Of a stretch of DNA of 64,000 nucleotides, positions 1 to 64,000 are shown one piece after another. The DNA comes from a virus. The position numbers were made by a program, and so were the translations under genes. The notes under the pieces were generated by a model, which was given only the letters and a program-made list of their open reading frames with translations, ran no database searches and had not been told where the DNA came from. Numbering within the stretch: the stretch's first letter is position 1; each line of letters starts with the position of its first letter. The stretch is taken from IMG/VR virus record IMGVR_UViG_3300045988_183789; one strand, given 5' to 3'.

Positions 1-1344
1 GCTGAAAGCTCTGTCGGAGCAAGTGATGCGTCGGTGGCAGATGATGAACCTGAAACGGCTTACCCCGCCGATGAGGTCCCGGCACAGAATTCTACAAGTC
101 CGACCACACATAGCACTGCTGAGGAATCTGACTCTTCCAACACCACAGAGGCATACGAGCCTGGCAGCTCCTCTCCGATGAGCGAAACCTCCAGTAATGA
201 TTCTGGTTACGAGCCTACGGGTAGAGAAGCCACTGATAGCTTTGAGTCTGAGGATGCCGCTGGTGACGGCCTGGCTGCAACGAACCCGTCCAACGATTCC
301 AATGTGGCCGCATCTTCCAGTGACAGCGATAACGATGCCGATGATGAACCTGATTCCGCATATACACATCACAGTTCTTCTGACTATGATGACGGCGATA
401 GCGAGACGGTTCACGACAGTGATAGTGGAGCAAACAAACACTCCGATAGCGCATCCAATGGCGATGATGCTGATGACGTAGATACTGGCACTTACGAAGC
501 AGAGGATTCTCCGATTGCAGACGGTGCTGGATTCTACGGAGAAGGTACAGGCAATTCGTTTAAGGAAGACGAAATCAAGGCCGCTACGGATGACAGTATG
601 TCTTCTGCTGCGGAACCAGAAGCACAGAGCATCCACGCTGACGTTTCTGACACCACCTCTGGTGCAGTCGTGGAAACGACTACTGTACCTGATGCAAAAC
701 AAACCGGTGACGCAATGCTTGGTCAAGCTCAGGTAGATACCACGGTACAGCAGAGCAATGAGCAGGCCGAGGAAGTATCAATTCCGCCCGTTCCTCAAGG
801 TATTGTACTTTCCAATACCAGCGTCAACAAGCTCAGCGATACCAATGGTACGATTCGCTCTGCATCCGCAGGCGTATTCCAGCTGACGCGTGAGGGACTT
901 GACGAAGATACAGGTAAAACGGTATGGCGTGCAACGCTGAAACAGGATGCTGAAGGCAATCCCGTGACAGATTACAGTGCCAACACGTTCACCTTTGAGC
1001 GTACCGCTAAGTGGAACGCACAGACGAGAAGCTATCAGCCTGAGGGCTTCGATTCTGTCGCAAAAGAAGTTCGAGAAGCAGTAGATTTCCGCGACATCAG
1101 CCAAAGCGCAAATCAGAGCCGTGGCTCTCGCCGTTCGGATAAACCTCAGAATCCGCCGGAACACGAACGCTTCAAGCGTGAAAGGAATCCGAGAGCGTAC
1201 ACGGATGACGCACGACTGACTGAAGGACGTCGTACAACCTCGACAAGCCGTGGCGGAAAACACCGCGCACAGCGCAAAAGCGATACGGCAAAGAAACGTG
1301 ATAATCCGCTGAAGAATATGGATGGCTTCAAAACCAAAAGATAA
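1..1344 (+). CDS. Acidic low-complexity protein, 5' partial. Ser/Asp/Glu-rich, followed by a basic Arg/Lys-rich C-terminal tail
   Basis: The reading frame is open from position 1, so the listed GTG at 34 is probably internal. Composition is extremely biased (S, D, E, T), and the last ~80 aa are basic. No recognisable catalytic motif. Confidence 0.45.
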   Translation, partial: AESSVGASDASVADDEPETAYPADEVPAQNSTSPTTHSTAEESDSSNTTEAYEPGSSSPMSETSSNDSGYEPTGREATDSFESEDAAGDGLAATNPSNDSNVAASSSDSDNDADDEPDSAYTHHSSSDYDDGDSETVHDSDSGANKHSDSASNGDDADDVDTGTYEAEDSPIADGAGFYGEGTGNSFKEDEIKAATDDSMSSAAEPEAQSIHADVSDTTSGAVVETTTVPDAKQTGDAMLGQAQVDTTVQQSNEQAEEVSIPPVPQGIVLSNTSVNKLSDTNGTIRSASAGVFQLTREGLDEDTGKTVWRATLKQDAEGNPVTDYSANTFTFERTAKWNAQTRSYQPEGFDSVAKEVREAVDFRDISQSANQSRGSRRSDKPQNPPEHERFKRERNPRAYTDDARLTEGRRTTSTSRGGKHRAQRKSDTAKKRDNPLKNMDGFKTKR

Positions 1345-1487
1345 GGGATAGCTCCCTTCTGGCAATCAGTAATGGTTGCCAGTGTCTTGCAATGGTCACC
1401 ACCTCCACGTTGGTGCAAGACGGTAATGTACTGAAAGGCAGTATAGCTGAGAGTGACTCTGAAATATGTTCGCAAGGGAGTGATGTG

Positions 1488-3275
1488 ATGGCAGGATTTG
1501 GAAGCGGTAATAGCACTGACAACTTGGGCAATGAAGCTGTAAATGATGCAAAAAAAGCAATGAGTGCGGCTTCCACAGGATACAAGGCGTATCAACAAGG
1601 CAAGAAAGATGCCAAAGCAGTTGCAAAAGCTGCTGGACAGCTTGCCTCTGGTAATGTTGCCGGAGCTGCGAAGACTGCTATTGAAAACCCGATGACAGCC
1701 TTGAAGGTCTTGCTTGTTGGCATCGTCATTTTGTCGATTCCGCTTATGGCTATCGTCGGATGTGCAGTTTTTGTTCTGGCATTGCCTGGTAATATTGCAG
1801 AGGCCACGCAGTCGGCTATCGGGCAGTCTGTTGACAGTGTCGTTCTGGGCTGGGAAGACTATAAGGCACGTTTGAGCAATTCAATTGATGACTTCTTGAC
1901 GCTTATCACCACTGGTAAAAGCGGCACGAAGATGGAAGCCTACAAGGATGACTTGGCGATTGCAAACGACGATGTCTTTACCGGTTACATTGGCACATCA
2001 AATGTGATTGTTGCTGTTCTAAATAACTATTTCAGAGACGAGTATGAGGCTTTTGACGCTAAGGCTCGTGTGGCTGCAAATAACCGTTTGGAGCAACTGC
2101 AACAGCGAGCAACAAATGAAGGTATTGCGTCAAGCGATGTAACGTACAGTGTTGACCCTGAAATCTACGAAGGCAAAAACTACCTGAACTGGACATTCTA
2201 CATCATTGCCGGTGACAGCTATACCGCAAGAAACGAAGAAGGCATTCACTTCCGTGTAAAGGAAATGATTGATGCCGCCAAAGGATTGGAAAAGTCCAAT
2301 CTTTGGAAAGTCACGCTGAAATCCACTTATACGACAGAAAAGAAAACTAGAATGGTCACTCGCAGTGGTACTCGCGATAAGGAAGTCCCTGTTACCGATG
2401 AAAACGGAAATCAGTTATATGATGCCAAGGGAAATCCTCGTACTACAATCATCAAAGAGCCATATTCAGAAACAGTACCCGAAGAGTATACGGCAGCGAA
2501 CATCACGGTATCGTACAAGTATTCGCCTAAAGAAGGTGCCAAGCAGTACATTCTTGACCGCTTTGGAATTACTAACGACAAGTCCGATGACAATGATATT
2601 TCGGATGAAGAGCTGTTTGACGAACAGGTTGCTCAGCTGCGTGAACTTTATCATGCTCGTGAAGCCGAATTCGATTACAACTCCGATTTGGTAATTGATG
2701 AAAACTATCCTGAAAACGGTGCAACCGGAACGGTCGTGACCAGTCCTGCAATCCGCACACTGATTCAACAGTTCTACGCGACCCATTCCGCAGATTCGTT
2801 GTTCGTTGCACCTTCTCCGGTTGGCGGTCCTTGGTCCGGCTGGAAATCCCGCGTCAACTCTCCTCTTGGTCAGATTCGCAATGGTGTTGCCCATAACGGC
2901 ACCGACATTCTGGTTCCGTCAGTACAATACTCTTTGATTGCACCATCCCAAGGCATTATCGTTGGCATTCAAGATGGTTATGCAAATGGTGCCCTTCAAA
3001 CGAGCGGTCAAGCTTCTCGTGGCAATTTCGTGTTTGTCTACTATGGCGAACAGGGAAGTGTCGGAGGACAAAAAGGTGTATTTGTTTTGTATCAACATCT
3101 GACGCCTGGTATCACATGGCACGTCGGAGATACAATCCCAGCTGGTGCAGTTATCGGACGGACCGGATGGAGTGGCTACTGTGTTAGTTCTCATGGCGGT
3201 ACTGGCGAGCATCTGCATCTTGAACAGTATATTGGCTTTGAGCAAGTAGACCCGGAATCTTATCTCGGCAATTAA
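1488..3275 (+). CDS. Membrane-anchored M23-family metallopeptidase, likely the cell-wall hydrolase of the conjugation apparatus
   Basis: RBS AAGGGAG lies 7 nt upstream of ATG 1488. A hydrophobic membrane-spanning stretch is present (LLVGIVILSIPLMAIVGCAVFVLALP). The C-terminus carries M23 signatures HNGTDI (HxxxD) and GEHLHLE (HxH). Confidence 0.7.
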   Translation: MAGFGSGNSTDNLGNEAVNDAKKAMSAASTGYKAYQQGKKDAKAVAKAAGQLASGNVAGAAKTAIENPMTALKVLLVGIVILSIPLMAIVGCAVFVLALPGNIAEATQSAIGQSVDSVVLGWEDYKARLSNSIDDFLTLITTGKSGTKMEAYKDDLAIANDDVFTGYIGTSNVIVAVLNNYFRDEYEAFDAKARVAANNRLEQLQQRATNEGIASSDVTYSVDPEIYEGKNYLNWTFYIIAGDSYTARNEEGIHFRVKEMIDAAKGLEKSNLWKVTLKSTYTTEKKTRMVTRSGTRDKEVPVTDENGNQLYDAKGNPRTTIIKEPYSETVPEEYTAANITVSYKYSPKEGAKQYILDRFGITNDKSDDNDISDEELFDEQVAQLRELYHAREAEFDYNSDLVIDENYPENGATGTVVTSPAIRTLIQQFYATHSADSLFVAPSPVGGPWSGWKSRVNSPLGQIRNGVAHNGTDILVPSVQYSLIAPSQGIIVGIQDGYANGALQTSGQASRGNFVFVYYGEQGSVGGQKGVFVLYQHLTPGITWHVGDTIPAGAVIGRTGWSGYCVSSHGGTGEHLHLEQYIGFEQVDPESYLGN

Positions 3276-3291
3276 ACTGCAACGAAAGGAG

Positions 3292-3318
3292 CCCCACTCG
3301 CATCGAGTGGGGATTTTT
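3292..3318 (+). terminator. Rho-independent terminator
   Basis: Hairpin CCCCACTCG-CAT-CGAGTGGGG followed by ATTTTT, directly after the peptidase stop codon. Confidence 0.6.
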
Positions 3319-3323
3319 AGTGT

Positions 3324-4661
3324 ATGAAATGTTTCTTGAAAAGGGCACTCGCGGTAGGGCTTACAGCAGCAACGCTGTGTACAAGCCTTGCGGGATGTAG
3401 AAAGAAAGATGATGGTAGCGTGTCGGATACTACGCCTATCCCGACACCGGCCATTGAGAGTACCCCTGAACCGTCGGCAAATCCGAACATTTATGGCGAC
3501 GTTGACACATCAGGTGGCAACAAAATCCAAAATGGAAAGCTGGTTCTTACGAAAATTGAACCTGCCGAGCCGAACAACTGCGCATCGAACGGCTATATGG
3601 AAGAAAAGAACCTGGATGGTACTTACCGCTATCAGGTTAAGGCGGAAACCGTTGCCGCCAAGAACCTTGTTCCGTATACGGATGCAAACGGAGCGGGTCT
3701 GAAAATCTTCTCTGGTCATACAGTCTATGTGCGTAAGACAGGCTTAGGCGTTGGTGAGATGCCTGAAACTACGGCAGATGACTCCTCCAGTACAGAAGAA
3801 ATTATCACCGATACTACGACATCAACCGATACAAGTTCCGGCTACATCGACGAAAACGGCAACTATGTTGAAGATGCCACTGATAGTAATAGAGCAACCA
3901 CTTCGTCTACGCTTTCTGATACGGACCAGAAGTGCATTGTTTCCGGCGAGGAAGTATTTGACCTTGACAACTACAGCGACGAAATCCAGTATCCTTCTGA
4001 TTTCTCGCAGCTTCGCAAAGAGGGAACATGCGAGCGCCTTTACGTTTACCATTCGAAAGAGGAGTACGAACAGGCTCTCAAAAACCGTAAAAACGGTCAG
4101 GCTATCTTGACAGGTGAAATGGATGCGCCAATCAAGAGCGTCATTTTGAACGGTTCTCTCATTCCGAAGCTCAATTACACCATCAACAGCGACGGCCGCC
4201 TGTGTGTTTCTCTTCGTGCGCTGGCAGAAGCATACGATTCAAACACAGAATATGACGATGTAGAGCATCTGCTCATTGTGCCAATCACCTACGGGGAGCG
4301 CATCTATATCCCAGTCAAAGGCATTCTCCATAACGCCAGTGAGTATTACCAGATTGACAATACAAACAACACCTTTGTGTTTACCAGCAAAAAACCGCCT
4401 GAGATTTGGACTGATACGTTCTCGCTCGCTACCACCAGTGATGTTGTGATGCCTGTCGAAGACATTGCCCGTATCCTTGGCTGGGATTTCTGGTATGGCG
4501 ACAATGTCCTGAGCGTAGTTACTGATTCTCTCGACGACACGAAAGAAGAAAACATTCTGCTTCAGGAGCAGGATGTCGAAGAAATCGAAATTGATTTGAA
4601 CGATTTACCTGATGTCGATAGTACGGAATCTGATTCAGAAAGTGAGGTGAGCGCATCGTGA
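3324..4661 (+). CDS. Secreted lipoprotein of unknown function
   Basis: Signal peptide with lipobox (LTAATLCTSLAGC). Thr/Ser/Asp-rich linker, acidic C-terminus. Confidence 0.6.
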   Translation: MKCFLKRALAVGLTAATLCTSLAGCRKKDDGSVSDTTPIPTPAIESTPEPSANPNIYGDVDTSGGNKIQNGKLVLTKIEPAEPNNCASNGYMEEKNLDGTYRYQVKAETVAAKNLVPYTDANGAGLKIFSGHTVYVRKTGLGVGEMPETTADDSSSTEEIITDTTTSTDTSSGYIDENGNYVEDATDSNRATTSSTLSDTDQKCIVSGEEVFDLDNYSDEIQYPSDFSQLRKEGTCERLYVYHSKEEYEQALKNRKNGQAILTGEMDAPIKSVILNGSLIPKLNYTINSDGRLCVSLRALAEAYDSNTEYDDVEHLLIVPITYGERIYIPVKGILHNASEYYQIDNTNNTFVFTSKKPPEIWTDTFSLATTSDVVMPVEDIARILGWDFWYGDNVLSVVTDSLDDTKEENILLQEQDVEEIEIDLNDLPDVDSTESDSESEVSAS

Positions 4662-6829
4662 CCAAATGGAACGAACTGAAGGTGAAGTTTTCTCTTCTTT
4701 CTAAAGAGGAGAAACTGGTCATCTTGTTCTGCTGCTCGTTTGTTGTTTCTCTTATCCCGGCGGGATTCATTGCGGCGGTATTTGCCGGAGAATGGGATGC
4801 GGGATTTTTCCGTAAACTGGTGCTTAGCATCACAACAGGCTATGGCATTATTTCGACTCTGATTTTCGCCGCTGCTATTACGGTTGTTATCGTACTGCTT
4901 TCTCGAAAAAACACAGACCTTAATTCTGCCAAAGAAGTCGATGACCGTGGCATGATTACCTCCAATGCTGGTACTTACGGAACAGCAGAGTGGATGTCAG
5001 AGGACGAAGCCAAAAAGGTTTATGAGGTTGGCCCTGTTGAAGATGTGACGGGTACAATTCTTGGTCAGTTTACGACCGATGGCGAAGAAGTCATTGCTTT
5101 GCCGTATGAACCGACTGGCAACCGCAACCTTATCCTTATCGGACCTCCGGGCTCTGGCAAATCTTTTGGCTATGTTCGTACTGCTGTATTCCAGTCTATC
5201 GTTCGTGGTGAGTCGGTAGTCGTTACAGACCCCAAAGGCGAAATCCACAATGATATGCGCAAATTGCTCGAAGCAAACGGCTATAAGGTAAAGGTATTCA
5301 ACCTCATCAACCTTGACCTTTCCAATGCCTGGGACTGCGTACAGGAAATCTATGACCCCATTACGGGCAACATTGATGACCAGCGTGTCATTGCGTTCTG
5401 TAAAACCGTTATCGCCAATACAGGCGGTGGCGCGAACAGCAAGGGCGACCCGTTCTGGGAGAGTTCGGAAGAAAACCTGTTCCGCGTCGCGGTTTCCTAC
5501 TGCGCCTATATGCGCGAGACAACTCTTATCAAAATCTATGAGCGCCGCACCAAAGAACTTCTCACGCAGCTGCCGTTCATTTCGGAAGAAGATGGCAAGG
5601 CACTTGTCGAAGCTGTTACAAATCCCGAATCTGCGATGGTGGACCGTCGCCGTGTTGTCGAGTACCTTGCTAAGAATCTCTATGGCGAGGAAGAGGGAGA
5701 GAAGAAGCTGCTGGCTTGGGAGGAAGATGCACCGACCAGCAACATTTCCGACATCTACAACGCTCTGATGCACAACGACCTGAACTCCTGGGAAGAGAAC
5801 TTCAAGAGCGTGCCCATGAACCACCCGGCCGCATCCGCCTGGGCCGTATTCAAAGGCATGGGCGAGCGTGTACAGCCTAACATTGTCGGTGGTCTGAATA
5901 CCCGCTTGCAGCTGTTTATGACCTTTAAGGTTCGTCGTGTTATCAGTAACGATGACATCCGCCTGGCAGACATTGGTGCTGAAAAGACCGCATTGTTCCT
6001 GATTATCTCGGACGATAACGCATCCATGCAGCTGCTTTCGTCTCTGCTTCTGAGCTTCCTGTTTAAGGACCTGAAGGAAGCGTTCGATGCAGTGGGCGGA
6101 GATGGTCGTATCCCTGTAAACGTCATTGCGGACGAGCTGGCAAATACAGGCGTCTGGCCCAACTTTGAGAAGACGATTGCTACCGCTCGTTCTCGTAAGA
6201 TTGCGGTCTCTCTTATCTTGCAGAGCTTGCCGCAGTTGACGCAGTTGTATGGCGAGGAAAACGCCGAAACCATCATTGGCTGCTGCAACACCATGCTGGT
6301 GCTTGGTTGCAACGATAAGTACACGGCCGAGTACATCTCCGACAAGAGCGGCATCGTTACGATTCGTGCCAAGAGCGTGAGCGATTCCAGAGCAAACTCC
6401 GTTGGTTATCGTGGCGCTATGCAGGGGTATTCTCTCAGCGAAGGTGATGGTAAACGCAACCTGATGAACCCTGATGAAGTTCAGCACCTTGGTAAAGAAG
6501 AAATTCTGATTATGACCAATGGTCAGAACCTGCTGAAAGCTAAGCGCTTTGGCTTTATCCATCATCCGCTGTTCTCCGACCCGCACTTTGTTCCGACTCG
6601 CTGGTCTGAACTGCCCAAGACAGTTGACCTTTATCCTGACGCTCGTAAGCATGATGCTCTGGAGTCACTGGTAGGCGACATCCAGCGTCAGAAAGAAGTC
6701 AACACCGAAATTGCGCAGAGACGTTCGGAAGAGCGTATGAATCCTCGTATGAGAAAGAGCGACCTTATCGGGAATGATAAAGTTCCTTCCAAGAAGAACG
6801 CTTTCGCAGATAAGTCCAAAAAGAAATAA
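4658..6829 (+). CDS. Type IV secretion coupling protein (VirD4/TraG family ATPase)
   Basis: N-terminal transmembrane segments. Walker A LILIGPPGSGKS and a hydrophobic-D Walker B. About 720 aa, typical size and domain order for a T4CP. GTG start overlaps the upstream stop. Confidence 0.85.
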   Translation: MTKWNELKVKFSLLSKEEKLVILFCCSFVVSLIPAGFIAAVFAGEWDAGFFRKLVLSITTGYGIISTLIFAAAITVVIVLLSRKNTDLNSAKEVDDRGMITSNAGTYGTAEWMSEDEAKKVYEVGPVEDVTGTILGQFTTDGEEVIALPYEPTGNRNLILIGPPGSGKSFGYVRTAVFQSIVRGESVVVTDPKGEIHNDMRKLLEANGYKVKVFNLINLDLSNAWDCVQEIYDPITGNIDDQRVIAFCKTVIANTGGGANSKGDPFWESSEENLFRVAVSYCAYMRETTLIKIYERRTKELLTQLPFISEEDGKALVEAVTNPESAMVDRRRVVEYLAKNLYGEEEGEKKLLAWEEDAPTSNISDIYNALMHNDLNSWEENFKSVPMNHPAASAWAVFKGMGERVQPNIVGGLNTRLQLFMTFKVRRVISNDDIRLADIGAEKTALFLIISDDNASMQLLSSLLLSFLFKDLKEAFDAVGGDGRIPVNVIADELANTGVWPNFEKTIATARSRKIAVSLILQSLPQLTQLYGEENAETIIGCCNTMLVLGCNDKYTAEYISDKSGIVTIRAKSVSDSRANSVGYRGAMQGYSLSEGDGKRNLMNPDEVQHLGKEEILIMTNGQNLLKAKRFGFIHHPLFSDPHFVPTRWSELPKTVDLYPDARKHDALESLVGDIQRQKEVNTEIAQRRSEERMNPRMRKSDLIGNDKVPSKKNAFADKSKKK

Positions 6830-6841
6830 GTATTAACTCTA

Positions 6842-6875
6842 ATCCCGGTCTTGTGATAGGCCGGGATTTTTCTTT
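6842..6875 (+). terminator. Rho-independent terminator after the coupling-protein gene
   Basis: ATCCCGG ... CCGGGAT stem followed by TTTTT. Confidence 0.6.
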
Positions 6876-6911
6876 TCCCCGATTCAGCAATGAGTCGGGA
6901 ACTACGCACAT

Positions 6912-6975
6912 CGACAGCCTCCGCGCGGCGCGTAGTGGTTAGTGCCCGTATCCTGCTATCGGGCAGCGAATGTCG
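6912..6975 (+). other. Structured-element family copy 1 (AGACAGCCTCC-core element)
   Basis: Core CGACAGCCTCCGCGCGGCG is closed by the CGACA ... TGTCG helix. Compare copies at 32972, 35504, 62632, 62962, 63630 and 63899. Confidence 0.45.
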
Positions 6976-7011
6976 ATAACATACTACATCCCTACAAAGG
7001 AGACCAATACC

Positions 7012-8172
7012 ATGAACGAGAACGAAATGCTGAACCCCACCACCGTCGAGACCGACGAGGTGACCACCCCTATTGCCCCTGCGGAGGAGGCTATGGAAAA
7101 CGCTCAGAGCGTTGCTCCTGCCGCCGAGCCTGCTGAGGAAAAAGACCCTGTCGAGGCCGTTCCCGCCCCGGCTGACGACGTAGAGGACGAGGACGATGTC
7201 CCTGAAGCTCCCCGTGCTTCTCGCCGCTTCAATGACGACGATTTGCAGATTGGTGCCTTCGTTGACGATGGCAACGATATGCTGAAAGTCGATATGCCTG
7301 AAGACCGCCGCGCCCGTGACCTCGCAGAGATGCGCCGCTGTGTGGCTGACAACAAGCGCAGCCCCCGCCGCTTCCTGCAGGGCAAGGTTTTCGGTGTCCG
7401 TCCTGTCGGTAACGGCAGCGCGGTCGTTGAAGTTACCCGTGGTACGCTGCGCGTGATGATTCAGGCCGAAGACTTCTTCCATTTCTCTCAGATGAAGGGC
7501 ATCGAGAACGATGATGAAGCCACTCGTCAGCGCCGTTTCCTGCGCAAAGCCAAATTGATGAACGGCGCTATCATCAACTTCTGCCCCTATCTGGAAGCCG
7601 AGTCTGAGGACGGCGAGGTTGTCTTCGCAGGCTCCCGCCAGGACGCTATGCAGCTCCAGCGCAATCGTCACTTCTTCGGCCGCAACGCCGATGTCAAGGA
7701 AGGCACCCGCGCCGCAGCATCTATCCTGTCTACCGGTCCCGACTACGTCATTGCTGAGGCCCTGGGCGTAGAGACCAGCATCGGTGCTGCTGCTCTGTCT
7801 GCCTATGAGTACATTGACAACGTGGCCGACAAGTTCCATGTTGGCGAAGGCATTCCTGTGGTCATCGAAGACCTGAACGTAGATGCCGAGAATGGCACTG
7901 TGAGCCTGCGCATGAACCGCGCCATCCTGGAGCGTCGTGCAAATCCCGCCATGAACATCCACAGCCTGGCGCGTGGTGGTGCTTATGGCGCAACTGTCAC
8001 GTCTGTCAATGAGCGCTTCTACCGCCTCATCGTGGATGTCGGCAACATCCAGGCCCGCGTTGCCTTGACTTCTTCTGACGAGTTGTTGACTCGTGGCGAC
8101 CGTGTTACGCTGCTGGTCTACGGCTACGACGATAAGCGCAACTACGTCTGGGGCGCTTGCCACAAGGTCTAA
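7012..8172 (+). CDS. Hypothetical protein, acidic N-terminal region
   Basis: RBS AAGGAG lies 9 nt upstream of ATG 7012. About 386 aa. No recognised motif. Confidence 0.5.
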   Translation: MNENEMLNPTTVETDEVTTPIAPAEEAMENAQSVAPAAEPAEEKDPVEAVPAPADDVEDEDDVPEAPRASRRFNDDDLQIGAFVDDGNDMLKVDMPEDRRARDLAEMRRCVADNKRSPRRFLQGKVFGVRPVGNGSAVVEVTRGTLRVMIQAEDFFHFSQMKGIENDDEATRQRRFLRKAKLMNGAIINFCPYLEAESEDGEVVFAGSRQDAMQLQRNRHFFGRNADVKEGTRAAASILSTGPDYVIAEALGVETSIGAAALSAYEYIDNVADKFHVGEGIPVVIEDLNVDAENGTVSLRMNRAILERRANPAMNIHSLARGGAYGATVTSVNERFYRLIVDVGNIQARVALTSSDELLTRGDRVTLLVYGYDDKRNYVWGACHKV

Positions 8173-8311
8173 TCCATGCCGACTGTCTGCTGCTTTCCCG
8201 GTGGACAGCCGGTTGCCATGCAAGATACCTGCCTTCTCGTGGCGCATGGTGAGCAACTGCATAACCGCAGGCCGATGGTATCAGAATACAGATTTTATGT
8301 GATTGGGGTGA

Positions 8312-8659
8312 ATGTTTGTGTGTCAAAATCACGGCGTTCGTTCGGGACTGTTCTTTTCGCAGCTTGAAAGCAGAGACGTGTTCGTTTCCTGTACTGTACG
8401 AAACAATGCGGTGGAGCTGACTGTCTCTGCTTTTCTCGAATTGAATGATGTGGATATGTCTGTCATTGAAACGTCATGCAGGGAGAACAAAGCCTTTGTG
8501 TCATTGGATGTAAGTGGAAATGGCGTTGTTGCAAGCGTAAAAGAATCTGCGCTGCTTTTGTCTGAGTTGGATAAAAACAAAGAGCTTGCTGTAAGTCTCT
8601 TCCGCCAGTGCTGCACTGTGATGCTTGCAATCATCCCGGAAGGGGAGGGCAACCAGTAA
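8312..8659 (+). CDS. Hypothetical small protein
   Basis: 115-aa ORF in the same operon. ATG follows GGGGTG. Confidence 0.4.
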   Translation: MFVCQNHGVRSGLFFSQLESRDVFVSCTVRNNAVELTVSAFLELNDVDMSVIETSCRENKAFVSLDVSGNGVVASVKESALLLSELDKNKELAVSLFRQCCTVMLAIIPEGEGNQ

Positions 8660-9789
8660 TGAACAAAGAAGAAAAGCAGCCAAATGTTTACATGATTCCG
8701 AAGAACTCGTTTGATACCGGTTACGTTTTTGGTGGTGCGTTCAAAACCAAGAACTTCTTCGAAGGCGTAGTTGTAGCGATTCCGTTCCTTGGAATCTTTA
8801 TTTACGGGTGGACACAACTCGGCTGGGATGTGGAGTCTACCGTAGCCTATGCCGCAATCGTGTGTGCCGGAGTATTCGTAGCGGTATCGCACGGCGTAGG
8901 TGATGACAGCTTCTTTGAGTTCTTGGCTCATGTAATTCATTTCCGCAAAAGTCGTAGAATTTCCAAGTACAATCCGCGTATTAAAACAGAGCTCGAGCCC
9001 GACTACCTACTGAAAGAAAGCGGTATGCTCCCGAAGGAAAAACTGAAAGAAGCATGGGAGAACTTCAAGAAGAAGGTCCTTGGCGGAAGTGATGGGCCAA
9101 TTAGCGCAGACATTACTGCTGATGATTTGCAGATTTACTACGATGACGATGAGGACTTCGTAGAAAAGCCTGATGAACTCAAAACGAAAGCAGAACTCAA
9201 AGCAGAAGCAAAGCAACGCGCAAAGGAAGAAAAGGCATATATCAATTCTTTGCCGCGCAACCAGCGCCGTGCTGCGCGTGCCGCCTTGAAACAAAAGCAT
9301 AAGGAAGAGGCCGAAGCCAAGAAACGTCAAGAAGAAGAACACGAGAAGATGGTGCAGGAGCGTATCAAGCGTCGTATTGAAAAGGCAGAACGTGTTAAGG
9401 CCGCCCAGTATCGTGCTAAGTTGGTCGCTATGCAGCAGATGCAGCAACAGACTGACCCCAACTATACCGCCACTCAATCCGAAGAACAGACGATGGATGT
9501 TGTGCTGGATGAAGTTGAAGCTGTTACCGAGACTCCTGATTTGAGTCTTGACGATGTGACGCTGCTGGATGACATGGCCTCCGCCGAGCCTGAAGAAATT
9601 GACGTCAGCTTTGATGAGGAAGCAACAGCTCACAATGGTCCGTTCGTACCGCGCATTATTACGAATGAGCGCATGAAGAACCAGGTCGGGCCAGTTGTTC
9701 GCCCTCTGAAAGCCAAGCCTCAAATCTATAACAGCCACAATGGAGACTTCTCCGCAGATTCGTTTTCTATCTTTGACGACGAGGAGTAA
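8659..9789 (+). CDS. Membrane protein with a long K/E-rich coiled-coil tail. Possibly the VirB3/PrgI-like T4SS component that precedes VirB4
   Basis: Strong RBS GGGGAGGG. Two TM helices near the N-terminus, then a ~250-aa charged coiled-coil region. Sits immediately upstream of the VirB4-like gene. Confidence 0.4.
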   Translation: MNKEEKQPNVYMIPKNSFDTGYVFGGAFKTKNFFEGVVVAIPFLGIFIYGWTQLGWDVESTVAYAAIVCAGVFVAVSHGVGDDSFFEFLAHVIHFRKSRRISKYNPRIKTELEPDYLLKESGMLPKEKLKEAWENFKKKVLGGSDGPISADITADDLQIYYDDDEDFVEKPDELKTKAELKAEAKQRAKEEKAYINSLPRNQRRAARAALKQKHKEEAEAKKRQEEEHEKMVQERIKRRIEKAERVKAAQYRAKLVAMQQMQQQTDPNYTATQSEEQTMDVVLDEVEAVTETPDLSLDDVTLLDDMASAEPEEIDVSFDEEATAHNGPFVPRIITNERMKNQVGPVVRPLKAKPQIYNSHNGDFSADSFSIFDDEE

Positions 9790-9798
9790 CAAAGCGAT

Positions 9799-12507
9799 AT
9801 GTTTAGAAAGAAAAATAAGCAGCAAGCTGTTCCGAATGGCGTTGTCGGTGACAGCCTGGAGAGCGTTCGTCTGACAAAGAAAGAACGCGAAGAAATTGCC
9901 AACGCCGAACGTAAGCGTATCGACAAAGAGATGCAGGCCAATGCGGACCGTTATCAAATCGTCCGCAGTACACAGCGCATTATCCCTGTTCAAGACATTT
10001 ATAACGGTGTCATTATTACAAAAGACCACCGTTATGTGAAGATTCTTGAGTTTCGGCCCATCAACTTCGGTTACATGGATGCCGAGACACAGAACCGCAT
10101 CATCTCACTCTTCTATCAGACTTTCAAGGCTGTTCCGGTCAACATCCAGTTCAAGACCTTTGCCCGTAAAGCAGATGTCGAGAAGACGATTGCTACAGTC
10201 ACTTCCTATTATCGGGAAGAGACAAACATCAAGCGCAAGCGGATGCTGAAAGCTTACATCGGCCTGCTTCGTAAGACGGCTTTGTCCGTTGGTATTACGC
10301 GCCGTTTCTTTATCATCATTGAGTTTCAGCGTACCATCAGCAATGACGGCTCTAACTTTGATATGGTGGTTGCGGACCTTAATGCAATGGCGGCTAACGT
10401 ACGCTCCCACATGGAACAGTGCGGCAATATCTTCATCCCGGCTCTGGGCGACAGCAGCCGTAATGAAGATGCCGGTATACACCAGCTGTTCTATCAGATG
10501 CTGAACCGTCGCAAGAGTGAGACGATTACGTTCCACGACCACGTTACGCCCATCATTGAACGCTATACCGAAGCGGATAAGAACGGCGTAAAGACCTCTC
10601 TGAATGCCACGGAATTGATTGCGCCAGACTGGATTGATTTTACCCATTATGACTATATTGTCATTGATGGCAAGTTCTACACCTTTGCCTACATTCCATC
10701 TACTGGATATAATCAGCGGGTGTACGCTGGTTGGATTGCTACTTTCGTAAACGCTGGCGAAGGCGTAGATATGGATGTGTTCTTTGAGCATCAATCCCGT
10801 GAAGCGGTTTACAACAAAATCAGTACCCAGCTTCGTTTGAGCCGCGCTAATGCTATGGAAAGCCATGATACAGACTCCGACTACCATGCTCGTATGGAGA
10901 AAATTTCTTCCAGCGAATATATGTTGAAAGGCTTGTCCAGCGGCGAAGAATTTTATTATATGAGCATCCTCATCACCATTGTTGGTGATAGCTTGGACGA
11001 GTTGGAATACAAGTATAACTCCCTTGAAAAGCGCGTCAAAGGCCAGGGAATGAAGATTCGTCGTGCAAACTTTATGATGGAAGAGTGCTTTGAGTCTGCG
11101 TTGCTGCCTCTGGGTAAGCTCCATAAGGACATCAAGCGCCGGGCACAGCGCAACGTGCTGACCTCTGGTGTGGCATCTTGCTATCCCTTCATTTCCTTTG
11201 AAATGCAGGACCCTGACGGCGTTATGATTGGTACAAACCGCGCCAACAACTCCCTTGTCACTATCGACATGTTCGACACGGATGTTCACGCCAACGCAAA
11301 CGCTGTTATCCTTGGTTCTTCCGGTTATGGTAAGACCTTCACCGCACAGCTTTTTGCATTGCGTCTGTCTGAAATGGATACGCAAGTGTTCGTTATCTCT
11401 CCGCTGAAAGGCTTGGAAGACTACGGCGGCGGATGCAAGGCGGTTGACGGCCAGTTCATCAGTATGGACCCGTCTTCCATCAATAGCATCAACATCATGG
11501 ATATCCGCGTGCCGGACGATGCGGACGCCAAGGAGCTGGACGACTACGAGTCTACTGGTTCTCTGCTGACCAAGAAGATTCACACCATCAAGTCCTTCCT
11601 GCATTTGGTCGTTAAGGATATGACACAGGAAGAGGAACAGCTTATTGATACAAGTCTTTACAGATGCTATAAGGACTTCGGCATCACCAATGATAACGAA
11701 TCGATTCTCGATAAAGAACACGGCGGTTATAAAAAGATGCCTCTGCTGGAAGACCTCCAGAAAGAGATGCAGAATGTTCCTGAACTTCATCGTATCTGCA
11801 ACATCCTGAACCCGCTGATTACCGGTTCAATGGCGTGTTATAATCGCCCTACCAATGTTGACCTGAAAGCCAAATACATTGTATTTGACTTCAACGGCAT
11901 GAAGGGCGCTATCCTTACGATGTCGATGTTTGTTGTTCTGGACTTCGTCTGGACCAAAATCAAAGAAGACCGTACAAAGCGCAAGGCCGTATTTATCGAC
12001 GAGTGCTGGAAGCTGATTGGCACCGACTCAAACGAGATGGCGGCAGAGGACGTTGTGGAAATCTTCCGTACAATTCGTGCTTACGGTGGCTCGGCTTTCG
12101 CTATGACGCAGGACATTTCTCAGTTCTATGAGTATAAGGGCGGCAAGTATGGTAAGGCAATCATCGGTAACGCTGACACCAAAATCATCATGCACCTTAT
12201 CCCGTCTGAAGCGCAGGCATTGCAGTCTGCCATTCAGTTGACTGATGCGGAGATGGAAAACGTCTCCAACTTGCAGCGTGGTCAAGGTCTGGTCTGTGCC
12301 GCTTCTGCCAAGCTGTTCGTTGACTTTGTTGCTGCACCTTATGAAAAGCAGGAAATCACGACAGATGCAAAGAGCTTCTATCTGCAAGAGAAAGCCCTCA
12401 AAGAGAAACAGCACAAAGAAGAGCAGGAGCGCCTGGCGGCTGAAAACGCCAAAGGTGGGTCTGACTCTAACAGCGATGACGAGGATTTGCTGAATGTGAC
12501 ATTCTGA
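9799..12507 (+). CDS. VirB4/TraE/PrgJ-family T4SS ATPase
   Basis: About 900 aa. Walker A ILGSSGYGKTF and Walker B AVFIDECWKL. The size and position after a VirB3-like gene are typical. Confidence 0.85.
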   Translation: MFRKKNKQQAVPNGVVGDSLESVRLTKKEREEIANAERKRIDKEMQANADRYQIVRSTQRIIPVQDIYNGVIITKDHRYVKILEFRPINFGYMDAETQNRIISLFYQTFKAVPVNIQFKTFARKADVEKTIATVTSYYREETNIKRKRMLKAYIGLLRKTALSVGITRRFFIIIEFQRTISNDGSNFDMVVADLNAMAANVRSHMEQCGNIFIPALGDSSRNEDAGIHQLFYQMLNRRKSETITFHDHVTPIIERYTEADKNGVKTSLNATELIAPDWIDFTHYDYIVIDGKFYTFAYIPSTGYNQRVYAGWIATFVNAGEGVDMDVFFEHQSREAVYNKISTQLRLSRANAMESHDTDSDYHARMEKISSSEYMLKGLSSGEEFYYMSILITIVGDSLDELEYKYNSLEKRVKGQGMKIRRANFMMEECFESALLPLGKLHKDIKRRAQRNVLTSGVASCYPFISFEMQDPDGVMIGTNRANNSLVTIDMFDTDVHANANAVILGSSGYGKTFTAQLFALRLSEMDTQVFVISPLKGLEDYGGGCKAVDGQFISMDPSSINSINIMDIRVPDDADAKELDDYESTGSLLTKKIHTIKSFLHLVVKDMTQEEEQLIDTSLYRCYKDFGITNDNESILDKEHGGYKKMPLLEDLQKEMQNVPELHRICNILNPLITGSMACYNRPTNVDLKAKYIVFDFNGMKGAILTMSMFVVLDFVWTKIKEDRTKRKAVFIDECWKLIGTDSNEMAAEDVVEIFRTIRAYGGSAFAMTQDISQFYEYKGGKYGKAIIGNADTKIIMHLIPSEAQALQSAIQLTDAEMENVSNLQRGQGLVCAASAKLFVDFVAAPYEKQEITTDAKSFYLQEKALKEKQHKEEQERLAAENAKGGSDSNSDDEDLLNVTF

Positions 12508-12548
12508 ACTGCAAAATCAAACGATACTCCGTTAATACTAACTGAAAA

Positions 12549-12622
12549 CAGCACTTTTGAGATATGCAATGGCCCGGTACAAATAAAACGTGCTGCTTTT
12601 GTGTATCTCAAAAGTGCTTTTC
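12549..12622 (+). terminator. Large hairpin terminator after the VirB4 gene
   Basis: Inverted repeat CAGCACTTTTGAGATA ... TATCTCAAAAGTGCT followed by TTTT. Confidence 0.6.
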
Positions 12623-12754
12623 CTTTTTGTCAAACCTTAAATTGCACATTTCTGAAAGTGCCGCATTTGAACGCTGCTATGCGTAAGTTGGCACTCAATC
12701 TAATGCGAAATATGACAAATACACATTTTGCCAATACTGAAAGGAGACATTCTT

Positions 12755-13345
12755 ATGTCTGAGATTCACAACACCGACATCCGCGAACTGCTTGATTCCA
12801 TTCCGGTTATCCCTAACACGCTGATGGAAGAATATCTGACCCGTCGGTATGAAATTACACCCAACAAGGCCCGCGAAATCATCTACAACGCTTGCCGCAA
12901 AGGTTCAAACCGCCGTCCTGCTTGCTACGCGACCAATGACGGACTTGCCAAAGCCGATTACATTACTATGACGAGCCTGTATCGTAAGCGTTGCCGTGCG
13001 TTCCGTGTTGCTTGCGAGTTTCTGCCGGAGAGCCGTCGATTTTCGATTCCCGCCACCAGTCCTTGGTTGCTGAGTTTTTGCTTTGATAGCAGCGTCTATT
13101 ATGTCTGTGAGTTTGAAAAAGGCAAGGAGCTCATTACGGCTGATATGATTCGCAACGCCGGTATTCGCGAAGATATGATGTCCGTTACCTCTCGAATCGC
13201 TATTCTGCGCCCTGGCACAAAGCGTGAGCTGTTGGATGGCTGCGGAATCCGCTTTTTCTGCACGGTTGACGATGATTACAACCTCGATGTGACCGAGCAG
13301 GTTCCTGACGAGGAGGTTTGGAATGGCGTTCCCATCGTTGATTGA
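12755..13345 (+). CDS. Hypothetical protein
   Basis: RBS AAAGGAGA lies 7 nt upstream of ATG 12755. Confidence 0.45.
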   Translation: MSEIHNTDIRELLDSIPVIPNTLMEEYLTRRYEITPNKAREIIYNACRKGSNRRPACYATNDGLAKADYITMTSLYRKRCRAFRVACEFLPESRRFSIPATSPWLLSFCFDSSVYYVCEFEKGKELITADMIRNAGIREDMMSVTSRIAILRPGTKRELLDGCGIRFFCTVDDDYNLDVTEQVPDEEVWNGVPIVD

Positions 13346-14096
13346 TTATAAACGATACATCGAAGAAAACGGACTTGGCAACAAGCCTACTTCCAACCAT
13401 TCGGATGTGCCGCCTGAAAAGCCGGTTCTTTACCACGATACGGCGGGATATGTAAAGAAACATATTCAAAATGCTTCCGCAATGTTAGGCACAATCCCGG
13501 ATGATATGCCACTCAATAAGGTCTCAGAGTCTACCCTGAGCAGCGTTTCCATCGAGATTTTGAAGGCGGAACGCTCAATTTTGACGTCTTTCAACGGCCG
13601 AGAAAAGTCGGTTCCGTATCAAAAAAACGTCGAGGTGGCTGCCATTCCAAAAGATTTCTGCTCTGTATCAGTACCGGCACACGCGCTTCTGGCAGTACAC
13701 TACAAGACGCTTTTGCCGCCATTCCACTATGAATGGTACAGCCGCAAAGCAAAAGAAAGAGACGATGCAGGACGACATTTTTTGGACGCAGAATTCGACA
13801 TTATTACCGAGGCGGTTGTAACAGAATACATCTCGAAGAACGGACCTATCAAGGTGCCATCAGGGCTTGTCTATCTAATATTTCGCAGGGGCATCCGACC
13901 TGGCAGAAATGTTCCGATAGACAATAATAACGTCTACACGGGGGCCGTTACTAATGCCATCAGTCGCGTACTGCAACACGGTGATGGCTGGCAGCAAATG
14001 AGCTTCGTCTATACCGCCATAGAGGATTCAGAAGGACCTTATCTGGATGTGATTTTGTGCGAAAAATCAGACATCACAAGATGGATTGAAGCGTAG
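13323..14096 (+). CDS. Hypothetical protein
   Basis: RBS GAGGAGG. Overlaps the upstream gene by 23 nt. Confidence 0.45.
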   Translation: MAFPSLIDYKRYIEENGLGNKPTSNHSDVPPEKPVLYHDTAGYVKKHIQNASAMLGTIPDDMPLNKVSESTLSSVSIEILKAERSILTSFNGREKSVPYQKNVEVAAIPKDFCSVSVPAHALLAVHYKTLLPPFHYEWYSRKAKERDDAGRHFLDAEFDIITEAVVTEYISKNGPIKVPSGLVYLIFRRGIRPGRNVPIDNNNVYTGAVTNAISRVLQHGDGWQQMSFVYTAIEDSEGPYLDVILCEKSDITRWIEA

Positions 14097-14264
14097 CTCG
14101 GATACAACAATTTTGGGGACTGCAAAATACAACATTATCAGGATGCTGTTTTTATGCCCCTTAAATTGTTGTATCCTTTCATTGTTTTTGGGCACAGTAA
14201 TAGACTTTCGGCGTATCAGGTGGTACGCTATCGTGTTTCTTATATACAAATATTAGGTGACAAA

Positions 14265-15530
14265 ATGACTAATGAACAAAGGCTTCTGTGCTATCTCTAC
14301 AGTGTAGATTCCATTCAGCGCAGGCAGCTTGTGATTGCACTGTCGGATATGCCGTATCAGAGCGTTACGCTGGCAGTACGAAATGCAGTCAAGCACGGCT
14401 ATGTAGAGGTATTTCGCAAGGATGAATCTAACTATCTGCGTATAACACCAGATGGAGTAAAGTACATCCGCTCCACGGCTCGTGATGCGCTGGATGGGCA
14501 AAAGCGAGCTACTATGAAGCGGCGACTCAAGGGTGAAAACGGCAGGCGGCTGAACCGTATGGAAGTAGTAAGCTGCATGTGTCGAGCGGCAGGCATCAAA
14601 CTCGCAAAGGAAGAACATATCCGTCTTGAAAATGTTCTGAATGCAGATGCGGATGACTACGCAAGATTCATGGACGACTACTTCTACGACAAAGGTCTGC
14701 TGTTTCTCTCTGACGAACTCTCTACAACCATCAAGGCTGAACAGACAGTTGGCGAGGAATACACAACTGGCATGAGCCGTCTGGTAGGAGTGATAGTAAA
14801 CTGCAAAGGAATCTTCTACGTTTACTGCACGCTGGACAGGTTGATGCGTTGGATTATCTCCTATGAGCGCCGCAGAGTCGCAGCTATATCCAAGCTCTTT
14901 GAGAGCAGTGACGCAGCAAACGCCAATGATGATTTTGCTGAAGCGTGTGCGTCTGTACCCAAAAGCGTCATCATTGGAAAGACTTGCGCCATGATTCCCA
15001 AAATCATCACAGGCAACAAGTACGGCAAGGTAGTCGAGAACGCAAGCAGAAGCACTATAACGGATAAGCTGATGACTCTTGCGAATCTCGAACAGGTGTA
15101 CGCACGCAACTACTTCGTTCCAACCAACACGCTCGGCGTAGAACTTCTCTCCAGAACAGTAACGCTGACACGAAGCGACCTCAACAGTATGATTGAGATG
15201 TGGCTTTCAGAAATGACTGAACGATACACAACCGTTTCATCGCGAGAGTATGTAGAAGTCTACATCGAAGACCAAGAAGATAAGACGCTCATCTTTCCCA
15301 TCATTGAACTTGAAGAGCTTGTATTCCAAAAAGCAAGTAAAGAGCGCTATCACATTGTATGTGAAAGAGGAACGCAAGACGGAATCAGCCGAGTTATGGG
15401 CAAAAAACTCATTGACTTCAAAGATATGAACAACACGCCTATGCCTGCGCACAAATATGACGACTACGGAATCCGCCGTGATGGCATTAACCCGCTAACT
15501 CATTCTGGGTATTGGGAGGAAGAACAATGA
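14265..15530 (+). CDS. Hypothetical protein with a winged-helix-like N-terminal region
   Basis: RBS AGGTGA. The N-terminal ~70 aa resemble a wHTH (QRRQLVIALSDMPYQSVTLAVRNAVKHGYVEV). Confidence 0.45.
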   Translation: MTNEQRLLCYLYSVDSIQRRQLVIALSDMPYQSVTLAVRNAVKHGYVEVFRKDESNYLRITPDGVKYIRSTARDALDGQKRATMKRRLKGENGRRLNRMEVVSCMCRAAGIKLAKEEHIRLENVLNADADDYARFMDDYFYDKGLLFLSDELSTTIKAEQTVGEEYTTGMSRLVGVIVNCKGIFYVYCTLDRLMRWIISYERRRVAAISKLFESSDAANANDDFAEACASVPKSVIIGKTCAMIPKIITGNKYGKVVENASRSTITDKLMTLANLEQVYARNYFVPTNTLGVELLSRTVTLTRSDLNSMIEMWLSEMTERYTTVSSREYVEVYIEDQEDKTLIFPIIELEELVFQKASKERYHIVCERGTQDGISRVMGKKLIDFKDMNNTPMPAHKYDDYGIRRDGINPLTHSGYWEEEQ

Positions 15531-15802
15531 TAGCAATTCGAGTATGCCCGATATGCAAGAAGAAGTTCGAGGGTAGAGTAGGCGTCCCGAAAGTCTATTG
15601 CGATGACTGCATGATAACGCAAGACATTGCAGCAATGGACGAAGCCGTAAAGGAGTCAAGTTGGTTCTTTGACGGAGATGATGAGAAATTTGAAGAGATA
15701 GAAGACGAGAAAGACCCGATTCTCGTTCCATCACTTTTGCCGCCGCCTCCACGACAGAGTAAAGAGTCTCTTTTAAGTCTCATTCAAAAGAAGCGTAGCT
15801 GA
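15527..15802 (+). CDS. Small zinc-ribbon protein (C4), acidic C-terminus
   Basis: CPICKKK-x15-CDDC motif. RBS GGGAGGAAG. Confidence 0.45.
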   Translation: MIAIRVCPICKKKFEGRVGVPKVYCDDCMITQDIAAMDEAVKESSWFFDGDDEKFEEIEDEKDPILVPSLLPPPPRQSKESLLSLIQKKRS

Positions 15803-15990
15803 TAGCGCACGCCCAAAACTTCAAAAGCAAATATTACTATTTTATGAACATCGAAGGACCACAATTGAGACAATTACGAATTCGTGGTATAATGGCGATG
15901 AAAATAGAGAAGACGAAACACGGAAGGAGCGTAGCTGCCGAAGCGTAGCCGAAGAACTACAAACCTCAAAGCGTAGCTCCTAACCGTAGG
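15790..15990. repeat. Direct-repeat array, part 1 (AAGCGTAGC / ACCGTAGG motifs, 5 copies)
   Basis: Copies are AAGCGTAGCTGA, GAGCGTAGCTGCC, GAAGCGTAGCCGAAG, AAAGCGTAGCTCC and AACCGTAGGCAC. Confidence 0.6.
15865..15893 (+). promoter_or_regulatory. Sigma-A-type promoter (TTGAGA-17-TATAAT) with a CGAATTCG box in the spacer. Variant of the GCGAATTG promoter family
   Basis: TTGAGA caattacgaattcgtgg TATAAT with an extended -10 TGg. Upstream of the thioredoxin gene. Confidence 0.5.
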
Positions 15991-16008
15991 CACTTGAGGT
16001 TTTGAGAA

Positions 16009-16674
16009 ATGACTAAGAAGTTCATTGTTCCTTACGTAGTTGCATCGCTGGCAATGGCTGCTGCAATTAGCGTGGCCAGTAGTGATGGAGCCGTAGTTGC
16101 AAGAAGCTACTCTGGATACAACAACCAGAAGCCGAGCGTAGCTGCTGACTATACCTATCAAACCGTAGGCATTCCCTGGAATAACACCTATGTTGAAGTG
16201 ACTGCGACACAGGCGAGAGAAATCAAAGATGGCATCGTTATCTTTGCGTATCCTCGCTGCCCTTACTGCCGCAACCTGATTCCTGAACTTACCGGTATTG
16301 CCAAAGAAAAGAACCAGACCGTTTACTACTGCCAAATCGATGAGTACCGCGACATCTACGCATACGACGAGAATACTGGTGCTCCTGTGATGACAAAAGC
16401 AGCAGGGGAAGGGTATGATGAACTTCTCAATTGGCTGCAAGACTACCTGGCAGATTACACGATAAGCGATAAGGATAAGAACAAGTACGAAATTGGAGAG
16501 AAGCGTATCGGCGCTCCTACCATTGTTCGCATCGAAGATGGTGAACCTGTTTCTACCTGGAAGCTGAGTTCGGTTGAAGATGTTTCGTATCCGGAGAACA
16601 AATACGACTCGTGGGATGATACTGTACGAGTTAAAGTCTCTGACTCGCTGAGAGACTACTTTGAGGAGGCATAA
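16009..16674 (+). CDS. Secreted thioredoxin-fold thiol-disulfide oxidoreductase
   Basis: N-terminal signal peptide. CxxC active site in YPRCPYCRN. Confidence 0.7.
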   Translation: MTKKFIVPYVVASLAMAAAISVASSDGAVVARSYSGYNNQKPSVAADYTYQTVGIPWNNTYVEVTATQAREIKDGIVIFAYPRCPYCRNLIPELTGIAKEKNQTVYYCQIDEYRDIYAYDENTGAPVMTKAAGEGYDELLNWLQDYLADYTISDKDKNKYEIGEKRIGAPTIVRIEDGEPVSTWKLSSVEDVSYPENKYDSWDDTVRVKVSDSLRDYFEEA

Positions 16675-16676
16675 AG

Positions 16677-16865
16677 ATGAAAGGCTTTAACATCGGATTG
16701 GTGCTGTACGTCGATTCGCAGTTTCTGGTAACGGCTTGTATTATGGCTGTTGTCTTCACGCTGACCGGCGTGACTGAATACCTTCCCACTTGGGTTATTG
16801 CGCTGTACTTCTTTGGCCTTTATGGGTTCTTTGCCTATAACGCACTCAAAGACGACGATGATTAA
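16677..16865 (+). CDS. Small two-TM membrane protein
   Basis: Strong RBS GAGGAGG. 62 aa, hydrophobic. Confidence 0.5.
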   Translation: MKGFNIGLVLYVDSQFLVTACIMAVVFTLTGVTEYLPTWVIALYFFGLYGFFAYNALKDDDD

Positions 16866-17040
16866 AGCGTAGCCCGGCGGGTGAAACCGTAGGTGCGCGT
16901 GGAACGAACCGTAGGCAGAGGATGAAAGCATCGCTGCCAATAGCAAAGGAGCTTATGAACGACGGAAGCGTAGCTGCCACCATGAAACTGGTCGCTGGTT
17001 GCGTAGCCGTCGTTCTTTTTCTTTTTAGGAGGCGTAGCCA
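16864..17040. repeat. Direct-repeat array, part 2 (AAGCGTAGC / AACCGTAGG motifs, 7 copies)
   Basis: Copies are AAGCGTAGCCCGG, AACCGTAGGTGCG, AACCGTAGGCAGAGG, AAGCGTAGCTGCC, TTGCGTAGCCGTCG and AGGCGTAGCCAAAC. Confidence 0.6.
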
Positions 17041-17043
17041 AAC

Positions 17044-17277
17044 ATGGTATATGAAGTGATAAGTCCGAGAGGACGCGGAACAGGAACTATCATTGGAGTT
17101 CATACGGAATCCGCACAGTGCATTGACTCTCTTGATATGCAAAAAGCGATGGTAGCAGGAGGTAGTAAAATCACCTTTGAGGGGACGACAGAAGAATATG
17201 AAGCTGTAAAGGATAAGCTGCATCCGAAGACGAAGGTGACTATTTTGAAAGAAGCCGGGAAGAAAACGAAGAAATAA
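17044..17277 (+). CDS. Hypothetical small protein
   Basis: RBS AGGAGG. 77 aa. Confidence 0.45.
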   Translation: MVYEVISPRGRGTGTIIGVHTESAQCIDSLDMQKAMVAGGSKITFEGTTEEYEAVKDKLHPKTKVTILKEAGKKTKK

Positions 17278-17382
17278 GAGATAGGATGAAGCTGTTGCCT
17301 GATATAAGTTCATCAAGAACTATGAAGCAGCACTTTGGAATACACAAGAATTGGGCTGAAGTGAACAGCCGGAAAGGCAATT

Positions 17383-18141
17383 ATGACCACGAACTTTGAG
17401 AACACCTATCAGGCATTCATGCACTGTGACGTAGACAAGCTGGCTGCGGAGTTTGCAGCTATGTATCACAGTGGCGGCGAGGAGCGTGACCGGCTCGCAG
17501 ATGCTAAGGAAGAGGTCAATGCTGCATTCATGCGCATGAAGACGCTCCCCCTGAAAGTAGAGCCGGAGCAGAAACTGCTCTTCGTTTGCAAGGGCTTTGG
17601 TGACGTGGGAGATGACACCGTCTGCATCGAAGCCAGTGACCTCCGTGCCTGGAAAGAGAAGCACACGAAAGTATCTGAAGCTGAAGCCATCAGCGATGAG
17701 ATGCTTACCTTTATGAGCACCGATGACATCATGGCGGCCGTAATGAAGCAGGACCTGCCGACTCAGTACGCTTTTGAATTTTGCAGCTGGGAAGAGATTC
17801 TCAGCTGGAAGCTGGCACCGTCCAGTATCTATATCTACGGCCTTGAGTGGTGCCTTTCCCGCGTGTTGTGGGAAATGACCTTTTTTGGCATCGAACCTGA
17901 AGGTATGGAGAACGCCAAAGCTGAAATCGACGCGAACCTTGAGGAAGCAAAGAAAGACCTTGCTGAAAACGGCGAACCCAGCAAATGCATTCCGTTCGAG
18001 GAAGTCGTAAAGAAGCTGCTGGGCGACGACTATACAGAAGACTGGTATCCCGAAGAAGAGCAGGAGAGAGACCGGCGGAATATGGCGATTGCGGCCTACA
18101 AGGGAAATCATGAAGCAGAGAGGCTGCTCGCGATGCTGTGA
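17383..18141 (+). CDS. Hypothetical acidic protein
   Basis: 252 aa, strongly acidic C-terminus. RBS GGAAAGG. Confidence 0.5.
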   Translation: MTTNFENTYQAFMHCDVDKLAAEFAAMYHSGGEERDRLADAKEEVNAAFMRMKTLPLKVEPEQKLLFVCKGFGDVGDDTVCIEASDLRAWKEKHTKVSEAEAISDEMLTFMSTDDIMAAVMKQDLPTQYAFEFCSWEEILSWKLAPSSIYIYGLEWCLSRVLWEMTFFGIEPEGMENAKAEIDANLEEAKKDLAENGEPSKCIPFEEVVKKLLGDDYTEDWYPEEEQERDRRNMAIAAYKGNHEAERLLAML

Positions 18142-18199
18142 GGTGCCCTATAATTCATCCAGAACAAAATTAACCCGGAGCAGAAAGGAGATGATAGAG

Positions 18200-18988
18200 A
18201 TGCTTATTCATATTTTTGGCGATACACATGGACCGGATGAGATTTTCAAAATCAATCCGAAACGGTTCCTTAACCGTGACATCACAAAAGATGATGCGAT
18301 TGTTGTTTGCGGAGACTTCGGATTTCCGTTCTTTCCGACAGACCGCATCCCGGCGGACGACCTCAAGACACTGGACATGCCGCAACACTGTATCAAGTCA
18401 GCGCGAGCGTACCAGATGTACACCGACTGGATGAAGTCTTTTCCTTGCAATATCCTCTTCATCGATGGTAACCACGATAACCACACCTTCTGGGCAGAGC
18501 AGCCTACTGAACGGTGGAACGGCGGCTTGATTCAACGCCTGCCGGAAGCACCGAATGTCATCCACCTGATGCGCGGCGAATACTACACGATTGATGGTAT
18601 GACTGTATGGTGTATGGGAGGTGCAGAGTCTATCGATAAAGCATACCGTACAGAAGGCGTCACTTGGTGGAGGGAAGAAGTCCCATCTCAGAAAGAGATG
18701 TGGCACGGTCTTGACGCATTGGATGAGCATGGGAATAAAGTAGACATCATCATGACGCACATGCTTCCACAGATGCTCATGCCAATCTATTTCAGAGACA
18801 TCAGCCCGATTCACGACCCGACTGGCGTATACCTTGATGAAATTTACCGCCGGGTGAAGTTTAAACAATGGTGTTGCGGCCACATGCACCAAGACATCGA
18901 TAAATCGATGTACAAGCTCAGAGTGCTGTACAACCAGATTGCGGAAATAAACACGGACGACTTTGGGAAAGAAGGTGATAACCAATGA
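18200..18988 (+). CDS. Calcineurin-like metallophosphoesterase
   Basis: RBS AAAGGAGA. Motifs HIFGDTHG and GNHDNH. Confidence 0.7.
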   Translation: MLIHIFGDTHGPDEIFKINPKRFLNRDITKDDAIVVCGDFGFPFFPTDRIPADDLKTLDMPQHCIKSARAYQMYTDWMKSFPCNILFIDGNHDNHTFWAEQPTERWNGGLIQRLPEAPNVIHLMRGEYYTIDGMTVWCMGGAESIDKAYRTEGVTWWREEVPSQKEMWHGLDALDEHGNKVDIIMTHMLPQMLMPIYFRDISPIHDPTGVYLDEIYRRVKFKQWCCGHMHQDIDKSMYKLRVLYNQIAEINTDDFGKEGDNQ

Positions 18989-19827
18989 GCGACATCTATG
19001 TGGCAGGAGATGTGCATGGGAACTACAAAGGTCTCATCGAATCCCTCATGGCCGCCGGATGGAATGAAGGAACCGACAAGCTCGTCTTCGTTGGTGATGT
19101 AGTAGACCGTGGCAAGGAAAACGCAAAGGTCGTCAACTTCATTACGGAACATCCAGATACAGTCCATCTCGTTCTTGGCAACCACGAATACGAACATAGG
19201 CAGATGCTTCGATACTATAAAGCACTCGCACAGTCTCCGACCGTCAGAAAGCTCGCAGCCTGGGTCTTCCTACACTACAAGCAAGGAGAGCACATCTTCA
19301 GAACAAAAGAAGAACTCGAAACGCTCAGATGCAGCATGGAGGAAAGAAAAAAGATTCTCGCCGCTAGACCCCATACGTTCGCTGGGTGGCAGAAGCTTTT
19401 TATTACCTACACACTCGCGTGGGAGAACGATGGGCTTTGGCAGATGGTCGTCTATCTGCTCGACAATATGTGTGGCACACCGTACGAAGCAGAACATACC
19501 ATCTATGAGTATCTGTCTGGTACGAAAAAAACGAGGGAAAGCTTTGAAACTACCTTTGAGAATCAAGCACAGGAACTCAACATCACGCCTCCGCCCGGTT
19601 CTCGATTCAAACAAATCGTGGTAACTCACAACAACCCGTTCGGTCGAGTCTTTGATTATGATAAAGACGAAATGTTGACCGGTCATCGGGATACGCTCTA
19701 TATTTTTGGACATATCCCTCATAAAGAAATCACTCGCATGGACAGACCCAACTCCGGTTGCACATACCTCGACATTGATACATCTCCATACGGAGTATCC
19801 GTCATTAAGCTGTCTAACTATCTCTAA
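18985..19827 (+). CDS. Metallophosphoesterase (PPP/ApaH-like)
   Basis: Motifs GDVHGN, GDVVDRG and GNHE. Confidence 0.7.
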   Translation: MSDIYVAGDVHGNYKGLIESLMAAGWNEGTDKLVFVGDVVDRGKENAKVVNFITEHPDTVHLVLGNHEYEHRQMLRYYKALAQSPTVRKLAAWVFLHYKQGEHIFRTKEELETLRCSMEERKKILAARPHTFAGWQKLFITYTLAWENDGLWQMVVYLLDNMCGTPYEAEHTIYEYLSGTKKTRESFETTFENQAQELNITPPPGSRFKQIVVTHNNPFGRVFDYDKDEMLTGHRDTLYIFGHIPHKEITRMDRPNSGCTYLDIDTSPYGVSVIKLSNYL

Positions 19828-20298
19828 ATAACGATACGCACGTCATAGGGGCCTACGGGCTTCTGTGGCGTGCTTTTCTTGTTGTATAGGAACAATATTG
19901 GTCTAAGCATGAAATACCTCGTGGCAGGCGGCCTTGTGGCGCTGTGCATGGCAACAAAAGGAAATAATAAGACTGTGACTTACACGGACAGTCACACGCG
20001 TGTAAGCTATAGGTAAATCCTGTTGCACGGCGTGTAAGTTCTCTTTGTGTTGGATGAACTACGGCAATAGGCATGGTCCAGTACATCCGGCACGCGCTTC
20101 ATAGCGAGCAAGCTCTACCAGACATCATATCAGAGCAGCCAACCATGACACAGTTGGCAAGCAACTCTGTGTGGGAGCCGAGTGCGGCGTTCACGCGAAC
20201 CACAAATAGTAGAACGGAACTCGTTGTAAAAAGTGCCAGAATCAGCAAAAACTCACTGGAAAAATGTGATGCTTGCCACGCACGGAAAAGCGTGGTGA

Positions 20299-20327
20299 TT
20301 GATAAATACCGCAACATGTCGTATAAT
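20299..20327 (+). promoter_or_regulatory. Sigma-A-type promoter, TTGATA-17-TATAAT
   Basis: Near-consensus hexamers 45 nt upstream of the 20373 gene. Confidence 0.55.
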
Positions 20328-20372
20328 GTTATATTAGAGAAATTTGGCGTGTCCCATACAAAGGAGAATACG

Positions 20373-22520
20373 ATGGGCAAAGGCAAGGCAAAACGTAATA
20401 GCAAGAAACCAGCTGGCAGCTTCAAAGAACGATGCAAACGAGCGCTACTTAAAAATATAGCCGGATTCGGCGGCGAGATGGAGAAGGACCCAAGCGTTGC
20501 CTTTGAGTTTGACATTGACAATAAAACAATAGATAGGCGAGTAGAAGCCATTGCCGAAACACGAGATATGGCAGTAGCTATTGCCAAAGAATATATACCG
20601 GAAGACCTTGAGGTGAGATACGAGGACGAATGGGTCCGCCTGAATATGGTGATGACTCCTCCGTTCAACATAGGCGAGCGACAGTTCAATTACTCGCTCG
20701 CCGCTGCTATCTGGATGCTGGATGCCATCAGAGCGAACCACAAGATGGATGAAGCACTCGCTTTGTTGCCAAAAGACGAGGAACAGCTCGCATCTATCGA
20801 ACTACCGTCTTGTGTATCTCCTTGCTATAGTGAAGCTGTGATTCGCAGTATGGTTTATATCATTCTGCATCGAAACGAGGACTGTGTTGGCATCAATAAC
20901 CCGGAGAAGCCTCCGCTCAAGTATCCTGTCACTGATAGCTATACCGTTGCGGGTAAGCAGCATCAGAATGTACCGTCCAGAAATGTGTTTGATGCCATTA
21001 TTGGTTTGCTCCCGGAGGATAAGGTCGATAATGCTGTAAATACGTATGCAATACAGGTAAGAGGAGCCATAAGTCGTTATTTCTGTTGCCGCTCCAAGTG
21101 GGTCAAGGAAGAGAAGAAATGTCTGGATGAAATTCATCGCCTTGATGACGAGCTTAATAAAGTGAGCGATGAAGCAAATGCTTTTTCCCAAAAGACGCAT
21201 TCTATGGTCAAAGCAAAAGCCCTGCCGCTTGCTAAAAATAATATGCCTGGAGTCGGTACAAAAACAGAAATGACAATCGGGCTCCATTCTATTGCAGAAC
21301 GCGGAGAAACTATCGTTGCAAAGTTAGAGGCAATGCAAACCAAGCTCCAAAAGCTCAACGAGTTGGAAAGAGACTTTGCTTATGATAGTGCCGAATGCGC
21401 CTATTGGACAGAAGAAACATGGACAAAGAAATACTCGACGGCCGTAGCAAAACGTGCGGTGAAGTTTGAAGTCATGGACCCGTATGCAGTATGCTTCGCA
21501 TTCTATTACATGATAGATAACGGCGATAATCTTCCGTGGCTTTACTATCCATCCTGTGTGCTTCTCTCCCACGCAGCGGCACAACTACCGTGGTGTGGAG
21601 GAGCAGTCAAGCAATGCGTGGATGCAACAGGTCAAACCGCTTTCTATATTGATGCCAATACAGCCAAGCTCCATCTGATGGAAGACAACCTAACAAGCGA
21701 TAGTAGTGTTGTGCCAATCTGCTGGAATACGATGTCCTTGGTACAACAAGAAGGTGCAGACGCAAAGACTCCCGTGCGTATGACCCCGGCGGTCGCCGTA
21801 TACACCTATACCGATGGAGTCCTTGTTCCGCGTAACACAGCCAGCGCAGACCCGATAGAAGCAACACTTGCCGATTTGGGTGTGACAGCGCCAGAAGGTA
21901 GAGCTGTATACGCCGCATACATATCTCTACTGTCCAACCTAAAAGGCCGCATCGATTTTCCCAACGACGCAAAAGATGAGTGCGATGCTCTACGTGCCAA
22001 ATGCGATGCGTGTGAAGCAGAGATTGAGAAGCTCAAGAATAAGGATGAAAAGAATAAGCAGGGACTCTATAAAGCCGAAAAGACAATCAGTGAACTGACT
22101 ACTGCCATAGAGAAGGCTTCTGCAGAACACGAGAAAGAAAAGCAAGAGCTGAACGACCTTCGTGAGCTGGTGTTTGCGCTGACCAATGACGCAGACTCTG
22201 CCGCCAGGGAAGATACCAAGACGCAGATAGAGTTCCCGTACCACACCACCATGAAGCACATCGTCTTTGGCGGACATCCTTCCTGGCTGAAGGCAATACG
22301 GCCGATGGTGCCGGATGTGAAATTCGTGGATGGAGTTCCGAGCACTGAACAAATCAAGGGCGCGGACATCGTATGGCTGCAAACCAACTACCTCTCCCAT
22401 AAGGCTTTCTACAAAATCATCGACATTGTCCGCAGCAAGAACATCCCGCTGCGTTATTTCACTTCCGCCTCCGCTGCAAAATGCGCAGAGCAGGTAGTCA
22501 ATGCGGACCAGCAACAATAA
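20373..22520 (+). CDS. Hypothetical protein with a C-terminal coiled coil
   Basis: RBS AAAGGAGA lies 6 nt upstream of ATG 20373. About 715 aa. Confidence 0.5.
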   Translation: MGKGKAKRNSKKPAGSFKERCKRALLKNIAGFGGEMEKDPSVAFEFDIDNKTIDRRVEAIAETRDMAVAIAKEYIPEDLEVRYEDEWVRLNMVMTPPFNIGERQFNYSLAAAIWMLDAIRANHKMDEALALLPKDEEQLASIELPSCVSPCYSEAVIRSMVYIILHRNEDCVGINNPEKPPLKYPVTDSYTVAGKQHQNVPSRNVFDAIIGLLPEDKVDNAVNTYAIQVRGAISRYFCCRSKWVKEEKKCLDEIHRLDDELNKVSDEANAFSQKTHSMVKAKALPLAKNNMPGVGTKTEMTIGLHSIAERGETIVAKLEAMQTKLQKLNELERDFAYDSAECAYWTEETWTKKYSTAVAKRAVKFEVMDPYAVCFAFYYMIDNGDNLPWLYYPSCVLLSHAAAQLPWCGGAVKQCVDATGQTAFYIDANTAKLHLMEDNLTSDSSVVPICWNTMSLVQQEGADAKTPVRMTPAVAVYTYTDGVLVPRNTASADPIEATLADLGVTAPEGRAVYAAYISLLSNLKGRIDFPNDAKDECDALRAKCDACEAEIEKLKNKDEKNKQGLYKAEKTISELTTAIEKASAEHEKEKQELNDLRELVFALTNDADSAAREDTKTQIEFPYHTTMKHIVFGGHPSWLKAIRPMVPDVKFVDGVPSTEQIKGADIVWLQTNYLSHKAFYKIIDIVRSKNIPLRYFTSASAAKCAEQVVNADQQQ

Positions 22521-22657
22521 AAGCCGTTACTTGCTTCAGTTCAGAACAAACTATCTACGAACTTGCTAATACTTGCTAAATCTTTGCTACAAGCCGCTTT
22601 CGCAATTTTGAAAATTTTCTCTGAAAAAATCTCTGTTTTATAAAAGAGGGGATTGGT

Positions 22658-23464
22658 ATGAGCATCATTCGAGCAGAAGTCTCAGGATACCGTCACATCG
22701 GATACTATGATTCAGAATTTGTCATCAAAGGCATCTTACACATTGATACCAGGCAATACAACTTCCTACACTACGACGGAGCCTTTGGATTCTCTCGTCT
22801 TGAAATCAAAGCTGGAAAGTTGAAAGCCTCCTACGACGAAGCAGAAGGCTTCCAGATGCAGCAGGGAAAAGAGGCCCCGGAAGGCGGGCTTCTGAATGTG
22901 AACCGAAAGGATGCTATCAAGCAAATACAGGAAGCAGCGACTTCCTATCTAACAACAGACCTCAATGCCTGGGCGGAATACTTCAACCTTGCAACTCGCA
23001 GCGCTGGGCCATTTGCCTACACCTTAACACAGTGCATTGCCTTTCCGACTGAAAAATACCGCTGCACGATAACACCCGCATCACCTTACTGTGAGCTGAT
23101 TTATAATTTCGGCTTTGATGAAGAATACCCAAGAGTCGAATCTCCGCTGTTCCCAGGCGAAGAACTGTTCGACACAAAGATTGACCTTGACTTTATCGAA
23201 GGACCAGCCAGATGGCTCTATAGTATCCTGCTTTTGGATGACGAAGAGCACGAGCTTCCACTCAATAAGGACTATTCCCGTATCGTCAGCTTAGAGATGG
23301 CCCTCGACTGCAAACTGACCTTTGAGGGCTTCCAAGACGATGAACAGATGGGGCAACGCAAGAACTTGATTCTCTTTTCAGATGTTATGAGAGAGAAGAA
23401 ACAAAGAGAGTTTGATTCTGCTTATCAGCGTGAGAAGGAAAACCTTGAGAGCCGCAAACCATAA
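22658..23464 (+). CDS. Hypothetical protein
   Basis: RBS AAAAGAGGGGA. Confidence 0.45.
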   Translation: MSIIRAEVSGYRHIGYYDSEFVIKGILHIDTRQYNFLHYDGAFGFSRLEIKAGKLKASYDEAEGFQMQQGKEAPEGGLLNVNRKDAIKQIQEAATSYLTTDLNAWAEYFNLATRSAGPFAYTLTQCIAFPTEKYRCTITPASPYCELIYNFGFDEEYPRVESPLFPGEELFDTKIDLDFIEGPARWLYSILLLDDEEHELPLNKDYSRIVSLEMALDCKLTFEGFQDDEQMGQRKNLILFSDVMREKKQREFDSAYQREKENLESRKP

Positions 23465-23575
23465 AGCACGCTACGTGCTATAAATACAAACATCGTCATG
23501 CGGAAAATGAAAACGAGTTGTGCATAGGGCGATAAACTATACAGAGACACATCGTACTCAGAAAGAGGCATCTTC

Positions 23576-24028
23576 ATGGCACTTACAGACCATAACTCGA
23601 AGCAGTTCGAGGGAAACATCATCAGATTGCAGCTTCGTACCACCTGTACGAAACTAAGTCTCGATGCAGAACCGAACAAAGAATCAGAGCAGCGGCTCAT
23701 TGTGGCAGAACAGGGAGGTCATGTATATCTCGAACAGCTCGAATATCTGGATGAAGACGAACCGGTCCGAGACCACTACACCATCCATCATCTACCGGCT
23801 GATGCAATACATTCCGTGTTCGAGAAAGTAAAACATGATTTGCCGATGCTCCTGCAGACGGAGGACAGCCATCATACCGACCGCTGGTATCTGACCCTGA
23901 CAAACGATGCAGGGGAGCAGTATCTTTATCGCGGCCGAGTAGGCCTTAGCCAGTACAAAGAACTTTCAGATTACCTCCGCACAGCTCTTCACTTTCTGAC
24001 TTATGGGCGTTTATCAAAGAAAAACTGA
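23576..24028 (+). CDS. Hypothetical protein
   Basis: RBS AAAGAGG. Confidence 0.45.
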   Translation: MALTDHNSKQFEGNIIRLQLRTTCTKLSLDAEPNKESEQRLIVAEQGGHVYLEQLEYLDEDEPVRDHYTIHHLPADAIHSVFEKVKHDLPMLLQTEDSHHTDRWYLTLTNDAGEQYLYRGRVGLSQYKELSDYLRTALHFLTYGRLSKKN

Positions 24029-24109
24029 AGAATCTGTAACATTCTTGCCGCCAACATTGGTTGTTGATACCGTAATTGATATAATACAGATAGAAAAGGA
24101 GTGAATGAC

Positions 24110-25810
24110 GTGGCAAAGAACAACATCCCGGAGACTATGACAGTGGGCGCATTGTACGATAAGTACGCCGAACGCATGGCGCTATTTGCGAGCCGAAGCA
24201 AAGCGTGCATAGAGTTGTCCGGCAAATACTACAGTGAGCATCAGGATAAGGTAGATAAGCATATCAAAGCAATCTGCCACGGAGAGAAAACGCTCCAGTA
24301 CATATTAGGCTTAGATACAGTGCAGAGCCGCAATGCAGTCCTATGCCTGGCATGTATTCTAAGCAGCGACGAAGATGATAAGCCACAGTTTACCGAAGAC
24401 CTCCTATCAACCTATCTGAAAAACACGAAGAAAGAAAAATTGCCTGCGATTAACGAGAAGGCGCTCGAAGCAGTATACAGTAAGATAGAGTCAACCCCTG
24501 ATGACGACAAGAGCAAGCAAACCATAGCGTATGACGCTTTTACAGAACATAAACTGAATCCGCCATCCAGAGCCTTCTTTGCGGTATATGCACCGCGATA
24601 CAAGAATTTCGATTCTTGCAGCAATGACATCTACACCAATGCACTCTTGGCGATGATGCTGCTCGGTAATATCAATACCACTGCCAAGGTTCGCTACATG
24701 GAACGCTACGACTATTTGTATCGAACCATAGTACGGCCGCGATTTGCTGCTAAAAGCTTCGGTGCCACCTGGATTAACGACTCCAATACGATGCGCCGGA
24801 AAACAGGTATAGAGCGCGATGAAGAAAACGCTCTCCAGATGCCTCTTATCGCGACACTCACGGCCAGTGGCGTAATGAACCAGCAAAGAATGGATAAGCA
24901 GGTGCTGTCCAAGGAAATGCTGATGCACATGGCAGTCGCTGCTTATACGGCTGCCGGTATCGATAAAGTAGATGCACCGCTTGAGAAGGTATGGGAAGCG
25001 ATTGACGCAGAAAACGAATCTGCTTACGATGACGAAACCATACAGATAGCAAAAGAGAAAGTGAAAATATTCCGTACTGCACTCTTTAATGCTACTTACT
25101 ATACGATGCTTTGCGAGCAAACGAAGAAAACTGTGCTGGAAGGATTACAGGACTACTTCTTCAATCCGCAGGGGACCCGCCTAAACAATGAACTGAAGAA
25201 GTGCAAGCGACAGATGGAACGGGACGGTGAGCTGCTGAAACAGCAGAAAGAGTCTCTGAAGGAATACAAGGTCCGCGCCGATGCAGCAGAGCGTGCGGCC
25301 GAGGATGCCAGGAATCGCTATGCAGGCATCCAATCCAAGGTCGAGTCCCAGCAAAAGCAAATCACAGACCTTGAGGAACAACTCAAAGCCCTGCGGGAAG
25401 AGAACGCCAGGCTGCGTCAGCAGCTTCCAGCTCAACCGACCGAAGAAAGAGTAGAGGCTGCCACGGCGGAACCAGACATCAACTATGAGGAGGAACTTTC
25501 AAAAATCTTCTCGGCTAAGAAAATCGTCTTCGTTGGTGGGCATCCAAACATCATGGGCAAATTCGCTCAGAAATACCCGGAAGCAGCTGTCGTCGAGAAA
25601 GATAAGGCGATGACGGCCGATAGGCAATTGGACGGTGCGGCCGCCGTACTCTTCAAGACTGACAGCATGGGCCATAAAGAGTATACGCCAATCAAAGACC
25701 TCGCCGGACGAAAAGGTGTTCCGGTAGGCTATATCCGTGACGTCACATCGCTGAACCTTGTAGAGCAGAGCGTATACGAGGAACTCAAAAAACTGAATAT
25801 CACAGAATAA
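24110..25810 (+). CDS. Hypothetical protein with a central coiled coil
   Basis: RBS AAAGGAG. Start uncertain; GTG 24110 has the best spacing. Confidence 0.45.
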   Translation: MAKNNIPETMTVGALYDKYAERMALFASRSKACIELSGKYYSEHQDKVDKHIKAICHGEKTLQYILGLDTVQSRNAVLCLACILSSDEDDKPQFTEDLLSTYLKNTKKEKLPAINEKALEAVYSKIESTPDDDKSKQTIAYDAFTEHKLNPPSRAFFAVYAPRYKNFDSCSNDIYTNALLAMMLLGNINTTAKVRYMERYDYLYRTIVRPRFAAKSFGATWINDSNTMRRKTGIERDEENALQMPLIATLTASGVMNQQRMDKQVLSKEMLMHMAVAAYTAAGIDKVDAPLEKVWEAIDAENESAYDDETIQIAKEKVKIFRTALFNATYYTMLCEQTKKTVLEGLQDYFFNPQGTRLNNELKKCKRQMERDGELLKQQKESLKEYKVRADAAERAAEDARNRYAGIQSKVESQQKQITDLEEQLKALREENARLRQQLPAQPTEERVEAATAEPDINYEEELSKIFSAKKIVFVGGHPNIMGKFAQKYPEAAVVEKDKAMTADRQLDGAAAVLFKTDSMGHKEYTPIKDLAGRKGVPVGYIRDVTSLNLVEQSVYEELKKLNITE

Positions 25811-25816
25811 AGTAAA

Positions 25817-25850
25817 AGAGGGGAGCCAAACAAGCTCCTCTCTTTCTTTT
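25817..25850 (+). terminator. Rho-independent terminator
   Basis: AGAGGGGAGC-CAAACAA-GCTCCTCTCT followed by TTTCTTTT. Confidence 0.6.
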
Positions 25851-26005
25851 GTCAAGGTCTTCCACAGTTGTAGAGTAACTAATGGGATTGCAAACGGCAA
25901 ATTCTTCCATACCCCTTGCATCCCACCACTTGATAGGCTATAATAACAACAGTCGGTTGTTATATGCGAATTAGGAACCATCTGTACGAATTGAGGTTGT
26001 ATATT

Positions 26006-27274
26006 ATGGCAAAAGAGCGAGCCATCCTTCATTGCGATATGAACTGTTTCTATGCCAGCTGCGAGATGGCCTACCATCCCGAATTGCGGGACAAGCCGAT
26101 TGCAGTATGCGGTGACCCAGAGCGACGGAGCGGCATCGTATTGACAGCTTCGTATCCGGCCAAGCGGATGGGGGTAAAAACCGGTATGCCGCTTTGGGAG
26201 GCGCAGCAGCATTGCAGAGACATCACCTTTATCCCGGCTCACTATGACCTATACACCCGATTCAGTGGCTATACAAGAGAAATCTTCCTTCGCTACACAG
26301 ACCAGGTCGAACCGTTTGGTTTGGATGAGGCCTGGCTCGATTGTACCGCGAGTCAGTCTCTCTTTGGGACAGGGGAGGAGATAGCAAAGAAAATCTCCGA
26401 CACCGTCAAGGACGAACTCGGCATTACCTGCTCGGTCGGAGTCAGCTGGAACAAGACGATGGCAAAGCTCGGCTCGGACTATAAAAAGCCGGATGCCATT
26501 ACGGTCATCAATAGGCAGAACTTTGAGAAGATAGTATGGCCGCTGCCTGCTTCAGATTTGCTATATGTTGGGAGAAAGACAGCCGCCAAGTTAGACAACT
26601 ATGCTATTCATACCATTGGAGACTTGGCAAAGACAAGACCCCAGTTTTTGCAGGAGAAGCTCGGCAAGGTAGGACTCTTGCTCTGGAGATTTGCCAACGG
26701 CCTGGATTCTGACCCGGTGGCGAAGTACGAGCAGCGGGAGGTGCTTGCTCCCATCAAGAGCATCGGAAATAGCTGGACGACACCACGGGACTTAAAGACC
26801 GACCAGGATGTTTGGATAGTGCTTTACCTGCTCGCAGAGAGTGTCGCGGCACGCCTCCGAGAGAGCCATTTCCGATGCCGAGGCGTGGAGGTGAGTTTGA
26901 GGGACTCCAACCTGTTCAGCTTCGAGCACCAGATGAAGCTGTCCCTGCCGACGATGCAGGAGCAGGAGATAGCGACGGCCGCGTTCACGTTATATAAAAA
27001 GCACTATCATTGGAGCGAGCATCTTCGTTCCATTGGCGTGCGGGCCATAGACCTACAGCCGGATACGGAGCCTTGCCAAATCTCGTTCGACTTCAGTGCC
27101 GAAAAGCAAGAAGAGATGGAACGCTTAGAATCTGCCATTGATGGTGTCCGAAATAGATTTGGATACTATTCCGTGCAGCGAGCCGTGATGTATAAGGACC
27201 GACTCCTCTCACATTGCGACGCGAGGGCAGACCATACGATTCACCCACACGGATACTTACAAGGGAGCATATAA
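26006..27274 (+). CDS. Y-family DNA polymerase (DinB/UmuC/ImpB family)
   Basis: N-terminus AILHCDMNCFYASCE with the conserved D and CFYAS motif, typical of Y-family catalytic cores. About 420 aa. Confidence 0.85.
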   Translation: MAKERAILHCDMNCFYASCEMAYHPELRDKPIAVCGDPERRSGIVLTASYPAKRMGVKTGMPLWEAQQHCRDITFIPAHYDLYTRFSGYTREIFLRYTDQVEPFGLDEAWLDCTASQSLFGTGEEIAKKISDTVKDELGITCSVGVSWNKTMAKLGSDYKKPDAITVINRQNFEKIVWPLPASDLLYVGRKTAAKLDNYAIHTIGDLAKTRPQFLQEKLGKVGLLLWRFANGLDSDPVAKYEQREVLAPIKSIGNSWTTPRDLKTDQDVWIVLYLLAESVAARLRESHFRCRGVEVSLRDSNLFSFEHQMKLSLPTMQEQEIATAAFTLYKKHYHWSEHLRSIGVRAIDLQPDTEPCQISFDFSAEKQEEMERLESAIDGVRNRFGYYSVQRAVMYKDRLLSHCDARADHTIHPHGYLQGSI

Positions 27275-27277
27275 TCC

Positions 27278-27550
27278 ATGCCAGAACAGAGAATCAAGAA
27301 ATATGTTGAGGTCATCGCTGACTTTCAGCCGGACGGAACGCTCATACCACAGACCGTTATCTGGGATACGGGCCAACGCTTCGACATCACAAACATTTCG
27401 GAGGTGATGCCGCGCAAATACTCTAAAACCGGCGGCGTGGGAGTACGCTATACATGCCAGATTGGCAGAGCCAGCACATATCTATATTATGAAGTAGATA
27501 AATGGTTCGTGGAAGCACGAAAAAGCGCCACAGCAGCAGACCCTTGTTAA
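27278..27550 (+). CDS. Small protein co-transcribed with the Y-family polymerase. Possibly a YolD-like accessory factor
   Basis: Starts 1 nt after the polymerase stop. 90 aa. Confidence 0.35.
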   Translation: MPEQRIKKYVEVIADFQPDGTLIPQTVIWDTGQRFDITNISEVMPRKYSKTGGVGVRYTCQIGRASTYLYYEVDKWFVEARKSATAADPC

Positions 27551-27572
27551 GGCCCACCACCGTGGCGTGTGG

Positions 27573-27881
27573 TTAACATAATACCGCGTCTCTGACATCC
27601 ATGTAATCCCAGATGATGTCGAGCACTTTCTTTTTAGGGGTATCCTCCTCAAGTTGAGAGGTGTTCCGCAGGAGTTCATGCACAGATAAGCCAAGATACT
27701 CAGCAATCTGCTTCATCTGCGGATACGTCGCAAGTATACGGCCGCATAAAAACCTTTCTGCCTCGACTTCCTGGCATCCGAGCAGGGAAGCAACAGAGGA
27801 CACTGAAACATTCCGCTCTTCCATTTTCTGCCTGATATAAGCACCCAGCATTCGTGCATTTGGCACAAGAATCACCTCCAA
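27573..27881 (-). CDS. XRE-family HTH transcriptional regulator
   Basis: HTH segment VSVSSVASLLGCQEVEAERFLCGR. Confidence 0.55.
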   Translation of the reverse strand: MEVILVPNARMLGAYIRQKMEERNVSVSSVASLLGCQEVEAERFLCGRILATYPQMKQIAEYLGLSVHELLRNTSQLEEDTPKKKVLDIIWDYMDVRDAVLC

Positions 27882-27887
27882 ATAAGG

Positions 27888-28283
27888 TCAAGCCTCCTCG
27901 TCAGGAGACTCAGTGTCTTCACTCGCCAAATGACGCATAGCGCGGCGGAACTCGACCAGCTCTTTCTTTGTCAGAGCGTTTGTAACCATAGCGGCGTAGA
28001 ACTCCGGACGGCTCATAGCTGCGACAAAGGTTCTCGCATAGGTCTTACCTGCGCGAACCATACCATCTTCCTTAATACAGCCTTTCTTCATCAAGGAATT
28101 GATGATGGCGAAGATGGAACGCTCTTTCCAGAACAGGTCACCATTCTCTTTCACATGGTCAAGGATATCCTGCTGGCACAGCGGCTTTTTGCTGTTCCAG
28201 AAAGCTTTCATAACGGTTTCCTCTGCGGGAGTCAGATGATACGGACGGGGCGCATGGCTGGAAGCTGCCATAGAAAACACCAA
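27888..28283 (-). CDS. BlaI/MecI/CopY-family winged-helix repressor
   Basis: N-terminal LTPAEETVMKAFWNSKKPLCQQDILDHV, typical of BlaI-family wHTH. 131 aa. Confidence 0.55.
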   Translation of the reverse strand: MVFSMAASSHAPRPYHLTPAEETVMKAFWNSKKPLCQQDILDHVKENGDLFWKERSIFAIINSLMKKGCIKEDGMVRAGKTYARTFVAAMSRPEFYAAMVTNALTKKELVEFRRAMRHLASEDTESPDEEA

Positions 28284-28413
28284 CTTTCATTGCTATTCTG
28301 TAATGCTGATTTTAATTATACGGAATTGCGCTAATTCGTCAATATCGTCACTTTATTTGTGAGCGGAATTGACAAAAAATGATAAATTGTCCAATTGACA
28401 GAAAGGAGCCTGT

Positions 28414-28938
28414 ATGGGAAAATTTAAGAAGCAAACATGCTGCTTTACGGGGCATCGAAACATCCCGCCGGGAGAGCAGACAAAGATTCTAACCAGAGTA
28501 AGGCATCGGCTTATCCCACTCATCCAGAGCGGAATTATCTACTATGGAGTAGGCGGTGCTTTAGGATTCGATACCCTCGTAGCGGAGATGCTCATTGAGC
28601 TGAAGAAAGAAAACGGCCGCCTGCGCATCATCGAGGTGCTTCCTTTTGAAGGCTACCGCGACCGATGGACTCCAGAACAGCAGCTCCATGCTAAGAACTT
28701 AGACAAAAAGATGGACAAAATCGTCTATGTCAGTAAAGAGCCGAGCAAGAGTGCTTACTTGACCCGTGACAGGCATCTGGTCGATTGCTCAGACTATTGC
28801 ATTTCTTACTGCACGAAGCAGACAGGCGGCACAGCTTATACTGTGAAATACGCGCTTGAGAAACAGCTGACAGTCTATAACGCATCGTCGTTTGATGTGA
28901 CAGCATTACTCGGAGCAGCACCTCTCCATCACAAATAA
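28414..28938 (+). CDS. DUF1273 / YpsA-YoqJ-family SLOG-domain protein
   Basis: N-terminal CCFTGHR motif characteristic of the family. Confidence 0.65.
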   Translation: MGKFKKQTCCFTGHRNIPPGEQTKILTRVRHRLIPLIQSGIIYYGVGGALGFDTLVAEMLIELKKENGRLRIIEVLPFEGYRDRWTPEQQLHAKNLDKKMDKIVYVSKEPSKSAYLTRDRHLVDCSDYCISYCTKQTGGTAYTVKYALEKQLTVYNASSFDVTALLGAAPLHHK

Positions 28939-29097
28939 CAGCAGCCGCCAGAATTTTGGAGGCTTTTTGTATATAGCGGTTTACATTTTTATAGAAAATA
29001 TCTCTTTATAGAGTGACCCCACAAAGAAAGGAGGCAGGGACTCGGCCGACCACCACGAACTTGGAAGAAACACAAATAAAGAAAGGACCTGTAAAAG

Positions 29098-29487
29098 ATG
29101 ACGGAAATGAACATGAACGGATACGATTATCTCTTTACCAGCAAGGAAGGCCAGGAAGCACTCAAGGGGCTCCAGCGTTACGGCGTGAACGACCTGACTC
29201 CGTATGAGGACTGGCAGCTTGAGTTTTATCTTGACAATCCTCTGCCGTGGCCCAGATGCTGCGAACTGTTTGGGCAGTACGCCAAATACATCGCAACCCA
29301 TGATGAAATGCCGTTCGATGCTTGGCTCGCAACAATTGAGTATGACCCAGCGTTGAGTGACGGTGAGAGGGAAGACTTCGACTATTCTGAATATGACAAG
29401 GACCCCCTTGTCATCAACTTCTCTGTGGGGCAGCGCCTCGACAGGGGAGAGAATTTCGATGGAGACCCGGAAGTTCTCGAATGCTGA
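29098..29487 (+). CDS. Hypothetical acidic protein
   Basis: 129-aa ORF. Confidence 0.4.
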   Translation: MTEMNMNGYDYLFTSKEGQEALKGLQRYGVNDLTPYEDWQLEFYLDNPLPWPRCCELFGQYAKYIATHDEMPFDAWLATIEYDPALSDGEREDFDYSEYDKDPLVINFSVGQRLDRGENFDGDPEVLEC

Positions 29488-29493
29488 AAAGGT

Positions 29494-29907
29494 TCAGGTA
29501 TCCAGCATAAGATAATAGTCGCCTACCAAGACATCACCAACCTGCATGGTTGTGTTCTTGTCAGGCTCAATATGATGCGCCTGGCAGAATGCCTGCATCT
29601 CAGGTGTCAGAACAGACTGTATCACAATCCTGGGAACGCCGACCTCGGTGCATATCTTCTTCAGTTCTTCCAGAACAGAAGTCATCGTACCACGACGCTT
29701 ATGAGTAAAGCCAACGCGGGACACGACAAGCTCGAAATCACCCAGAAAAGAGACTCGCAGCTCATTGAGTTCATCATCCGATGTAATCCATACAGTGCCA
29801 AACGATACATCCGCCTGGCACTTGCAGTTTTGCTTTGACTCTATGATAGCTTGAAGCCGTTCAATCTGCTCGTTTGAAAGACACAGTCTCTGCATTGAGG
29901 TTTGCAT
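29494..29907 (-). CDS. Possible GNAT-fold acetyltransferase
   Basis: Motif-A-like HKRRGTMTSVLEEL. Confidence 0.3.
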   Translation of the reverse strand: MQTSMQRLCLSNEQIERLQAIIESKQNCKCQADVSFGTVWITSDDELNELRVSFLGDFELVVSRVGFTHKRRGTMTSVLEELKKICTEVGVPRIVIQSVLTPEMQAFCQAHHIEPDKNTTMQVGDVLVGDYYLMLDT

Positions 29908-30046
29908 TACACATCATTCCTCTCATTTTCTATACCCATTATACCATATCATAATAAATCTTGACAGTGTGTGATGAATTGTTTACAAACACTTCACTGT
30001 CCCAAAAGAAAACGCAAAACCAGCAACATATAATAAGAAGCATTAA

Positions 30047-30075
30047 GCTCGACCCAAAGCGGTCGGGCTTTTTTG
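30047..30075 (+). terminator. Rho-independent terminator
   Basis: GCTCGACC-CAAAGC-GGTCGGGC followed by TTTTTTG. Confidence 0.6.
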
Positions 30076-30104
30076 TTGCCAAAACGTGCGAATTGGCAAC
30101 AATA
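30076..30104 (+). promoter_or_regulatory. GCGAATTG-box promoter, copy i
   Basis: TTGCCA aaacGTGCGAATTGgca ACAATA. Confidence 0.5.
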
Positions 30105-30165
30105 TCCATTGCAATGGTTGTCACATTATAACTTTTTCGCAAAATATCAGCAAAGGTGTGATACA

Positions 30166-30600
30166 GTGACAGACGCAAAAAGAATCACAAGCTTATCGGC
30201 TGCCATTTTGCTCGCCGCGCAGTTGTTTACTCCTTTCATACCGGCGGCTTACGCAGATGATAAGAATGGACAGAATACAACATCAATTGCGACCTCCGAA
30301 ACAGCAATGCAAAGCAGCCTTGAAGAAGACAAAGAAGCAGACATCAAACTTGAAAGCGAGGACGGCTCGGCTGCCGATTTCTTTGCTTGCATCAATGGTG
30401 ACTTGGCAAAGGTGAGCAGTACCACAGACCTGCAAGGACCCGAACACCTGGCTGGCCGGGAACGCTACTATCTAACGGCTGAACAGCTGGAAAGCGTCTA
30501 CGCACCGTTTGGCTTTGCTGCCGAGACATGTAGAAGAAAATGCAGAGAACGTAAATCAGGATGTACTCGCAGCCTACAAAAAAGATGCTGGAGCTTATAA
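30166..30600 (+). CDS. Secreted hypothetical protein
   Basis: RBS AAAGGTG with a GTG start. The signal-like N-terminus ends in AAYADD. Confidence 0.4.
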   Translation: MTDAKRITSLSAAILLAAQLFTPFIPAAYADDKNGQNTTSIATSETAMQSSLEEDKEADIKLESEDGSAADFFACINGDLAKVSSTTDLQGPEHLAGRERYYLTAEQLESVYAPFGFAAETCRRKCRERKSGCTRSLQKRCWSL

Positions 30601-30964
30601 GGTGTTGGCACTGACGACCTGTGCCTCGGACTACTCCAATGCCAGAACCGTCATCATTACTCTGCTTCAGGAATGAGTTAAAGTTAAAAGTGTATCTCAT
30701 TTGATTTTGTATACCACATGTGGTATAATACAATATAGAGGGCAAGGACAAAGACCCGACGGTGCTGTCGATGACAGCCATGCAAACCGGGGCAGGGTAC
30801 AGTGCCTGAGTTCTCACAACATTTGCCGTCCCTCTCCGACGGTTCTATCTGCTTTCATGCAGTCACCTCGTTCCTTACATCCTTTCTTTATCCTTTCTTA
30901 CGGACCCCGCTGCTTTTCCCCGCAAAGAGCAGCGGGGATTCTTTTTGCTTATCGAAATAATGTC

Positions 30965-30992
30965 TTGTGCATTTGTGCGAATTGCGTAGAAT
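30965..30992 (+). promoter_or_regulatory. GCGAATTG-box promoter, copy a
   Basis: TTGTGC atttGTGCGAATTGcg TAGAAT, then TTAGAATTGTAC. Confidence 0.5.
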
Positions 30993-31235
30993 TAGAATTG
31001 TACAAGCGGAATTGGGTTCCGGCGGGTCTTAACCTCTTCCTGCCGGTGTGTACGACGTGGTTTCCTCTCACTTTGACATGTTTGCTTTCCGCTTGTATTC
31101 ACCCCATCGGCTTTTTCCTGGGCCGGTGGTTCATATAAAAGGCTGTGGTTGCTTTTGCTTCCGCAGCTTTTTTGTTTGTATTCGCGCCTGCACAAAAGAC
31201 AGGCATTGGTTGTGATGAGCGAAAGGAGTATGAAT

Positions 31236-32927
31236 ATGGCGCTTATCATCGGGATTGTAGCAGTCCTTATTATCATCTTCGGCTTTCTGTGCTACAAGAA
31301 GGCCCCTCCGACGGAGGCTATCGTCGTGACCGGCTTTGGGTTGTCAAAGCCCAAAGTAGTATCCGGTAAAGGCACGTTTGTGCTTCCTGTCTTGCAACGA
31401 GCAGACAAACTGAACATGCGGCTTCTGAAGATTGATGTCAAGACCCCAGAAACAGGCGTTAAGACTCAGAATGGTGTCAGCCTTTGGATTGATTCTGTTG
31501 TGACGATTCAGGTTTACAGTGAGAACTCCACTGTGTTGGACGATGAGGTCAAAGCATCTGGTCTGAAGGACGCCAAGGCGTATATCATGTCCCGCCAGCA
31601 GGCAGCTATCTCGAACTTCTTGGGCATGAACGAGCAGGGCATCAACGACAAGGTCAATGACGTTCTGCAGGGCAACCTGCGTGAGATTGTTTCCGACATG
31701 ACCGTTGACCAGATTCTGACAAACCGCAAGCAGATGGCACTGAGCGTCATTGAGAACGCTCGTCCAGACCTCGCCAAGATGGGCCTTGAGGTCGTGACCT
31801 TCAATGTTCAAGACATTAGGGACGCGATTGATGCACAGGGCCACAATCACGGTGTCATCGAAGCTATCGGTATCGAGCAGGAAGAACTGGTGAAGAAGCA
31901 GGCTGAGATTGCTCGTGCCCAGGCTGCTCGCGATGTGGCATGTGCAAAAGCAGATGCTGAGATGGCAGCGAACGCCAAGGAAGTTGAAGCCCAGACCGCT
32001 ATCGCACAGCGCAACAACGAGTTGCAGCTTGCCAAGGCAAAGCTGAAGGCAGAAGCTGACAAGGCTGCGGCCGACGCAGATGCTGCCGGTCGTATCCAGA
32101 TGAACCTCCGTGCCAAGGAAATCAAAGAAGCTGAGGCTGACGCAGAGATTGCCAAGCAGAAGAAGATGGTTGACCTTGCTGCGCAGGAAGCCGAAGTCCA
32201 GCAGCGTAAACTGGACGCAGAAGTCCGTAAACAGGCTGATGCAGACCTTTATCGCCGTCAGGAAGAAGCAGAAGCCAAAAAATACGAGGCGGAGCGTGCA
32301 GCCGAAGCACAAAAGTTCGCTAAGCAGCAGGAAGCAGAAGGCATCGAGATGGTCGGTAAGGCTGAGGCTGAAGCCATTCGCCAGAAAGGTCTGGCTGAGG
32401 CAGAGGCTATGAAGCAGAAAGCCGAAGCCTACAAACAGTACAACGACGCAGCTGTTGCCGAAATGCTTATCAAGGTTCTGCCTGACATCGCCAAGAGCGT
32501 GGCCCAGCCCCTGTCCAGCATCGACAAGGTGTCTATCATCGGTGGTGATGCTTCCGGCGTATCCGGTGTGTCTGGTAACGTCCCGGTGCTCATGGCCCAG
32601 ACCATGCAGACGGTGAAGGAGGCAACCGGTATCGACATGGGTGAGATTGTTCGTGCCAATAGCATCCAGGCTAAGACGGACCGCAACATCCATATCGATG
32701 GTGTGGAGTTGGACGAGCCAAAATCTCACATCACCTCCGAGCGTGTCGAAGATGGTTGGATGTTCCATGAGAAGGACCCTATCACCGGCGAAGATAAAAC
32801 TTCTTTCCGTCCCGATTTTACGGACGAGGAAAAGGCCATCATGGATGCTCACGCCAAGGCAGCTGAGAAGCATGCTACCACCAACAAAACCAATCCGTAT
32901 AAAAAGAAGACGGGCCCCAACAAATAA
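31236..32927 (+). CDS. Flotillin-like SPFH/band-7 protein
   Basis: RBS AAAGGAG. N-terminal TM helix, SPFH core, long Ala/Glu/Lys-rich coiled coil. Confidence 0.75.
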   Translation: MALIIGIVAVLIIIFGFLCYKKAPPTEAIVVTGFGLSKPKVVSGKGTFVLPVLQRADKLNMRLLKIDVKTPETGVKTQNGVSLWIDSVVTIQVYSENSTVLDDEVKASGLKDAKAYIMSRQQAAISNFLGMNEQGINDKVNDVLQGNLREIVSDMTVDQILTNRKQMALSVIENARPDLAKMGLEVVTFNVQDIRDAIDAQGHNHGVIEAIGIEQEELVKKQAEIARAQAARDVACAKADAEMAANAKEVEAQTAIAQRNNELQLAKAKLKAEADKAAADADAAGRIQMNLRAKEIKEAEADAEIAKQKKMVDLAAQEAEVQQRKLDAEVRKQADADLYRRQEEAEAKKYEAERAAEAQKFAKQQEAEGIEMVGKAEAEAIRQKGLAEAEAMKQKAEAYKQYNDAAVAEMLIKVLPDIAKSVAQPLSSIDKVSIIGGDASGVSGVSGNVPVLMAQTMQTVKEATGIDMGEIVRANSIQAKTDRNIHIDGVELDEPKSHITSERVEDGWMFHEKDPITGEDKTSFRPDFTDEEKAIMDAHAKAAEKHATTNKTNPYKKKTGPNK

Positions 32928-32971
32928 TTGAGGTTCATCACACAGCCCATTGAGGGCTGCTGCCGCTCAAC

Positions 32972-33032
32972 GAAGACAGCCTCCACGGGGCAAGCGGCGG
33001 GCAACGGGAAAGGCTCCTGGCAAATAGTCTTC
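32972..33032 (+). other. Structured-element family copy 2
   Basis: GAAGACAGCCTCCACGGGGCAAGCGGCGGGCAAC ... GGCAAATAGTCTTC. The closing helix is GAAGAC / GTCTTC. Confidence 0.45.
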
Positions 33033-33058
33033 AGAACGAAAAAGAAGGGGAGAAAGCC

Positions 33059-33451
33059 ATGAAAACACAACAGGTCCCAAACTCTCCCTATTTCATCTGC
33101 TATGACGAAAACGGCTTTTTCTGTGTATCCAAAGATAAGGATGGAAAAGAACCTATTTCTGCCTTTGAGACACAAGCATTTCTCGATGCAGTAGCCAATG
33201 GACTACTCTATATCGAGAAAGAACGAAAGAACAGATACCAGCGTATTGACGAAGCCCAAAAAGCCGCTTTTGCCAAAGGTGAAGCGGAAGGCAAAGAAAA
33301 CAAGCTCATCGCCACAGTCAAGGAACTGAAGGAGGAGCAAGCATTGAGGGAAGAGCAAGAGCGCAAATGGGCCTACGAAGCGTATACTCATACTCCGTAT
33401 TACAGCGGGACAAGGACAGAGTGGGTTCGCTTATCTCGTGGAGGATGGTGA
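33059..33451 (+). CDS. Hypothetical protein
   Basis: RBS AAGGGGAGAAAG. Confidence 0.45.
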   Translation: MKTQQVPNSPYFICYDENGFFCVSKDKDGKEPISAFETQAFLDAVANGLLYIEKERKNRYQRIDEAQKAAFAKGEAEGKENKLIATVKELKEEQALREEQERKWAYEAYTHTPYYSGTRTEWVRLSRGGW

Positions 33452-33456
33452 GTAAC

Positions 33457-33711
33457 ATGATGGGAAGTATCCCAATCCCAAATACAAGATTTTATCTGAC
33501 AAGCATCGATGGTAAAAAATGGTTCATAACGGAGTATTATAGGACCGTGCCTTTTAATCCTGAAAAAGATACTTACGACTTGTACAAAGCGTTTGCGGAA
33601 GCCTTCCGAGAAAACGAGAATGAAGAACGGGAATTTCCTGAGAAACTCAAAGAAGCCGAAAAAGAAGCCTGTGGTAGAGGCTTGCACGCCGGACGGTATA
33701 GTCATTTGTAG
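33457..33711 (+). CDS. Hypothetical small protein
   Basis: RBS GGAGGATGGTGAG. Confidence 0.4.
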   Translation: MMGSIPIPNTRFYLTSIDGKKWFITEYYRTVPFNPEKDTYDLYKAFAEAFRENENEEREFPEKLKEAEKEACGRGLHAGRYSHL

Positions 33712-33797
33712 ATACCCGCGAGTTTGAGCGAAGACAGACCAGGGCGGGAGCAATACGATGGCTTCTATGCTTGGTATGCAGCACACGGGAGATAACT

Positions 33798-34373
33798 ATG
33801 AAAAAGAAAACGAAAGCCATTATGCAGATACTTCTTATGTTGGTGATGGCGGTACTGTTTGCATTCGTACCGATTTCCTACATGCAGCAGGTTATCAGAA
33901 CGAACCTGGCTACGGTTGAGCCTTCTCAATTGGAGCAGTATGAGAAAAAATCCATTGCGCTGGATTCGGAAGACTATAACATTGTATCCAACATCATCAT
34001 GTGGGAACGGCATCAGGCCGCAAGTGATGAGCCGTCCGGCGACTACGTAACAGCCTTCTACCCGATAAAGGTATACACCAAAAGTGGTGATGATTATATC
34101 ATCGCGGCCGAGTTTGATGATAGCGAAAAAGGCTCCTATATCTATAGCCATGCTCCTATTAAAGGCAATATCCTGGCAGTACCGGCAGAACACCTGGAGG
34201 AATATCAGGAAGCAATTGGAGACATGAACGCATATCCGTACTATATCAGCGTAGACAGCAGCTCCGACGCCGAGAATTTTTGGGCATCGTTTCTGTGCGG
34301 ATTTCTTTCACTGCTGTCTGCAACAAGCGCAGTTCTGCTAATCAAAATGCAAATGGAGGGGGCAAACAACTAA
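33798..34373 (+). CDS. Membrane-anchored hypothetical protein
   Basis: RBS GGGAGA. N-terminal TM segment. Confidence 0.45.
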   Translation: MKKKTKAIMQILLMLVMAVLFAFVPISYMQQVIRTNLATVEPSQLEQYEKKSIALDSEDYNIVSNIIMWERHQAASDEPSGDYVTAFYPIKVYTKSGDDYIIAAEFDDSEKGSYIYSHAPIKGNILAVPAEHLEEYQEAIGDMNAYPYYISVDSSSDAENFWASFLCGFLSLLSATSAVLLIKMQMEGANN

Positions 34374-34903
34374 TGGGGTGGTATCACGTAAACAACACCG
34401 GGAAAGGCATTACCCTTGGAGACGGTGAGGAAGTCCATTACAACGAGGACTTTCTGGCGAGATATGTTCCGACTAAAGAAGAAGTTCTTGCCTTAGTGCC
34501 GTCTTTCAAAAACGAAGACCTCGAAGGGTATGAAGCCTGGCCGCTGGGCATGAAATTCGTTGCGGCAGCCGGTGATTGGTATAATCTGCACCGGGCTAAG
34601 GACTACGGAAGTGACTGCTTGAAGGAAGAAGCCCATATCATCTATGCAAGCGCCCTGTGTCACATTTTTGAAAAGTGTTACGGCTATCCCTCCGGGAGCT
34701 TTTTCAGTACGTTTGATTACGATGGCAACACGATGGTTTTCTGCGCCATTGATTGGCCGCCGAAAGAGTATAACGAAAAGCTCGCCACTCTGACCGAGAA
34801 GAAGCTCGAAGCGGAATTGCAAGAATTTCTGGTCAATGTTACGGGTGATGAGAGTTATGCAGAACGCAAACTGGAGTTTTGCGAGGAGTACATCAAGGAA
34901 TGA
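34373..34903 (+). CDS. Hypothetical protein
   Basis: ATG overlaps the upstream TAA (TAATG). RBS GGAGGGGG. Confidence 0.45.
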   Translation: MGWYHVNNTGKGITLGDGEEVHYNEDFLARYVPTKEEVLALVPSFKNEDLEGYEAWPLGMKFVAAAGDWYNLHRAKDYGSDCLKEEAHIIYASALCHIFEKCYGYPSGSFFSTFDYDGNTMVFCAIDWPPKEYNEKLATLTEKKLEAELQEFLVNVTGDESYAERKLEFCEEYIKE

Positions 34904-35475
34904 AACGGATAGAACCTAATATCATTGAAACCAGCTACTATACTCTCGTATCTGCCAATGAAGGGGTAGGGAAGACGTTCTGGTGTAAGCGTCAGATTGC
35001 CAAGGTGCTGCGTACCATCTCAGACCGAATCATTGTCTTTGATGTGACAGGGGAGTACGCGGACTTTGTACTGGACCATGACCGTATCGTTCCGGGCCGC
35101 ATTCCGATGATTCTGCATCAATATAAGATTACGGACGATAAGCCCGTTGTGGCGCATACCATCGAAGTCGATATGGCGATGGGAAAGCAGCCCCAACTTA
35201 TTGTCCATGATGTGAGCCGAACTATGACCTACACATGGCATAAGGGGGTTCTTGCCATTACGGCATCACTCATTCACTATCTGGCCGGCAGGGAACACAC
35301 CAAGACCTGGCTATTTTTGAATCTTGACCCGTATTCCTTTGAGGATGAAAGCGAGCCGTCCTGGACGGTGCTCGAACGGTTTGTAAAGCAGCATGGGCAG
35401 GAGGTAAAGCCTGTATTTACATCTCGGAAACTCGGCGTGAAAGAAATCAATAGACGCCTAAACATCAAATCTTGA
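34900..35475 (+). CDS. Small P-loop NTPase
   Basis: Walker A SANEGVGKT and Walker B RIIVFDVTGEY. Confidence 0.5.
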   Translation: MKRIEPNIIETSYYTLVSANEGVGKTFWCKRQIAKVLRTISDRIIVFDVTGEYADFVLDHDRIVPGRIPMILHQYKITDDKPVVAHTIEVDMAMGKQPQLIVHDVSRTMTYTWHKGVLAITASLIHYLAGREHTKTWLFLNLDPYSFEDESEPSWTVLERFVKQHGQEVKPVFTSRKLGVKEINRRLNIKS

Positions 35476-35503
35476 GCGGGGTTCTCCCCGCAGCTGCCTT
35501 TAC

Positions 35504-35573
35504 GCAAAGAGGCCTCCACGAGGCGGGCAGCGGGCAACAGCTACGGCTGGCAGACAACTTTGCTTTCTAACAA
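35504..35573 (+). other. Structured-element family copy 3
   Basis: GCAAAGAGGCCTCCACGAGGCGGGCAGCGGGCAAC ... CTTTGC. The closing helix is GCAAAG / CTTTGC. Confidence 0.4.
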
Positions 35574-35618
35574 ACCATCGGGAAACCGAAAACAAATAAC
35601 ATATTTTGGAGGATATTT

Positions 35619-36506
35619 ATGACTTCTGAACAGGTTCGTATCGCACTCACCGCCAATGCCGTTACTCGCTCGACCCGTACCGGCTTCGATTTTGAGGACC
35701 CCTGCGGCAAGACGCTGGACGAATTCACCAAGGGCGCTACGCTTCAGTGCCTGCGTGTTGCCCAGCAGATGCAGCAGCCTGGCTTTGAAAAGGTGCTGGC
35801 TGCCCAGATTTTCCCGTGCTACACCATCGCCAACTGGAACCAGACCAAGGTCATCTATGATTTCGGCAAGGATTTTCTGGAGCTGCTGATGGATACCGAT
35901 GACCTCACCATCCATCGCGAGGTGCTGGAGCGCCTGCCGTTCAAGAACTTCTATGTGCCTCTGTACAACAGCGTAGACTACTGCGGCATGTTCGTACATA
36001 TCGAGTTTGATACAAAGACGGATGACACCTTCGTTGGCATCGTCCTCGTGGGCCCGGTCCAGAACGAAAAGGAGAACTTCGCGTTCCTGTCTCTGCCCGC
36101 TTGGATTAAGGAGGGTCAGAGCCTGACGGAGGCGACTCGCAGCACGAAACAGTACATCGAAAAAGCATCTTCGACTCGCGATAAAGATGACATCACTATT
36201 CCTGAAACGCTGGACGCTATCCCGTCTGTTTACGGCGAAGGCACGCCCTATGTCCGCCTCGCAATGCTGTGTGCCTACTACCTTGCCAGCAAAGGCGCAG
36301 AGATTCGTCTGGACAGTCCGAAAAAGGACGAGCGTCCTGTCTTTACGTTCAAGGGCCAGACCAAGAAAGTCAATATCAAGACCTTCGTGGTGGGCCATTA
36401 TCTGATGGAGCGTTACAAGAAGGAAGCGAACGGTAAGGCTCCCACCTGGCGGCACTATTGGTGCGGCAATGGCCGCGAGCGCCGTGAGTGCAAGTTCTCC
36501 TTTTGA
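35619..36506 (+). CDS. Hypothetical protein
   Basis: RBS GGAGGA. Confidence 0.45.
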   Translation: MTSEQVRIALTANAVTRSTRTGFDFEDPCGKTLDEFTKGATLQCLRVAQQMQQPGFEKVLAAQIFPCYTIANWNQTKVIYDFGKDFLELLMDTDDLTIHREVLERLPFKNFYVPLYNSVDYCGMFVHIEFDTKTDDTFVGIVLVGPVQNEKENFAFLSLPAWIKEGQSLTEATRSTKQYIEKASSTRDKDDITIPETLDAIPSVYGEGTPYVRLAMLCAYYLASKGAEIRLDSPKKDERPVFTFKGQTKKVNIKTFVVGHYLMERYKKEANGKAPTWRHYWCGNGRERRECKFSF

Positions 36507-36988
36507 TTCCTATGGGTATCGTTGATATTTGCAGAGTGGCGCTGTTCTCCATAACGGCTATCCTTTTCGCTGCAAATGGTGTTTATAACTTGTATTTTGG
36601 GCGTAAAGCCTTCCAAGAAGTAACCTATTGCTGCGGCAAAAGAAAATACCTATCACCCGAAGATACTCTGAACCATACGGTACGAATCCTTGTCATTAGC
36701 TGTGTGATTTCAACGGCATTTGCTTTGTTGGTTTTGCGCTTAATTGAAGTCAATAAGGTCGAAGCTCAACTCATGCTGAACTACTGTTTAACTGTGTTTG
36801 TTTGTTTAGCGTTTGACATTTCGCTGCTGATGGTATCCGCAATTCCTCTTGCATTCGGGAAATTGGCGTCGGTCCGAAAGGTATTACCCATCTATACAAA
36901 GGTTATCTGGGCTGGAAAAGCAGGATGGTGCTTTGTATCTGCTATCGGGTTTACAAAGATGGCGATTCACTATCTAGCTGCACTGTGA
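36488..36988 (+). CDS. Multi-pass membrane protein. Start uncertain
   Basis: Four hydrophobic segments. Confidence 0.4.
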   Translation: MQVLLLIPMGIVDICRVALFSITAILFAANGVYNLYFGRKAFQEVTYCCGKRKYLSPEDTLNHTVRILVISCVISTAFALLVLRLIEVNKVEAQLMLNYCLTVFVCLAFDISLLMVSAIPLAFGKLASVRKVLPIYTKVIWAGKAGWCFVSAIGFTKMAIHYLAAL

Positions 36989-36998
36989 GGGAATGCCT

Positions 36999-37163
36999 AT
37001 GGGTACTAAGAACTATGTCGTTGATGACCGCTGCATTGTTCCGCCGGAAATCAAAATGCTGAGCGCTGCCGAACTGGCTGAAAAGATTGCAGAGTACGAG
37101 CAGGTCTTGCCGCCTCTAAAGCATAACGATGCGGAAATCAAACTACCTATCCATATAGAGTAA
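36999..37163 (+). CDS. Small protein, 54 aa
   Basis: RBS GAGGGAA lies 5 nt upstream of the ATG. Not in the supplied ORF track because it is under 60 aa. Confidence 0.35.
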   Translation: MGTKNYVVDDRCIVPPEIKMLSAAELAEKIAEYEQVLPPLKHNDAEIKLPIHIE

Positions 37164-37173
37164 AGGAGCTTTT

Positions 37174-38040
37174 ATGAGCACTGAACTTGTCGCTATTGAG
37201 CGCATCATTATCGGGAAAGGTGAGAAGGGTGCCGAGCAGGTACGTAAAGATTTGGCGCGATATTTGCGCCAGTTCCTCGATACCGCCAGCATCGAGTCCA
37301 TGAGTCTTAGCGCAATGGTCATCAAACTTGACGGGAAAACTGTTCTGGACATTCACGACAAGACCGGCGGGAAGGGGCTTGATGGTCTCGATACCAGCTG
37401 GCAGCATGCGTCCGAAACAGAAGAAGCTGTTTCTGGCATTCTTCGTGATGTGGACGTAGAAGCGTTTCTGTCTTACGGCATGATTCACTACTTCAGCCAC
37501 AGCATCTTCTACGGCTCTGCATTCTGGAGCGATGTCTTGCAGGATTGCGGGGCTGAATCGGTCCGGTATCAGGGCCTTGAATACTACGACGTGGACAGCC
37601 ATGTGTCGATGCTGACCTTTGATGGCAAGACGCTGTGCGACAGTCCCGATTATGTGTCGGAAGAAGCGGTAAAGGATATTCCTTTCTGGTTCTGCTACAC
37701 CTTCGAGATGGAGCTGGAAGCGGGAGATACCTTCACCGTTCAGCAGGTCGATAAGATGCTGGCTGCAGTTCAGTCCGTCAGGAGCGTCTTCGGCCGCGAG
37801 GAAGGCGATGCAGCAGATGTAGATGAGGGTTGCCTCTCTATCTGCACGAGCGTCACCCTCAAACCTAACCAGATTCAGGACTTTACAGCATTCCTCAAGA
37901 CGATGCTTGACATTGCAGAAGAGTCCGGCGGCTCGCTCAGCTATACGGCTGAGTTTGTGCCGATTCAGATGGATACTTTCGCTGCCATGATTCTGGACAT
38001 GGACAAAGATGGTATTGTGCCTCGATTCTTCAAGTTCTAA
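37174..38040 (+). CDS. Hypothetical protein
   Basis: RBS AAAGGAG. Confidence 0.45.
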   Translation: MSTELVAIERIIIGKGEKGAEQVRKDLARYLRQFLDTASIESMSLSAMVIKLDGKTVLDIHDKTGGKGLDGLDTSWQHASETEEAVSGILRDVDVEAFLSYGMIHYFSHSIFYGSAFWSDVLQDCGAESVRYQGLEYYDVDSHVSMLTFDGKTLCDSPDYVSEEAVKDIPFWFCYTFEMELEAGDTFTVQQVDKMLAAVQSVRSVFGREEGDAADVDEGCLSICTSVTLKPNQIQDFTAFLKTMLDIAEESGGSLSYTAEFVPIQMDTFAAMILDMDKDGIVPRFFKF

Positions 38041-38056
38041 TTCGGATTAGTGATAC

Positions 38057-38090
38057 GCAGCCGCTTCCTTCGGGAGGTGGCTGCTTTTTT
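38057..38090 (+). terminator. Rho-independent terminator
   Basis: GCAGCCGCTTCC-TTCG-GGAGGTGGCTGC followed by TTTTTT. Confidence 0.65.
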
Positions 38091-38105
38091 CGTATCTGCG
38101 AAAAT

Positions 38106-38134
38106 TTGATGAATTGTGCGAATTGCAGATAATA
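38106..38134 (+). promoter_or_regulatory. GCGAATTG-box promoter, copy b
   Basis: TTGATG aattGTGCGAATTGcag ATAATA. Confidence 0.5.
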
Positions 38135-38166
38135 AAAATCAGATATATATTGGGAGGGAAAATGAC

Positions 38167-39444
38167 ATGTTTCCGTTTTTCAAAAAGAAGCAAGCGCCCG
38201 CTAATGTTCCTGAAATCATACCGATTCAGGAAGAAGGCGGTGTCTGCATTGCAAAGTGCTGGACAGGAAAAGAGGATGCCGATATAGTCGTCAACATGAC
38301 TGACGCTTCCAAACATCAAAGCTCAGTCATCTCCATTGTCGGAAGCCACGGCCAGGGCAAGGATTTTACTGGCAAGTTGATTCTTTACCGCCTTTGCAAG
38401 CAAGGAGCACAAGCTACTATCCTAACGGATGGGTTGAGCCGTGAAGAGTACGGCTATATGTGCGACCAGCTTGGCGGTAAGAACGTGATTATAGGAGAAG
38501 AAAACTCACATATCAACTTGTTCGACATTCGCAAGCCGAAAGAAGGCTCCCGTAAGTGTTCCGTTCTAACAAGAAAAGTACAGGAACTGCTCACAGTGTT
38601 CAGAGCAATGTATCCTGAGATGACACCAGAGCAAGCGGGATTGCTTGATGCGTTACTCTACCGCCTTTATAAGGTCAAAGGCATCACCTATGACAATGCC
38701 AGTCTTCTCGTGGAAGGCTCAGACCAGTACAAAGAGTTCCCGACTATAGAAGACTTTTATACGACCATTAAGCTTGCACATCTGAAAGAACTTGATGACT
38801 TCGCAAACGTGCTTTCACAGTTTGTAGATGGACCTTATGGCTGGTTCAACCATAAGACGGATGTTGATTGGGATAGTCCTTTCCTTGTGCTGGACTTTAT
38901 GAAATACAGGGGACAAATCGAAAAAGACAGTACGGCCAAGGACTTTATGATGGCCTATTGCTTTGAAATCCTCAGCGAGCGTATGCAGAACGAGGCGGAC
39001 AAGAAGGCTATTCTGATGCGGGATGTATTCTTTGGCGAGAACCGTGACGTTATGAAAAATGCTCCGTTTATGCTGGAGCGTGACACCACTTTGAGCTGGA
39101 GCAAACACCTCTGCCAGAACGCGATGCCCTGTGACTGCACCGTAATCACCGTTACCAGCGTGTTTAACGACGGTATAGACGATGCGTTTCTCCATGAAAT
39201 CATGGCTGATTCAGATGTACAGGTATACCACAAAATATTCAGCCATTTGGTTCCCAATGTGGCAAAAGCATGCCACTTGAGCGAAAAGAACGCAAAATAC
39301 GTCTCAGAGCTTCAAAGGGGACATGTCATTATTTTTGCGGATGGTAAGTGGACATGGAGCGATGTGAAGGCTGATGATGAAGAATATAAGATGATGACCG
39401 AATATCCTTCTGACATCAGAGTCTATGGGAGGGACTGGCAATGA
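38167..39444 (+). CDS. Hypothetical protein
   Basis: RBS GGGAGGG. Contains GSHGQGKD, a degenerate P-loop-like motif that is not a canonical Walker A. Confidence 0.45.
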   Translation: MFPFFKKKQAPANVPEIIPIQEEGGVCIAKCWTGKEDADIVVNMTDASKHQSSVISIVGSHGQGKDFTGKLILYRLCKQGAQATILTDGLSREEYGYMCDQLGGKNVIIGEENSHINLFDIRKPKEGSRKCSVLTRKVQELLTVFRAMYPEMTPEQAGLLDALLYRLYKVKGITYDNASLLVEGSDQYKEFPTIEDFYTTIKLAHLKELDDFANVLSQFVDGPYGWFNHKTDVDWDSPFLVLDFMKYRGQIEKDSTAKDFMMAYCFEILSERMQNEADKKAILMRDVFFGENRDVMKNAPFMLERDTTLSWSKHLCQNAMPCDCTVITVTSVFNDGIDDAFLHEIMADSDVQVYHKIFSHLVPNVAKACHLSEKNAKYVSELQRGHVIIFADGKWTWSDVKADDEEYKMMTEYPSDIRVYGRDWQ

Positions 39445-39866
39445 ATATCGCTTTATTCGCTATCTCAACCTTCATTGTCATCATCTGTATCGGCATACCG
39501 GTAGCCAAGCATCCTCACTGGTTCAACACATACGAAGAGCAGGTTCAGGCAGCAAAAGATAAAGGTTACTGTGCTATGGCTACGCCTGTCAAAATCCGGA
39601 ACTTGCCGTATGACTCCAGTGAACCCACCTATAAGAACTACAACTATTCTGTCGTATATCAATTTGAGTTTGAAGGCAGGATATATACAAAGCGCCGCCA
39701 ACAGAATGACTACCCGGAGCCAAGGATGTTCTATTTTCCGAGCGGGAACCCCAAAAGAGCATTTTGCTGTAGAGAAGACCAGCCTCTGACACTTGGCAGC
39801 TGGATTTCGGTGCTTATGCTTGTTGCCGTTGGTATCGTATATCGAATTCTATCTATATTTGTATAA
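39441..39866 (+). CDS. Membrane protein
   Basis: Two TM segments. Confidence 0.45.
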   Translation: MNIALFAISTFIVIICIGIPVAKHPHWFNTYEEQVQAAKDKGYCAMATPVKIRNLPYDSSEPTYKNYNYSVVYQFEFEGRIYTKRRQQNDYPEPRMFYFPSGNPKRAFCCREDQPLTLGSWISVLMLVAVGIVYRILSIFV

Positions 39867-39879
39867 AGGACTTTCACCC

Positions 39880-40716
39880 ATGACTTTCCCAATGTTTCTT
39901 TTGCTGCTCACAGTTTCTATCGTATTCCTTCTTGGATTCATCTGGTACTTGGTTTATGAAAACAAGATGCAGCAGCTGGTCCTTACTACCAGTACGCGGC
40001 TTCATGCACTGATTGAGCTGAACGGAAAATATACCTTCTACGATGTTCCGGAGATGGTAACTCGCAGATGGCAACTTGATACAAAGCCAAAATATGACCA
40101 TTTTAACTTCGAGAAGAACGTCTTTATGCAAGTCAGTAAGGAACGAGAAGAATTTGAAACGCTGTTGCAGCTCACAAGAGAAAATGCCAACTTGATGAAC
40201 CAATACCTCCATGATTTTGATAATTTGCCTCCGTACTTCGACGAGACAGAAGATTATGAGCCTACATGGCGCTCAAAGATGTATGCGAGACTCGAACGCG
40301 ATGAAGTCAAGAAAGAAGAACGCAACTGTCCGACTCCTACAACAGAACTGCTCCTGCGCTGTGCCAAGACTTATACTTCACCGCAGGGGCGTCGAAACTA
40401 TGGGGACAGCCAGGTTTATACCGCGAGTGAGATTGAGACTCTTATAAACGAGTCCTATCAGAAGGATAAAGAAAAGGAAAGCAAGGAATACCAGCGGAAA
40501 GCCATGACACCGTCCTTGCGATATGACATTATGAAGCGCGATGGCTTTAAGTGTGTGCTTTGCGGCCGCACTCCGAAAGATGGCATCACGTTACATGTTG
40601 ACCACATCTTACCTGTATCTAAAGGCGGAAAGACTGTGCCGTCCAACCTGCGGACCCTTTGCAGCATCTGTAACATTGGCAAGAGTGACAAGTACGATGA
40701 AAACGGTCTAAATTGA
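39880..40716 (+). CDS. Membrane-anchored protein with a C-terminal HNH nuclease domain
   Basis: N-terminal TM helix. C-terminal DGFKCVLCGR ... HVDHILPVSKGG ... NLRTLCSICN matches the HNH CxxC...HxxH...N...CxxC motifs. Confidence 0.65.
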   Translation: MTFPMFLLLLTVSIVFLLGFIWYLVYENKMQQLVLTTSTRLHALIELNGKYTFYDVPEMVTRRWQLDTKPKYDHFNFEKNVFMQVSKEREEFETLLQLTRENANLMNQYLHDFDNLPPYFDETEDYEPTWRSKMYARLERDEVKKEERNCPTPTTELLLRCAKTYTSPQGRRNYGDSQVYTASEIETLINESYQKDKEKESKEYQRKAMTPSLRYDIMKRDGFKCVLCGRTPKDGITLHVDHILPVSKGGKTVPSNLRTLCSICNIGKSDKYDENGLN

Positions 40717-40730
40717 AAGAGGTTATTTCT

Positions 40731-41621
40731 ATGTACAACTACGGGAAGCCGGTTAACTTCGACGACTGGCTGATTGACCTGCCGGATGAGTTCTCGTTCT
40801 GGCTTGAGGACCAAATGGCTATGATAACGCCATTGGATATTGTGCTGATGGCAGTAGGCTTGCTGGTTATTGTCGGACTCATCTGGTTTTTTATCACGCG
40901 TCAAGCCAAGAAGAATGTGGAGCAGACAAGCAATATCCTCGAAGGGCTGCTGGAAATCAATCAGGGCTACGTGTTCTATGATGTCGATGCGGAAATCACG
41001 CTGCAGTATCCTCAGGATACGAAGGAAACTTATGAAAATGCTTCTTTTGACCGGCTCTTTATGAGCATCGTCCAGAAGAAAATTCCGGCATTTGAGGAGG
41101 TCTTCGGCTGGGCCAATAGCAATAATATCCAGTTTGGAATGTACAAAAAAGAACTCGAAGGCCTGCCCAACTGGACGGAGAAAGATGACGATTGCGGCCG
41201 CCGAGTGCCGTTTTGCCTCTATCACAAGTGGGAACAGAAGCTCGTGAACGATGCGGTGTATGGCACACCTGTCACACAGCCTGTCTTCCATGTGGTCAAG
41301 CAGTATACTCCGGCAAGAGGGAAAACACTCTCTGAGACCCGTACATATTCTATGGCAGAGGCCAAGGAGTTTGTCAGGCTTGCAAAGGAACACGAGGCAG
41401 AAAAGAAAAGACGGGCAGCAGCTCGCAAAGCCGCATCTGCCGAACTCCGTTACTCAGTCCTGCAGCGTGATGGGTTCCGCTGCACTCTCTGCGGCCGCTC
41501 ACCAACGGAGGGTGTGAGCCTTCATGTTAAGCCCATCATGCCGCTTCCTAAAGGCGAGAAGCCTACGGCGGATTATTACCGCACCGTCTGCAATGAATGT
41601 TTGGAGGTGAACCAGGTATGA
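40731..41621 (+). CDS. Paralog of the upstream HNH protein with a degenerate HNH motif
   Basis: Same architecture, TM then C-terminal DGFRCTLCGR. The catalytic HVDHI is replaced by HVKPI, so it is probably inactive. Confidence 0.55.
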   Translation: MYNYGKPVNFDDWLIDLPDEFSFWLEDQMAMITPLDIVLMAVGLLVIVGLIWFFITRQAKKNVEQTSNILEGLLEINQGYVFYDVDAEITLQYPQDTKETYENASFDRLFMSIVQKKIPAFEEVFGWANSNNIQFGMYKKELEGLPNWTEKDDDCGRRVPFCLYHKWEQKLVNDAVYGTPVTQPVFHVVKQYTPARGKTLSETRTYSMAEAKEFVRLAKEHEAEKKRRAAARKAASAELRYSVLQRDGFRCTLCGRSPTEGVSLHVKPIMPLPKGEKPTADYYRTVCNECLEVNQV

Positions 41622-41818
41622 TTGAGACAAAATCAGGCATCAACCTTCGCATCAATGGCACAGTCATCTTTGCTTCCAACAATGTATCCTACTGGTTCAT
41701 TAACGGCCGACTAATTCGGAGTGATGGCGAAATCGAAGGAGAAGCCAAAACAATGAAAGACGCAGTTGCAATCGTACTTGCAAAGTATGGTGGCAGGAAG
41801 GAGACAATCAATGGATGA
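41618..41818 (+). CDS. Small protein, first member of a tandem paralog pair
   Basis: RBS GGAGGTGA. 66 aa. Confidence 0.45.
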   Translation: MIETKSGINLRINGTVIFASNNVSYWFINGRLIRSDGEIEGEAKTMKDAVAIVLAKYGGRKETING

Positions 41819-42008
41819 AATCAGGACCAATAGCGGAGTAACGCTTCGAGTATCTAATGGCAACACAATCTATACCTCCGATGGCAAAGCCTTCTGGCGC
41901 TGCGGCTCGACGCTTGTGGGTAACGGGACCGTCATCAGCTACAAATGTAAGTCGCCGGAAGAAGCGCTGGATATGGTTGCGGCACTTTATAACGGCCGTG
42001 CCAAATAA
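41811..42008 (+). CDS. Small protein, second member of the pair
   Basis: RBS AAGGAGA. 65 aa. Shares an S/T-G-(I/V)-(N/T)-L-R-(I/V)-(N/S)-x-N and ...AL core with the upstream protein. Confidence 0.45.
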   Translation: MDEIRTNSGVTLRVSNGNTIYTSDGKAFWRCGSTLVGNGTVISYKCKSPEEALDMVAALYNGRAK

Positions 42009-42013
42009 AATAC

Positions 42014-42051
42014 GCTGTCACCTCGAACTCCGGGGTGGCAGCCTTCTTTTT
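42014..42051. terminator. Bidirectional terminator hairpin between convergent genes
   Basis: GCTGTCACC ... GGTGGCAGC followed by CTTCTTTTT. Confidence 0.5.
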
Positions 42052-42054
42052 GTC

Positions 42055-42489
42055 TTACAGGGCATGGTGGCACACATGCTCAAAATCTACGAGCAGTTCC
42101 TTCGTCGCTTTCTGCACATACGCCGAAGCCGACTCATCATGGCTTTTTTCAGATGAAAGTATAAGGCACGGACGGTTCATGGCGGTCGAACCGCTACAGT
42201 GGCAAGAGAGTAGCTCTTCTCCAAACTCATAATTGAGGATAGCAGTAAGGCATTCGCCCATCAAGGCACAATCGTCATCCTTTGCCAAAAGCCTATCCGC
42301 TTCATCGTAGTTAATGCGGCCGTTATCGAGACAAATACGGTCAAGGAACACCCGAACATTATCCGAAGCGGTCATTGCATCTATAGTCTGATGATGATTC
42401 TCAAGGAAAATGTAAAATATCAGCTTTTCGATTTCATCCAGGTAAAAGCCAAAACCAGTGATACGGGTCTTAGTATCAGTTTGTGTCAT
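42055..42489 (-). CDS. Hypothetical protein. One of only four minus-strand genes in the window
   Basis: Reverse-complement RBS AAGGATGAGG. Confidence 0.45.
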   Translation of the reverse strand: MTQTDTKTRITGFGFYLDEIEKLIFYIFLENHHQTIDAMTASDNVRVFLDRICLDNGRINYDEADRLLAKDDDCALMGECLTAILNYEFGEELLSCHCSGSTAMNRPCLILSSEKSHDESASAYVQKATKELLVDFEHVCHHAL

Positions 42490-42679
42490 AAAAAACGCCT
42501 CATCCTTCTTTTCTACTTGCATTTATAACACATGGAATACAAAAATGCGAGATTTGACGCTGTTTATTAAAAGCGTGATAACAATTTCTAAAGAAACCAT
42601 GTACATGTCGTAAGGTTCCTTGTTCATCCGTTCGAATTGAGTATCATTGTAGGTAGACTAAAGTAAAGGAGAAACGCAC

Positions 42680-43291
42680 ATGAGTGAGTTCAACCCGAAA
42701 AACGACCCACAGGTCCAGGCATACATTGCCTTCGTGGAAGACTTCAAAGAGTTTATCCGCAGAGAGGATAGAGTCGGCAAAGACCAGTACAAGCTGGTCA
42801 ATCTCTATGGTGAGAAGGGCTTGGATGACCCTGATGCCAAGATTGTGACTTTGCAGGACCAGAAAGCTCAGCTGCTTGCTGCGACCAGCTGTGACCTTGC
42901 GAAAGCAACGCTTTGGCTGTATTACTTCCGCGACAAGTTCGCAGACATCGAGCTTGTTGACATCAGTGGGGAAGACTACACTTCCTATCTGAAGCAAATC
43001 ATCCATAAGCTGAACGATGATACAAGTCCTCTCTACCTGGATGCGTGGGACATGCTTATTCGCCTTGTGGCAGAAGACTGTATGCCGGATGCCTATGTTG
43101 ACGACAAGAAGAAGTGGCAACTGGTATACACCAACATGTACTGGAATGTCCACCTGGCGATGAAGTCTCTCAAGACGGGTGGTTCCATCAAACGCATGGT
43201 GGACAAGCTGCCGAAGGATGCCGATAAAATCGGGAACCTGGCTTTCAAGTATTTCAATGATGCACTCATTGCCTACGAGATGCAGCCTTGA
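42680..43291 (+). CDS. Hypothetical protein, paralog A of the gene at 44488
   Basis: RBS AAAGGAGA. N-terminal FxxFI...G...YKLVNLY shared with 44488. Confidence 0.5.
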   Translation: MSEFNPKNDPQVQAYIAFVEDFKEFIRREDRVGKDQYKLVNLYGEKGLDDPDAKIVTLQDQKAQLLAATSCDLAKATLWLYYFRDKFADIELVDISGEDYTSYLKQIIHKLNDDTSPLYLDAWDMLIRLVAEDCMPDAYVDDKKKWQLVYTNMYWNVHLAMKSLKTGGSIKRMVDKLPKDADKIGNLAFKYFNDALIAYEMQP

Positions 43292-43316
43292 ACATCCGTG
43301 CGAATTGAATAGAATA
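43288..43316 (+). promoter_or_regulatory. GCGAATTG-box promoter, copy c
   Basis: TTGAAC atccGTGCGAATTGaat AGAATA. Confidence 0.5.
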
Positions 43317-43336
43317 AGACATGTAAGCTAAATAAA

Positions 43337-43364
43337 AGAGCGGCTTGACCGCTCTTTCTTTTTA
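43337..43364 (+). terminator. Leader hairpin plus T-tract between promoter c and the gene
   Basis: AGAGCGG-CTTGA-CCGCTCT followed by TTCTTTTT, 23 nt before the start codon. Confidence 0.5.
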
Positions 43365-43386
43365 CTACGCAGAAAGAGGTTTCGGC

Positions 43387-44049
43387 ATGAACAAAAACAT
43401 CCATTATACCGCAACGCACATCACCTGTGAGTTGGAAAACGACATCTACAATTACATCGAAAGCCAGCTGGCAAAGAAGCTCGTACAAAAAGCTGCCGCC
43501 GGGCGCAAGCAGTATTTCTATTATGGCAACGACTCGGACAGCACGGCCATGCAGGTTGCGATGACCAATGAAGAAGCAAAGCACCTGGCTGAATCTTCTG
43601 TCTTGCTTGCCGAGCGGCTCATGGTGCTGTACAACATGACGGCTGGTTTCAAGAACATCGAGATGCAGGCAACCACCGGCAAGCCGAAAGAAGCTGCCTG
43701 GCCCAAGGTCTACAATACGATGGTTGCGAAAGGTTCGCCCTTGTATGATGAGCCGCTCCTCGGCCGCGTTTACAACCTGCCAAGCTACTATGCTTTGAAG
43801 AAGTACGACCGCCAGCTGATGTCCGACATGTATGAAGCCATGATGATGGTTGTGTACGATGCGGCCGTCGAGCTCAAAGGCCAGTGGGATACAAACGGCA
43901 AGATGACCTTGCAGAACCCTCTGTTCGCACATACCGCCGTGACCGTCTTCAACGGTCTGCTTGGTGCCACGACGATGCGCTACAAGGTTCTCAAAGATAC
44001 GCCCGCCGGGGTTATGGAGGGAATGCACATTGAATCTGCTACGGTTTAA
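43387..44049 (+). CDS. Hypothetical protein
   Basis: RBS AAAGAGG. Confidence 0.45.
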   Translation: MNKNIHYTATHITCELENDIYNYIESQLAKKLVQKAAAGRKQYFYYGNDSDSTAMQVAMTNEEAKHLAESSVLLAERLMVLYNMTAGFKNIEMQATTGKPKEAAWPKVYNTMVAKGSPLYDEPLLGRVYNLPSYYALKKYDRQLMSDMYEAMMMVVYDAAVELKGQWDTNGKMTLQNPLFAHTAVTVFNGLLGATTMRYKVLKDTPAGVMEGMHIESATV

Positions 44050-44473
44050 GAAAGACGACCCGACCTACGGGTTTCTGAGCAATTATTATCCTTGCTCCTT
44101 TGTGCTGGATGGAATCTACTACCTCAACGCGGAAGCAGCATTCCAAGCCCAGAAGGTCCCGATGGAGGAGAGACGTCAGTTTGCCTGCCTCATGCCGAAC
44201 GAGGCGAAGAAACTCGGCCGCCGGGTCCAACTTTCTCCAGATTGGGACGAAGTTCGAGACGAAGCGATGCGCCGGGTGCTGTATGCCAAGTTCAGCCAGA
44301 ACGAGGAGTTCAAACAGCGACTGCTCGCTACAGGCGACCGGCACATTATCGAAGACACGACCGGCTGGCACGATAACTATTGGGGGGATTGCCAGTGTCC
44401 CAGATGCAAGGGCGTTCACGGTCAGAACAAACTGGGCATGATGCTCGAAGAAATCAGGACCAAATTAAGATAA
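44030..44473 (+). CDS. NADAR-domain (YbiA/DUF1768) ADP-ribose-processing hydrolase
   Basis: RBS GGAGGGAA lies 6 nt upstream of TTG. YGFLSNYYPCSF ... YLNAEAAFQAQK matches the NADAR signature. Confidence 0.65.
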   Translation: MNLLRFKKDDPTYGFLSNYYPCSFVLDGIYYLNAEAAFQAQKVPMEERRQFACLMPNEAKKLGRRVQLSPDWDEVRDEAMRRVLYAKFSQNEEFKQRLLATGDRHIIEDTTGWHDNYWGDCQCPRCKGVHGQNKLGMMLEEIRTKLR

Positions 44474-44487
44474 AAGGAGAACTCAAC

Positions 44488-45249
44488 ATGAGCGAACAGA
44501 ATACGATTGCCGAAGAGCAGCAGAAAGCCTACGAGGCCCTGGCGCACGACTTTACCGACTTCATCAAGGCAAAGGTACGCGCAGGGGAGAATAGCTACAA
44601 GCTGGTGAACATTTACAAGCAGTATGACATCGATGCTGACAGCTTCGATACCGTCAAACTGGATGATGCCAAAGCCGAAAAGCTGGCGCTCATCTGCATG
44701 GACCTTGCCAACGCTATCCTGTGGCTTCACTGCCACCGCGATGAGTTCAAAGATACCGAGTTCATTGAGGTCGTGAACGGTAACTACCCGAAGTATGTCG
44801 ATTCTGAAGGCAAACATCCTCTCTTGATTTCTGGAAATCTGAGTAACTATCCTGTCAACTCTCTCAAGTCCCTGCTTCGAGGTCTGACAACGACTATCGA
44901 CCAGTATGAACAGCCGCAGCATCCGAAAGCGCAAAAGGATGCTGCCCATATCAATAAGCACGCCATGCACCTTGTGAGACTGTATTACACAGCATTTGAC
45001 ATTCTGGAGCAAGGACGCATCATCACCCGTCGGGACAAGGAGCACGAAGAACTGCTGGCTATCCGCAACGGCAAGTATATGCGTGAGGATGGGTCGTATG
45101 CACCCGAATTCTTCGAGTCTGTGGACCAGCTTGAAACAAGATTTCAGCGAGACGTGAAGAAAACGGAACTCCCGGCAAAACCCGATTTTGCGAAAATCGA
45201 GGAGTTGCTCGTAGAAATCAACAAATCCTATCTCCATCGAATTATGTAA
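44488..45249 (+). CDS. Hypothetical protein, paralog B of the gene at 42680
   Basis: RBS AAAAGGAGA. Confidence 0.5.
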   Translation: MSEQNTIAEEQQKAYEALAHDFTDFIKAKVRAGENSYKLVNIYKQYDIDADSFDTVKLDDAKAEKLALICMDLANAILWLHCHRDEFKDTEFIEVVNGNYPKYVDSEGKHPLLISGNLSNYPVNSLKSLLRGLTTTIDQYEQPQHPKAQKDAAHINKHAMHLVRLYYTAFDILEQGRIITRRDKEHEELLAIRNGKYMREDGSYAPEFFESVDQLETRFQRDVKKTELPAKPDFAKIEELLVEINKSYLHRIM

Positions 45250-45460
45250 AACCGCAAAGAAATGCGGTGATAGCAAACAAAAATAACGTAGAACCAATAG
45301 TGGCAGAATATACAATGCTGAATATATGCAAAATTCTGTGTTATGTAATTTTGCCGTAGCAGCCCGTGTGACTGCGTAAGATTGAACGTCCATCCGTAAA
45401 TCACGGGTGGGCGTTATTTTTGTACCCGCAAAACTCAAAACAAAATACGATAAAAAGTGC

Positions 45461-45488
45461 TTGACCATCTGTGCGAATTGCCTACAAT
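45461..45488 (+). promoter_or_regulatory. GCGAATTG-box promoter, copy d
   Basis: TTGACC atctGTGCGAATTGcc TACAAT. Confidence 0.55.
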
Positions 45489-45513
45489 TGATATTGTAAG
45501 ATAAATAATTGTA

Positions 45514-45555
45514 CCCCGACGGAACACCATGCGTGCCTGCCGGGGTATTCTTTTT
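45514..45555 (+). terminator. Leader hairpin plus T-tract between promoter d and the helicase gene
   Basis: CCCCGACGG ... CTGCCGGGG followed by TATTCTTTTT. Confidence 0.45.
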
Positions 45556-45586
45556 GCGTTAATACGTATTCTGGAGGATTCAAACC

Positions 45587-48415
45587 ATGACTCTCGCTAA
45601 CCTGTCTACTGAGCAACAGGACCTTGTACGCCTGGCTCTCGCAGGCAGAAATATACTCTGTGACGCTTGCATCGGCAGCGGTAAAACATCGACCATCAAC
45701 GTGTTGTGTAACGAGTTTGACGCCTCCAAACAGATTCTGTACCTGACCTATAACCGTCTGCTAAAACTCGACGCGCAAGAAAAAATCCTAAACGACAATG
45801 TTGTCGTCCAGAACTACCACGGCTTTGCTTCAAAACTCCTCTATCGGCACGGAGTTCGTAATATTGGACAGGGCGAGCAAATTAAGAAGGCGCTCGATTT
45901 GCATGTTCCGGTCGGTCGCTATGACGTGCTCATCATCGATGAGTACCAAGATATTAACGAAGAAATCTCTCGAATGCTTGAATATATTAAGGAAGAAAAC
46001 CCCACCATGCAAATTATTGCGGTGGGGGATATGGCGCAGAAAATCTACGACACCACATCTTTGGACATCTGGAACTTCATCAACAAGTTCCTCGGCAAAC
46101 ACACGCAGGTCAACTTTACCCAATGCTTCCGCTTGTCCCACGACTTGGCCGAGCGCCTTGGCACTATCTGGAATAAGGAAATCAACGGAGTCAACGAGAA
46201 CTGCAAAGTCAAGTCCATGACGAAGGATGAGGTCATCGAGTACCTCAACGATTTGGACCCGAAGAACGTCCTATGCCTTGGCGCTCGTACCGGCCAGATG
46301 GCCGCAGTTTTGAATGCCTTGGAAGAGCGCCCCGATAACCTTTACGACAAAAAACATGTTTATGCCAGCATCAAGGACAACGACGGCGAAAAAAGCGTAG
46401 CTCCGAACAGCAATGTGGGCATCTTCACAACATTCGACGGCAGCAAGGGCATGGAACGTCCTATCTGCGTGGTCTTCGATTTCACCGAGGATTACTGGGC
46501 AACCCGTATGCGTCAGCCGCTGACTCGCTACGAAATCATGCGCAACCTCTTTTGCGTAGCTGCGAGCCGTGGCAAGCAGGAGGTCATCTTCGTCAAACCC
46601 GATAAGCGTAGCCTCGTGAGCGACAAGACACTGATGACCCCTGTCAAGACTCGCACCACCTTTAAGGACAAATTCGACATCAGTGAAATGTTCGATTTCA
46701 AGTTCGATGAAGATGTGGATGCGTGCTACAACCTTATCACGGCCAAGCAGGTATTCCAACAAGACCAGACGGAAATCGAAATCAAGCACTCCGATGCGAT
46801 GATTGACCTGTCGCCCTGCATTGGCATCTACCAGCAGGCAAACTTCTTCGATTTTTACGACATCGACAGCGCTATCGCCTTCTTCATGTACCTACACAAG
46901 GACAAGATGGCGAAGGTTCCAACCACTTGGAAGTCCGTTGAACAAAAAGTTCTGTTTCTTACAATGCTGATGACGAGCCAGGACCGTTATATCAAGCAGG
47001 TAGAACTGCCTTTCATCACGCCGGAACAGGCAAAAGCGCTGACTGACCGCCTCTCTACGATGTTTACCCATGATGAAGAGGTTCAGGAACGCGCAGAACT
47101 AAACATTGTGGTAGAACAGGATGAACTGAAGCAGCCTGTCACGTCGCTTATCGTTAGCGGTATGGCCGATGTAGTCAAGGACAACAAGGTCTATTATCTG
47201 AAGTTCGTATCAAACCTCGCACACAAGCACTTCATCCAGTGCGCCTGCTATATGCTCGCCACAGGCCTTCCTACCGGCGTTCTTTGGAACATCCGGGATA
47301 ACACGATGTATGAAGTCGAAATTCCGGACCGCACGGCTTTTCTGAATGCGGTAGTGAAGTGCATCACCAAGGGCGTCTATACGGAAGCTCTCGCCTACAA
47401 TCTGGAGAAAGACTACTCCCAGAGCCTTGACACGATTCTCGACCGTGTTATGTCCGACACTTCGCTGCCTGAATTTGATACCGGCGGCAACATTGTTGAG
47501 GAAAAGCCGCAGGACGAAGGTGTTGCTATTATCAAGCAGGGTGAGCAGTATGTCATCCTGGATGCGGGAACTCGCTCTATCGTGGGCGGTACGGCAGTAA
47601 ACGGCTATGACACAATTCTGGCCGCCTGCGAAGCATACGTGAAACAGAATAAGAAAGCTACGGAAGAATCGGTCAATAAGAAAGAACTTCTCCATGTCAT
47701 TGAACAGTGGCTTGATGACCATGCAGAGTTCGAACATCAGATGTCTTGCGTGGCAGTCGATATTGAGAACCATGTCGGCCCCTATTCGGGTTATTCGAAC
47801 TTCTCTACTTATGTGGTTCGCAAGATGCTTAAAGACTGCGGCTTGGTCATCGACTTCAATGAGCGTCAGCTTCTCAAGGTCTGGAAAGTCCGCGAGAAGA
47901 AGCGTCCAAAGCCTGTTACCCAGTACAGCCCGGCTCAAGCCTCGAAACAGGTGGTTTTGAATCCGGCTGATAGTTTCGAGCAAATGCTGAACAGCTTGCA
48001 GAGCATGGGTGTGGATGTCAAAGTTGCAGAAGAAACCGCAACCGAACCCTATGACTTCTCCCAGTACAAGCGTCTGCCGCCGGAGCGTAAGACGTATGAC
48101 TCTGAACCTGTCGGCTGGTGGAAGGACGGAGAAGAGCAGTATAAGAAAGAAAAAGAAGCGTTTCCGGCCGAATATCGAGTTATTCGCTCCTCCAAGCTAT
48201 CTAAACCCGGTGATGTACGCTATGTCATCATGGAAGAGGATTCCAACACTGTGCTGGATGATGCAAACGGGTATGGGTACAAATCCGTTCAGGCTGCGCA
48301 CAAGGGCTATGGCTATAAGCGGCGCAACGGTGGCAGTTTTGGTTCCAAGAAGAAAGAAAAGAGTGAAGCAAAGCCTCAGACCACGGGCGAGCAGCTTTCG
48401 TTTGGAGGTCTGTGA
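45587..48415 (+). CDS. Superfamily-1 (UvrD/PcrA-like) helicase with a ~600-aa C-terminal extension
   Basis: RBS GGAGGA. Walker A CIGSGKTST and motif II LIIDEYQD. Confidence 0.65.
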   Translation: MTLANLSTEQQDLVRLALAGRNILCDACIGSGKTSTINVLCNEFDASKQILYLTYNRLLKLDAQEKILNDNVVVQNYHGFASKLLYRHGVRNIGQGEQIKKALDLHVPVGRYDVLIIDEYQDINEEISRMLEYIKEENPTMQIIAVGDMAQKIYDTTSLDIWNFINKFLGKHTQVNFTQCFRLSHDLAERLGTIWNKEINGVNENCKVKSMTKDEVIEYLNDLDPKNVLCLGARTGQMAAVLNALEERPDNLYDKKHVYASIKDNDGEKSVAPNSNVGIFTTFDGSKGMERPICVVFDFTEDYWATRMRQPLTRYEIMRNLFCVAASRGKQEVIFVKPDKRSLVSDKTLMTPVKTRTTFKDKFDISEMFDFKFDEDVDACYNLITAKQVFQQDQTEIEIKHSDAMIDLSPCIGIYQQANFFDFYDIDSAIAFFMYLHKDKMAKVPTTWKSVEQKVLFLTMLMTSQDRYIKQVELPFITPEQAKALTDRLSTMFTHDEEVQERAELNIVVEQDELKQPVTSLIVSGMADVVKDNKVYYLKFVSNLAHKHFIQCACYMLATGLPTGVLWNIRDNTMYEVEIPDRTAFLNAVVKCITKGVYTEALAYNLEKDYSQSLDTILDRVMSDTSLPEFDTGGNIVEEKPQDEGVAIIKQGEQYVILDAGTRSIVGGTAVNGYDTILAACEAYVKQNKKATEESVNKKELLHVIEQWLDDHAEFEHQMSCVAVDIENHVGPYSGYSNFSTYVVRKMLKDCGLVIDFNERQLLKVWKVREKKRPKPVTQYSPAQASKQVVLNPADSFEQMLNSLQSMGVDVKVAEETATEPYDFSQYKRLPPERKTYDSEPVGWWKDGEEQYKKEKEAFPAEYRVIRSSKLSKPGDVRYVIMEEDSNTVLDDANGYGYKSVQAAHKGYGYKRRNGGSFGSKKKEKSEAKPQTTGEQLSFGGL

Positions 48416-49035
48416 TGGGAAATAGCGATACTAAGATGAAGCCAAGACATAACGACGTCCATAAATCCTTGAAAGAACGTAATGACGCGATTTACCGAGA
48501 TTATATGGATGGCGTGTGTGTCGTGGATTTGGCTGATAAATACGGGGTGACTGGCTATAGGATTGTACAAATCCTTCGCTCAGACCCCAAATACGGTTTG
48601 GAAAAGACGCGCTTAAACTGGCAGAAAAACACACAGGCAAAGCGTGCCAGGAACAAGAAAATCTACGAAGATTACATAAACGGTGTGCCTTACATCAAAA
48701 TTGCCGAAAAGTGGGGCATGACTAGCAGCGGCATTCAAGCAATCGCAAAGAAGTACCAAAAAGACCTCGAAATCAACTTCGAGAGAACCGTTCGCTCTGC
48801 ACCCAAAACAAAGAAATCCGAAATCGATTGGGCCGAGAGGAAAAGACGATTGATTGCCCAAGCCAGAGCTATTCCAAATCAGTCTCTATCGAATCTTGCT
48901 AAGCAATATGGATTAACGCCAAATGAAGCAAGACAAATTTTAAGAGAAGCGGGCATTATCAAGTGCCCTCGCAACGACTTGAGTGATGAAGCTCTTTGGG
49001 CCGGAATCGGAGGCAGCTATGACGACATCTATTAA
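48415..49035 (+). CDS. Protein with three tandem sigma-70-region-4-like HTH repeats
   Basis: Three ~55-aa repeats, each I/L-YxDY..G.....IA.KYG....I.QI. Paralog of the gene at 57587. Confidence 0.5.
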   Translation: MGNSDTKMKPRHNDVHKSLKERNDAIYRDYMDGVCVVDLADKYGVTGYRIVQILRSDPKYGLEKTRLNWQKNTQAKRARNKKIYEDYINGVPYIKIAEKWGMTSSGIQAIAKKYQKDLEINFERTVRSAPKTKKSEIDWAERKRRLIAQARAIPNQSLSNLAKQYGLTPNEARQILREAGIIKCPRNDLSDEALWAGIGGSYDDIY

Positions 49036-49303
49036 GTTTGCAAAGGCTGTAACTGAGTCTAATCTTCAAGGAAATACGGACAAAAACTTTTCGCGTGAGG
49101 AAACCGCCAGCATCCAACACACAAACGCAGCCATCCGCCAGGCGGTCAGGCAGCATGCCGTTTCACGTGCTAAAAGAACACGGCACACATCCATGCAAGT
49201 GGCTCTTGATGCAGAACGTGACGCTTTGCTGCAGGCAGCCAAGAGCCATGCTCAGCAGTATGCAGAGTCAGAGGCTGCGGTAAAGGACTGCATTGTTAAA
49301 TAG
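49019..49303 (+). CDS. Hypothetical protein
   Basis: RBS GGAGG. Confidence 0.4.
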   Translation: MTTSIKFAKAVTESNLQGNTDKNFSREETASIQHTNAAIRQAVRQHAVSRAKRTRHTSMQVALDAERDALLQAAKSHAQQYAESEAAVKDCIVK

Positions 49304-49319
49304 GGCAGGGAGGTACAGA

Positions 49320-49604
49320 ATGGTCAAAATTTACGGTTCGAGCGATGACCTCGTCTGCTTGGACAATTCAAATTATGCAGTGGATGAAATCGGCTGCTAT
49401 GATGTGGCCGGTGTCTGGCTCTTTCTGGAAGATGACACGGTTTTGTTCGTCCACTACACCGACGGTATCTGGCGCATTGATGTGGAGCAAGAAGGCTCTA
49501 TGCCTTATGAACACCATGTTTGCGCTGGAACGGATGAGGACGACTATAGTGATGTTTTCCTGACAGAATCTGATGTCACAAACCATGAAATTGCCTACAA
49601 ATAA
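49320..49604 (+). CDS. Hypothetical protein
   Basis: RBS GGGAGG. Confidence 0.4.
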   Translation: MVKIYGSSDDLVCLDNSNYAVDEIGCYDVAGVWLFLEDDTVLFVHYTDGIWRIDVEQEGSMPYEHHVCAGTDEDDYSDVFLTESDVTNHEIAYK

Positions 49605-49617
49605 AGGAGAAAACGAC

Positions 49618-50124
49618 ATGAACCTTTCAAAAATCAAGATGATGTTCTTCGATTTTGATGATACACTGCTTATCCACTATCGGGAACATCGGCTCGATGC
49701 TACGGGAGAGGCCCACAGGGAACGGCTCCTGCGCCGGGAAAAAGAAACGAAGGACGGCTACCGAGTCTTTGATGAAATCGGTGAGCCCAATGACCTCATC
49801 CAGCACTTCCTTGAGAGCTGCCCCGACATTCCGAAATACTGCATCTCTTTTGTGCAGAACAGCATCACGCTGCCGTTCAAAAAACAATGGCTTGAAATGC
49901 ACTTTCCGGGCCGGTTCCATGACATGCTTGGCACATCCAGCCCGGAACGCAAAGTGACCGTTATGCAGATGTTTGCCAAAGTCTACGGCTTAGAGCCTTC
50001 CCAAATTCTCTTTGTGGATGACTACTTCAAGGCGGTTGACGCGGCCGCTGATGCAGGGTTCTGCGCCATGAGTACACAGGAACTGGTCAATCGGCAGTAT
50101 TCTGCGGAAAAGCCCGTCATCTAA
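49618..50124 (+). CDS. HAD-superfamily hydrolase
   Basis: RBS AAAGGAGA. Motif I FDFDDTL. Confidence 0.6.
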   Translation: MNLSKIKMMFFDFDDTLLIHYREHRLDATGEAHRERLLRREKETKDGYRVFDEIGEPNDLIQHFLESCPDIPKYCISFVQNSITLPFKKQWLEMHFPGRFHDMLGTSSPERKVTVMQMFAKVYGLEPSQILFVDDYFKAVDAAADAGFCAMSTQELVNRQYSAEKPVI

Positions 50125-50201
50125 TCCATCTCATTCATCGACAAATCACAGTAAATATAAATCAGTCATATTACATGCCTATAAGGCAGGAAGGAATCAC
50201 A

Positions 50202-51068
50202 ATGGGACGTTATAATTTTGAACAGCATACTCGTGACGGCTATGTCGTTACGCCCGCACTGGCAAAGCAGTGGCTGGAGAAGAACACCAATAACCGCAAC
50301 GTGAACTTTGCCAAGGTCAAGAAAATGGCAAAGGATATGCGCGAGGGTCACTGGGACACGACTCATCAGGGCATTGCGATTGCCACCGATGGCACGCTGG
50401 TCGATGGGCAGCACCGTCTGATGGCGGTGGTAGAGTCCGGCGTTACAGTTCGTATGAACGTGACCTTCAATGCGCCCAAGTCTCAGCACATCGATTCCGG
50501 CAACAGCCGCTCGATGGCGAACCGTGTCCAGATGTCAGACTATGACATGAGTTGGACCGACAAAACAATTCTCTCGGCAGCCAACCTTATCGGCCGTATG
50601 TTTTCCGGCTCCAATTTAAGCCATGAGGAAGACCTGACCGAGTGGCTCGCCAAGTATCGGCCTCAGATTGAGATGGTCACGAGCCATATTAAGCGTGGTT
50701 CGATGCGTGGCCTGTCTTCAGCCGGTATCACCGCCGCCATGATTGTGGCAGCGATGAACGATGTGCCCGAAGCCTATATCGCCAAGTTTCTCGAAGTTTT
50801 CTATAGCGGTTTCACGACCAATGAAGCCGAGCACTATGCCGTCATGCTGCGTGATGACCTGATTCGCAACAACACTTCCAAAACCGGCACACAGTATGCA
50901 AAGTATGCCTTCTACCGTACTGCGAACCGACTGAACCAGTATTATAAGACTGCCACCGGCCAGCGTGTCGCAAAGCGCATCAATGACGGTGATTTCCCGT
51001 ACAACATCTACGACGCCACGGGACGTATCGTAAAGCCTGAAGCCAAAAAAGCCAAGAAAAAGGCGTAA
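50202..51068 (+). CDS. ParB/Srx-superfamily DGQHR-domain protein
   Basis: RBS GGAAGGAA. Contains the VDGQHRL motif. Confidence 0.55.
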   Translation: MGRYNFEQHTRDGYVVTPALAKQWLEKNTNNRNVNFAKVKKMAKDMREGHWDTTHQGIAIATDGTLVDGQHRLMAVVESGVTVRMNVTFNAPKSQHIDSGNSRSMANRVQMSDYDMSWTDKTILSAANLIGRMFSGSNLSHEEDLTEWLAKYRPQIEMVTSHIKRGSMRGLSSAGITAAMIVAAMNDVPEAYIAKFLEVFYSGFTTNEAEHYAVMLRDDLIRNNTSKTGTQYAKYAFYRTANRLNQYYKTATGQRVAKRINDGDFPYNIYDATGRIVKPEAKKAKKKA

Positions 51069-51086
51069 CCTGAAAGGAGAACCCCC

Positions 51087-51206
51087 ATGAAGAAGTTTCT
51101 GAAAATGGTAATGGTAGCCGGTATCGCAGCTGCCGTTGCGCATCTTGTCTCTTTGCACAAAAAGCGTAAAAAGATGATTCAGCTGGGCCATGATATTCTG
51201 AGGTAA
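51087..51206 (+). CDS. Small membrane peptide, 39 aa
   Basis: Strong RBS AAAGGAGA lies 6 nt upstream of the ATG. One TM helix. Confidence 0.4.
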   Translation: MKKFLKMVMVAGIAAAVAHLVSLHKKRKKMIQLGHDILR

Positions 51207-51212
51207 ACACAA

Positions 51213-51878
51213 GTGGCTAAAACACAATTGACCCGCGAAATTGAGGTGGCGCTCCATAACTGGAATCCAACCAACTACGGCGGGTATAGAACGGATACAT
51301 TCCGCCAGGGCTTCGATGCTCTTGAAGTGCCTGTGGAGTGCGGCACGACACGCTCTGGGCTTGTAGATTTCGTCCGTGTGCAGGAGTGTTTTACTTCTGA
51401 GACAAAGTGTGGAACTTGCAAATTGTCGATGTACTCCGACGAGGATAAAGACCTCGTTATGCCGTCTATCGAACAATGGACGCAGGAAGTGAATTGTCCG
51501 AAGGACATCTCCAACTGGAATTTTCGCAACGAACCTTGCACCGAGCGGTTCTGTAGGTTGTATAAGACACAGCATCTCTACACGATTGATACCGTCATCA
51601 CCTGTGTAGAAATTAAAATCTCAGTAGGGGACTTTCACTCTGACCACGGGCACAACTTTGTAGGGCATTGCAACTACTATGCTATGCCGACGGCTCTCTA
51701 TAAAAAAGTGAAAGGCGAAATTCCCGATGGCATCGGTGTCCTGATTTACTATGACGGTGAAAGCACCTATGGTATCCGCAAGAAGGTAGAGTGCAAACCG
51801 CACCAACTCTCAGAAGAAACGCAAAAATGGCTTATCATGTCCGTTGCCAAAAAGCTGCCTCGATTCGTTAAGCATTGA
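51213..51878 (+). CDS. Hypothetical protein, possibly a PD-(D/E)XK-fold nuclease
   Basis: GTG start with RBS GAGGTAA. GLVDFVRV ... VEIKIS loosely resembles D..(D/E)xK. Confidence 0.4.
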   Translation: MAKTQLTREIEVALHNWNPTNYGGYRTDTFRQGFDALEVPVECGTTRSGLVDFVRVQECFTSETKCGTCKLSMYSDEDKDLVMPSIEQWTQEVNCPKDISNWNFRNEPCTERFCRLYKTQHLYTIDTVITCVEIKISVGDFHSDHGHNFVGHCNYYAMPTALYKKVKGEIPDGIGVLIYYDGESTYGIRKKVECKPHQLSEETQKWLIMSVAKKLPRFVKH

Positions 51879-51920
51879 GGCAGCTTTGATTTTTACTAAC
51901 GACCAGAAAGGACTTGTTAT

Positions 51921-52694
51921 ATGAGACGGACAAAAGCAGTGATAACTGCTGTGGCAGTAGGCGTACTGACCTTTGCCACAGCTTGCGCGAGTAGTGCATC
52001 TACTCCCGTATCAGTACCACCAGACTCTTTTGCCAGCACAACGGAATCAGCGGCAACGGCTGAGACAGCGAATGATGCGATTTATCTAAGCACCGACAGC
52101 ATCCCGGAACCCACACCTCATGCTCCTTTGTCGAAACCAACAGCTGCACCAGAGCCTACTCCTACACAGACGCCTGAACCGACAGAAGCACCAATACCGG
52201 TCCCTACAGATACTCCGGCTCCACTCACGACCAGCGTATGGGGTGATGTGGTGCCTGCCACGTATGGCGCTTCCTACGGGACAGTCTCATGCAGCAGCGT
52301 AGGTATCAACGCTTCCCTTATCTGGGGCGATGACCAAGCTCTCCTCGACAGCCGCAGCGGTGTATATCAGTACGCAGGCTCCTATCAGGTAGGCTACGGT
52401 GGTTGTCATCTTCTTTGCTCCCATAACGACAGCACTTTGGCTTTGCTTCAATACGTAAGTATTGGTGACGAATTTGTGGTCACTACAGACTACGGACAAT
52501 ACGTATATACGGTAGATTCTGCCAGGCCGGGAACGGTAACGGCAGACGCGGGCACTGTGGTGGCCGATGATGGAACCATTCTTGTGGACCTTTCGAACAC
52601 CACCGACCGGCTCGTGATGTATACCTGCTATCCGTTCGGATACTACCAAACCACAAACCAACGCTATGTCGTCAGAGCCACGCTGTCTGCTTAG
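51921..52694 (+). CDS. Secreted sortase-like transpeptidase
   Basis: Signal peptide, Pro/Thr-rich linker, and C-terminal LVMYTCYP (TLxTC-like) with an Arg 15 residues downstream. Confidence 0.45.
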   Translation: MRRTKAVITAVAVGVLTFATACASSASTPVSVPPDSFASTTESAATAETANDAIYLSTDSIPEPTPHAPLSKPTAAPEPTPTQTPEPTEAPIPVPTDTPAPLTTSVWGDVVPATYGASYGTVSCSSVGINASLIWGDDQALLDSRSGVYQYAGSYQVGYGGCHLLCSHNDSTLALLQYVSIGDEFVVTTDYGQYVYTVDSARPGTVTADAGTVVADDGTILVDLSNTTDRLVMYTCYPFGYYQTTNQRYVVRATLSA

Positions 52695-52706
52695 GAGTGC
52701 CAAAAG

Positions 52707-52928
52707 ATGTCAAAGGAAAAACTACTGAAAATCTGGAAGGTCACAAAGACCATTATCATTCCGCTCACCATTGCTTTGGCGGACGTTCTTTTTTGGGCAA
52801 AGGCGATGACTGACCCCACTTGGCTTATTCTTTATCCTCGCCATATAGCACTTGGATGTATCTGCAGCCTGGGTCTTATTGGGTGCTGCATTTATGCTGA
52901 CCTTAAAGTGTCCCATAACCAAAAGTGA
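52707..52928 (+). CDS. Small two-TM membrane protein
   Basis: RBS TAGGAG. Confidence 0.45.
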   Translation: MSKEKLLKIWKVTKTIIIPLTIALADVLFWAKAMTDPTWLILYPRHIALGCICSLGLIGCCIYADLKVSHNQK

Positions 52929-52933
52929 AGGCC

Positions 52934-52962
52934 TTGCCATTCCTTTCGAATTGACTACAATA
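52934..52962 (+). promoter_or_regulatory. GCGAATTG-box promoter, copy h
   Basis: TTGCCA ttcctTTCGAATTGact ACAATA, then TTGATTGTACGATAGATAC. Confidence 0.5.
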
Positions 52963-53028
52963 TTGATTGTACGATAGATACCAAACACATAAAGATGTTA
53001 CGATTTTCTATCGTTCACAATCTGTTTT

Positions 53029-53071
53029 AAGAGCGGACTTATCCCATTCCGGGGTAGGCCCGCTCTTTTTT
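53029..53071 (+). terminator. Leader hairpin plus T-tract before the MBL gene. Sequence family shared with the hairpin at 54514
   Basis: AAGAGCGGACTTATCCCATTCCGGGGTAGGCCCGCTCTT followed by TTTT. Confidence 0.55.
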
Positions 53072-53092
53072 ATTTGAAAGGAGAAATTTCCA

Positions 53093-54250
53093 ATGCAAAG
53101 CAAAAACACATTCTTGCGGAGAGCAGCGGCAGCGATTGCGGCACTCTTCACCCTCAGCTTCGCAGGCTGCGGTCAGACCCCGATTGATTCGGGTAGTCTT
53201 CCTGTATCCGGGGTCGTCTCAGAAAGTCCTGTCTCTGACAGCGAGCAGACGGCTGGCGTAACGGAAGACGGCAGCTTTACTATCCACTTCATTGATGTGG
53301 GGCAGGCGGACTCTGCTCTTGTTACCTGTGATGGGCATTCGATGCTCATTGACGGTGGCAATGTTGATGATTCTGACCTCGTATATTCTGTTCTGGAACG
53401 TGAGACAGACGGACATCTGGATTATGTTGTTGGCACGCACGCCCATGAAGACCATATCGGAGGTCTTTCCGGTGCATTCGAAGCCGTGACGGCTGATGTC
53501 ACGTATTGCCCTGTCACAGAGTACGACAGTAAAGCTTTTCGGAACTTCAAGCAGCGAGCGGAAGAAAGAGGCAACGGCCTTACGATTCCGTCGGTAGGGG
53601 ATACATTCTCCCTTGGCGATGCCGAAGTGACTGTTATCGCCGTGAACTCAGTGCCGGATGATACCAACAATACCTCCATTGTCCTACGCATCGTATATGG
53701 AGAAACCTCATTCTTGTTTACGGGTGATGCAGAAGAGCCTGCCGAAGATGTTATCCTACAGTCTGGACAAGACATCCAATCTACTGTTCTGAAGGTAGGG
53801 CATCATGGTTCTCGAACCTCCACATCCGAAGCGTTCCTCGACACAGTGAATCCAGCCTATGCTGTTATTTCCTGTGGCAAGGACAACAGCTATGGTCATC
53901 CACACGACATCACTTTGGCAAAGCTCCAGAGCAAAGACATTGAGGTTTTCAGAACTGACGAGATGGGAGACATCTACTGCACATCGGACGGTAAGGACGT
54001 CACTTTCACTTATGGCGAATATCACCAGGCGGCAGAAAGCACTACCACCGATACAGTCGAGGTCGAGGAGTCACAGCAAAAGGATACGACGGTCAGTACC
54101 TATGTCCTGAACACAAACTCTATGAAATTTCATAAGCCTGACTGCTCCGCCGTAGCTCAAATGAGCGATGCAAACCGCAAAGACTATACAGGTTCCCGCG
54201 ATGACCTAATCGAGCAGGGCTATACACCTTGCGGGTATTGCAAGCCGTAA
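53093..54250 (+). CDS. Metallo-beta-lactamase-fold lipoprotein with a Cys-rich C-terminal tail
   Basis: RBS AAAGGAGA. Lipobox LSFAGC. MBL motif GTHAHEDHIGG. C-terminal C...C..C. Confidence 0.65.
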   Translation: MQSKNTFLRRAAAAIAALFTLSFAGCGQTPIDSGSLPVSGVVSESPVSDSEQTAGVTEDGSFTIHFIDVGQADSALVTCDGHSMLIDGGNVDDSDLVYSVLERETDGHLDYVVGTHAHEDHIGGLSGAFEAVTADVTYCPVTEYDSKAFRNFKQRAEERGNGLTIPSVGDTFSLGDAEVTVIAVNSVPDDTNNTSIVLRIVYGETSFLFTGDAEEPAEDVILQSGQDIQSTVLKVGHHGSRTSTSEAFLDTVNPAYAVISCGKDNSYGHPHDITLAKLQSKDIEVFRTDEMGDIYCTSDGKDVTFTYGEYHQAAESTTTDTVEVEESQQKDTTVSTYVLNTNSMKFHKPDCSAVAQMSDANRKDYTGSRDDLIEQGYTPCGYCKP

Positions 54251-54422
54251 AGGCTATCAACTGTTCCGTTCTTGATTAGATATTAACTCATAGCAATACA
54301 AAATCTATCCAATTCTATCCAATAACCAATCCAATCTATTACTAATATGGTAAACGCGACCCTTCATCTCGAATATGACGATGCCACTCGTATCCAGTCA
54401 TTCATCCAACAAAAGCACTCGG

Positions 54423-54451
54423 TTGTCAAAATATGCGAATTGCGTAAGATA
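54423..54451 (+). promoter_or_regulatory. GCGAATTG-box promoter, copy e
   Basis: TTGTCA aaatATGCGAATTGcgt AAGATA, then AAAGTGTACGATAGATAAC. Confidence 0.5.
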
Positions 54452-54513
54452 AAAGTGTACGATAGATAACATAATCGAAAAGGCGACTTGCCCTTCGTAT
54501 TCACAATTTCGCA

Positions 54514-54553
54514 AAAAGAGCGGACTTCCCACGCGGGAGGCCCGCTCTTTTTG
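54514..54553 (+). terminator. Leader hairpin plus T-tract before the gene at 54580
   Basis: AAAGAGCGGACTTCCCACGCGGGAGGCCCGCTCTTT followed by TT. Confidence 0.55.
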
Positions 54554-54579
54554 CGTCAAAACAAAGGAGTGTATTTACC

Positions 54580-54912
54580 ATGACTAAAATTTTTACTATC
54601 GCAGCAAACGAAATCATCGGCCCATTCAGCACCGAGACGACCGTGTTGCAGTTTGAGTATGACTCTGAAAAAGCGTATGACGTTCTCACGCAAGTACGCA
54701 ACGCCGTAAAGTCTTATCTGGATACCGAAGAAGGCAAAAAGACGCTGCGACTCAACAGTGGCTACTTCAACTGGGGTGATGCGGCCGAGATTCCTGATGG
54801 CTTCTATGAGTCGTTCGGCCTTAAAAAGCTGGACGCGCCGGTTGCTGATTTGACCGTGGACTTCAACGAAGACCTGACGGCAGATGAGATTTCCGATGAG
54901 GAGGGCTACTGA
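54580..54912 (+). CDS. Hypothetical acidic protein
   Basis: RBS AAAGGAG. Confidence 0.45.
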   Translation: MTKIFTIAANEIIGPFSTETTVLQFEYDSEKAYDVLTQVRNAVKSYLDTEEGKKTLRLNSGYFNWGDAAEIPDGFYESFGLKKLDAPVADLTVDFNEDLTADEISDEEGY

Positions 54913-56345
54913 TGGCTCAGTTCAATGACATGCTTGCTCAAATCGGTGCAATGCTATCTAAGAAAGAAAATGAGCCGTTTTCCTATGAAGAGCTTGCATC
55001 GATGCTGAAAACAAGCCCTGATGCTCTTAAAACCTTTGAGGATGTCTACAAAACCCAAGTGCTGGAAAGTGGGACACTGTCTGACAATCTTCTCCAGTGG
55101 GATACCGCAACCGTAAAGGCAATGCTCGATAAGAGCGCGCCTTTTACGAAAGAGCTGGACAATCTCATTGACCAAATCGTTGCCGAGCTGATGGATGACA
55201 CCAGACTGTACATCTATGAGCCGAAACGCGGTGGTTACTACGTTCGATATTCCGCAAACCAGCATATCCTTCCGCCGGTAACGAACGAAGACCTCCAGAA
55301 GTTCCCGGAAGAACTTCGGCCACAACTGACCGGCAATCTGATGAAGATTGACATTTCGGAGCCGTCTTACAAGGTGCTGCTCAGCCACTACAAGGCGTAT
55401 CTCGATGCGAGAAGCGACCGAAACAAAGCGATGCAGTATCACATGTTCCGCCAGGGCCTCGACATTCTGGACCTCGATGACATCACATATCAGATGCTTG
55501 AAATGAATCCGAACACGATGAGCTACTGGCTGCCGCCACTGGTTGCTGCCTTGGACGGCAACAAGTTCTTCAAGGTGCCGGAGACAAAACTCTTGCATGT
55601 GCCCATCACGATGCTCCAACTCACGAGACTCGGCTTTGAGACGCTTAATCCCGTGACGAAAGCGATTGTGAACCGTTACTGCGAGAGAATCTTTCATCTG
55701 AATGAAGATGGCGACTATTTCATCAAAACTGGCACCTATTCCTCCAAGTACGAGTTCCGCAATGCCCATGTCCATGAACCTCAAGAGGTCCGTGAGATGG
55801 GCGAGTATTTCTTGTTTTTGAACCATCTGACCTGCTCTATGGCAGCACCCGGCAATGGGCATTGCTTCTACGGGGCAAATACGACCAACGAGTGGGTCGT
55901 CAGAGAGTATATCAAAGACAAGGAAGGGAACCCGACTATCTATAACGGTCTGCCGCTGCACACTGAATACCGCGTGTTTGTGGACTTCGATGCTAAGACG
56001 ATTCTCGGCGTCAGTCCGTACTGGCGCAGCGATGTGATGAAGGGGAAATTCCAGGAAGTGAGCAGTCCACAGGAACGGCACGACTACGTCATCTACCAGA
56101 TGCACGAGGATGTGCTGGAGAAGCACTACCAGGAGAGCGTTCAGGCTGTTCTGGATGAACTGAAGAAGGTCATCCCACACGTAGAGTTGACCGGGCAGTG
56201 GAGTGTTGACGTGATGCGCAACGGTGATGATTACTACATCATCGACATGGCGCTTGCTGAGAACTCTGCGCTGAGCGATTGCGTGCCTAAGAATCTGCTT
56301 CGTGCTTATCCGCAGCAGTGGCTGCCGCAAAGTCCGACGATGTAA
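54912..56345 (+). CDS. Hypothetical protein, possible ATP-grasp-like C-terminal region
   Basis: RBS GAGGAGGG. C-terminal WSVDVMRNGDDYYIIDMALAEN resembles the ATP-grasp Mg-binding strand (E-x-N). Confidence 0.4.
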   Translation: MAQFNDMLAQIGAMLSKKENEPFSYEELASMLKTSPDALKTFEDVYKTQVLESGTLSDNLLQWDTATVKAMLDKSAPFTKELDNLIDQIVAELMDDTRLYIYEPKRGGYYVRYSANQHILPPVTNEDLQKFPEELRPQLTGNLMKIDISEPSYKVLLSHYKAYLDARSDRNKAMQYHMFRQGLDILDLDDITYQMLEMNPNTMSYWLPPLVAALDGNKFFKVPETKLLHVPITMLQLTRLGFETLNPVTKAIVNRYCERIFHLNEDGDYFIKTGTYSSKYEFRNAHVHEPQEVREMGEYFLFLNHLTCSMAAPGNGHCFYGANTTNEWVVREYIKDKEGNPTIYNGLPLHTEYRVFVDFDAKTILGVSPYWRSDVMKGKFQEVSSPQERHDYVIYQMHEDVLEKHYQESVQAVLDELKKVIPHVELTGQWSVDVMRNGDDYYIIDMALAENSALSDCVPKNLLRAYPQQWLPQSPTM

Positions 56346-56369
56346 TTTTTCAAAAAGGAGAATACCACC

Positions 56370-56879
56370 ATGAGCAAAACCGTTATTCTGATGGGCAAAT
56401 CCATGCCGACCAAAGATGTCGCTGAGTTTCTTTACACGGAGACTCGCGACAAAAACTACCAGGCTGAGACCGGCTGTGCATACGCCAAGTTCAACAGTTG
56501 CAAGATTGCTGAACCCGGCACCAAATGGGCGGAGTTGACTCCTTCCCAGAAGATGCAGGCCATGTCTATGTCCCTGTTCCAGATGCTGGGCAATGGTGAT
56601 GACAGGGGAGAACCTATCCTCATCAAGACCGCCAACACCACCAAAGAAGTCTGGTGCCCGTTTTACGCAGACAAGGTCGCCATCGAAAGCGCGAATGTCT
56701 TCGAGCGTGTTTACGCAGAGGTGAAAGCTGCTTATGAGGAAAACAGCGCTTTTGCCAAATTCGACACCATGAACCACGAGGAGAAGATGTTCGAAATCTC
56801 GTTGTATGTCATGCACAACTTCGAGAACATCCTCAAGAAAATTGAAGCCATTCCCGGTGTACAAGCCGGAAAATACTAA
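56370..56879 (+). CDS. Hypothetical protein
   Basis: RBS AAAAGGAGA. Confidence 0.45.
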   Translation: MSKTVILMGKSMPTKDVAEFLYTETRDKNYQAETGCAYAKFNSCKIAEPGTKWAELTPSQKMQAMSMSLFQMLGNGDDRGEPILIKTANTTKEVWCPFYADKVAIESANVFERVYAEVKAAYEENSAFAKFDTMNHEEKMFEISLYVMHNFENILKKIEAIPGVQAGKY

Positions 56880-56891
56880 TCACATTGCATA

Positions 56892-56923
56892 AGAGGGGCT
56901 GCCGTCAGGCGGCTCCTCTTTTT
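56892..56923 (+). terminator. Rho-independent terminator
   Basis: AGAGGGGCTGCC-GTCA-GGCGGCTCCTCT followed by TTTT. Confidence 0.6.
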
Positions 56924-56950
56924 GCTTTTCATTGCGAATTGAATACAATA
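56922..56950 (+). promoter_or_regulatory. GCGAATTG-box promoter, copy f
   Basis: TTGCTT ttcatTGCGAATTGaat ACAATA. Confidence 0.5.
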
Positions 56951-56973
56951 AAGTCATGTGACGCACAAGTGAG

Positions 56974-57450
56974 GTGAGTAAATTGGAAAACGTCAAAATT
57001 ATTACGCCGTACGGAGAAGTTATCAGTATTCGTACTTTCATCGAGTGGGAGTATAACTGTGGCAAGACTGATTTTCAGCCAAACGAGCGTTATCCTTTGT
57101 GGGTCACTGTGCCGGTTGAAGAAAAGCTTGGCTATATTGCTTGCAGCCTATTTGGTGACCTTGCAAATTTTGATGACTATGAAGGCAAAATCGGCATCAC
57201 CGATGGGAACTCAACACGATATTTCTTCTTCACAAAGAAGAACTGCGATACGGAAATTCTGCAAGCATTGACGGCAATGCTCAATGTTTTGTATACAAGC
57301 AGCGAGGAAATGCTTCTTTCTGAATCCGGCTACACTTTTGAGTCATTGAGTCTGAATCAACGATTCGACACAATTGCTCGCTACATCGAAGCAAATCTTG
57401 AAGTGTGCTTGCTTATGTTGGCACATATTCCATATATGGAATGGAAATAA
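56974..57450 (+). CDS. Hypothetical protein
   Basis: GTG start inside GAGGTGAGT; exact start uncertain. Confidence 0.4.
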   Translation: MSKLENVKIITPYGEVISIRTFIEWEYNCGKTDFQPNERYPLWVTVPVEEKLGYIACSLFGDLANFDDYEGKIGITDGNSTRYFFFTKKNCDTEILQALTAMLNVLYTSSEEMLLSESGYTFESLSLNQRFDTIARYIEANLEVCLLMLAHIPYMEWK

Positions 57451-57470
57451 AACCGTTTTATGTTGCCTTC

Positions 57471-57499
57471 TTGCACGTTTGTGCGAATTGAGTAAACTG
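57471..57499 (+). promoter_or_regulatory. GCGAATTG-box promoter, copy g
   Basis: TTGCAC gtttGTGCGAATTGag TAAACT, then GAGTATTGTAGACC. Confidence 0.45.
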
Positions 57500-57535
57500 A
57501 GTATTGTAGACCAAAAAGTGCATTGACGACCACTA

Positions 57536-57565
57536 AAGCAGGTTCTTTTAAGGGCCTGCTTTTTT
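57536..57565 (+). terminator. Leader hairpin plus T-tract before the gene at 57587
   Basis: AAGCAGG ... CCTGCTT followed by TTTTT. Confidence 0.5.
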
Positions 57566-57586
57566 ATATGCAAGGAGGACAGAACA

Positions 57587-58111
57587 TTGATTGATAGAGA
57601 AGCAATGGCAGAAAGGAATCGACTCATTGTCGAGGACTTGAAGAGTGGTATGTCTATCAAAGACGCAGCCGCAAAGCATCATGTATCAACCCATATCTGC
57701 TATAGAGTATCTCGTGAAGAGAGTCGTAACGAACGCTCTATGGACTTCCACAAATGGAAGAAACAACGAGACAAAGAAATCGCTCGCAAGTACAGCAAGG
57801 GTGTAACGGCCGTTGAGCTGGCGAAAGAATACAACATGAACCGCGCAACGATTTATAGCGTCATCAAGCAGGTAGACCCGAAATATACCTGCCAGCGGGA
57901 TTCTGATGTGATGACAAAGGCAAAGAAAGAACGCCTGAAAAGAGAGGAACGGTATATCCAAGCAGTCAGAGAGAACCCGCAGAAGTCAATTCAGGCACTT
58001 GCTAAGGAGTATGGTTTCTGTACCACATGTGGATACGACATCATGCACAAAGCTGGAATCCACCGTAAAAGGGGAAGAAAGAAAACAAAGAAGGCGGCGA
58101 AGGAACAATGA
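57587..58111 (+). CDS. Protein with three tandem HTH repeats, paralog of the gene at 48415
   Basis: TTG start 7 nt after AAGGAGGA. Three repeats of (L/I)...Y..G.S...(A/L)AK.(Y/H)....I..(V/I). Confidence 0.5.
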   Translation: MIDREAMAERNRLIVEDLKSGMSIKDAAAKHHVSTHICYRVSREESRNERSMDFHKWKKQRDKEIARKYSKGVTAVELAKEYNMNRATIYSVIKQVDPKYTCQRDSDVMTKAKKERLKREERYIQAVRENPQKSIQALAKEYGFCTTCGYDIMHKAGIHRKRGRKKTKKAAKEQ

Positions 58112-58785
58112 GAAAGCCGCTTTTGATTATTCCGGCGCTTGCTGTTGCCTTGACTGCCTGCTATCCCGTCAGCACGCTGCCCGCCGATTTCCCTGTGGCA
58201 ACGGCTGAAAGCAGCGAAACGCTAGGCCTTCCAGCTCAAACCAGTATGGAAACAGAACCGGTGCGAGGCGAGAACAATAACCTTATCGCTCTCGGCGACT
58301 GGGGAACAGTTTCAAATGGCTCTTTGACCGATGGGCGATGGCATGACATTGAAATGCGCATCACTAAAATCACTACCGAAACAGAAAATGAAGATTACAT
58401 CAGCAACACCATTGCGCTCAGTAATTCTCTTTCTGTACTGCGAACTGAAGAATCAGCTCTTGATAAGCTGCGAGATGGCATCGAAGACCCGGAACTCGTA
58501 GTGGTGGATTACGAAGTGAAGCTGCCGGAAGATTACCCATGTGACGGCAATGCGGATGTGAGTCTTTGCGTGGTTGATGATGCAGGTGAGCATCAGATTA
58601 TCAAACTGCTGACTACAGCTGACAGCGATATGACGCCTGGTCTGACATACGCAAAGCGCGGCATCTATGTTCGCACAAAGTGCGATACCAACTACACATT
58701 CAAAAGCGTTCGGTATCTGAACGAAGCTGATATTGAGGCGAGAGCCGCGAGAGCTGACACAGACACCTACTTTGCAAATAAATAA
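58108..58785 (+). CDS. Lipoprotein
   Basis: Signal peptide with lipobox LTAC. Confidence 0.55.
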   Translation: MRKPLLIIPALAVALTACYPVSTLPADFPVATAESSETLGLPAQTSMETEPVRGENNNLIALGDWGTVSNGSLTDGRWHDIEMRITKITTETENEDYISNTIALSNSLSVLRTEESALDKLRDGIEDPELVVVDYEVKLPEDYPCDGNADVSLCVVDDAGEHQIIKLLTTADSDMTPGLTYAKRGIYVRTKCDTNYTFKSVRYLNEADIEARAARADTDTYFANK

Positions 58786-58842
58786 CAAAGAATCAAGACC
58801 TGCCGTTTGGTGGGTCTTTTCATTTATAGAGGTAAATAAACC

Positions 58843-59754
58843 ATGAATGATAACAACCGCATGCTCCTTCGCTATGTAGCAGAAGGCGACATTCGCAAAG
58901 CACAGATGCAAGCAAAAATCATTCTGAACAGTATCACCGCTGCGAGGGATGAGCAATTCAAGACGAACTGCCTGGCAAAGCTCAATAATGCTGAACCGCG
59001 ATTCATTGAATTGCCGTTCAACATGCAGGGTCTTTTGGTGGCAGAAGATGTATCTGATTTCCCGGAGCAGAGATTCCTGATTCGTGAATCGGAGAAAGCA
59101 GTCATCGAAAAGATTCTCAAAACGAGAAAAGCGTCCCTCAAACTCAAAGAAATGGGCGTTCACTATACCAGTTCTTTGCTCCTGAGCGGTGAGCCTGGAA
59201 CTGGTAAAACCGAACTGGCAAGATACATTGCCCACAAAGCAGACCTGCCGTTCGTATATCTCAAATTTTCCGGTCTTATCAGCTCGGCTCTTGGCAAGAC
59301 ACAGCAGAACATTGGTCTGGTCTTTGACTATGCTAGACGCAGCCCCTGTGTGTTGTGCCTCGACGAAATCGATGCTATCGGTATGAAGCGCGGCGGCAGA
59401 GACGATGTAGCAGAGATGAGCCGCGTGACGATTGCTCTGATGCAGGAACTTGACCGGCTGCCCAATGACGTTATTCTTATCGGAACCACGAACAGGGAAG
59501 ACCAGCTTGACGCTGCACTGTTCCGTCGGTTCAGCTTCCTTCATCGTGTTCGCATGCTGGATACTCAGTCTGCGCATGACTTATGCGAGAAGTTCTTCAT
59601 TTCGGTTGGCTATACAGCGAGCAAGAAAGAAATTGAAGACCTGCTCTCTCACATTGACCACAATTATACGCCCAGCAATGTAACGAAAGCTTGCACGGAC
59701 CATATTGTGAGTTGGGTCATCGAACAACAGGAAAAGGAGGGCCAGGATGCGTGA
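58843..59754 (+). CDS. AAA+ ATPase
   Basis: Walker A GEPGTGKTE, Walker B VLCLDEIDA, sensor-1 IGTTN and an Arg finger region. Confidence 0.7.
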   Translation: MNDNNRMLLRYVAEGDIRKAQMQAKIILNSITAARDEQFKTNCLAKLNNAEPRFIELPFNMQGLLVAEDVSDFPEQRFLIRESEKAVIEKILKTRKASLKLKEMGVHYTSSLLLSGEPGTGKTELARYIAHKADLPFVYLKFSGLISSALGKTQQNIGLVFDYARRSPCVLCLDEIDAIGMKRGGRDDVAEMSRVTIALMQELDRLPNDVILIGTTNREDQLDAALFRRFSFLHRVRMLDTQSAHDLCEKFFISVGYTASKKEIEDLLSHIDHNYTPSNVTKACTDHIVSWVIEQQEKEGQDA

Positions 59755-60487
59755 ATTTGAGATTAAGTTCTATGAACCCCGTGGCACAGTGGCAGAGGAA
59801 CATCCTGAAATTGCTGCCATGTGGCACCCGACTGCCAATGACTGTGGTCCTGATGAAATCACGTGCGGAAGCGGTCGTCGCATTGCCTTGATTTGTCCTC
59901 GGTGTGGATACGGCGAAAATGGGGAATGGCGGCCGGTGCTTTCTTCTGTCTGTCGTACAAGAGGCGGCTGTCCGGTTTGTGCTGGACGAATCGTGGTCAA
60001 AGGCGTGAATGATGTAGCCACAGTTCATCATGAAATTGCCGAACAGTGGCATCCAACACTAAATACCATTAAGCCCGACCAAATCACATCCGGCAGCGGT
60101 CTGCATGTCTATCTTGTCTGCAAGACCTGCGGCTATGGTCAAAATGGCGAGTGGCATCCGCTCCTGGCTTTCGCTTGCGGTAGTGGCGTGAATCATACCG
60201 GCTGTCCGCAATGCGCCAGATTAAGGACTTCTCATAGCAGAATGAAGCGGATTCGTAAATGCACGACGAAGCCTATCATCAGCGTTGGATACCCTCAGAT
60301 TGCAGCTATGTGGCATCCGACCGCCAATAAGTTTCGGCCCGATGAACTGACCGCCGGAAGCGGTGAACGCATTGCTTTGGTATGTCCCGATTGCGGCTAT
60401 GGCAAGGACGGAGAATGGACGCCGTTGCTCTTTACCGTATGCAAGTATGGTCCTAAGTGCCCCGCCTGCCGCAAAGTGCGGAGGTGA
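59747..60487 (+). CDS. Protein with three tandem zinc-ribbon repeats (DUF4379-like WHPT...N motif)
   Basis: Three ~80-aa repeats, each (M/Q)WHPT.N ... GSG ... C..CGYG.(N/D)GEW ... C..C. RBS AAGGAGGG. Confidence 0.6.
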   Translation: MREFEIKFYEPRGTVAEEHPEIAAMWHPTANDCGPDEITCGSGRRIALICPRCGYGENGEWRPVLSSVCRTRGGCPVCAGRIVVKGVNDVATVHHEIAEQWHPTLNTIKPDQITSGSGLHVYLVCKTCGYGQNGEWHPLLAFACGSGVNHTGCPQCARLRTSHSRMKRIRKCTTKPIISVGYPQIAAMWHPTANKFRPDELTAGSGERIALVCPDCGYGKDGEWTPLLFTVCKYGPKCPACRKVRR

Positions 60488-60493
60488 TACCTC

Positions 60494-61168
60494 TTGGCTT
60501 ACAATATGAAAGACCAGCTTGCAGTCGGAAAACTTGGAGAACAGGTGGCGATTGACTATGTAAAAAAGAGCTGCGAATTGGGAAGGTTGAGCTTTGAGAG
60601 CTACGAAGATGTGCGAAACATCAAAGCGTATCAAGAACAGGATATTGACTTCCTGATTCATCGCAAGGATGGCCGCACAGTGACACTCGACGCCAAAACG
60701 GATACATACACTACCGGCAACATCTTCCTGGAACAGGCCGTTGACTCTTATCTATTTGACGCGAATGGCAATGTCATCAACTGCAATTCTATCACCAATG
60801 AGTCAACACTTCATCACTCGGATGGGTGGCTATACAAAAACGCCAACTGCATCTTCTATTACTTCTCAAGCACCAAAATGCTATATGTATTTCATCGAGT
60901 AAATGCAGCGCTCTATGCCACAGAACTGCTCGATGCGGGATACAAATTAAAGCAGGAAAAACGCCCCTTTCCTCGTGCTGCTGAAAACCACGAAAAAGGC
61001 CGACCTCTTACGAAATACTACGGCATAGGGCTGCTTTTACCGGCCGAGCAGATGCTGTATTCTGAACGGATGCAGGGACACATGTGGAAGTGGAGAGTCG
61101 AACAAGATAAGACTGGACATTTCAGGTTCATTCCTGTAAAAACGCGTAAGTTTGTTAAGAATCTATGA
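60494..61168 (+). CDS. PD-(D/E)XK-nuclease-like protein
   Basis: TTG start after GGAGGTGA. GEQVAIDY ... DIDFLIHR ... VTLDAKTD fits the E ... D ... (D/E)xK architecture. Confidence 0.45.
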   Translation: MAYNMKDQLAVGKLGEQVAIDYVKKSCELGRLSFESYEDVRNIKAYQEQDIDFLIHRKDGRTVTLDAKTDTYTTGNIFLEQAVDSYLFDANGNVINCNSITNESTLHHSDGWLYKNANCIFYYFSSTKMLYVFHRVNAALYATELLDAGYKLKQEKRPFPRAAENHEKGRPLTKYYGIGLLLPAEQMLYSERMQGHMWKWRVEQDKTGHFRFIPVKTRKFVKNL

Positions 61169-61244
61169 ATCATTGGCCTACACAGTACGAGTCGGAACTC
61201 GAAAAATGGTATAATATAGACAGTTCAAGAGAGGAGCAAAAGCA

Positions 61245-61688
61245 ATGAATGTTGTTGGTGTGGTTACGCTCGGAAAGCTCATTGAAGCGCATCGAGACAG
61301 TGACGAACAGAAGTTCAAGACCTACGTTGAGTTCATTGCCGAAGCCTATGAACAGCAGGGAAATGACCGTGGCGCTCGCATCATCCGCAACTCCTATACA
61401 GGCGGCGGCAAGGATACCGCAAAGGTCATCCTGGACGCAGCCTCCCCCGACGAACAGGATGTGGCGGTCTACTACGAGACCGGTTACTATGAGCTGGATG
61501 TCATGGGTTCCGGTGGGTCTTATCATGGTGTCACTACGACAAACTCCGCCGCTGAGGCCATGCGCCGACTTGATACCAATGCCGCCAACTATATCCAGCG
61601 CGTGACGCTGTATAAAAAGGACGGTAAGGTTACGAAAAAAGAAGTGGCCGAGTACGACCCGATAGCAAAGGAATGGAGAAACATCTGA
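61245..61688 (+). CDS. Hypothetical protein
   Basis: RBS GAGAGGAG. Confidence 0.45.
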   Translation: MNVVGVVTLGKLIEAHRDSDEQKFKTYVEFIAEAYEQQGNDRGARIIRNSYTGGGKDTAKVILDAASPDEQDVAVYYETGYYELDVMGSGGSYHGVTTTNSAAEAMRRLDTNAANYIQRVTLYKKDGKVTKKEVAEYDPIAKEWRNI

Positions 61689-62359
61689 TGGACTGGCGAG
61701 TATTTCCCATCAAAGCAGTTCTGAAGCTCCTCAACGACAGGTTTGTGCTGGAACGGGTCACGGTCAAGTGGGACGATGAGACCTACGGCAAGAGTGAAGG
61801 CACGCGTTTTGTACTCTGCCACCGTGAGGAAGTTGCGAGCATCGACCATATCAAGGTGTGCTCGTCCGGGTTCTTTCACGACACGTTCGTCTACTACGGC
61901 GACGGCTTGATGCTGAAGCTTTGGCAGGACAACCTGAATGTCGATGAAGAGCATGAGCGCTATTCGAGCAACAAATTGGTATCTCCACTGTTCTCTCTTT
62001 ACAGCGACAGTATCCCGGATGATTCGTTCATGCACCGCTGGCTCGTATTCCAGGGCATTACGGAAGCACAGCTTAACGAAATCGCTACCGTTCTTCTCAT
62101 TGACCCGATATACGCCTACGATGGCCTTGATAAAAAAGTCCTGAAAAGCGATGACGGGTATCCGACCATGATTCAGCAGGGTGGAACGGTCTACTTGAGT
62201 GAATCGGAAGTCATAAAAGCAGCATCTGCCATCGAAGACGACAACCTTCGCAACCGAGTGCTGAGCGTTCTCTGGTCAAGGAAACGTGTAGTCAAGGATG
62301 TCACGAAAGAGAGCCGAGACATTGCAGATGTCAGCGATTTGCAGCTTCGCAAAATATAG
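61688..62359 (+). CDS. Hypothetical protein
   Basis: ATG 9 nt after GGAG. Confidence 0.45.
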   Translation: MDWRVFPIKAVLKLLNDRFVLERVTVKWDDETYGKSEGTRFVLCHREEVASIDHIKVCSSGFFHDTFVYYGDGLMLKLWQDNLNVDEEHERYSSNKLVSPLFSLYSDSIPDDSFMHRWLVFQGITEAQLNEIATVLLIDPIYAYDGLDKKVLKSDDGYPTMIQQGGTVYLSESEVIKAASAIEDDNLRNRVLSVLWSRKRVVKDVTKESRDIADVSDLQLRKI

Positions 62360-62454
62360 AACGTGCTTCAAATAATCTGTATTGCCGAATCATGCGAACC
62401 GCGTATACTAAATAATACATTAGTCGTCAAGGTCTTGTGCCTTACGACTACCAC

Positions 62455-62530
62455 GCTTCTGTAGCTCAGATGGCAGAGCGGCTGTTTTGTAAGCAGCGGG
62501 TCGCAGGTTCGAGCCCTGTCGGAAGCTCCA
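62455..62530 (+). tRNA. tRNA-Thr (anticodon TGT)
   Basis: Cloverleaf folded by hand. Acceptor GCTTCTG / CGGAAGC, anticodon loop TTTGTAA, T-loop GGTTCGAGCCC, encoded CCA. Confidence 0.8.
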
Positions 62531-62631
62531 CTGGTTTTCATCGTTCCTCCGTTGAAATCCAAAATCCCGCTTGATGAATCGTAACTTCTTGATACGATGC
62601 TATACACACATCTTGCGGGCTATGTCACCAT

Positions 62632-62694
62632 AAGACAGCCTCCTCGCGGCGGTGACGGTAACACGGGTATTGAGCTCCCCGTGGCAAATGTCTT
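62632..62694 (+). other. Structured-element family copy 4
   Basis: AAGACAGCCTCCTCGCGGCGG ... GGCAAATGTCTT. Confidence 0.4.
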
Positions 62695-62700
62695 ATTTCT

Positions 62701-62776
62701 GGGTCGTTAGCTCAGTCGGCAGAGCGCTTGACTGTTAATCAAGATGTCACAGGTTCGAGCCCTGTACGACCCTCCA
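62701..62776 (+). tRNA. tRNA-Asn (anticodon GTT)
   Basis: Acceptor GGGTCGT / ACGACCC, anticodon loop CTGTTAA, T-loop GGTTCGAGCCC, encoded CCA. Confidence 0.8.
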
Positions 62777-62961
62777 TATACCGAATATCAAGTGTTGTAA
62801 GTGTCATCCCGACACACATCACAACTACTATAGTGCTACATACCCTCACTTGATAGACGGTAATAACAACCTCGGAGAATGTGCATTGTAGCTGCTTGCA
62901 GCACATCATACTACACCAGTATAGTTCTACACATCCTTGCGCAATCTCCGAGAATCCCTCA

Positions 62962-63029
62962 CAAGACAGCCTCCGCGTGGCGAGGGATGGACAACGCAAG
63001 TTTTGAAGGTTCTTGCGGCCAATGTCTTG
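62962..63029 (+). other. Structured-element family copy 5
   Basis: CAAGACAGCCTCCGCGTGGCGAGGGATGGACAAC ... GGCCAATGTCTTG. Confidence 0.4.
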
Positions 63030-63077
63030 TTATTGACACTTTGAAGGTTCTTGCGGCCAATGTCTTGTTATTGACAC
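63002..63077. repeat. 38-bp perfect tandem duplication abutting the tRNA-Met 5' end
   Basis: TTTGAAGGTTCTTGCGGCCAATGTCTTGTTATTGACAC x2. Confidence 0.8.
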
Positions 63078-63149
63078 GGGGTATAGCAATGGTAGCTTAC
63101 CAGCCTCATACGCTGGTGGTTGTGGGTTCAAGTCCCATCCCCGTATCCA
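63075..63149 (+). tRNA. tRNA-Met (anticodon CAT). C1-A72 mismatch suggests an initiator-type tRNA
   Basis: Acceptor CACGGGG / CCCCGTA with a C1/A72 mismatch, anticodon loop CTCATAC, T-loop GGTTCAAGTCC, encoded CCA. The anticodon stem lacks three consecutive G-C pairs, so initiator versus elongator is ambiguous. Confidence 0.7.
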
Positions 63150-63183
63150 TCGTCTCGGCCGCGACGCTAAATCGGTCATATAT

Positions 63184-63260
63184 GGCTCGTTAGTTCAGAT
63201 GGTTAGAACGCCAGCCTGTCACGCTGGAGGTCGCCGGTTCGAGTCCGGCACGAGTCGCCA
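63184..63260 (+). tRNA. tRNA-Asp (anticodon GTC)
   Basis: Acceptor GGCTCGT / ACGAGTC, anticodon loop CTGTCAC, T-loop GGTTCGAGTCC, encoded CCA. Confidence 0.8.
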
Positions 63261-63629
63261 CTGGGTGTAGTACAAGGGAACACGTCAATCGCGCGATAAG
63301 ACGTAATAGTGGAGTACAGGTGCGACGCGTAAGCACGGAACACGGTGGTGTGACACCACCCATCCAGAACACGTCCCGACACAGACGTTAAACAGGTCGA
63401 AATCTAACAGGGAGGGCACTCCGATGCAGAAGTAATTCTCGTCCGATTGTCAAAAATCCGAACAAAGGAGAACGCCTATGCACTAATTACGTCCGATAGG
63501 CCGCATAAGTGAAAGGGATAATCCGATGCACAGGTAAACCTGATGGCGGGCAGCTCCCGTCTTAAAACGTCACGATAGGTAGCGCCTATCAGGGCACGCC
63601 GGTTCTTATCGACGTGCCCTGCCACCCAT

Positions 63630-63690
63630 GAGACAGCCTCCACGCGGCGGGTGGTGGACAACGATTACTACAGTCGCTGACGAATGTTCT
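63630..63690 (+). other. Structured-element family copy 6
   Basis: GAGACAGCCTCCACGCGGCGGGTGGTGGACAAC. 3' boundary unclear. Confidence 0.3.
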
Positions 63691-63898
63691 CTACCCAATC
63701 TGGAGGGTAAACCAGAGAAAGTAAGCAACCTTTGGCCCAGGTCATGGCTTAAAACCGACCTACCCGTGTTGCAAAACGCCTTTGGACGTTCCCTCCGGGG
63801 TACGGCGTCGGCGGACGCTTAACGAACCCCCTCAAGCAGCAGGGAATACGCGGAAGCTGCTTGCGCGGACTGGTCCACACAATCCGCGTTACTGCTCA

Positions 63899-63970
63899 GA
63901 AGACAACCTCCTCGTGGTGAGCAGTGGGCAACATTGTTGCGGTCAATACCCGCGACATGGCTAAGTCTTC
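63899..63970 (+). other. Structured-element family copy 7
   Basis: GAAGACAACCTCCTCGTGGTGAGCAGTGGGCAAC ... GTCTTC. Confidence 0.35.
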
Positions 63971-64000
63971 AATCATGGGAATCGCATCACAACTCCCGGT

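Follow-up and report, generated by a model that had tools for sequence, protein, structure and literature searches.

A family of predicted membrane-anchored HNH nucleases and an ancient, catalytically dead member on a large mobile element of the human gut

The window considered here, a 64,000-nucleotide stretch of DNA from the IMG/VR virus record IMGVR_UViG_3300045988_183789, encodes side by side two proteins of similar layout, the first with an intact HNH nuclease motif and the second with a disrupted one, followed directly by two very small proteins. Such an arrangement raises the question of whether the four genes (designated A, B, C and D) constitute one functional system, as was speculated in a preliminary description of the locus that suggested a membrane-tethered toxic nuclease with immunity or exclusion partners, or whether they are separate genes sharing one transcript.

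Boundaries and content of the operon

All four open reading frames (ORFs) are present within positions 39880-42008, as first described, and all of them are under purifying selection (dN/dS 0.03-0.20), indicating that they are real genes rather than chance ORFs. They are the final four genes of a six-gene operon on the plus strand, an assignment based on two strong hairpin terminators, ribosome-binding sites and overlapping stop/start codons. At the upstream boundary, a terminator-like hairpin (12-bp stem and T run; 38057..38084) closes the preceding unit and is followed by a promoter-like site, TTGATG-16-GATAAT (38106..38133), which includes the element-specific motif TGTGCGAATTGCAGATAAT at 38115-38133. 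A stretch of about 65 nt containing this site is found immediately 5' of B in two related loci (L008 and L009). The first gene (38167..39444) encodes a 425-aa VirB4-like ATPase comprising only the C-terminal P-loop part, which matches the NCBIfam model conju_CD1110 (1.6e-21, under the cut-off). Its probable start is the ATG at 38167, located 3' of a GGGAGGG ribosome-binding site, the mechanical ORF start being a GTG at 38116, and its relatives are 424-425 aa in length. The second gene (39441..39866) encodes a protein of 141 aa whose N- and C-terminal segments are hydrophobic (two-TM protein); it has no family match in PADLOC, PHROGs or NCBIfam and has a 41%-identical paralogue at another place in related elements. 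The same three libraries also gave no match for the flanking genes. Gene A (39880..40716, 278 aa) is separated by 14 nt from gene B (40731..41621, 296 aa), which overlaps gene C (41618..41818, 66 aa) by 4 nt (ATGA), and C overlaps gene D (41811..42008, 65 aa) by 8 nt. The downstream boundary is a second terminator-like hairpin, also with a 12-bp stem and T run (42014..42042), located 6 nt 3' of the D stop codon and facing a convergent minus-strand gene (42055-42522).

The carrier of this operon is a mobile element of roughly 240 kb that occurs commonly in human-gut metagenomes. Among 20 large ORFs of the window, Pfam scans identified a coupling protein, VirB4/TraG-like ATPases, an M23 peptidase, a Y-family polymerase and a flotillin; no relaxase was detected in these scans, nor was an oriT found. 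A megablast comparison of positions 36000-46000 with phage and plasmid collections returned no match. Genes for an AcrVA2-like protein (35619-36506) and a NADAR protein (43961-44473) lie near the locus, and a UvrD-like helicase is encoded at 45587-48415.

Considering that the six genes form a single transcription unit with translational coupling, that a coupling protein and a VirB4/TraG-like ATPase are encoded in the window, and that the promoter motif, YGTGCGAATTG, is also common to the helicase and flotillin operons, the operon might be regarded as one machine, in which the ATPase, the two-TM protein, A/B and C/D would act together in conjugative DNA processing or in entry exclusion at the mating channel. 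However, relatives whose B is about 59% identical have neither the VirB4-like ATPase nor the two-TM gene within 3 kb of it, the genes surrounding B differ widely in order from relative to relative, and the family to which A belongs is found overwhelmingly away from conjugation genes. A common machine is therefore considered improbable.

A protein with an intact HNH domain and its dead paralogue

The A protein consists of a transmembrane (TM) helix (approximately residues 3-30), a middle domain (approximately residues 36-157; window 39985-40350) and an extended HNH domain (residues 158-278). The helix, at the extreme N-terminus, is its sole strongly hydrophobic segment, and an AF2 model (pLDDT 94.4) displays a long TM helix, the middle domain and the HNH domain. 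A passes the Pfam thresholds for both HNH (45.9 bits; cut-off 21.4) and HNH_5 (46.6 bits; cut-off 27.5), and the HVDHILP motif highlighted in the preliminary description is located at residues 239-245 (window 40594-40614). Cys225, Cys228, Cys261 and Cys264, Asn256, Asn265 and the catalytic Asp241-His242 pair are all retained, as is the beta-beta-alpha-metal fold with a zinc-binding Cys4 site that characterizes the HNH superfamily. Judged from these residues, A is predicted to be an active DNase. The middle domain is acidic (pI 5.0) and the HNH part is basic. A profile search of PDB sequences produced matches confined to the HNH region, with the middle domain having no PDB relative, and a search of the BFVD viral structures likewise returned HNH-only matches. 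No secretion, delivery or translocation domain was found in A.

The paralogy of A and B, proposed earlier together with a shared architecture and lengths of about 280-300 aa, is borne out by 29% identity over 264 aa (BLASTP, E 6e-40). The N-terminal TM helix assigned to both proteins is accurate for A and slightly inexact for B, whose helix (approximately residues 37-59), again the one strongly hydrophobic segment of the protein, follows a 35-aa acidic outside segment. B continues with a middle domain, for which PADLOC, PHROGs and NCBIfam yielded nothing, and ends with a C-terminal pseudo-HNH part of pI 9.5. Its inactivation, recognized at first from the HVKPIMP sequence (residues 265-271; window 41523-41543) in place of HVDHILP, is more extensive than this motif: Asp-His is replaced by Lys-Pro, the structural Asn by Tyr and the metal-binding Asn by Leu, whereas the four zinc-binding Cys residues (251/254/287/290) are retained. 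B has no match to Pfam HNH, and its matches to PHROG HNH profiles are weak (about 1e-5).

The same pattern extends across the B clade. In all members having the C-terminal domain, the catalytic positions are occupied by K/Q-P or Q-A, by Y/F and by L/M, and the Cys4 site is kept in every one of them. One sub-lineage is without any C-terminal domain, suggesting that B might do without the pseudo-HNH as a DNA-binding part. B is under purifying selection (dN/dS 0.20 and 0.14), shares 23-31% identity with active members, and forms a long branch outside all of them in the tree. This position rules out a recent tandem duplication of A as the origin of B, which is instead an old member of the family. 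B is also a resident gene of the element family and works without A.

Distribution of the family, of gene A and of the small proteins

A is a typical member of a large family that is unnamed in Pfam, NCBIfam and PADLOC and whose members combine an N-out TM helix, an acidic middle domain of about 120 aa and a basic extended HNH domain (TM-mid-HNH). A word-indexed search gave 791 matches, and a profile of the middle domain alone recovered at least 834 clusters at 50% identity, about three-quarters of which have both the middle domain and an intact HNH. Pfam HNH matches 92 of 97 members, among which D241, H242, N256 and N265 are almost invariant, and the middle domain is without a Pfam match in all 97. 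Conserved positions of this domain (S38, N47, F53, K69, N102, Y109, E139 and P153) align in both A and B, and N102, Y165 and G170 are invariant in the active as well as the B clade. Lys and Arg are commoner after the TM helix than before it in 95 of the 97 members (4.3 versus 0.76), from which an N-out/C-in topology with a single helix near the N-terminus is predicted for the family; the charge signal is weak for A itself, with one Lys/Arg in the 15 residues following the helix. The literature search found no description of this membrane-anchored HNH nuclease family.

Both ends of the architecture are exchangeable. One variant (P0354) has a PG_binding_1 domain before the TM helix (37 bits, over the cut-off), and another has a weak SH3_3 domain at the same place. 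At the output end, variants include a middle domain with a SHOCT tail and no nuclease, two or three copies of the middle domain combined with HNH, and a fusion (P0372) in which a TM helix and middle domain precede a UvrD-like helicase sharing 49% identity with that of the window; from this natural fusion, a link between middle domain and helicase is predicted. Members occur in Clostridia, Saccharibacteria, Actinomycetes, Gastranaerophilales and Izemoplasmatales, and chromosomal ones include genes of Eubacterium ramulus and Butyrivibrio fibrisolvens. A tblastn search with A against curated collections of phage (50,697) and plasmid (72,556) sequences detected no full-length member, the only matches being to the HNH core or to residues 165-271.

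The genomic context gives no indication that the family serves in defence. The 150 flanking proteins include no family that was seen more than three times; the neighbours are mostly housekeeping genes (Sua5, GyrB, HrcA, SpoIVA and enolase), defence genes are scattered and inconsistent, and one relative is stably placed between enolase and an ABC transporter across many samples. Together with the broad taxonomic spread, these neighbourhoods would fit a cellular role at the membrane unrelated to conflict, such as the removal or processing of chromosomal DNA at the septum or in DNA uptake, the element just carrying a copy. On the other hand, the distribution is patchy, the gene is readily lost on the element, swapped output domains are commoner in conflict systems, and no conserved operon partner ties the family to division or competence genes. 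A cellular role is accordingly viewed as rather unlikely.

With regard to the proposed four-gene system, the decisive observations concern where its components are found apart. None of 52 genomic loci with full-length A relatives has a B-like, C/D-like or other recurrent neighbour, and the same is true of seven further loci of A relatives (L001-L007). Since the A family stands alone at all these loci, an immunity protein appears not to be needed. In the element itself, intact A is located beside B in only three of 44 B-bearing places, B being without A in the other 41, and relatives with a B of about 59% identity have no A at all. A is thus an optional cargo gene of the element, and truncated alleles of it exist.

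C and D fare similarly. The earlier recognition of two small tandem paralogues was sound (32% identity over 62 aa, E 2e-10), and the core motif G-x-x-L-R-(I/V)-x-N-G-T-(V/I) attributed to them holds approximately, its alignment requiring a one-residue indel. Neither protein has a match in PADLOC, PHROGs or NCBIfam. Where relatives were read with broad flanking sequence, the C/D-type genes are located downstream of B at a distance of 0.8-3.3 kb, with other genes between; another relative has C/D-type genes and no B within 5 kb, and at most IMG/VR loci of relatives no C/D-type gene is present within 3 kb of B. C and D represent a multi-copy small-protein family specific to this group of elements, co-transcribed with B here and functionally separate from the HNH proteins.

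These distributions weigh heavily against the reading in which A is a toxic nuclease neutralized by the dead B, with C and D as small proteins in a partner or immunity function. In its favour, the genes follow one another with little or no space between them and share a transcript; pairing an active protein with a dead paralogue is an established way of obtaining an inhibitor; and the retention of B, C and D after the loss of A would be expected of orphan immunity genes. A resemblance to colicins and pyocins may also be noted, in that an HNH DNase gene stands beside genes for small proteins. Yet A, B and C/D are found apart among relatives instead of being co-conserved, an outcome that the preliminary description itself had named as a refutation. 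Moreover, B is not a recent copy of A, and A differs from colicins and pyocins in having no delivery or translocation domains and no conserved immunity gene and in being anchored, as predicted, in the membrane of the cell that makes it. A toxin/immunity or exclusion module of four genes, as put forward in the preliminary description, is therefore very improbable. A possible part in exclusion or defence is left to A alone, as a stand-alone gene.

The patchy occurrence of A could in principle reflect gain rather than loss, A being a selfish, homing-type HNH endonuclease gene inserted beside B. Its presence or absence is indeed polymorphic at one precise site among near-identical elements, and free-standing HNH genes of phages, many of which were matched in the tblastn search, are often mobile. 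However, the A-less alleles are not empty target sites: they carry in-frame 3' remnants consisting of the last 23 or the last 41 codons of A (95-96% identical). In addition, the anchor and the middle domain of about 120 aa are common to hundreds of chromosomal relatives at unrelated loci, one of which, as described above, has a fixed place among housekeeping genes in many samples. In view of the two different deletion scars, a homing insertion is rejected as the source of this polymorphism, and a homing role for A is very improbable. Judged from the scars, A has been lost at least twice, independently.

The structural and evolutionary description given so far, taken by itself, is probably correct; the roles considered below are held with less confidence.

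Comparison with known systems and candidate roles

The best sequence and structure matches of A are HNH proteins of the McrA, GVE2-HNH and Cas9-IscB types (PF01844, PF14279), with which it shares the beta-beta-alpha-metal fold, the Cys4 zinc site, the Asp-His base and the Asn ligands. Unlike A, with its predicted membrane anchor and a middle domain lacking a solved relative, they are soluble and contain DNA-recognition or guide-RNA domains. A more limited likeness exists to PtuB of the Septu system, for which PADLOC reported a match of 3.4e-7 over residues 193-275 of A. No PtuA-type ATPase partner is present in the operon. A Septu/PtuAB-like pairing of A with the upstream VirB4-like ATPase is ruled out, considering that the match is restricted to the HNH core and that the ATPase has no PADLOC match.

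With respect to architecture, the closest parallel is SNIPE (PD-lambda-1), which has a TM helix in N-out orientation, followed by a middle domain and, at the C-terminus, a nuclease, and which cuts phage DNA during injection (PMC13190303). SNIPE is toxic only without its anchor, its DUF4041 middle domain binds DNA, its nuclease belongs to the GIY-YIG type, and its homologues have diversified N-terminal regions that include envelope-binding modules (PMC13190303). A is also a single polypeptide without a partner gene, predicted to have a short variable outside segment, one TM helix, a middle domain and a cytoplasm-facing C-terminal nuclease, and the PG_binding_1 and SH3_3 domains are the corresponding N-terminal variants in its family. 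The differences are equally clear: the nuclease of A is HNH and not GIY-YIG (T5orf172-type), no DUF4041 match at E <= 1 was obtained for any of 97 family members, and the family occurs mainly in Gram-positive gut bacteria. Moreover, the middle domain of A is acidic and does not offer the basic DNA-binding surface of DUF4041, so that the analogy with SNIPE is architectural only. The architecture and predicted topology of A are compatible with a SNIPE-like cleavage of DNA at entry.

A mechanism along these lines can be outlined for A. The protein would be a self-contained nuclease for which a partner or immunity protein is unnecessary, and its membrane anchor would keep it off the chromosome. 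It would then cut DNA at the inner face of the membrane, for example injected phage DNA or incoming plasmid DNA, and the middle domain and the variable outside segment might serve, in the spirit of SNIPE, as an adaptor or sensor. We infer this membrane-tethered nuclease mechanism tentatively, giving it slightly less than an even chance.

In B, all three catalytic positions are gone, but the anchor, middle domain and basic zinc-ribbon scaffold are retained. B may thus bind DNA or a partner protein at the membrane without cutting. A possible model, by analogy and alongside pseudo-enzymes in general, is the membrane-associated, non-cleaving DNA handler KwaB of the Kiwa system, which stops incoming DNA at the membrane without cleavage and whose partner is the sensor KwaA (PMC12904381). 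B differs from KwaB in showing no relation in sequence or fold and in having no identified partner.

Alternatively, B might be a counter-defence decoy, that is, a dead mimic of host membrane HNH nucleases that shields the entering DNA of the element by occupying their site or poisoning their oligomers. The loss of catalytic residues alone from an otherwise preserved protein under purifying selection would be expected of such a mimic, B, unlike the optional A, is stably kept in the element family, the neighbouring AcrVA2-like and NADAR genes are of an anti-defence type, and active members of the family are common in the chromosomes of gut Clostridia, which are possible hosts. Nevertheless, this reading presupposes that the active family acts in defence, an identity of 23-31% to active members is low for a mimic that would co-assemble with them, some lineages of B are without the C-terminal domain, and neither a relaxase (in the 20 large window ORFs scanned) nor an oriT was found that would mark this region as the first to enter a recipient. 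The decoy function is thus unlikely.

A broader proposal unites the two proteins. TM-mid-HNH could be a new and widespread form of single-gene immunity that cuts foreign DNA at entry, an HNH counterpart of SNIPE with a sensor or adaptor of new fold, and B, which is always found on the element of about 240 kb, could be a dominant-negative decoy disarming the host nucleases at entry. As a whole, this proposal is improbable and is offered as speculation. If A-type proteins do cut DNA at the membrane, this would represent spatial discrimination between self and non-self in a second, unrelated protein architecture, such discrimination by a membrane nuclease having so far been shown, to our knowledge, for SNIPE. 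It would also extend this principle to Gram-positive gut bacteria, in which such defences have been little studied.

Apart from these proposals, the middle domain of the family is of interest as a confidently predicted structure without a solved relative. B, in turn, is conserved on an extrachromosomal element that ranks among the more prevalent large ones of human-gut metagenomes, and it offers a clear-cut example with which to ask what function a nuclease scaffold has once cutting stops.

The four genes and their catalytic state

All four open reading frames of the preliminary description were found at the positions claimed for them. A (39880-40716, + strand) and B (40731-41621, + strand) encode proteins of 278 and 296 aa, each consisting of a TM helix, a middle domain and a C-terminal HNH (A) or pseudo-HNH (B) domain. 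They are followed directly by two small proteins, C (41618-41818, 66 aa) and D (41811-42008, 65 aa). The proposed paralogy of both pairs was borne out, with 29% identity between A and B across 264 residues (E 6e-40) and 32% between C and D (E 2e-10). A scores well over the curated cut-offs of Pfam HNH and HNH_5, and its catalytic motif, described earlier as intact, is present in full: the Asp-His general base lies in HVDHILP (residues 239-245), Asn256 and Asn265 follow downstream, and four cysteines (225, 228, 261 and 264) form the zinc site. The inactivation claimed for B is equally evident, as Lys-Pro, Tyr and Leu occupy the catalytic positions of A while all four cysteines are kept; neither Pfam HNH nor HNH_5 matched B, and PHROG HNH matches were weak only. 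The N-terminal TM helix described for both proteins needs a minor correction: each contains a helix, but that of B comes after an acidic N-terminal stretch of 35 residues.

B is an old paralogue, catalytically dead and maintained, and it has become fixed in a gut element that is very common. Its family is small (19 matches to the search, none with a Pfam HNH domain), and all members having the C-terminal domain lack the catalytic residues and carry the Cys4 set; one sub-lineage has lost this domain wholly. Comparison of B with a 92%-identical orthologue gives a dN/dS of 0.20, and with one at 59% identity a dN/dS of 0.14, with the pseudo-HNH part somewhat more relaxed (0.35); A (0.03-0.12) and C and D (0.03-0.10) are all constrained. 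In a neighbour-joining tree, the B clade forms a long branch outside all active members, and A is the best match of B by a narrow margin (143 vs 140 bits). The A-B adjacency thus does not stem from a recent tandem duplication.

Conservation of the four genes across loci

The earlier reading of the four genes as a toxin/immunity system is not supported; A-D are not conserved together. On related elements, relatives of A with 50-54% identity occur alone, and across 52 genomic loci that encode a full-length member, where these genes are likewise solitary, there was neither a recurrent neighbour family nor an adjacent second family member. Of the Pfam and PADLOC families represented in 150 flanking proteins, none appeared more than three times. 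The flanks combine housekeeping genes with a small number of genes for restriction or other defence, and enolase and an ABC transporter flank one relative of A in many samples. Such often mundane surroundings would fit an alternative explanation, in which the family of A may have a housekeeping role.

An intact A stands beside B in 3 of the 44 places with B (the window, L008-L013, L099-L108 and L114-L140). In most close relatives, 7 bp replaces window positions 39877-40643 (codons 1-255 of A) and the last 23 codons remain; one relative retains the last 41 codons, and these differing remnants imply that A has been deleted at least twice. Truncated alleles of A circulate as well, and elements with a ~59%-identical B have neither A nor a deletion scar. 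Gain and loss of the A-type gene are frequent on the mobile element. The C/D-type family comprises at least 228 unannotated small proteins, commonly in tandem sets of two or three; in other element variants, unrelated genes separate its members from B by 0.8-3.3 kb, and they are also found with no B within 5 kb. In a lineage with a ~91%-identical B, a 59-aa gene with a CPTC motif, which is absent from the window and not a C/D paralogue, lies between B and C (L099 3800-3979; also L103-L106 and L108).

A membrane-tethered HNH family and its proposed action

A is one member of a large, uncharacterised group of HNH proteins that are tethered to the membrane and share a new middle domain. With A as query, 791 proteins were recovered; most are 270-300 aa long and align end to end, and those that bear a name are called only 'HNH endonuclease'. 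Full-length members were detected by genome scan in Eubacterium ramulus, Oscillospiraceae, Lachnospiraceae, Christensenella, Gastranaerophilales, Izemoplasmatales, Saccharibacteria and Actinomycetes, among others. A profile of the middle region alone (E <= 0.001) matched 834 cluster representatives among 1.84 billion, and an intact Asp-His HNH was joined to this region in 90 of 122 newly seen representatives.

A was modelled by AlphaFold2 with high confidence (pLDDT 94.4), and the model contains a long helix (residues 3-37), a middle domain (~39-180) of helices packed against a three-stranded sheet, and the HNH domain. No Pfam family matched the middle region in any of 97 members. Residues 165-271, comprising a beta hairpin with a YTSPxGRN motif and the HNH, form a module wider than the family, being present in soluble phage and plasmid HNH proteins. 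Lys+Arg content is higher after the helix than before it in 95 of 97 members (4.3 vs 0.76), which by the positive-inside rule places the bulk of the protein in the cytoplasm. This predicted topology is independently supported by variants in which a peptidoglycan-binding domain (scoring above cut-off) or a weakly matching SH3_3 domain precedes the helix; the outside segment is variable, with cell-wall binding predicted in some members.

Other variants differ in their C-terminal output, leaving the anchor and middle domain as the constant part. Some carry two or three middle domains ahead of a single HNH, and some B-like proteins terminate after the middle domain. In P0304, P0389, P0392, P0397, P0410 and P0344, the TM helix precedes between one and three middle domains, and the place of the HNH is taken by a coiled coil, the conserved motif 'ATKGHIYS' and a tail resembling SHOCT (E about 1e-5, narrowly missing the cut-off); the existence of these nuclease-less proteins indicates a role of anchor and middle domain independent of DNA cleavage. 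Outputs are interchangeable and include a second kind of DNA enzyme: in P0372 (loci L112 and L113; seen in two sequencing runs), the TM helix and middle domain are fused to a UvrD-like helicase. The helicase part shares 49% identity across 591 residues with the window's own UvrD-like helicase (45587-48415, 942 aa, with a weak PD-(D/E)XK match), which lies 3.6 kb downstream of D, so that this natural fusion links the two families. A helicase of the same type occurs ~1.9 kb downstream of an A-like gene in L001-L003.

A is best described as a membrane-anchored, partner-less protein with an apparently intact HNH active site predicted to face the cytoplasm. The anchor would restrain the nuclease from the chromosome, and A would act on DNA appearing at the membrane. 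Its middle domain is acidic (pI 5.0; 4.5 in B), which makes a protein-binding adaptor or sensor likelier than a DNA clamp, and the HNH part is basic (pI 9.1; 9.5 in B). To our knowledge, SNIPE is the sole tested system of such anchored-nuclease logic. This protein runs from an N-out TM helix through a middle domain to a nuclease at its C-terminus; it is toxic only after removal of the anchor and cuts phage DNA during injection (PMC13190303). However, the nuclease of SNIPE is not HNH and its middle domain is DUF4041, whereas A has an HNH nuclease and a middle domain other than DUF4041; A is thus not a SNIPE homologue. While we consider the structural and evolutionary description as a whole quite likely to be correct, the proposed mechanism as a whole is tentative, with the odds somewhat against it.

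That B has kept its basic zinc scaffold points to binding of DNA or a partner without cleavage. Kiwa KwaB, in which DNA binding at the membrane without cutting can be functional (PMC12904381), offers a possible analogy. An attractive alternative is that B serves as a decoy against host nucleases of the same family, which would fit two genes of anti-defence type on either side of the operon, encoding an AcrVA2-like protein (35619-36506; Pfam PF26125 in a 100%-identical relative) and a NADAR-domain protein (43961-44473).

The operon and the element

Two hairpins, each a 12-bp stem followed by a T run (38057-38084 and 42014-42042), bound a unit of six genes on one strand, with short gaps or overlapping stop and start codons and recognisable ribosome-binding sites. 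A VirB4-like ATPase fragment (38167-39444, 425 aa) heads the operon, followed by a two-TM protein (39441-39866, 141 aa), A, B, C and D. The ATPase is a second, short VirB4-like protein, and its similarity to the NCBIfam CD1110 family (1.6e-21, below cut-off) is confined to the C-terminal P-loop part of that family; it had no match in a PADLOC search and is only 67% identical between elements otherwise close. The two-TM protein is shortened to 115 aa in some relatives; a 41%-identical paralogue lies a few kb off in related elements (L012 9528-9935, L013 4495-4992), preceded by the same ~65-nt promoter stretch. The sole minus-strand gene nearby (42055-42522, 155 aa) converges on the operon terminator; its product matched no family, and it is kept in all close relatives at 84% identity.

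A promoter-like motif specific to the element, YGTGCGAATTG-N5/6-AAT, has seven copies in the window (30085, 30974, 38115, 43297, 45470, 54432 and 57480, all +) against 0.23 expected by chance, most of them shortly 5' of an ORF start. The genes behind it include the flotillin gene, the A-D operon and the UvrD-like helicase, which suggests a common regulon, perhaps controlled by an element-encoded factor.

The window belongs to an element of ~230-270 kb that recurs in very many human-gut metagenomes (loci L099-L108 and L114-L140). Contigs of 230-270 kb from many such metagenomes carry the locus in near-identical form, and protein C has index entries in 1650 blocks of the collection; curated phage and plasmid collections contained no close DNA match to the locus. 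Relatives are filed as viral contigs by IMG/VR, although the window has conjugation-type genes for a type IV coupling protein (4658-6829, E 3e-49), a VirB4/TraG-like ATPase (9799-12507) and an M23 peptidase (1392-3275). It also encodes a Y-family polymerase, the flotillin and the UvrD-like helicase, and has four tRNA genes at its right end (62455-63260). The operon surroundings behave as a variable accessory island, since relatives carry other accessory genes there, namely a PIN/PhD pair, IS605 TnpB, a PLD-type nuclease, a TIR protein and a VWA protein. Elsewhere in the window, two genes overlapping by 4 nt (18089-18988 and 18985-19827) both match a calcineurin-like metallophosphoesterase family and may represent a further pair of tandem paralogues or, alternatively, a split of SbcD type.

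Follow-up and report, generated by a model that had tools for sequence, protein, structure and literature searches.

The region described here lies between 42680 and 51068 of the window, which is the whole 64 kb stretch of DNA analysed; features are on the plus strand unless stated otherwise. A central gene (44030-44473) encodes a NADAR hydrolase of the YbiA subfamily, composed of a bare core domain of 147 aa. It matched Pfam PF08719 (E 5.2e-29, 102 bits against a cut-off of 35.1) and TIGR02464 (89 bits against 73.7), the NCBIfam family "riboflavin-intermediate N-glycosidase". PDB matches were YbiA 2b3w (E 1e-15) and NADAR 8bau (E 2.7e-14), with E. coli YbiA the closest solved structure, and the Pfam gp30.3 model gave 33 bits, below its 36-bit cut-off. 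The start codon is TTG, located 8 nt downstream of GGAGGGA. E35, K42, R64, W72, R76, E108, D115 and W118 align with E43, K50, R79, W89, R93, E125, D130 and W133 of the P. nicotianae NADAR (PMC11543638); the eight residues that contact ADP-ribose or act in catalysis in a solved NADAR are all retained. The earlier note had named this gene from the motifs YGFLSNYYP and AFQAQK, which we found in the product, and its call held in the HMM search. The assignment is solid, with the catalytic residues intact.

Two genes precede it. Gene A (42680-43291) encodes an acidic protein of 203 aa (pI 4.9), with no match in Pfam, NCBIfam, PHROG or PADLOC and only 17 homologue clusters. Gene X (43387-44049, 220 aa), located between gene A and the NADAR gene, had been overlooked before. 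In hhalign the A and X families aligned as homologues over 170 columns (probability 96%, E 3.9e-9). Judged from the alignments, gene A, its paralog and X make up one orphan, previously undescribed all-helical superfamily, with X as a second subfamily. The last 20 nt of gene X lie within the NADAR gene, an arrangement suggestive of translational coupling.

The gene following NADAR (44488-45249, 253 aa) is an in-frame deletion chimera, identified by blastn of related loci against the window. Its first 103 residues derive from the N-terminus of a full-length A paralog and residues 104-253 from the C-terminus of an RlaP nucleotidyltransferase, both halves being traced from translations of 557-1168 and 8656-9663 of the related locus L001. 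The junction is at 44790-44796, where the similarity is short and imperfect (GAAGTAT vs GAAGATG), and the gene is the remnant of an 8.3-kb deletion. Its N-terminal 104 aa are 40% identical to the same part of the gene A product (E 1e-22). The description of NADAR as flanked by duplicated genes holds only for the ancestral arrangement; the second copy here is a fusion remnant. Fuller copies of the element contain at the deleted site a full-length A paralog, a second X-like gene joined to a DarG-type macrodomain, a MazG-like gene and the RlaP nucleotidyltransferase.

The macrodomain of this long variant (L001 6699-7178, 159 aa) matched PDB 5e3b (E 2.5e-14), the DarG entries 5m31 and 5m3i (~1e-5) and the PADLOC DarG model (E 6.8e-14). 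In 45 of 46 IMG/VR loci an X-like gene was located directly before the macrodomain gene, the two overlapping by 4 nt in 43 loci, and this order is retained in three lineages. At 90% identity these loci fall into three clusters, of which two come from the window's own element lineage. The third, divergent lineage (L017) was found separately. Identity across lineages is 36-41% for the X-like proteins and 54-63% for the macrodomains. The pairing is not obligatory, because in L017 the NADAR orthologue (56% identical) lacks an upstream X and in L009 the macrodomain lacks an X-like gene. Among the scanned ORFs of the window and of the deleted segment in L001, no match to ADP-ribosyltransferase (ART) families was found.

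The GCGAATTG box occurs in nine exact copies, all on the plus strand, compared with 3.2 expected for both strands, and a count of nine was reached in none of 100 shuffles. Boxes with promoter context number ten on the plus strand and zero on the minus strand, all between 30 and 58 kb. Box promoters had been claimed for each operon of the block, and we located three, with boxes at 42632 (the TCGAATTG variant), 43300 and 45473. The first predicted promoter, TTGTTC-N6-GT-TCGAATTG-AG-TATCAT (42620-42647), precedes gene A; the second, TTGAAC-N16-TAGAAT with GCGAATTG in its spacer (43288-43315), overlaps the gene A stop codon; the third, TTGACC-N16-TACAAT (45461-45488), is followed by a leader hairpin and T-run at ~45511-45550. 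A terminator-like hairpin with T-run (43335-43357) would end the gene A transcript within the X-NADAR leader, and another hairpin (45385-45415) the X-NADAR-chimera transcript. The box has no inverted copy, and therefore these are ordinary double-strand promoters; Frpo-type ssDNA promoters were ruled out on the same ground. In the relative L013 a box promoter was also found upstream of conjugation-side genes, so the box may be the general promoter of the element instead of an establishment-specific one. The sole minus-strand gene near the block (42055-42522, 144-155 aa, called at 144 aa in L002) runs divergently to the first box promoter, and its product has no Pfam match.

The downstream operon begins with a UvrD-like SF1 helicase of 942 aa (45587-48415), which matched AAA_19 (E 3.6e-11), UvrD-helicase (E 5e-7) and phrog_1967, a DNA helicase family (E 5.7e-27), but no PDB sequence. 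A degenerate RecB-type PD-(D/E)XK segment at residues 498-571 was matched weakly (PDDEXK_3, E 8.6e-4), and relatives were found in 67 IMG/VR loci. The earlier description of a long extension agrees with the ~350 C-terminal aa, which have no match. The next gene (48412-49035) encodes a basic protein (pI 9.6) whose three Mor/CD3324-type HTH units, matched at three places, accord with its former description as a triple-HTH protein; it has a paralog at 57587-58111 and is a candidate regulator. Two 94-aa proteins follow, both left out of the earlier note. One is basic (49019-49303, called as a gene in L002) with no family match, and the other is strongly acidic (49320-49604, pI 4.05, net charge -19, matching phrog_10666, a family of unassigned function, at E 5.8e-6), possibly a DNA mimic.

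The HAD phosphatase reported at 49618-50124 (168 aa) remains a candidate: its sequence shows the DxDxT and VDD motifs, but PF00702 (E 0.004) and TIGR01509 (E 3e-4) matched below cut-off. It adjoins the helicase in most relatives. The basic 288-aa DGQHR protein (50202-51068, true start probably 50202) contains invariant N-x-R and DGQHRL motifs and matched phrog_5931, a family of unassigned function (E 2.7e-42). Its description as ParB-like is weakly supported, by a weak match to phrog_12305 (ParB-like, E 5.5e-4, residues 29-88) and by weak DndB matches in 5 of 24 homologues (best E 0.007), but there was no match in Pfam, NCBIfam or PDB. By its layout, an MmcB-like PD-(D/E)XK gene (51213-51878; PF06319 at 22 bits, exactly the cut-off; phrog_2776 E 1.7e-17) would share the transcription unit of the DGQHR-protein gene. 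All ORFs named previously were recovered at the same coordinates.

Judged from its gene content, the window is part of a very large (~210-237 kb) Firmicute-type conjugative element from gut bacteria. It is read as conjugative because the window encodes a coupling protein (PF02534, E 3e-49), a VirB4-like ATPase and an M23 hydrolase, with a T4SS pilin and a RecD2 helicase just upstream and a sortase downstream. The relatives are entered in IMG/VR as viral contigs, and the conjugative nature is therefore less than fully settled. From contig coordinates, the block is located mid-contig in contigs of 210-237 kb; the coupling-protein gene is 38-46 kb upstream of it. One gene orientation runs through the whole 64 kb, T4SS genes included, so orientation does not single out the block. 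We found no relaxase, oriT, ssb, ardA or psiB in the window and ~10 kb of flank on each side. These observations do not support the leading-region position proposed earlier. Other anti-defence-like neighbours are an AcrVA2-like protein, from a precomputed Pfam annotation, and a metallo-beta-lactamase protein that matched Apyc1 faintly.

Our best explanation, to which we give about an even chance, is that the block is a regulon of the plasmid-establishment type on a conjugative element, carrying orphan ADP-ribose hydrolases that resemble antitoxins. It would be part of a variable accessory region resembling the establishment regions of known plasmids, with several short operons under one element-specific promoter design (sigma-70-type -35/-10 with an invariant GCGAATTG spacer). 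The restriction of the ten same-strand box promoters to 30-58 kb supports this reading, in which the timing of expression is presumed. A parallel is offered by pLS20-family plasmids (EGeRS2/p576 repressor type; PMC8708921), whose establishment regulons also comprise several short operons. Their genes are highly variable and mostly unassigned or of anti-defence type, with a common regulatory sequence before each operon and apart from the conserved conjugation operon. The element differs in that its motif is GCGAATTG within the promoter spacer, its candidate regulators are HTH rather than ribbon-helix-helix proteins, and leader terminator-like hairpins follow three of its promoters.

The functional core would be the X-NADAR pair, with NADAR acting as an orphan antitoxin-like YbiA-type glycohydrolase that removes ADP-ribose from guanine in DNA. 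Such activity could protect the element DNA, single-stranded in transfer, against DarT1-like toxins, or others that ADP-ribosylate DNA, encountered in a new host, and in the undeleted element the DarG-type macrodomain would do likewise for thymidine-linked ADP-ribose. We infer the NADAR substrate from family membership: all four NADAR subtypes assayed, YbiA included, hydrolyse guanine-ADP-ribose in vitro, though this does not guarantee in-cell rescue from a given DarT1 (PMC11125620). The stand-alone NADAR probably strips DNA-linked ADP-ribose and so neutralises DarT-type toxins. The anti-defence function suggested previously has become more plausible with the retained residues, the absence of ART matches in the scanned ORFs and the macrodomain in fuller copies. 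A close known system is AdfN (gp30.3 of T-even and other phages), also a stand-alone mobile-element NADAR without a DarT partner and with the activity predicted here, ADP-ribose removal from the element's own DNA; neutralisation of DarTG1 has been shown for orphan phage NADARs, which are proven anti-DarT1 factors (PMC11825919). However, the window NADAR is a YbiA-type enzyme whose last strand carries Glu where phage gp30.3 has His (PMC11125620), and it is located on a conjugative element and apparently coupled in translation to an extra protein.

With identical enzymology, the hydrolases might be orphan immunity proteins of benefit to the host, guarding the host cell and not the incoming DNA in particular against DNA- or RNA-ADP-ribosylating toxins of competitors or other mobile elements. 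Stand-alone bacterial NADARs have been discussed in this role (PMC11825919), and the element is rich in other host-benefit-type accessory genes. We consider this unlikely. Sequence by itself does not distinguish it from the establishment reading, but the AcrVA2-like and other counter-defence-type neighbours and the establishment-like promoters fit element protection slightly better.

Under the establishment reading, each hydrolase would be translationally coupled to a member of the new helical family, most likely a specificity or toxin-binding factor. DarT1-NADAR (DarTG1) and YarT-YbiA (PMC11543638, PMC11125620) also combine a NADAR/YbiA hydrolase having conserved catalytic residues with a second gene in a tight cassette. 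In contrast, the window pair contains no ADP-ribosyltransferase, X has an all-helical orphan fold with no ART-like neighbour, and the N-terminal ssDNA-binding extension of DarT1-linked NADARs is absent. DarG of DarTG2 has one domain for hydrolysis and another that binds the toxin, and speculatively the X-like protein and macrodomain could be its split analogue; however, the long-variant macrodomain lacks the DarT-binding C-terminal domain, has no adjacent DarT, and its gene is deleted from the window. There is only a very small chance that the X-NADAR and X-like-macrodomain pairs are toxin-antitoxin or addiction modules, with X the toxin and the hydrolase the antitoxin, serving element stabilisation or abortive infection. 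The tight overlap of the gene pairs, the antitoxin role of NADAR and macrodomains in DarTG1/2 and of YbiA with YarT, and weak NADAR matches to the candidate-defence models PDC-M42C and DS32_2 agree with it.

The clustering of candidate anti-defence genes on one strand and a UmuC-type Y-family polymerase in the same accessory region recall leading-region anti-defence islands (PMC11541004), but ssb, ardA, psiB and a Frpo-type promoter were not found in the window; NADAR and ADP-ribose are not mentioned in the main text of that paper. As an alternative to an anti-defence island, there is, as for the toxin-antitoxin reading, only a very small chance that the block is an anti-phage defence island, protecting host and element, built from the helicase-nuclease, ParB/DndB-like, HNH and metallo-beta-lactamase parts. 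The helicase has GajB-type matches, the metallo-beta-lactamase protein matched LmuA and DRT-associated models, and DGQHR proteins are known from Dnd-type defence systems; but the GajB matches are limited to the generic Walker B region (residues ~110-157), and no complete known system was recognised, the partners GajA, DndCDE and DarT not being found. Least probable is a metabolic YbiA-type N-glycosidase detoxifying riboflavin-pathway intermediates or small molecules among unrelated cargo, as the TIGR02464 score and the closest structure would allow, since riboflavin genes are absent nearby, the NADAR gene is on a mobile element and overlaps an orphan gene, a DarG-type macrodomain occupies the analogous cassette of the same island, and YbiA itself hydrolyses guanine-ADP-ribose in vitro (PMC11125620).

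All open reading frames named in the earlier note for the block at 42680-51068 were present, and the NADAR assignment of the gene at 44030-44473 was confirmed. Its product passed the curated threshold of PF08719 (102 bits against a cut-off of 35.1, E 5.2e-29) and that of TIGR02464 in NCBIfam (89.2 against 73.7 bits), and matched E. coli YbiA (2b3w, E 1e-15) and P. nicotianae NADAR (8bau, E 2.7e-14) in a PDB sequence search. The start codon is TTG at 44030, preceded by a GGAGGGA ribosome-binding site. Eight ADP-ribose-contacting or catalytic residues have been named (E43, K50, R79, W89, R93, E125, D130 and W133; PMC11543638), and alignment to 8bau showed that all eight are kept in the window protein, as E35, K42, R64, W72, R76, E108, D115 and W118. 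Glu instead of Asp or His in the last strand and a bare core domain are features of the YbiA subfamily (PMC11125620); from the Glu of IIEDT in its last strand, we assign the window NADAR, a bare core domain, to this subfamily. No adjacent DarT toxin gene (DUF4433 or ART fold) was found, neither gene A, gene X nor the other open reading frames scanned gave an ART or DarT match, and none of those scanned matched any ADP-ribosyltransferase family. The NADAR gene is located on a mobile element, in a conjugative context and without a cognate toxin among the open reading frames scanned, as would be expected of an AdfN-like orphan.

The description of the NADAR gene as lying between duplicated genes holds in part. 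The flanking paralogs, gene A (42680-43291) and the open reading frame at 44488-45249, are 40% identical over 104 residues (E 1e-22), but a 220-aa gene (X, 43387-44049) had been overlooked and the downstream copy is not intact. X lies between A and the NADAR gene and overlaps the start of the latter by 20 nt. The family profiles of A and X align with each other (hhalign probability 96%, E 3.9e-9, 170 columns) and each recovers the other family in the window; by this comparison A and X are related and form one superfamily. It is very rare, with 13 X representatives among 1.84 billion proteins and 17 A clusters, and showed no match in Pfam, NCBIfam, PHROG or PADLOC, or in PDB when the A/X alignment was used as a profile. 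An AF2 model of X from its sequence alone (pLDDT 39.7) was discarded for an alignment-based model (pLDDT 80.8, pTM 0.80), which is all-alpha with one hairpin; its structural neighbours included none that was convincing and none that was ART-like. The charge of X (pI 6.5) gives no support to DNA binding. A 205-aa neighbour in L001, a locus with the long form of the element, was undetectable as a member of the superfamily (hhalign probability 2.5%).

The window was found to carry a deleted form of this region. Contigs with an identical helicase gene contain 8.3 kb extra between the NADAR and helicase genes, and the open reading frame at 44488-45249 begins with residues 1-103 of a full-length A paralog (203 aa) and continues in frame with the final 150 residues of an RlaP nucleotidyltransferase of 335 aa. 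Only a short imperfect sequence similarity (GAAGTAT vs GAAGATG) exists at the junction, 44790-44796. Among contigs spanning the interval, the deleted form occurs only in the window and one related locus (L002), and the long form in L001, L003-L008 and the close IMG/VR relatives L025, L026 and L069. A second X-like gene, 24% identical to X (E 8e-10), lies in the deleted segment, with a 159-aa macrodomain gene 4 nt after it and then a MazG/PRA-PH-like gene and the RlaP gene. The macrodomain matched SCO6735 (5e3b, E 2.5e-14), DarG macrodomains (5m31/5m3i, about 1e-5), TARG1 and the PADLOC DarG model (E 6.8e-14). With a NADAR and a DarG-type macrodomain, the undeleted element therefore has both known chemistries that reverse ADP-ribosylation of DNA bases, and a member of the orphan family lies directly upstream of each hydrolase gene. 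Relatives also encode chimeric proteins of this kind: an X::RlaP fusion (P0010), a surface protein joined to X (P0004) and a possible X::HNH fusion (P0006). We discounted the last as a sign that DNA enzymes are targeted by X, since chimeras left by deletions are common here (window 44488-45249, P0010, P0004).

The helicase recovered 67 IMG/VR loci, of which 46 contained a macrodomain gene. An X-family gene was located directly upstream in 45 of these 46 (4-nt overlap in 43, 5-nt gap in two), which represent three clusters at 90% identity, two of them of the window's own lineage; the sole exception has a truncated macrodomain. L017, the third divergent lineage, was identified separately. Identity between lineages is 36-41% for the X-like proteins and 54-63% for the macrodomains, so that the partner diverges more quickly than its enzyme. 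The pairing has exceptions: the macrodomain of one related locus (L009) has no X-like gene, and the NADAR orthologue of L017 (56% identical) has a C-terminal extension and no X. Across the IMG/VR loci (L025-L091) the order X-like, macrodomain, MazG, helicase, HAD and MmcB-like is a widely kept core, with the ParB/DndB-like gene and RlaP only in some lineages. In L024, another relative, AAA_15/AAA_21 and RloB genes (2421-4375, minus strand) form an opposite-strand insert between RlaP and an A-family gene, resembling an OLD/abortive-infection-like defence pair.

For the function of the block, we give about even chances to an orphan antitoxin-like role in counter-defence. The NADAR would strip ADP-ribose from guanine on the element's own DNA, and the macrodomain, where present, would do likewise for thymine. 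Single-stranded DNA is the substrate that DarT enzymes modify, and conjugative DNA enters the cell in this state; we infer that this DarT activity is tied to entering conjugative DNA. Orphan NADARs remove ADP-ribose from DNA for phages (PMC11825919), and the same action is proposed here for the element's DNA. X would most plausibly be an accessory factor of the hydrolase. As less probable rivals, the hydrolases could act as orphan immunity for the host, the NADAR could have the metabolic role of YbiA, or the block could be a defence island. That X and NADAR form a toxin-antitoxin pair with X as the toxin is disfavoured by the predicted fold of X, and X as a DarT-like toxin was rejected on its all-helical model with no ART-like neighbour.

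Within the counter-defence role we might speculate further, although we hold this to be rather unlikely, that A and X are previously unrecognised partner or neutraliser modules for DNA-ADP-ribose hydrolases in a two-chemistry counter-DarT system. X and X-like proteins would bind the attacking ADP-ribosyltransferase, or target a bare hydrolase to modified DNA. They would thereby provide in trans the function of a domain of known proteins: an X-like protein would stand in for the toxin-binding domain of DarG, or X for the N-terminal extension of DarT1-linked NADARs, which the bare-core window NADAR lacks. Giant gut conjugative elements would then possess a two-pronged guanine and thymine counter-DarT system with a dedicated regulon. 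To our knowledge, counter-DarT functions have been demonstrated so far in phages only. If the block has the counter-defence role favoured above, DNA ADP-ribosylation would be a barrier actively disarmed by large gut conjugative elements, and these elements would be a source of new hydrolase partners. The conserved X-like-then-macrodomain and X-then-NADAR cassettes offer a concrete hypothesis, open to cloning and testing.

Nearly all genes of the window are on the + strand. A conjugation apparatus of the Gram-positive type is encoded in the first 15 kb; among its components are an M23 peptidase, a VirD4/TraG coupling protein (PF02534, E 3e-49) and a VirB4-like ATPase. Directly upstream, contigs with the same genes contain a RecD2 helicase, a T4SS pilin and a functionally unassigned 1673-aa protein. 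The other 50 kb or so are accessory, including two calcineurin-like phosphoesterases, a Y-family polymerase, a YpsA SLOG protein, a flotillin, two HNH proteins, a sortase, a metallo-beta-lactamase protein, HTH proteins, an AAA ATPase and four tRNA genes. Helicase relatives are catalogued in IMG/VR on viral contigs, the longest of 389 kb; we treated the element as conjugative because no phage structural genes were seen among the open reading frames scanned. Identical backbone genes were found on contigs of 226-237 kb and one of 1.36 Mb, and a 75%-identical relative is located on a 224-kb contig of a Clostridiales MAG. Near-identity DNA searches with the interval from 42 to 52 kb of the window gave no match in the plasmid and phage record collections.

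The tRNA cluster (62455-63260; Thr-TGT, Asn-GTT, Met-CAT and Asp-GTC) lies inside the element, and element-type genes extend downstream of it in three relatives (L021-L023); at gathering thresholds Rfam revealed nothing in the window beyond these four tRNAs. A 442-aa protein (38116-39444) in the accessory region, with its own box promoter, is paralogous to the P-loop half of the VirB4-like ATPase (9799-12507; 26% identity over 413 aa, E 1e-29). Tandem paralogs with N-terminal membrane segments were located at 39793-40716 and 40713-41621 (29% identity, E 6e-38), the first with a C-terminal HNH domain and the second with no Pfam HNH match. A 295-aa protein (35619-36506) has a precomputed Pfam AcrVA2-like match (PF26125) that was not reproduced with local Pfam. 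The 385-aa metallo-beta-lactamase protein (53093-54250) showed a faint match to Anti-Pycsar Apyc1 and also matched the PADLOC LmuA and DRT-associated metallo-beta-lactamase models.

The GCGAATTG box occurs in nine copies, always on the + strand, compared with 3.2 expected on both strands. When a promoter-like setting was required (TTG upstream, a -10-like hexamer 2-3 nt downstream, one mismatch allowed), ten sites were found on the + strand (30088, 30977, 38118, 42632, 43300, 45473, 52946, 54435, 56934 and 57483) and none on the - strand; a looser box pattern gave nine sites against 0.34 in shuffles. The box is located in the spacer of a promoter that is otherwise sigma-70-like. Three box sites delimit the transcription units of the block: one with A only, one with X, NADAR and the chimera, and one that starts with the helicase and probably runs as far as the sortase (about 52.9 kb). 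The sites are restricted to the accessory region (30-58 kb) in the window's element, with none found among the T4SS genes of the window (1-30 kb) or in L010, a locus upstream; in the 75%-identical relative, the pilin gene and others are also preceded by variant boxes. One regulatory sequence stands ahead of several variable operons, as in the pLS20/p576 type. In pLS20-family establishment regulons, such operons share one sequence and a repressor leads to transient expression after entry (PMC8708921); they are the nearest published parallel. Two paralogous HTH proteins, at 48412-49035 and 57587-58111, are candidate regulators of the putative box regulon, and the common promoter offers a way to catalogue all of the element's accessory regulon. 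TGTA about 6 nt after the -10 is common to several box promoters. The 5' leaders of three of the ten contain a GC-rich hairpin with a U-run (43335-43357, about 45511-45550 and about 57535-57565), within about 15-40 nt of the predicted transcription start and with modest fold z-scores (-1.4 to -1.8), which may reflect attenuation or antitermination control.

The earlier note had further proposed a leading-region-like island, and the hallmarks of such a region were not found. No ssb, psiB or ardA gave a Pfam match among the open reading frames scanned in the window and its about 10-kb flanks, and neither a relaxase nor an oriT was detected in the window or the about 10-kb flank on each side. The upstream 10 kb of the relative L013 contained DUF3854, S26 peptidase, YqaJ and RecD2 genes and no relaxase, and the downstream 10 kb had no relaxase. 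Frpo/ssi-type single-stranded (hairpin) promoters were rejected because the box has no inverted copy. By contig coordinates, the block is near the middle of contigs of 210-237 kb, with the coupling-protein gene 38-46 kb upstream of it. The uniform orientation does not single out the block because it covers the whole window.

Among the other genes of the block, the UvrD-like (SF1) helicase (45587-48415) was supported by AAA_19 (43.8 bits vs 25.1) and UvrD-helicase (30 bits vs 23), and the triple-HTH protein (48412-49035) by profile matches. The HAD candidate (49618-50124) scored below threshold with both PF00702 (17.9 bits, cut-off 26.4) and TIGR01509 (20.9 bits, cut-off 29.4); FDFDDT (DxDxT) and VDD motifs were seen by eye. 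In the ParB/DndB-like protein (50202-51068), N-x-R and DGQHRL motifs are invariant among homologues. It showed a weak PHROG ParB-like match (E 5.5e-4), and five of 24 homologues showed weak DndB matches (best E 0.007). The window protein itself matched neither ParBc (PF02195) nor DndB (PF14072/TIGR03187), and Pfam, NCBIfam, PDB sequence and PDB profile searches were all empty. In L002, otherwise 99.95% identical, this gene (14616-15489, window 50202-51075) is split into 165-aa and 131-aa open reading frames, by either a frameshift or an assembly error. The 94-aa protein at 49320-49604 (pI 4.05, net charge -19) matched phrog_10666, of unknown function, and would fit the profile of a DNA-mimic anti-restriction protein.

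What the first reader, a model, noticed from the sequence alone, without database searches (positions are those of the whole stretch)
58843..61168. Three-gene module of AAA+ ATPase, triple zinc-ribbon protein and PD-(D/E)XK nuclease: candidate defence or abortive-infection system
The genes are tightly linked and overlap at 59747-59754. The first encodes a clear AAA+ ATPase with Walker A and B. The second is a 246-aa protein made only of three tandem ~80-aa zinc-ribbon repeats of the WHPT.N...C..C...C..C type, a domain often fused to restriction or defence nucleases. The third is a putative PD-(D/E)XK nuclease. An ATPase, a nucleic-acid-binding zinc-ribbon scaffold and a nuclease together are typical of anti-phage or anti-plasmid modules carried as cargo on conjugative elements. 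I do not recognise this exact trio as a named system.
Basis: inference. Interest (0 to 1): 0.65.

Follow-up and report, generated by a model that had tools for sequence, protein, structure and literature searches.

The report
Orphan IetA-like ATPase beside plasmid nuclease
Three real, neighbouring genes on a large gut-bacterial conjugative plasmid-like element (an IetA-like ATPase, a triple zinc-ribbon protein and a DNA-cutting enzyme) look like a defence system, but comparison with relatives shows they are separable cargo genes, not one conserved three-part machine.

Summary

The "three-gene system" reading is only partly supported.
- P1's closest known family is IetA, the antitoxin ATPase of the IetAS toxin-antitoxin and defence pair. 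No IetS protease is present.
- P2 is missing in two of five sister lineages, and where present it always sits next to P3.
- P1-P3 adjacency is confined to one clade of related elements.
- About 29 other P1-family loci lack an adjacent P3. They sit instead among orphan methyltransferases, SSB and AcrVA2-like genes.
- About 27 other P3-family loci lack P1.

Best reading: two units sit side by side in a variable accessory region. One is an orphan IetA-type ATPase, possibly anti-defence. The other is a homing- or restriction-like endonuclease unit, P3 with or without P2. An IetA-plus-nuclease effector swap remains possible (about 0.2).

The parts
58795..58818 (+). Terminator-like hairpin (10 bp stem followed by a T-rich tail) just upstream of P1. 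It suggests P1 starts a new transcription unit.
   Evidence: scan; sequence
58843..59754 (+). P1: 303-aa classical-clade AAA+ ATPase, IetA-like. It has an N-terminal helical region of about 100 aa and one AAA module. Walker A is G116-T123 (nt 59188-59211) and Walker B D174/E175 (nt 59362-59367). The pore-loop position reads S-A-L-G, with no aromatic residue.
59747..60487 (+). P2: 246-aa protein made of three DUF4379 treble-clef zinc-ribbon repeats (aa 22-84, 97-162 and 185-246; nt 59810-59998, 60035-60232 and 60299-60484). It is a facultative gene and is always immediately upstream of P3 when present.
60494..61168 (+). P3: 224-aa PD-(D/E)XK-fold nuclease of an uncharacterised family of about 1065 clusters. 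The putative catalytic residues are E16 (nt 60539-60541), D52 (60647-60649) and D66-x-K68 (60689-60697).
57587..58111 (+). Mor/HTH_28-like DNA-binding protein. Paralogues of it lie upstream of P1 in all five sister lineages, and between P1 and P2 in L034. This is context and not shown to be part of a system.

Best explanation
The three ORFs are real, probably co-transcribed cargo genes in a variable accessory region of a roughly 210-250 kb conjugative plasmid-like element of gut Clostridia. They are two separable units, not one obligate three-part system.

Unit 1 is P1, an orphan IetA-type classical AAA+ ATPase. It has intact ATP-binding and hydrolysis motifs and is presumably a hexameric protein remodeller (inferred). 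Its family is conserved across many clostridial plasmids and prophage-like elements with no fixed partner gene, typically among orphan DNA methyltransferases, SSB, AcrVA2-like and homing-endonuclease genes. By homology with IetA, the antitoxin of IetAS, it most plausibly acts in trans on a protein target, as an orphan antitoxin or anti-defence factor (inferred).

Unit 2 is P3, a Mg-dependent DNA endonuclease of the PD-(D/E)XK fold (fold and motif shown, activity inferred). In some lineages it is preceded by P2, whose three zinc ribbons are of the kind used as DNA-binding modules in homing endonucleases (inferred from the literature). P3 with or without P2 therefore resembles a split free-standing homing or restriction-like endonuclease. 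It has been vertically inherited next to P1 in one lineage.
For: P1 identity: PADLOC IetA 7.5e-61, phrog_3757 2e-66, 34% identity to the IetA of a true IetA+S8-peptidase pair in Paenibacillus phage Yerffej. No IetS is found in the window or in any P1-family locus. P1 has no fixed partner. The downstream genes in 23 genome loci are heterogeneous, including methyltransferases, GIY-YIG, MazG-like and a phosphatase. The 268-kb C. sporogenes plasmid pRSJ11_1 has P1 alone. L197 has five orphan MTases and SSB upstream and GIY-YIG downstream. L199 has an AcrVA2-like gene directly downstream and T4SS genes nearby. L201 has Dam, HNH and HTH genes. L203 and L204 are similar. Leading-region islands of conjugative plasmids are enriched in MTases, SSBs, anti-CRISPRs and orphan antitoxins (PMC11541004). 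P3-linked P1s form a single clade, and the P1 and P3 divergences are congruent, which indicates vertical inheritance. In L199 a full-length P3 orthologue lies 3.8 kb from P1 on the opposite strand. P3-family members elsewhere lack P1 and sit in replication or recombination modules; in L138 one lies between two pieces of a split DNA polymerase gene. The top structural match of P3 is the homing endonuclease I-Ssp6803I. P2 is patchy and always abuts P3, not P1. DUF4379/CapR-like repeats are described as DNA-binding modules of phage homing endonucleases (PMC12350094). Mosaic dS between the three genes indicates recombination between them.
Against: Within the clade, P1-P3 is the most stable adjacency in a region where other genes come and go. 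Where P2 is absent the gap is only about 30-40 nt. P3 occupies the position that IetS holds in IetAS. P3 shows no sign of recent mobility within the clade, which is atypical for a selfish homing endonuclease. No biochemical or genetic data exist for any of the three families. The anti-defence role of P1 rests only on homology and neighbourhood.
Confidence: 0.5

Rival explanations
1. P1 and P3 form an IetAS-like two-gene toxin-antitoxin or abortive-infection module in which a PD-(D/E)XK nuclease has replaced the S8 protease as toxin or effector. The IetA-like ATPase holds it in check or activates it. P2 is an optional DNA-binding accessory.
For: IetA is the antitoxin ATPase and the downstream IetS is the toxin (PMC13069673). 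P1 is IetA-like. P3 lies downstream on the same strand in all five sister lineages across P1 58-99% and P3 34-94% identity, while flanking genes vary. A terminator-like hairpin precedes P1. IetAS was first described as a plasmid-stability system, and this element is plasmid-like.
Against: The adjacency is confined to one vertically related clade. Genes are inserted between P1 and P3, giving up to 1.9 kb of separation in L034. In L199 the two genes are on opposite strands 3.8 kb apart. About 28 other P1-family loci have no P3 and no common effector. The P3 family elsewhere has no AAA+ partner. In L205 a deletion removed the catalytic half of P3 together with the P1 C-terminus. P1 lacks the C-terminal HTH seen in the Yerffej IetA.
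Confidence: 0.22
2. One reading: a three-component defence system of the McrBC or restriction type. P1 is the motor or regulator, P2 is the nucleic-acid sensor and P3 is the nuclease, together protecting the host or plasmid from phages or rival plasmids.
For: The domain logic fits (ATPase, zinc ribbons, nuclease). The three genes are tightly packed with an overlap. All three are under purifying selection. The element is conjugative.
Against: P2 is absent from two of five sister lineages, including L007, whose P1 is 88% identical to that of the P2-bearing L034. P2 and P3 have no PADLOC hit. P1 is a classical PF00004 AAA+, not a McrB-type one. The trio is not found outside this element family.
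Confidence: 0.05
3. P3 is a structure-specific DNA junction resolvase of the RecU/Hjc type that serves plasmid recombination or processing of branched replication intermediates. It is unrelated to P1, and P2 is an unrelated DNA-binding protein.
Against: The best structural match is a homing endonuclease. Sequence identity to the resolvases is only 7-11%. The family member in L138 lies between the pieces of a split polymerase gene, which is a homing-endonuclease-like position. P3 is lost by deletion in L205 and absent from most related elements.
Confidence: 0.12

Closest known systems
IetA of the IetAS (Gao_Iet) toxin-antitoxin and anti-phage system
   Same: P1 belongs to the same AAA+ subfamily by HMM (PADLOC 7.5e-61 over HMM positions 39-308 of 374). 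It is 34% identical over 241 aa to a phage IetA that has an S8 peptidase partner. The two share the ISSxLGKTxQN pore-loop region and the Walker and arginine-finger motifs.
   Different: There is no IetS protease in the window or in any P1-family locus. P1 scores 189 bits against the NCBIfam IteA cut-off of 510. It is about 70 aa shorter and lacks the C-terminal HTH-like tail of the Yerffej IetA. Its downstream gene is variable.
PD-(D/E)XK nucleases I-Ssp6803I (homing endonuclease, 2ost), RecU (1y1o) and Hjc (1gef)
   Different: Identity is only 7-11%. There is no sequence-level hit to any PDB chain or any Pfam or PHROG functional family for P3 itself. P3 has an extra C-terminal beta-rich region (aa about 150-215). 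Its substrate is unknown.
Phage homing endonucleases with CapR/DUF4379/DUF723 repeats plus an EDxHD/Vsr nuclease domain (PMC12350094)
   Same: Three tandem zinc-ribbon repeats of about 60-80 aa sit immediately upstream of a restriction-fold nuclease. P2 is present in some close relatives and absent in others.
   Different: Here the repeats and the nuclease are separate ORFs. They share a frame only in the window's own subclade. The nuclease belongs to a different PD-(D/E)XK family. P3 exists without P2 in sister lineages and shows vertical inheritance, not mobility.
McrBC (AAA+ motor plus PD-(D/E)XK nuclease restriction system)
   Same: It is also an AAA+ protein encoded next to a PD-(D/E)XK nuclease.

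Membership tests
IetAS defence / toxin-antitoxin system | IetA-type AAA+ ATPase | tested here: inconclusive
   PADLOC IetA models match at 7.5e-61 and 8.2e-53. The NCBIfam IteA equivalog gives 189.4 bits against a cut-off of 510. P1 is a related subfamily, not an equivalog.
IetAS defence / toxin-antitoxin system | Adjacent IetS subtilisin-like (S8) serine protease | tested here: not met
   tblastn with the Yerffej IetS finds nothing in the window (best E 5) or in loci L001-L114. It finds IetS only in the distant loci L116-L118.
IetAS defence / toxin-antitoxin system | Antitoxin or anti-phage activity | not testable with these tools
   This requires expression and phage-challenge experiments.
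Classical-clade AAA+ ATPase (PF00004) | Walker A, Walker B, sensor-1 and second-region-of-homology arginine fingers | tested here: met
   Pfam AAA 101.9 bits. G116/K122/T123, D174/E175, N217 and R228/R229 are invariant in 19 homologues. The best PDB matches are CDC48/p97 D2 domains.
Classical-clade AAA+ ATPase (PF00004) | Aromatic pore-loop-1 residue used for substrate threading | tested here: not met
   The position reads S148-A-L150-G151, with S148, L150 and G151 invariant across the family. IetA of Yerffej has SYLG at this position.
DUF4379 treble-clef zinc finger (PF14311) | HMM match above the gathering score, with four Cys ligands per repeat | tested here: met
   90.4 bits against a cut-off of 24.5, in 3 stretches. 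CxxC and CPxC pairs occur at residues 50/75, 125/153 and 213/238.
PD-(D/E)XK nuclease superfamily | Restriction-endonuclease-like core fold | tested here: met
PD-(D/E)XK nuclease superfamily | Catalytic E / D / (D/E)xK residues | tested here: met
   D52 and K68 are invariant, and E16 and the acidic residue at position 66 (E in most relatives, D in the window) are at least 90% conserved in 67 sequences. All four are conserved in 6 close homologues.
PD-(D/E)XK nuclease superfamily | Nuclease activity | not testable with these tools
   This requires biochemistry.
Free-standing homing endonuclease gene | Sporadic presence or absence among close relatives at a fixed site next to, or inside, a conserved gene | tested here: inconclusive
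   Met for P2 and for a P3-family member between the pieces of a split DNA polymerase gene in L138. Not met for P3 within this clade, where its tree is congruent with that of P1. GIY-YIG genes occupy the same site downstream of P1 in L094, L097, L114 and L197.
McrBC-type restriction | McrB-type (AAA_5) GTPase motor with a McrC partner | tested here: not met
   P1 fits PF00004 best (101.9 bits) and AAA_5 only weakly (34 bits). No McrC appears among the structural matches of P3.

The most novel reading that the evidence does not exclude
P1 represents a large family of orphan IetA-type 'antitoxin' AAA+ ATPases. More than 1300 clusters matched, although only 8000 candidates were scored. In this reading, conjugative plasmids and prophages of gut Clostridia carry these ATPases in anti-defence islands to disarm IetAS-like protease or other toxin-based immunity in the recipient cell. 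That would make P1 an ATP-driven anti-defence protein of a kind not yet described. The adjacent P3 with or without P2 would be an unrelated endonuclease cassette.
Probability: 0.15. Interest if true: 0.7.

Novelty: new variant of a known kind. Interest (0 to 1): 0.35.

Why it matters
If the best reading is right, the locus shows how a plausible ATPase-sensor-nuclease trio on a mobile element can be a chance juxtaposition in a fast-changing accessory region. It also flags two large uncharacterised families worth testing. One is the orphan IetA-like ATPases, which recur next to methyltransferases, SSB and AcrVA2-like genes and are candidate anti-defence or orphan-antitoxin factors. The other is a PD-(D/E)XK nuclease family of about 1000 clusters on plasmids and phages. 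If the rival reading is right, it would be the first IetAS variant with a nuclease effector. The mechanism of IetAS itself is still unknown (PMC13069673), so either outcome would bear on it.

Tried and rejected
1. I first read the element as a jumbo phage. The reasons were a weak PHROG terminase hit for 9799-12507 (1.8e-10), the tRNA cluster and the IMG/VR 'UViG' labels. I rejected this when Pfam showed TraG/VirB4-like and T4SS coupling proteins and the closest cultured P1 turned out to be on a C. sporogenes plasmid.
2. The first AF2 model of P3, built on 6 sequences, was poor (pLDDT 54). I redid it with 67 sequences.
3. The afdb50 fold library was unavailable.
4. The search for related loci with the distant P3 alignment failed because it had no conserved stretch. 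I replaced it with a degenerate DNA motif for KTDTYxTGNxF.
5. ORF 61245-61688 has a PADLOC hit to the IetA N-terminus (3.9e-4). BLASTP does not support it (E 0.66).
6. P0041 (402 aa) looked like a P1-P3 Rosetta-stone fusion. It is an in-frame deletion joining P1 residues about 1-268 to the C-terminal half of P3, and it removes the catalytic residues.
7. P2 and P3 share a frame in the window and are separated by a single TGA, so I considered read-through. In L018 and L034 the two genes are in different frames, so this is coincidental.
8. I scanned fusion partners of larger P3-family proteins. Only one VWA_CoxE fusion turned up, which is uninformative.
9. No P3 match exists in the phage or plasmid reference collections.

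Full report
OBSERVATION. The three ORFs exist exactly as described. P1 is 58843-59754 (303 aa), P2 is 59747-60487 (246 aa) and P3 is 60494-61168 (224 aa, TTG start). All are on the + strand. P1 and P2 overlap by 8 nt (ATGCGTGA), and P2 has a strong AAGGAGG site upstream. P3 starts 6 nt after the P2 stop and has GGAGG 10 nt upstream. A 10-bp terminator-like hairpin (58795-58818) precedes P1. Against close variants, all three genes show dN/dS of 0.03-0.10. They are therefore functional protein-coding genes and not chance ORFs.

WHAT EACH PROTEIN IS.
- P1 is a single-module classical AAA+ ATPase: Pfam AAA 4.7e-29, with CDC48/p97 D2 as the best PDB relatives. Walker A (G116-T123), Walker B (D174/E175), sensor-1 N217 and the arginine fingers R228/R229 are invariant in 19 homologues. 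The pore-loop position reads S-A-L-G, so it lacks the usual aromatic residue.
- The nearest named family for P1 is IetA: PADLOC 7.5e-61, and NCBIfam 'IteA' at 189 bits, far below the 510-bit equivalog cut-off. P1 also matches phrog_3757, of unknown function, at 2e-66.
- P2 is three DUF4379 treble-clef zinc ribbons and nothing else. The repeats start at aa 22, 97 and 185, each with CxxC...CPxC, and are about 50-60% identical to one another.
- P3 hits no family in Pfam, PADLOC, PHROGs or NCBIfam. A profile search found 1065 related clusters. With 67 of them as the alignment, AlphaFold gave pLDDT 92.6.

CONTEXT. I first took the element for a jumbo phage, because of a weak terminase PHROG hit, four tRNAs and IMG/VR labels. 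That was wrong. ORF 4658-6829 is a T4SS coupling protein (PF02534, 3.3e-49) and 9799-12507 is a TraG/VirB4-type P-loop protein. An M23 peptidase, a Y-family polymerase, a flotillin, an HNH gene and a sortase are also present. Identical P1 is found on human-gut metagenome contigs of 110-246 kb. The closest cultured P1 (41.5% identity) is on the 268-kb Clostridium sporogenes plasmid pRSJ11_1, which is typed MPF_T and carries ParM.

IS THE TRIO CONSERVED? I collected 80 viral-collection loci, 41 genome loci and further look-ups, and scanned them with profiles of P1 and P3 and with the P2 sequence.
- Five sister lineages carry both P1 and P3. The window type has P1-P2-P3. The L018 type has P1, a two-repeat P2, then P3. 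The L034 type has P1, a 410-aa multi-HTH gene, P2, then P3, which puts 1.9 kb between P1 and P3. The L007 and L078 types have P1-P3 with no P2.
- These P1s form one clade. The pairwise divergences of P1 (58-88%) and P3 (34-80%) are congruent. This is vertical co-inheritance on one syntenic backbone, not independent co-transfer.
- P2 is dispensable. L007 lacks it although its P1 is 88% identical to that of L034, which has it. Where P2 is present it always abuts P3, not P1.
- Outside the clade I examined 23 genome loci with P1 at 41-55% identity, the C. sporogenes plasmid, and loci L197-L204. None has an adjacent P3 or any P2.
- The one exception is L199/L200. A full-length P3 orthologue lies 3.8 kb from P1 on the opposite strand, in a separate gene block.
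- In L205 an in-frame deletion joins P1 to the C-terminal half of P3 and removes the nuclease catalytic residues.
- Conversely, P3-family genes in about 27 other viral or metagenomic loci of at least 5 kb have no P1 nearby.
- Within the clade, however, P1-P3 is the most stable adjacency in a region where other genes come and go. That is the main argument for a functional link.

WHERE THE TWO FAMILIES LIVE.
- The genes downstream of P1 in other elements are heterogeneous. They include SAM and N6 methyltransferases, GIY-YIG endonucleases, a metallophosphatase, a MazG-like protein and an ATP-grasp-like protein.
- Pfam-annotated neighbourhoods are telling. L197 has five orphan DNA methyltransferases and an SSB directly upstream of P1, and GIY-YIG, HNH and PAPS-reductase genes downstream. 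L199 has an AcrVA2-like gene directly downstream and T4SS genes nearby. L201 has Dam, DUF488, HNH and HTH genes. L203 has sortase and pilin genes, TrmD and SSB.
- This is the gene content reported for anti-defence islands in plasmid leading regions, which are also enriched in orphan antitoxins (PMC11541004).
- IetA is the antitoxin and IetS the protease toxin of IetAS. [quoted passage not shown] A bona fide IetA plus S8-peptidase pair occurs in Paenibacillus phage Yerffej. P1 is 34% identical to that IetA but lacks its HTH-like C-terminal tail. No IetS exists in the window or in any P1-family locus.
- P3-family members in ordinary phage contigs sit in replication or recombination modules. In L138 one lies between two pieces of a split DNA polymerase gene, and in L147 one lies beside a UvsX-like recombinase and a Cas4-like exonuclease.
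- DUF4379/CapR-like repeats have been described as DNA-binding modules placed upstream of a Vsr-type nuclease domain in phage homing endonucleases (PMC12350094).

INTERPRETATION. The best-supported reading (about 0.5) is that two units sit side by side.
- Unit (i) is an orphan IetA-type AAA+ ATPase that works without a fixed neighbour. Its location and homology make an orphan-antitoxin or anti-defence role the most plausible one. This role is inferred, not shown.
- Unit (ii) is a PD-(D/E)XK endonuclease, optionally equipped with a zinc-ribbon DNA-binding partner. It resembles a split free-standing homing or restriction-like nuclease that has become a stable resident next to P1 in one lineage.
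- The main rival (about 0.22) is an IetAS-like pair in which the nuclease replaces the protease. It is favoured by gene order and by the clade-wide adjacency. It is weakened by the insertions, by the opposite-strand arrangement in L199, and by the independence of both families elsewhere.
- The full three-component defence model gets about 0.05, because P2 is dispensable.
- A RecU/Hjc-type resolvase role for P3 gets about 0.12.

COMPARISON AND NOVELTY. P1 is a new, shorter, IetS-less variant of the IetA kind, and it fails the IetAS membership test for lack of the protease. P3 is a new family within a well-known fold. P2 is an ordinary DUF4379 array. None of the three has been characterised experimentally. 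The 'system' as framed is not a conserved entity, so interest is moderate (0.35). The most novel reading not excluded is that this large orphan IetA-like family is an ATP-driven anti-defence factor of plasmids and phages (probability about 0.15).

LIMITS. Neighbourhood sampling covered tens of loci, not the whole families. The ORF calling in my scripts was crude. Neither oriT nor the leading region was located. No protein-protein prediction or experiment was possible.

Noticed in passing
window 4658-6829 and 9799-12507; related contigs in IMG/VR (L011-L090): The window encodes a T4SS coupling protein and a TraG/VirB4-like ATPase, yet many near-identical contigs are catalogued as viral genomes (UViGs) in IMG/VR. 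PHROGs also gave a weak 'terminase' hit for the VirB4-like ORF. The element may be a misclassified conjugative megaplasmid, or possibly a phage-plasmid.
   Followed up: partly
window 62455-63260: Four tRNA genes (Thr-TGT, Asn-GTT, Met-CAT, Asp-GTC) lie just downstream of the trio on a plasmid-like element. The array is conserved in position in sister lineages, followed by an HD_4-domain gene and a 961-aa ORF.
   Followed up: no
window 35619-36506: This 295-aa ORF is 28% identical (tblastn E 9e-30) to the L199 protein that carries a precomputed AcrVA2-like Pfam hit and sits directly downstream of that element's P1 homologue. The window ORF itself had no Pfam hit at E<=1e-3. It is a possible anti-CRISPR-like gene.
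   Followed up: partly
window 54912-56345: A 477-aa protein of unknown function (phrog_12834, 3.8e-69) recurs within a few kb of P1 homologues even in distant loci (L095, L096; directly downstream in L101). Beyond this clade it co-occurs with P1 more widely than P3 does.
   Followed up: partly
window 53093-54250: A lipoprotein-like metallo-beta-lactamase-fold protein has a Cys-rich C-terminus. Its precomputed Pfam list includes a 'faint' Anti-Pycsar_Apyc1 hit. The signal-peptide-like N-terminus argues against a cytoplasmic Apyc1 role.
   Followed up: no
L205 8001-9209 (protein P0041): An in-frame deletion fuses P1 (aa about 1-268) to the C-terminal half of P3 and removes the nuclease active site. 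It is seen on contigs up to 291 kb. A MoxR-like AAA and a VWA_CoxE gene lie 4-5 kb downstream, and a separate cluster (P0150) fuses a P3 N-terminus to VWA_CoxE. This suggests recurrent deletions in the region.
   Followed up: partly
window 58843-61168 versus L012, L075: Synonymous divergence is mosaic across the three genes. Against L012 it is P1 dS 0.13, P2 0.00 and P3 0.42. Against L075 it is P1 0.04, P2 0.22 and P3 0.19. This indicates recombination breakpoints between the genes among close variants.
   Followed up: no
window 54954-56864 (-) and 58453-59577 (-): Very long antisense ORFs (636 aa and 374 aa) lie opposite the real + strand genes, including P1. They are probably non-coding, and they misled my greedy ORF picker.
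   Followed up: no
L133, L134, L142, L160, L165, L174, L180, L188 and others: Many P3-family hits on 150-218 kb contigs appear as recurrent short ORFs (71-72, 90 and 113 aa) that cover only part of the domain. These may be elements with reassigned stop codons, or conserved truncated forms.
   Followed up: no
window 61245-61688: This 147-aa ORF has a borderline PADLOC hit to the N-terminal 50 residues of IetA (3.9e-4), which pairwise BLASTP does not confirm. The gene recurs downstream of P3 in L018 and L078, and 5 kb away in L007.
   Followed up: yes
P0037, P0044, P0054: A few P1 homologues of 385-411 aa carry an HTH_28 domain fused to the AAA module, and Mor/HTH_28 genes lie upstream of P1 throughout the clade. 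These could be real fusions or read-through and assembly artefacts.
   Followed up: no
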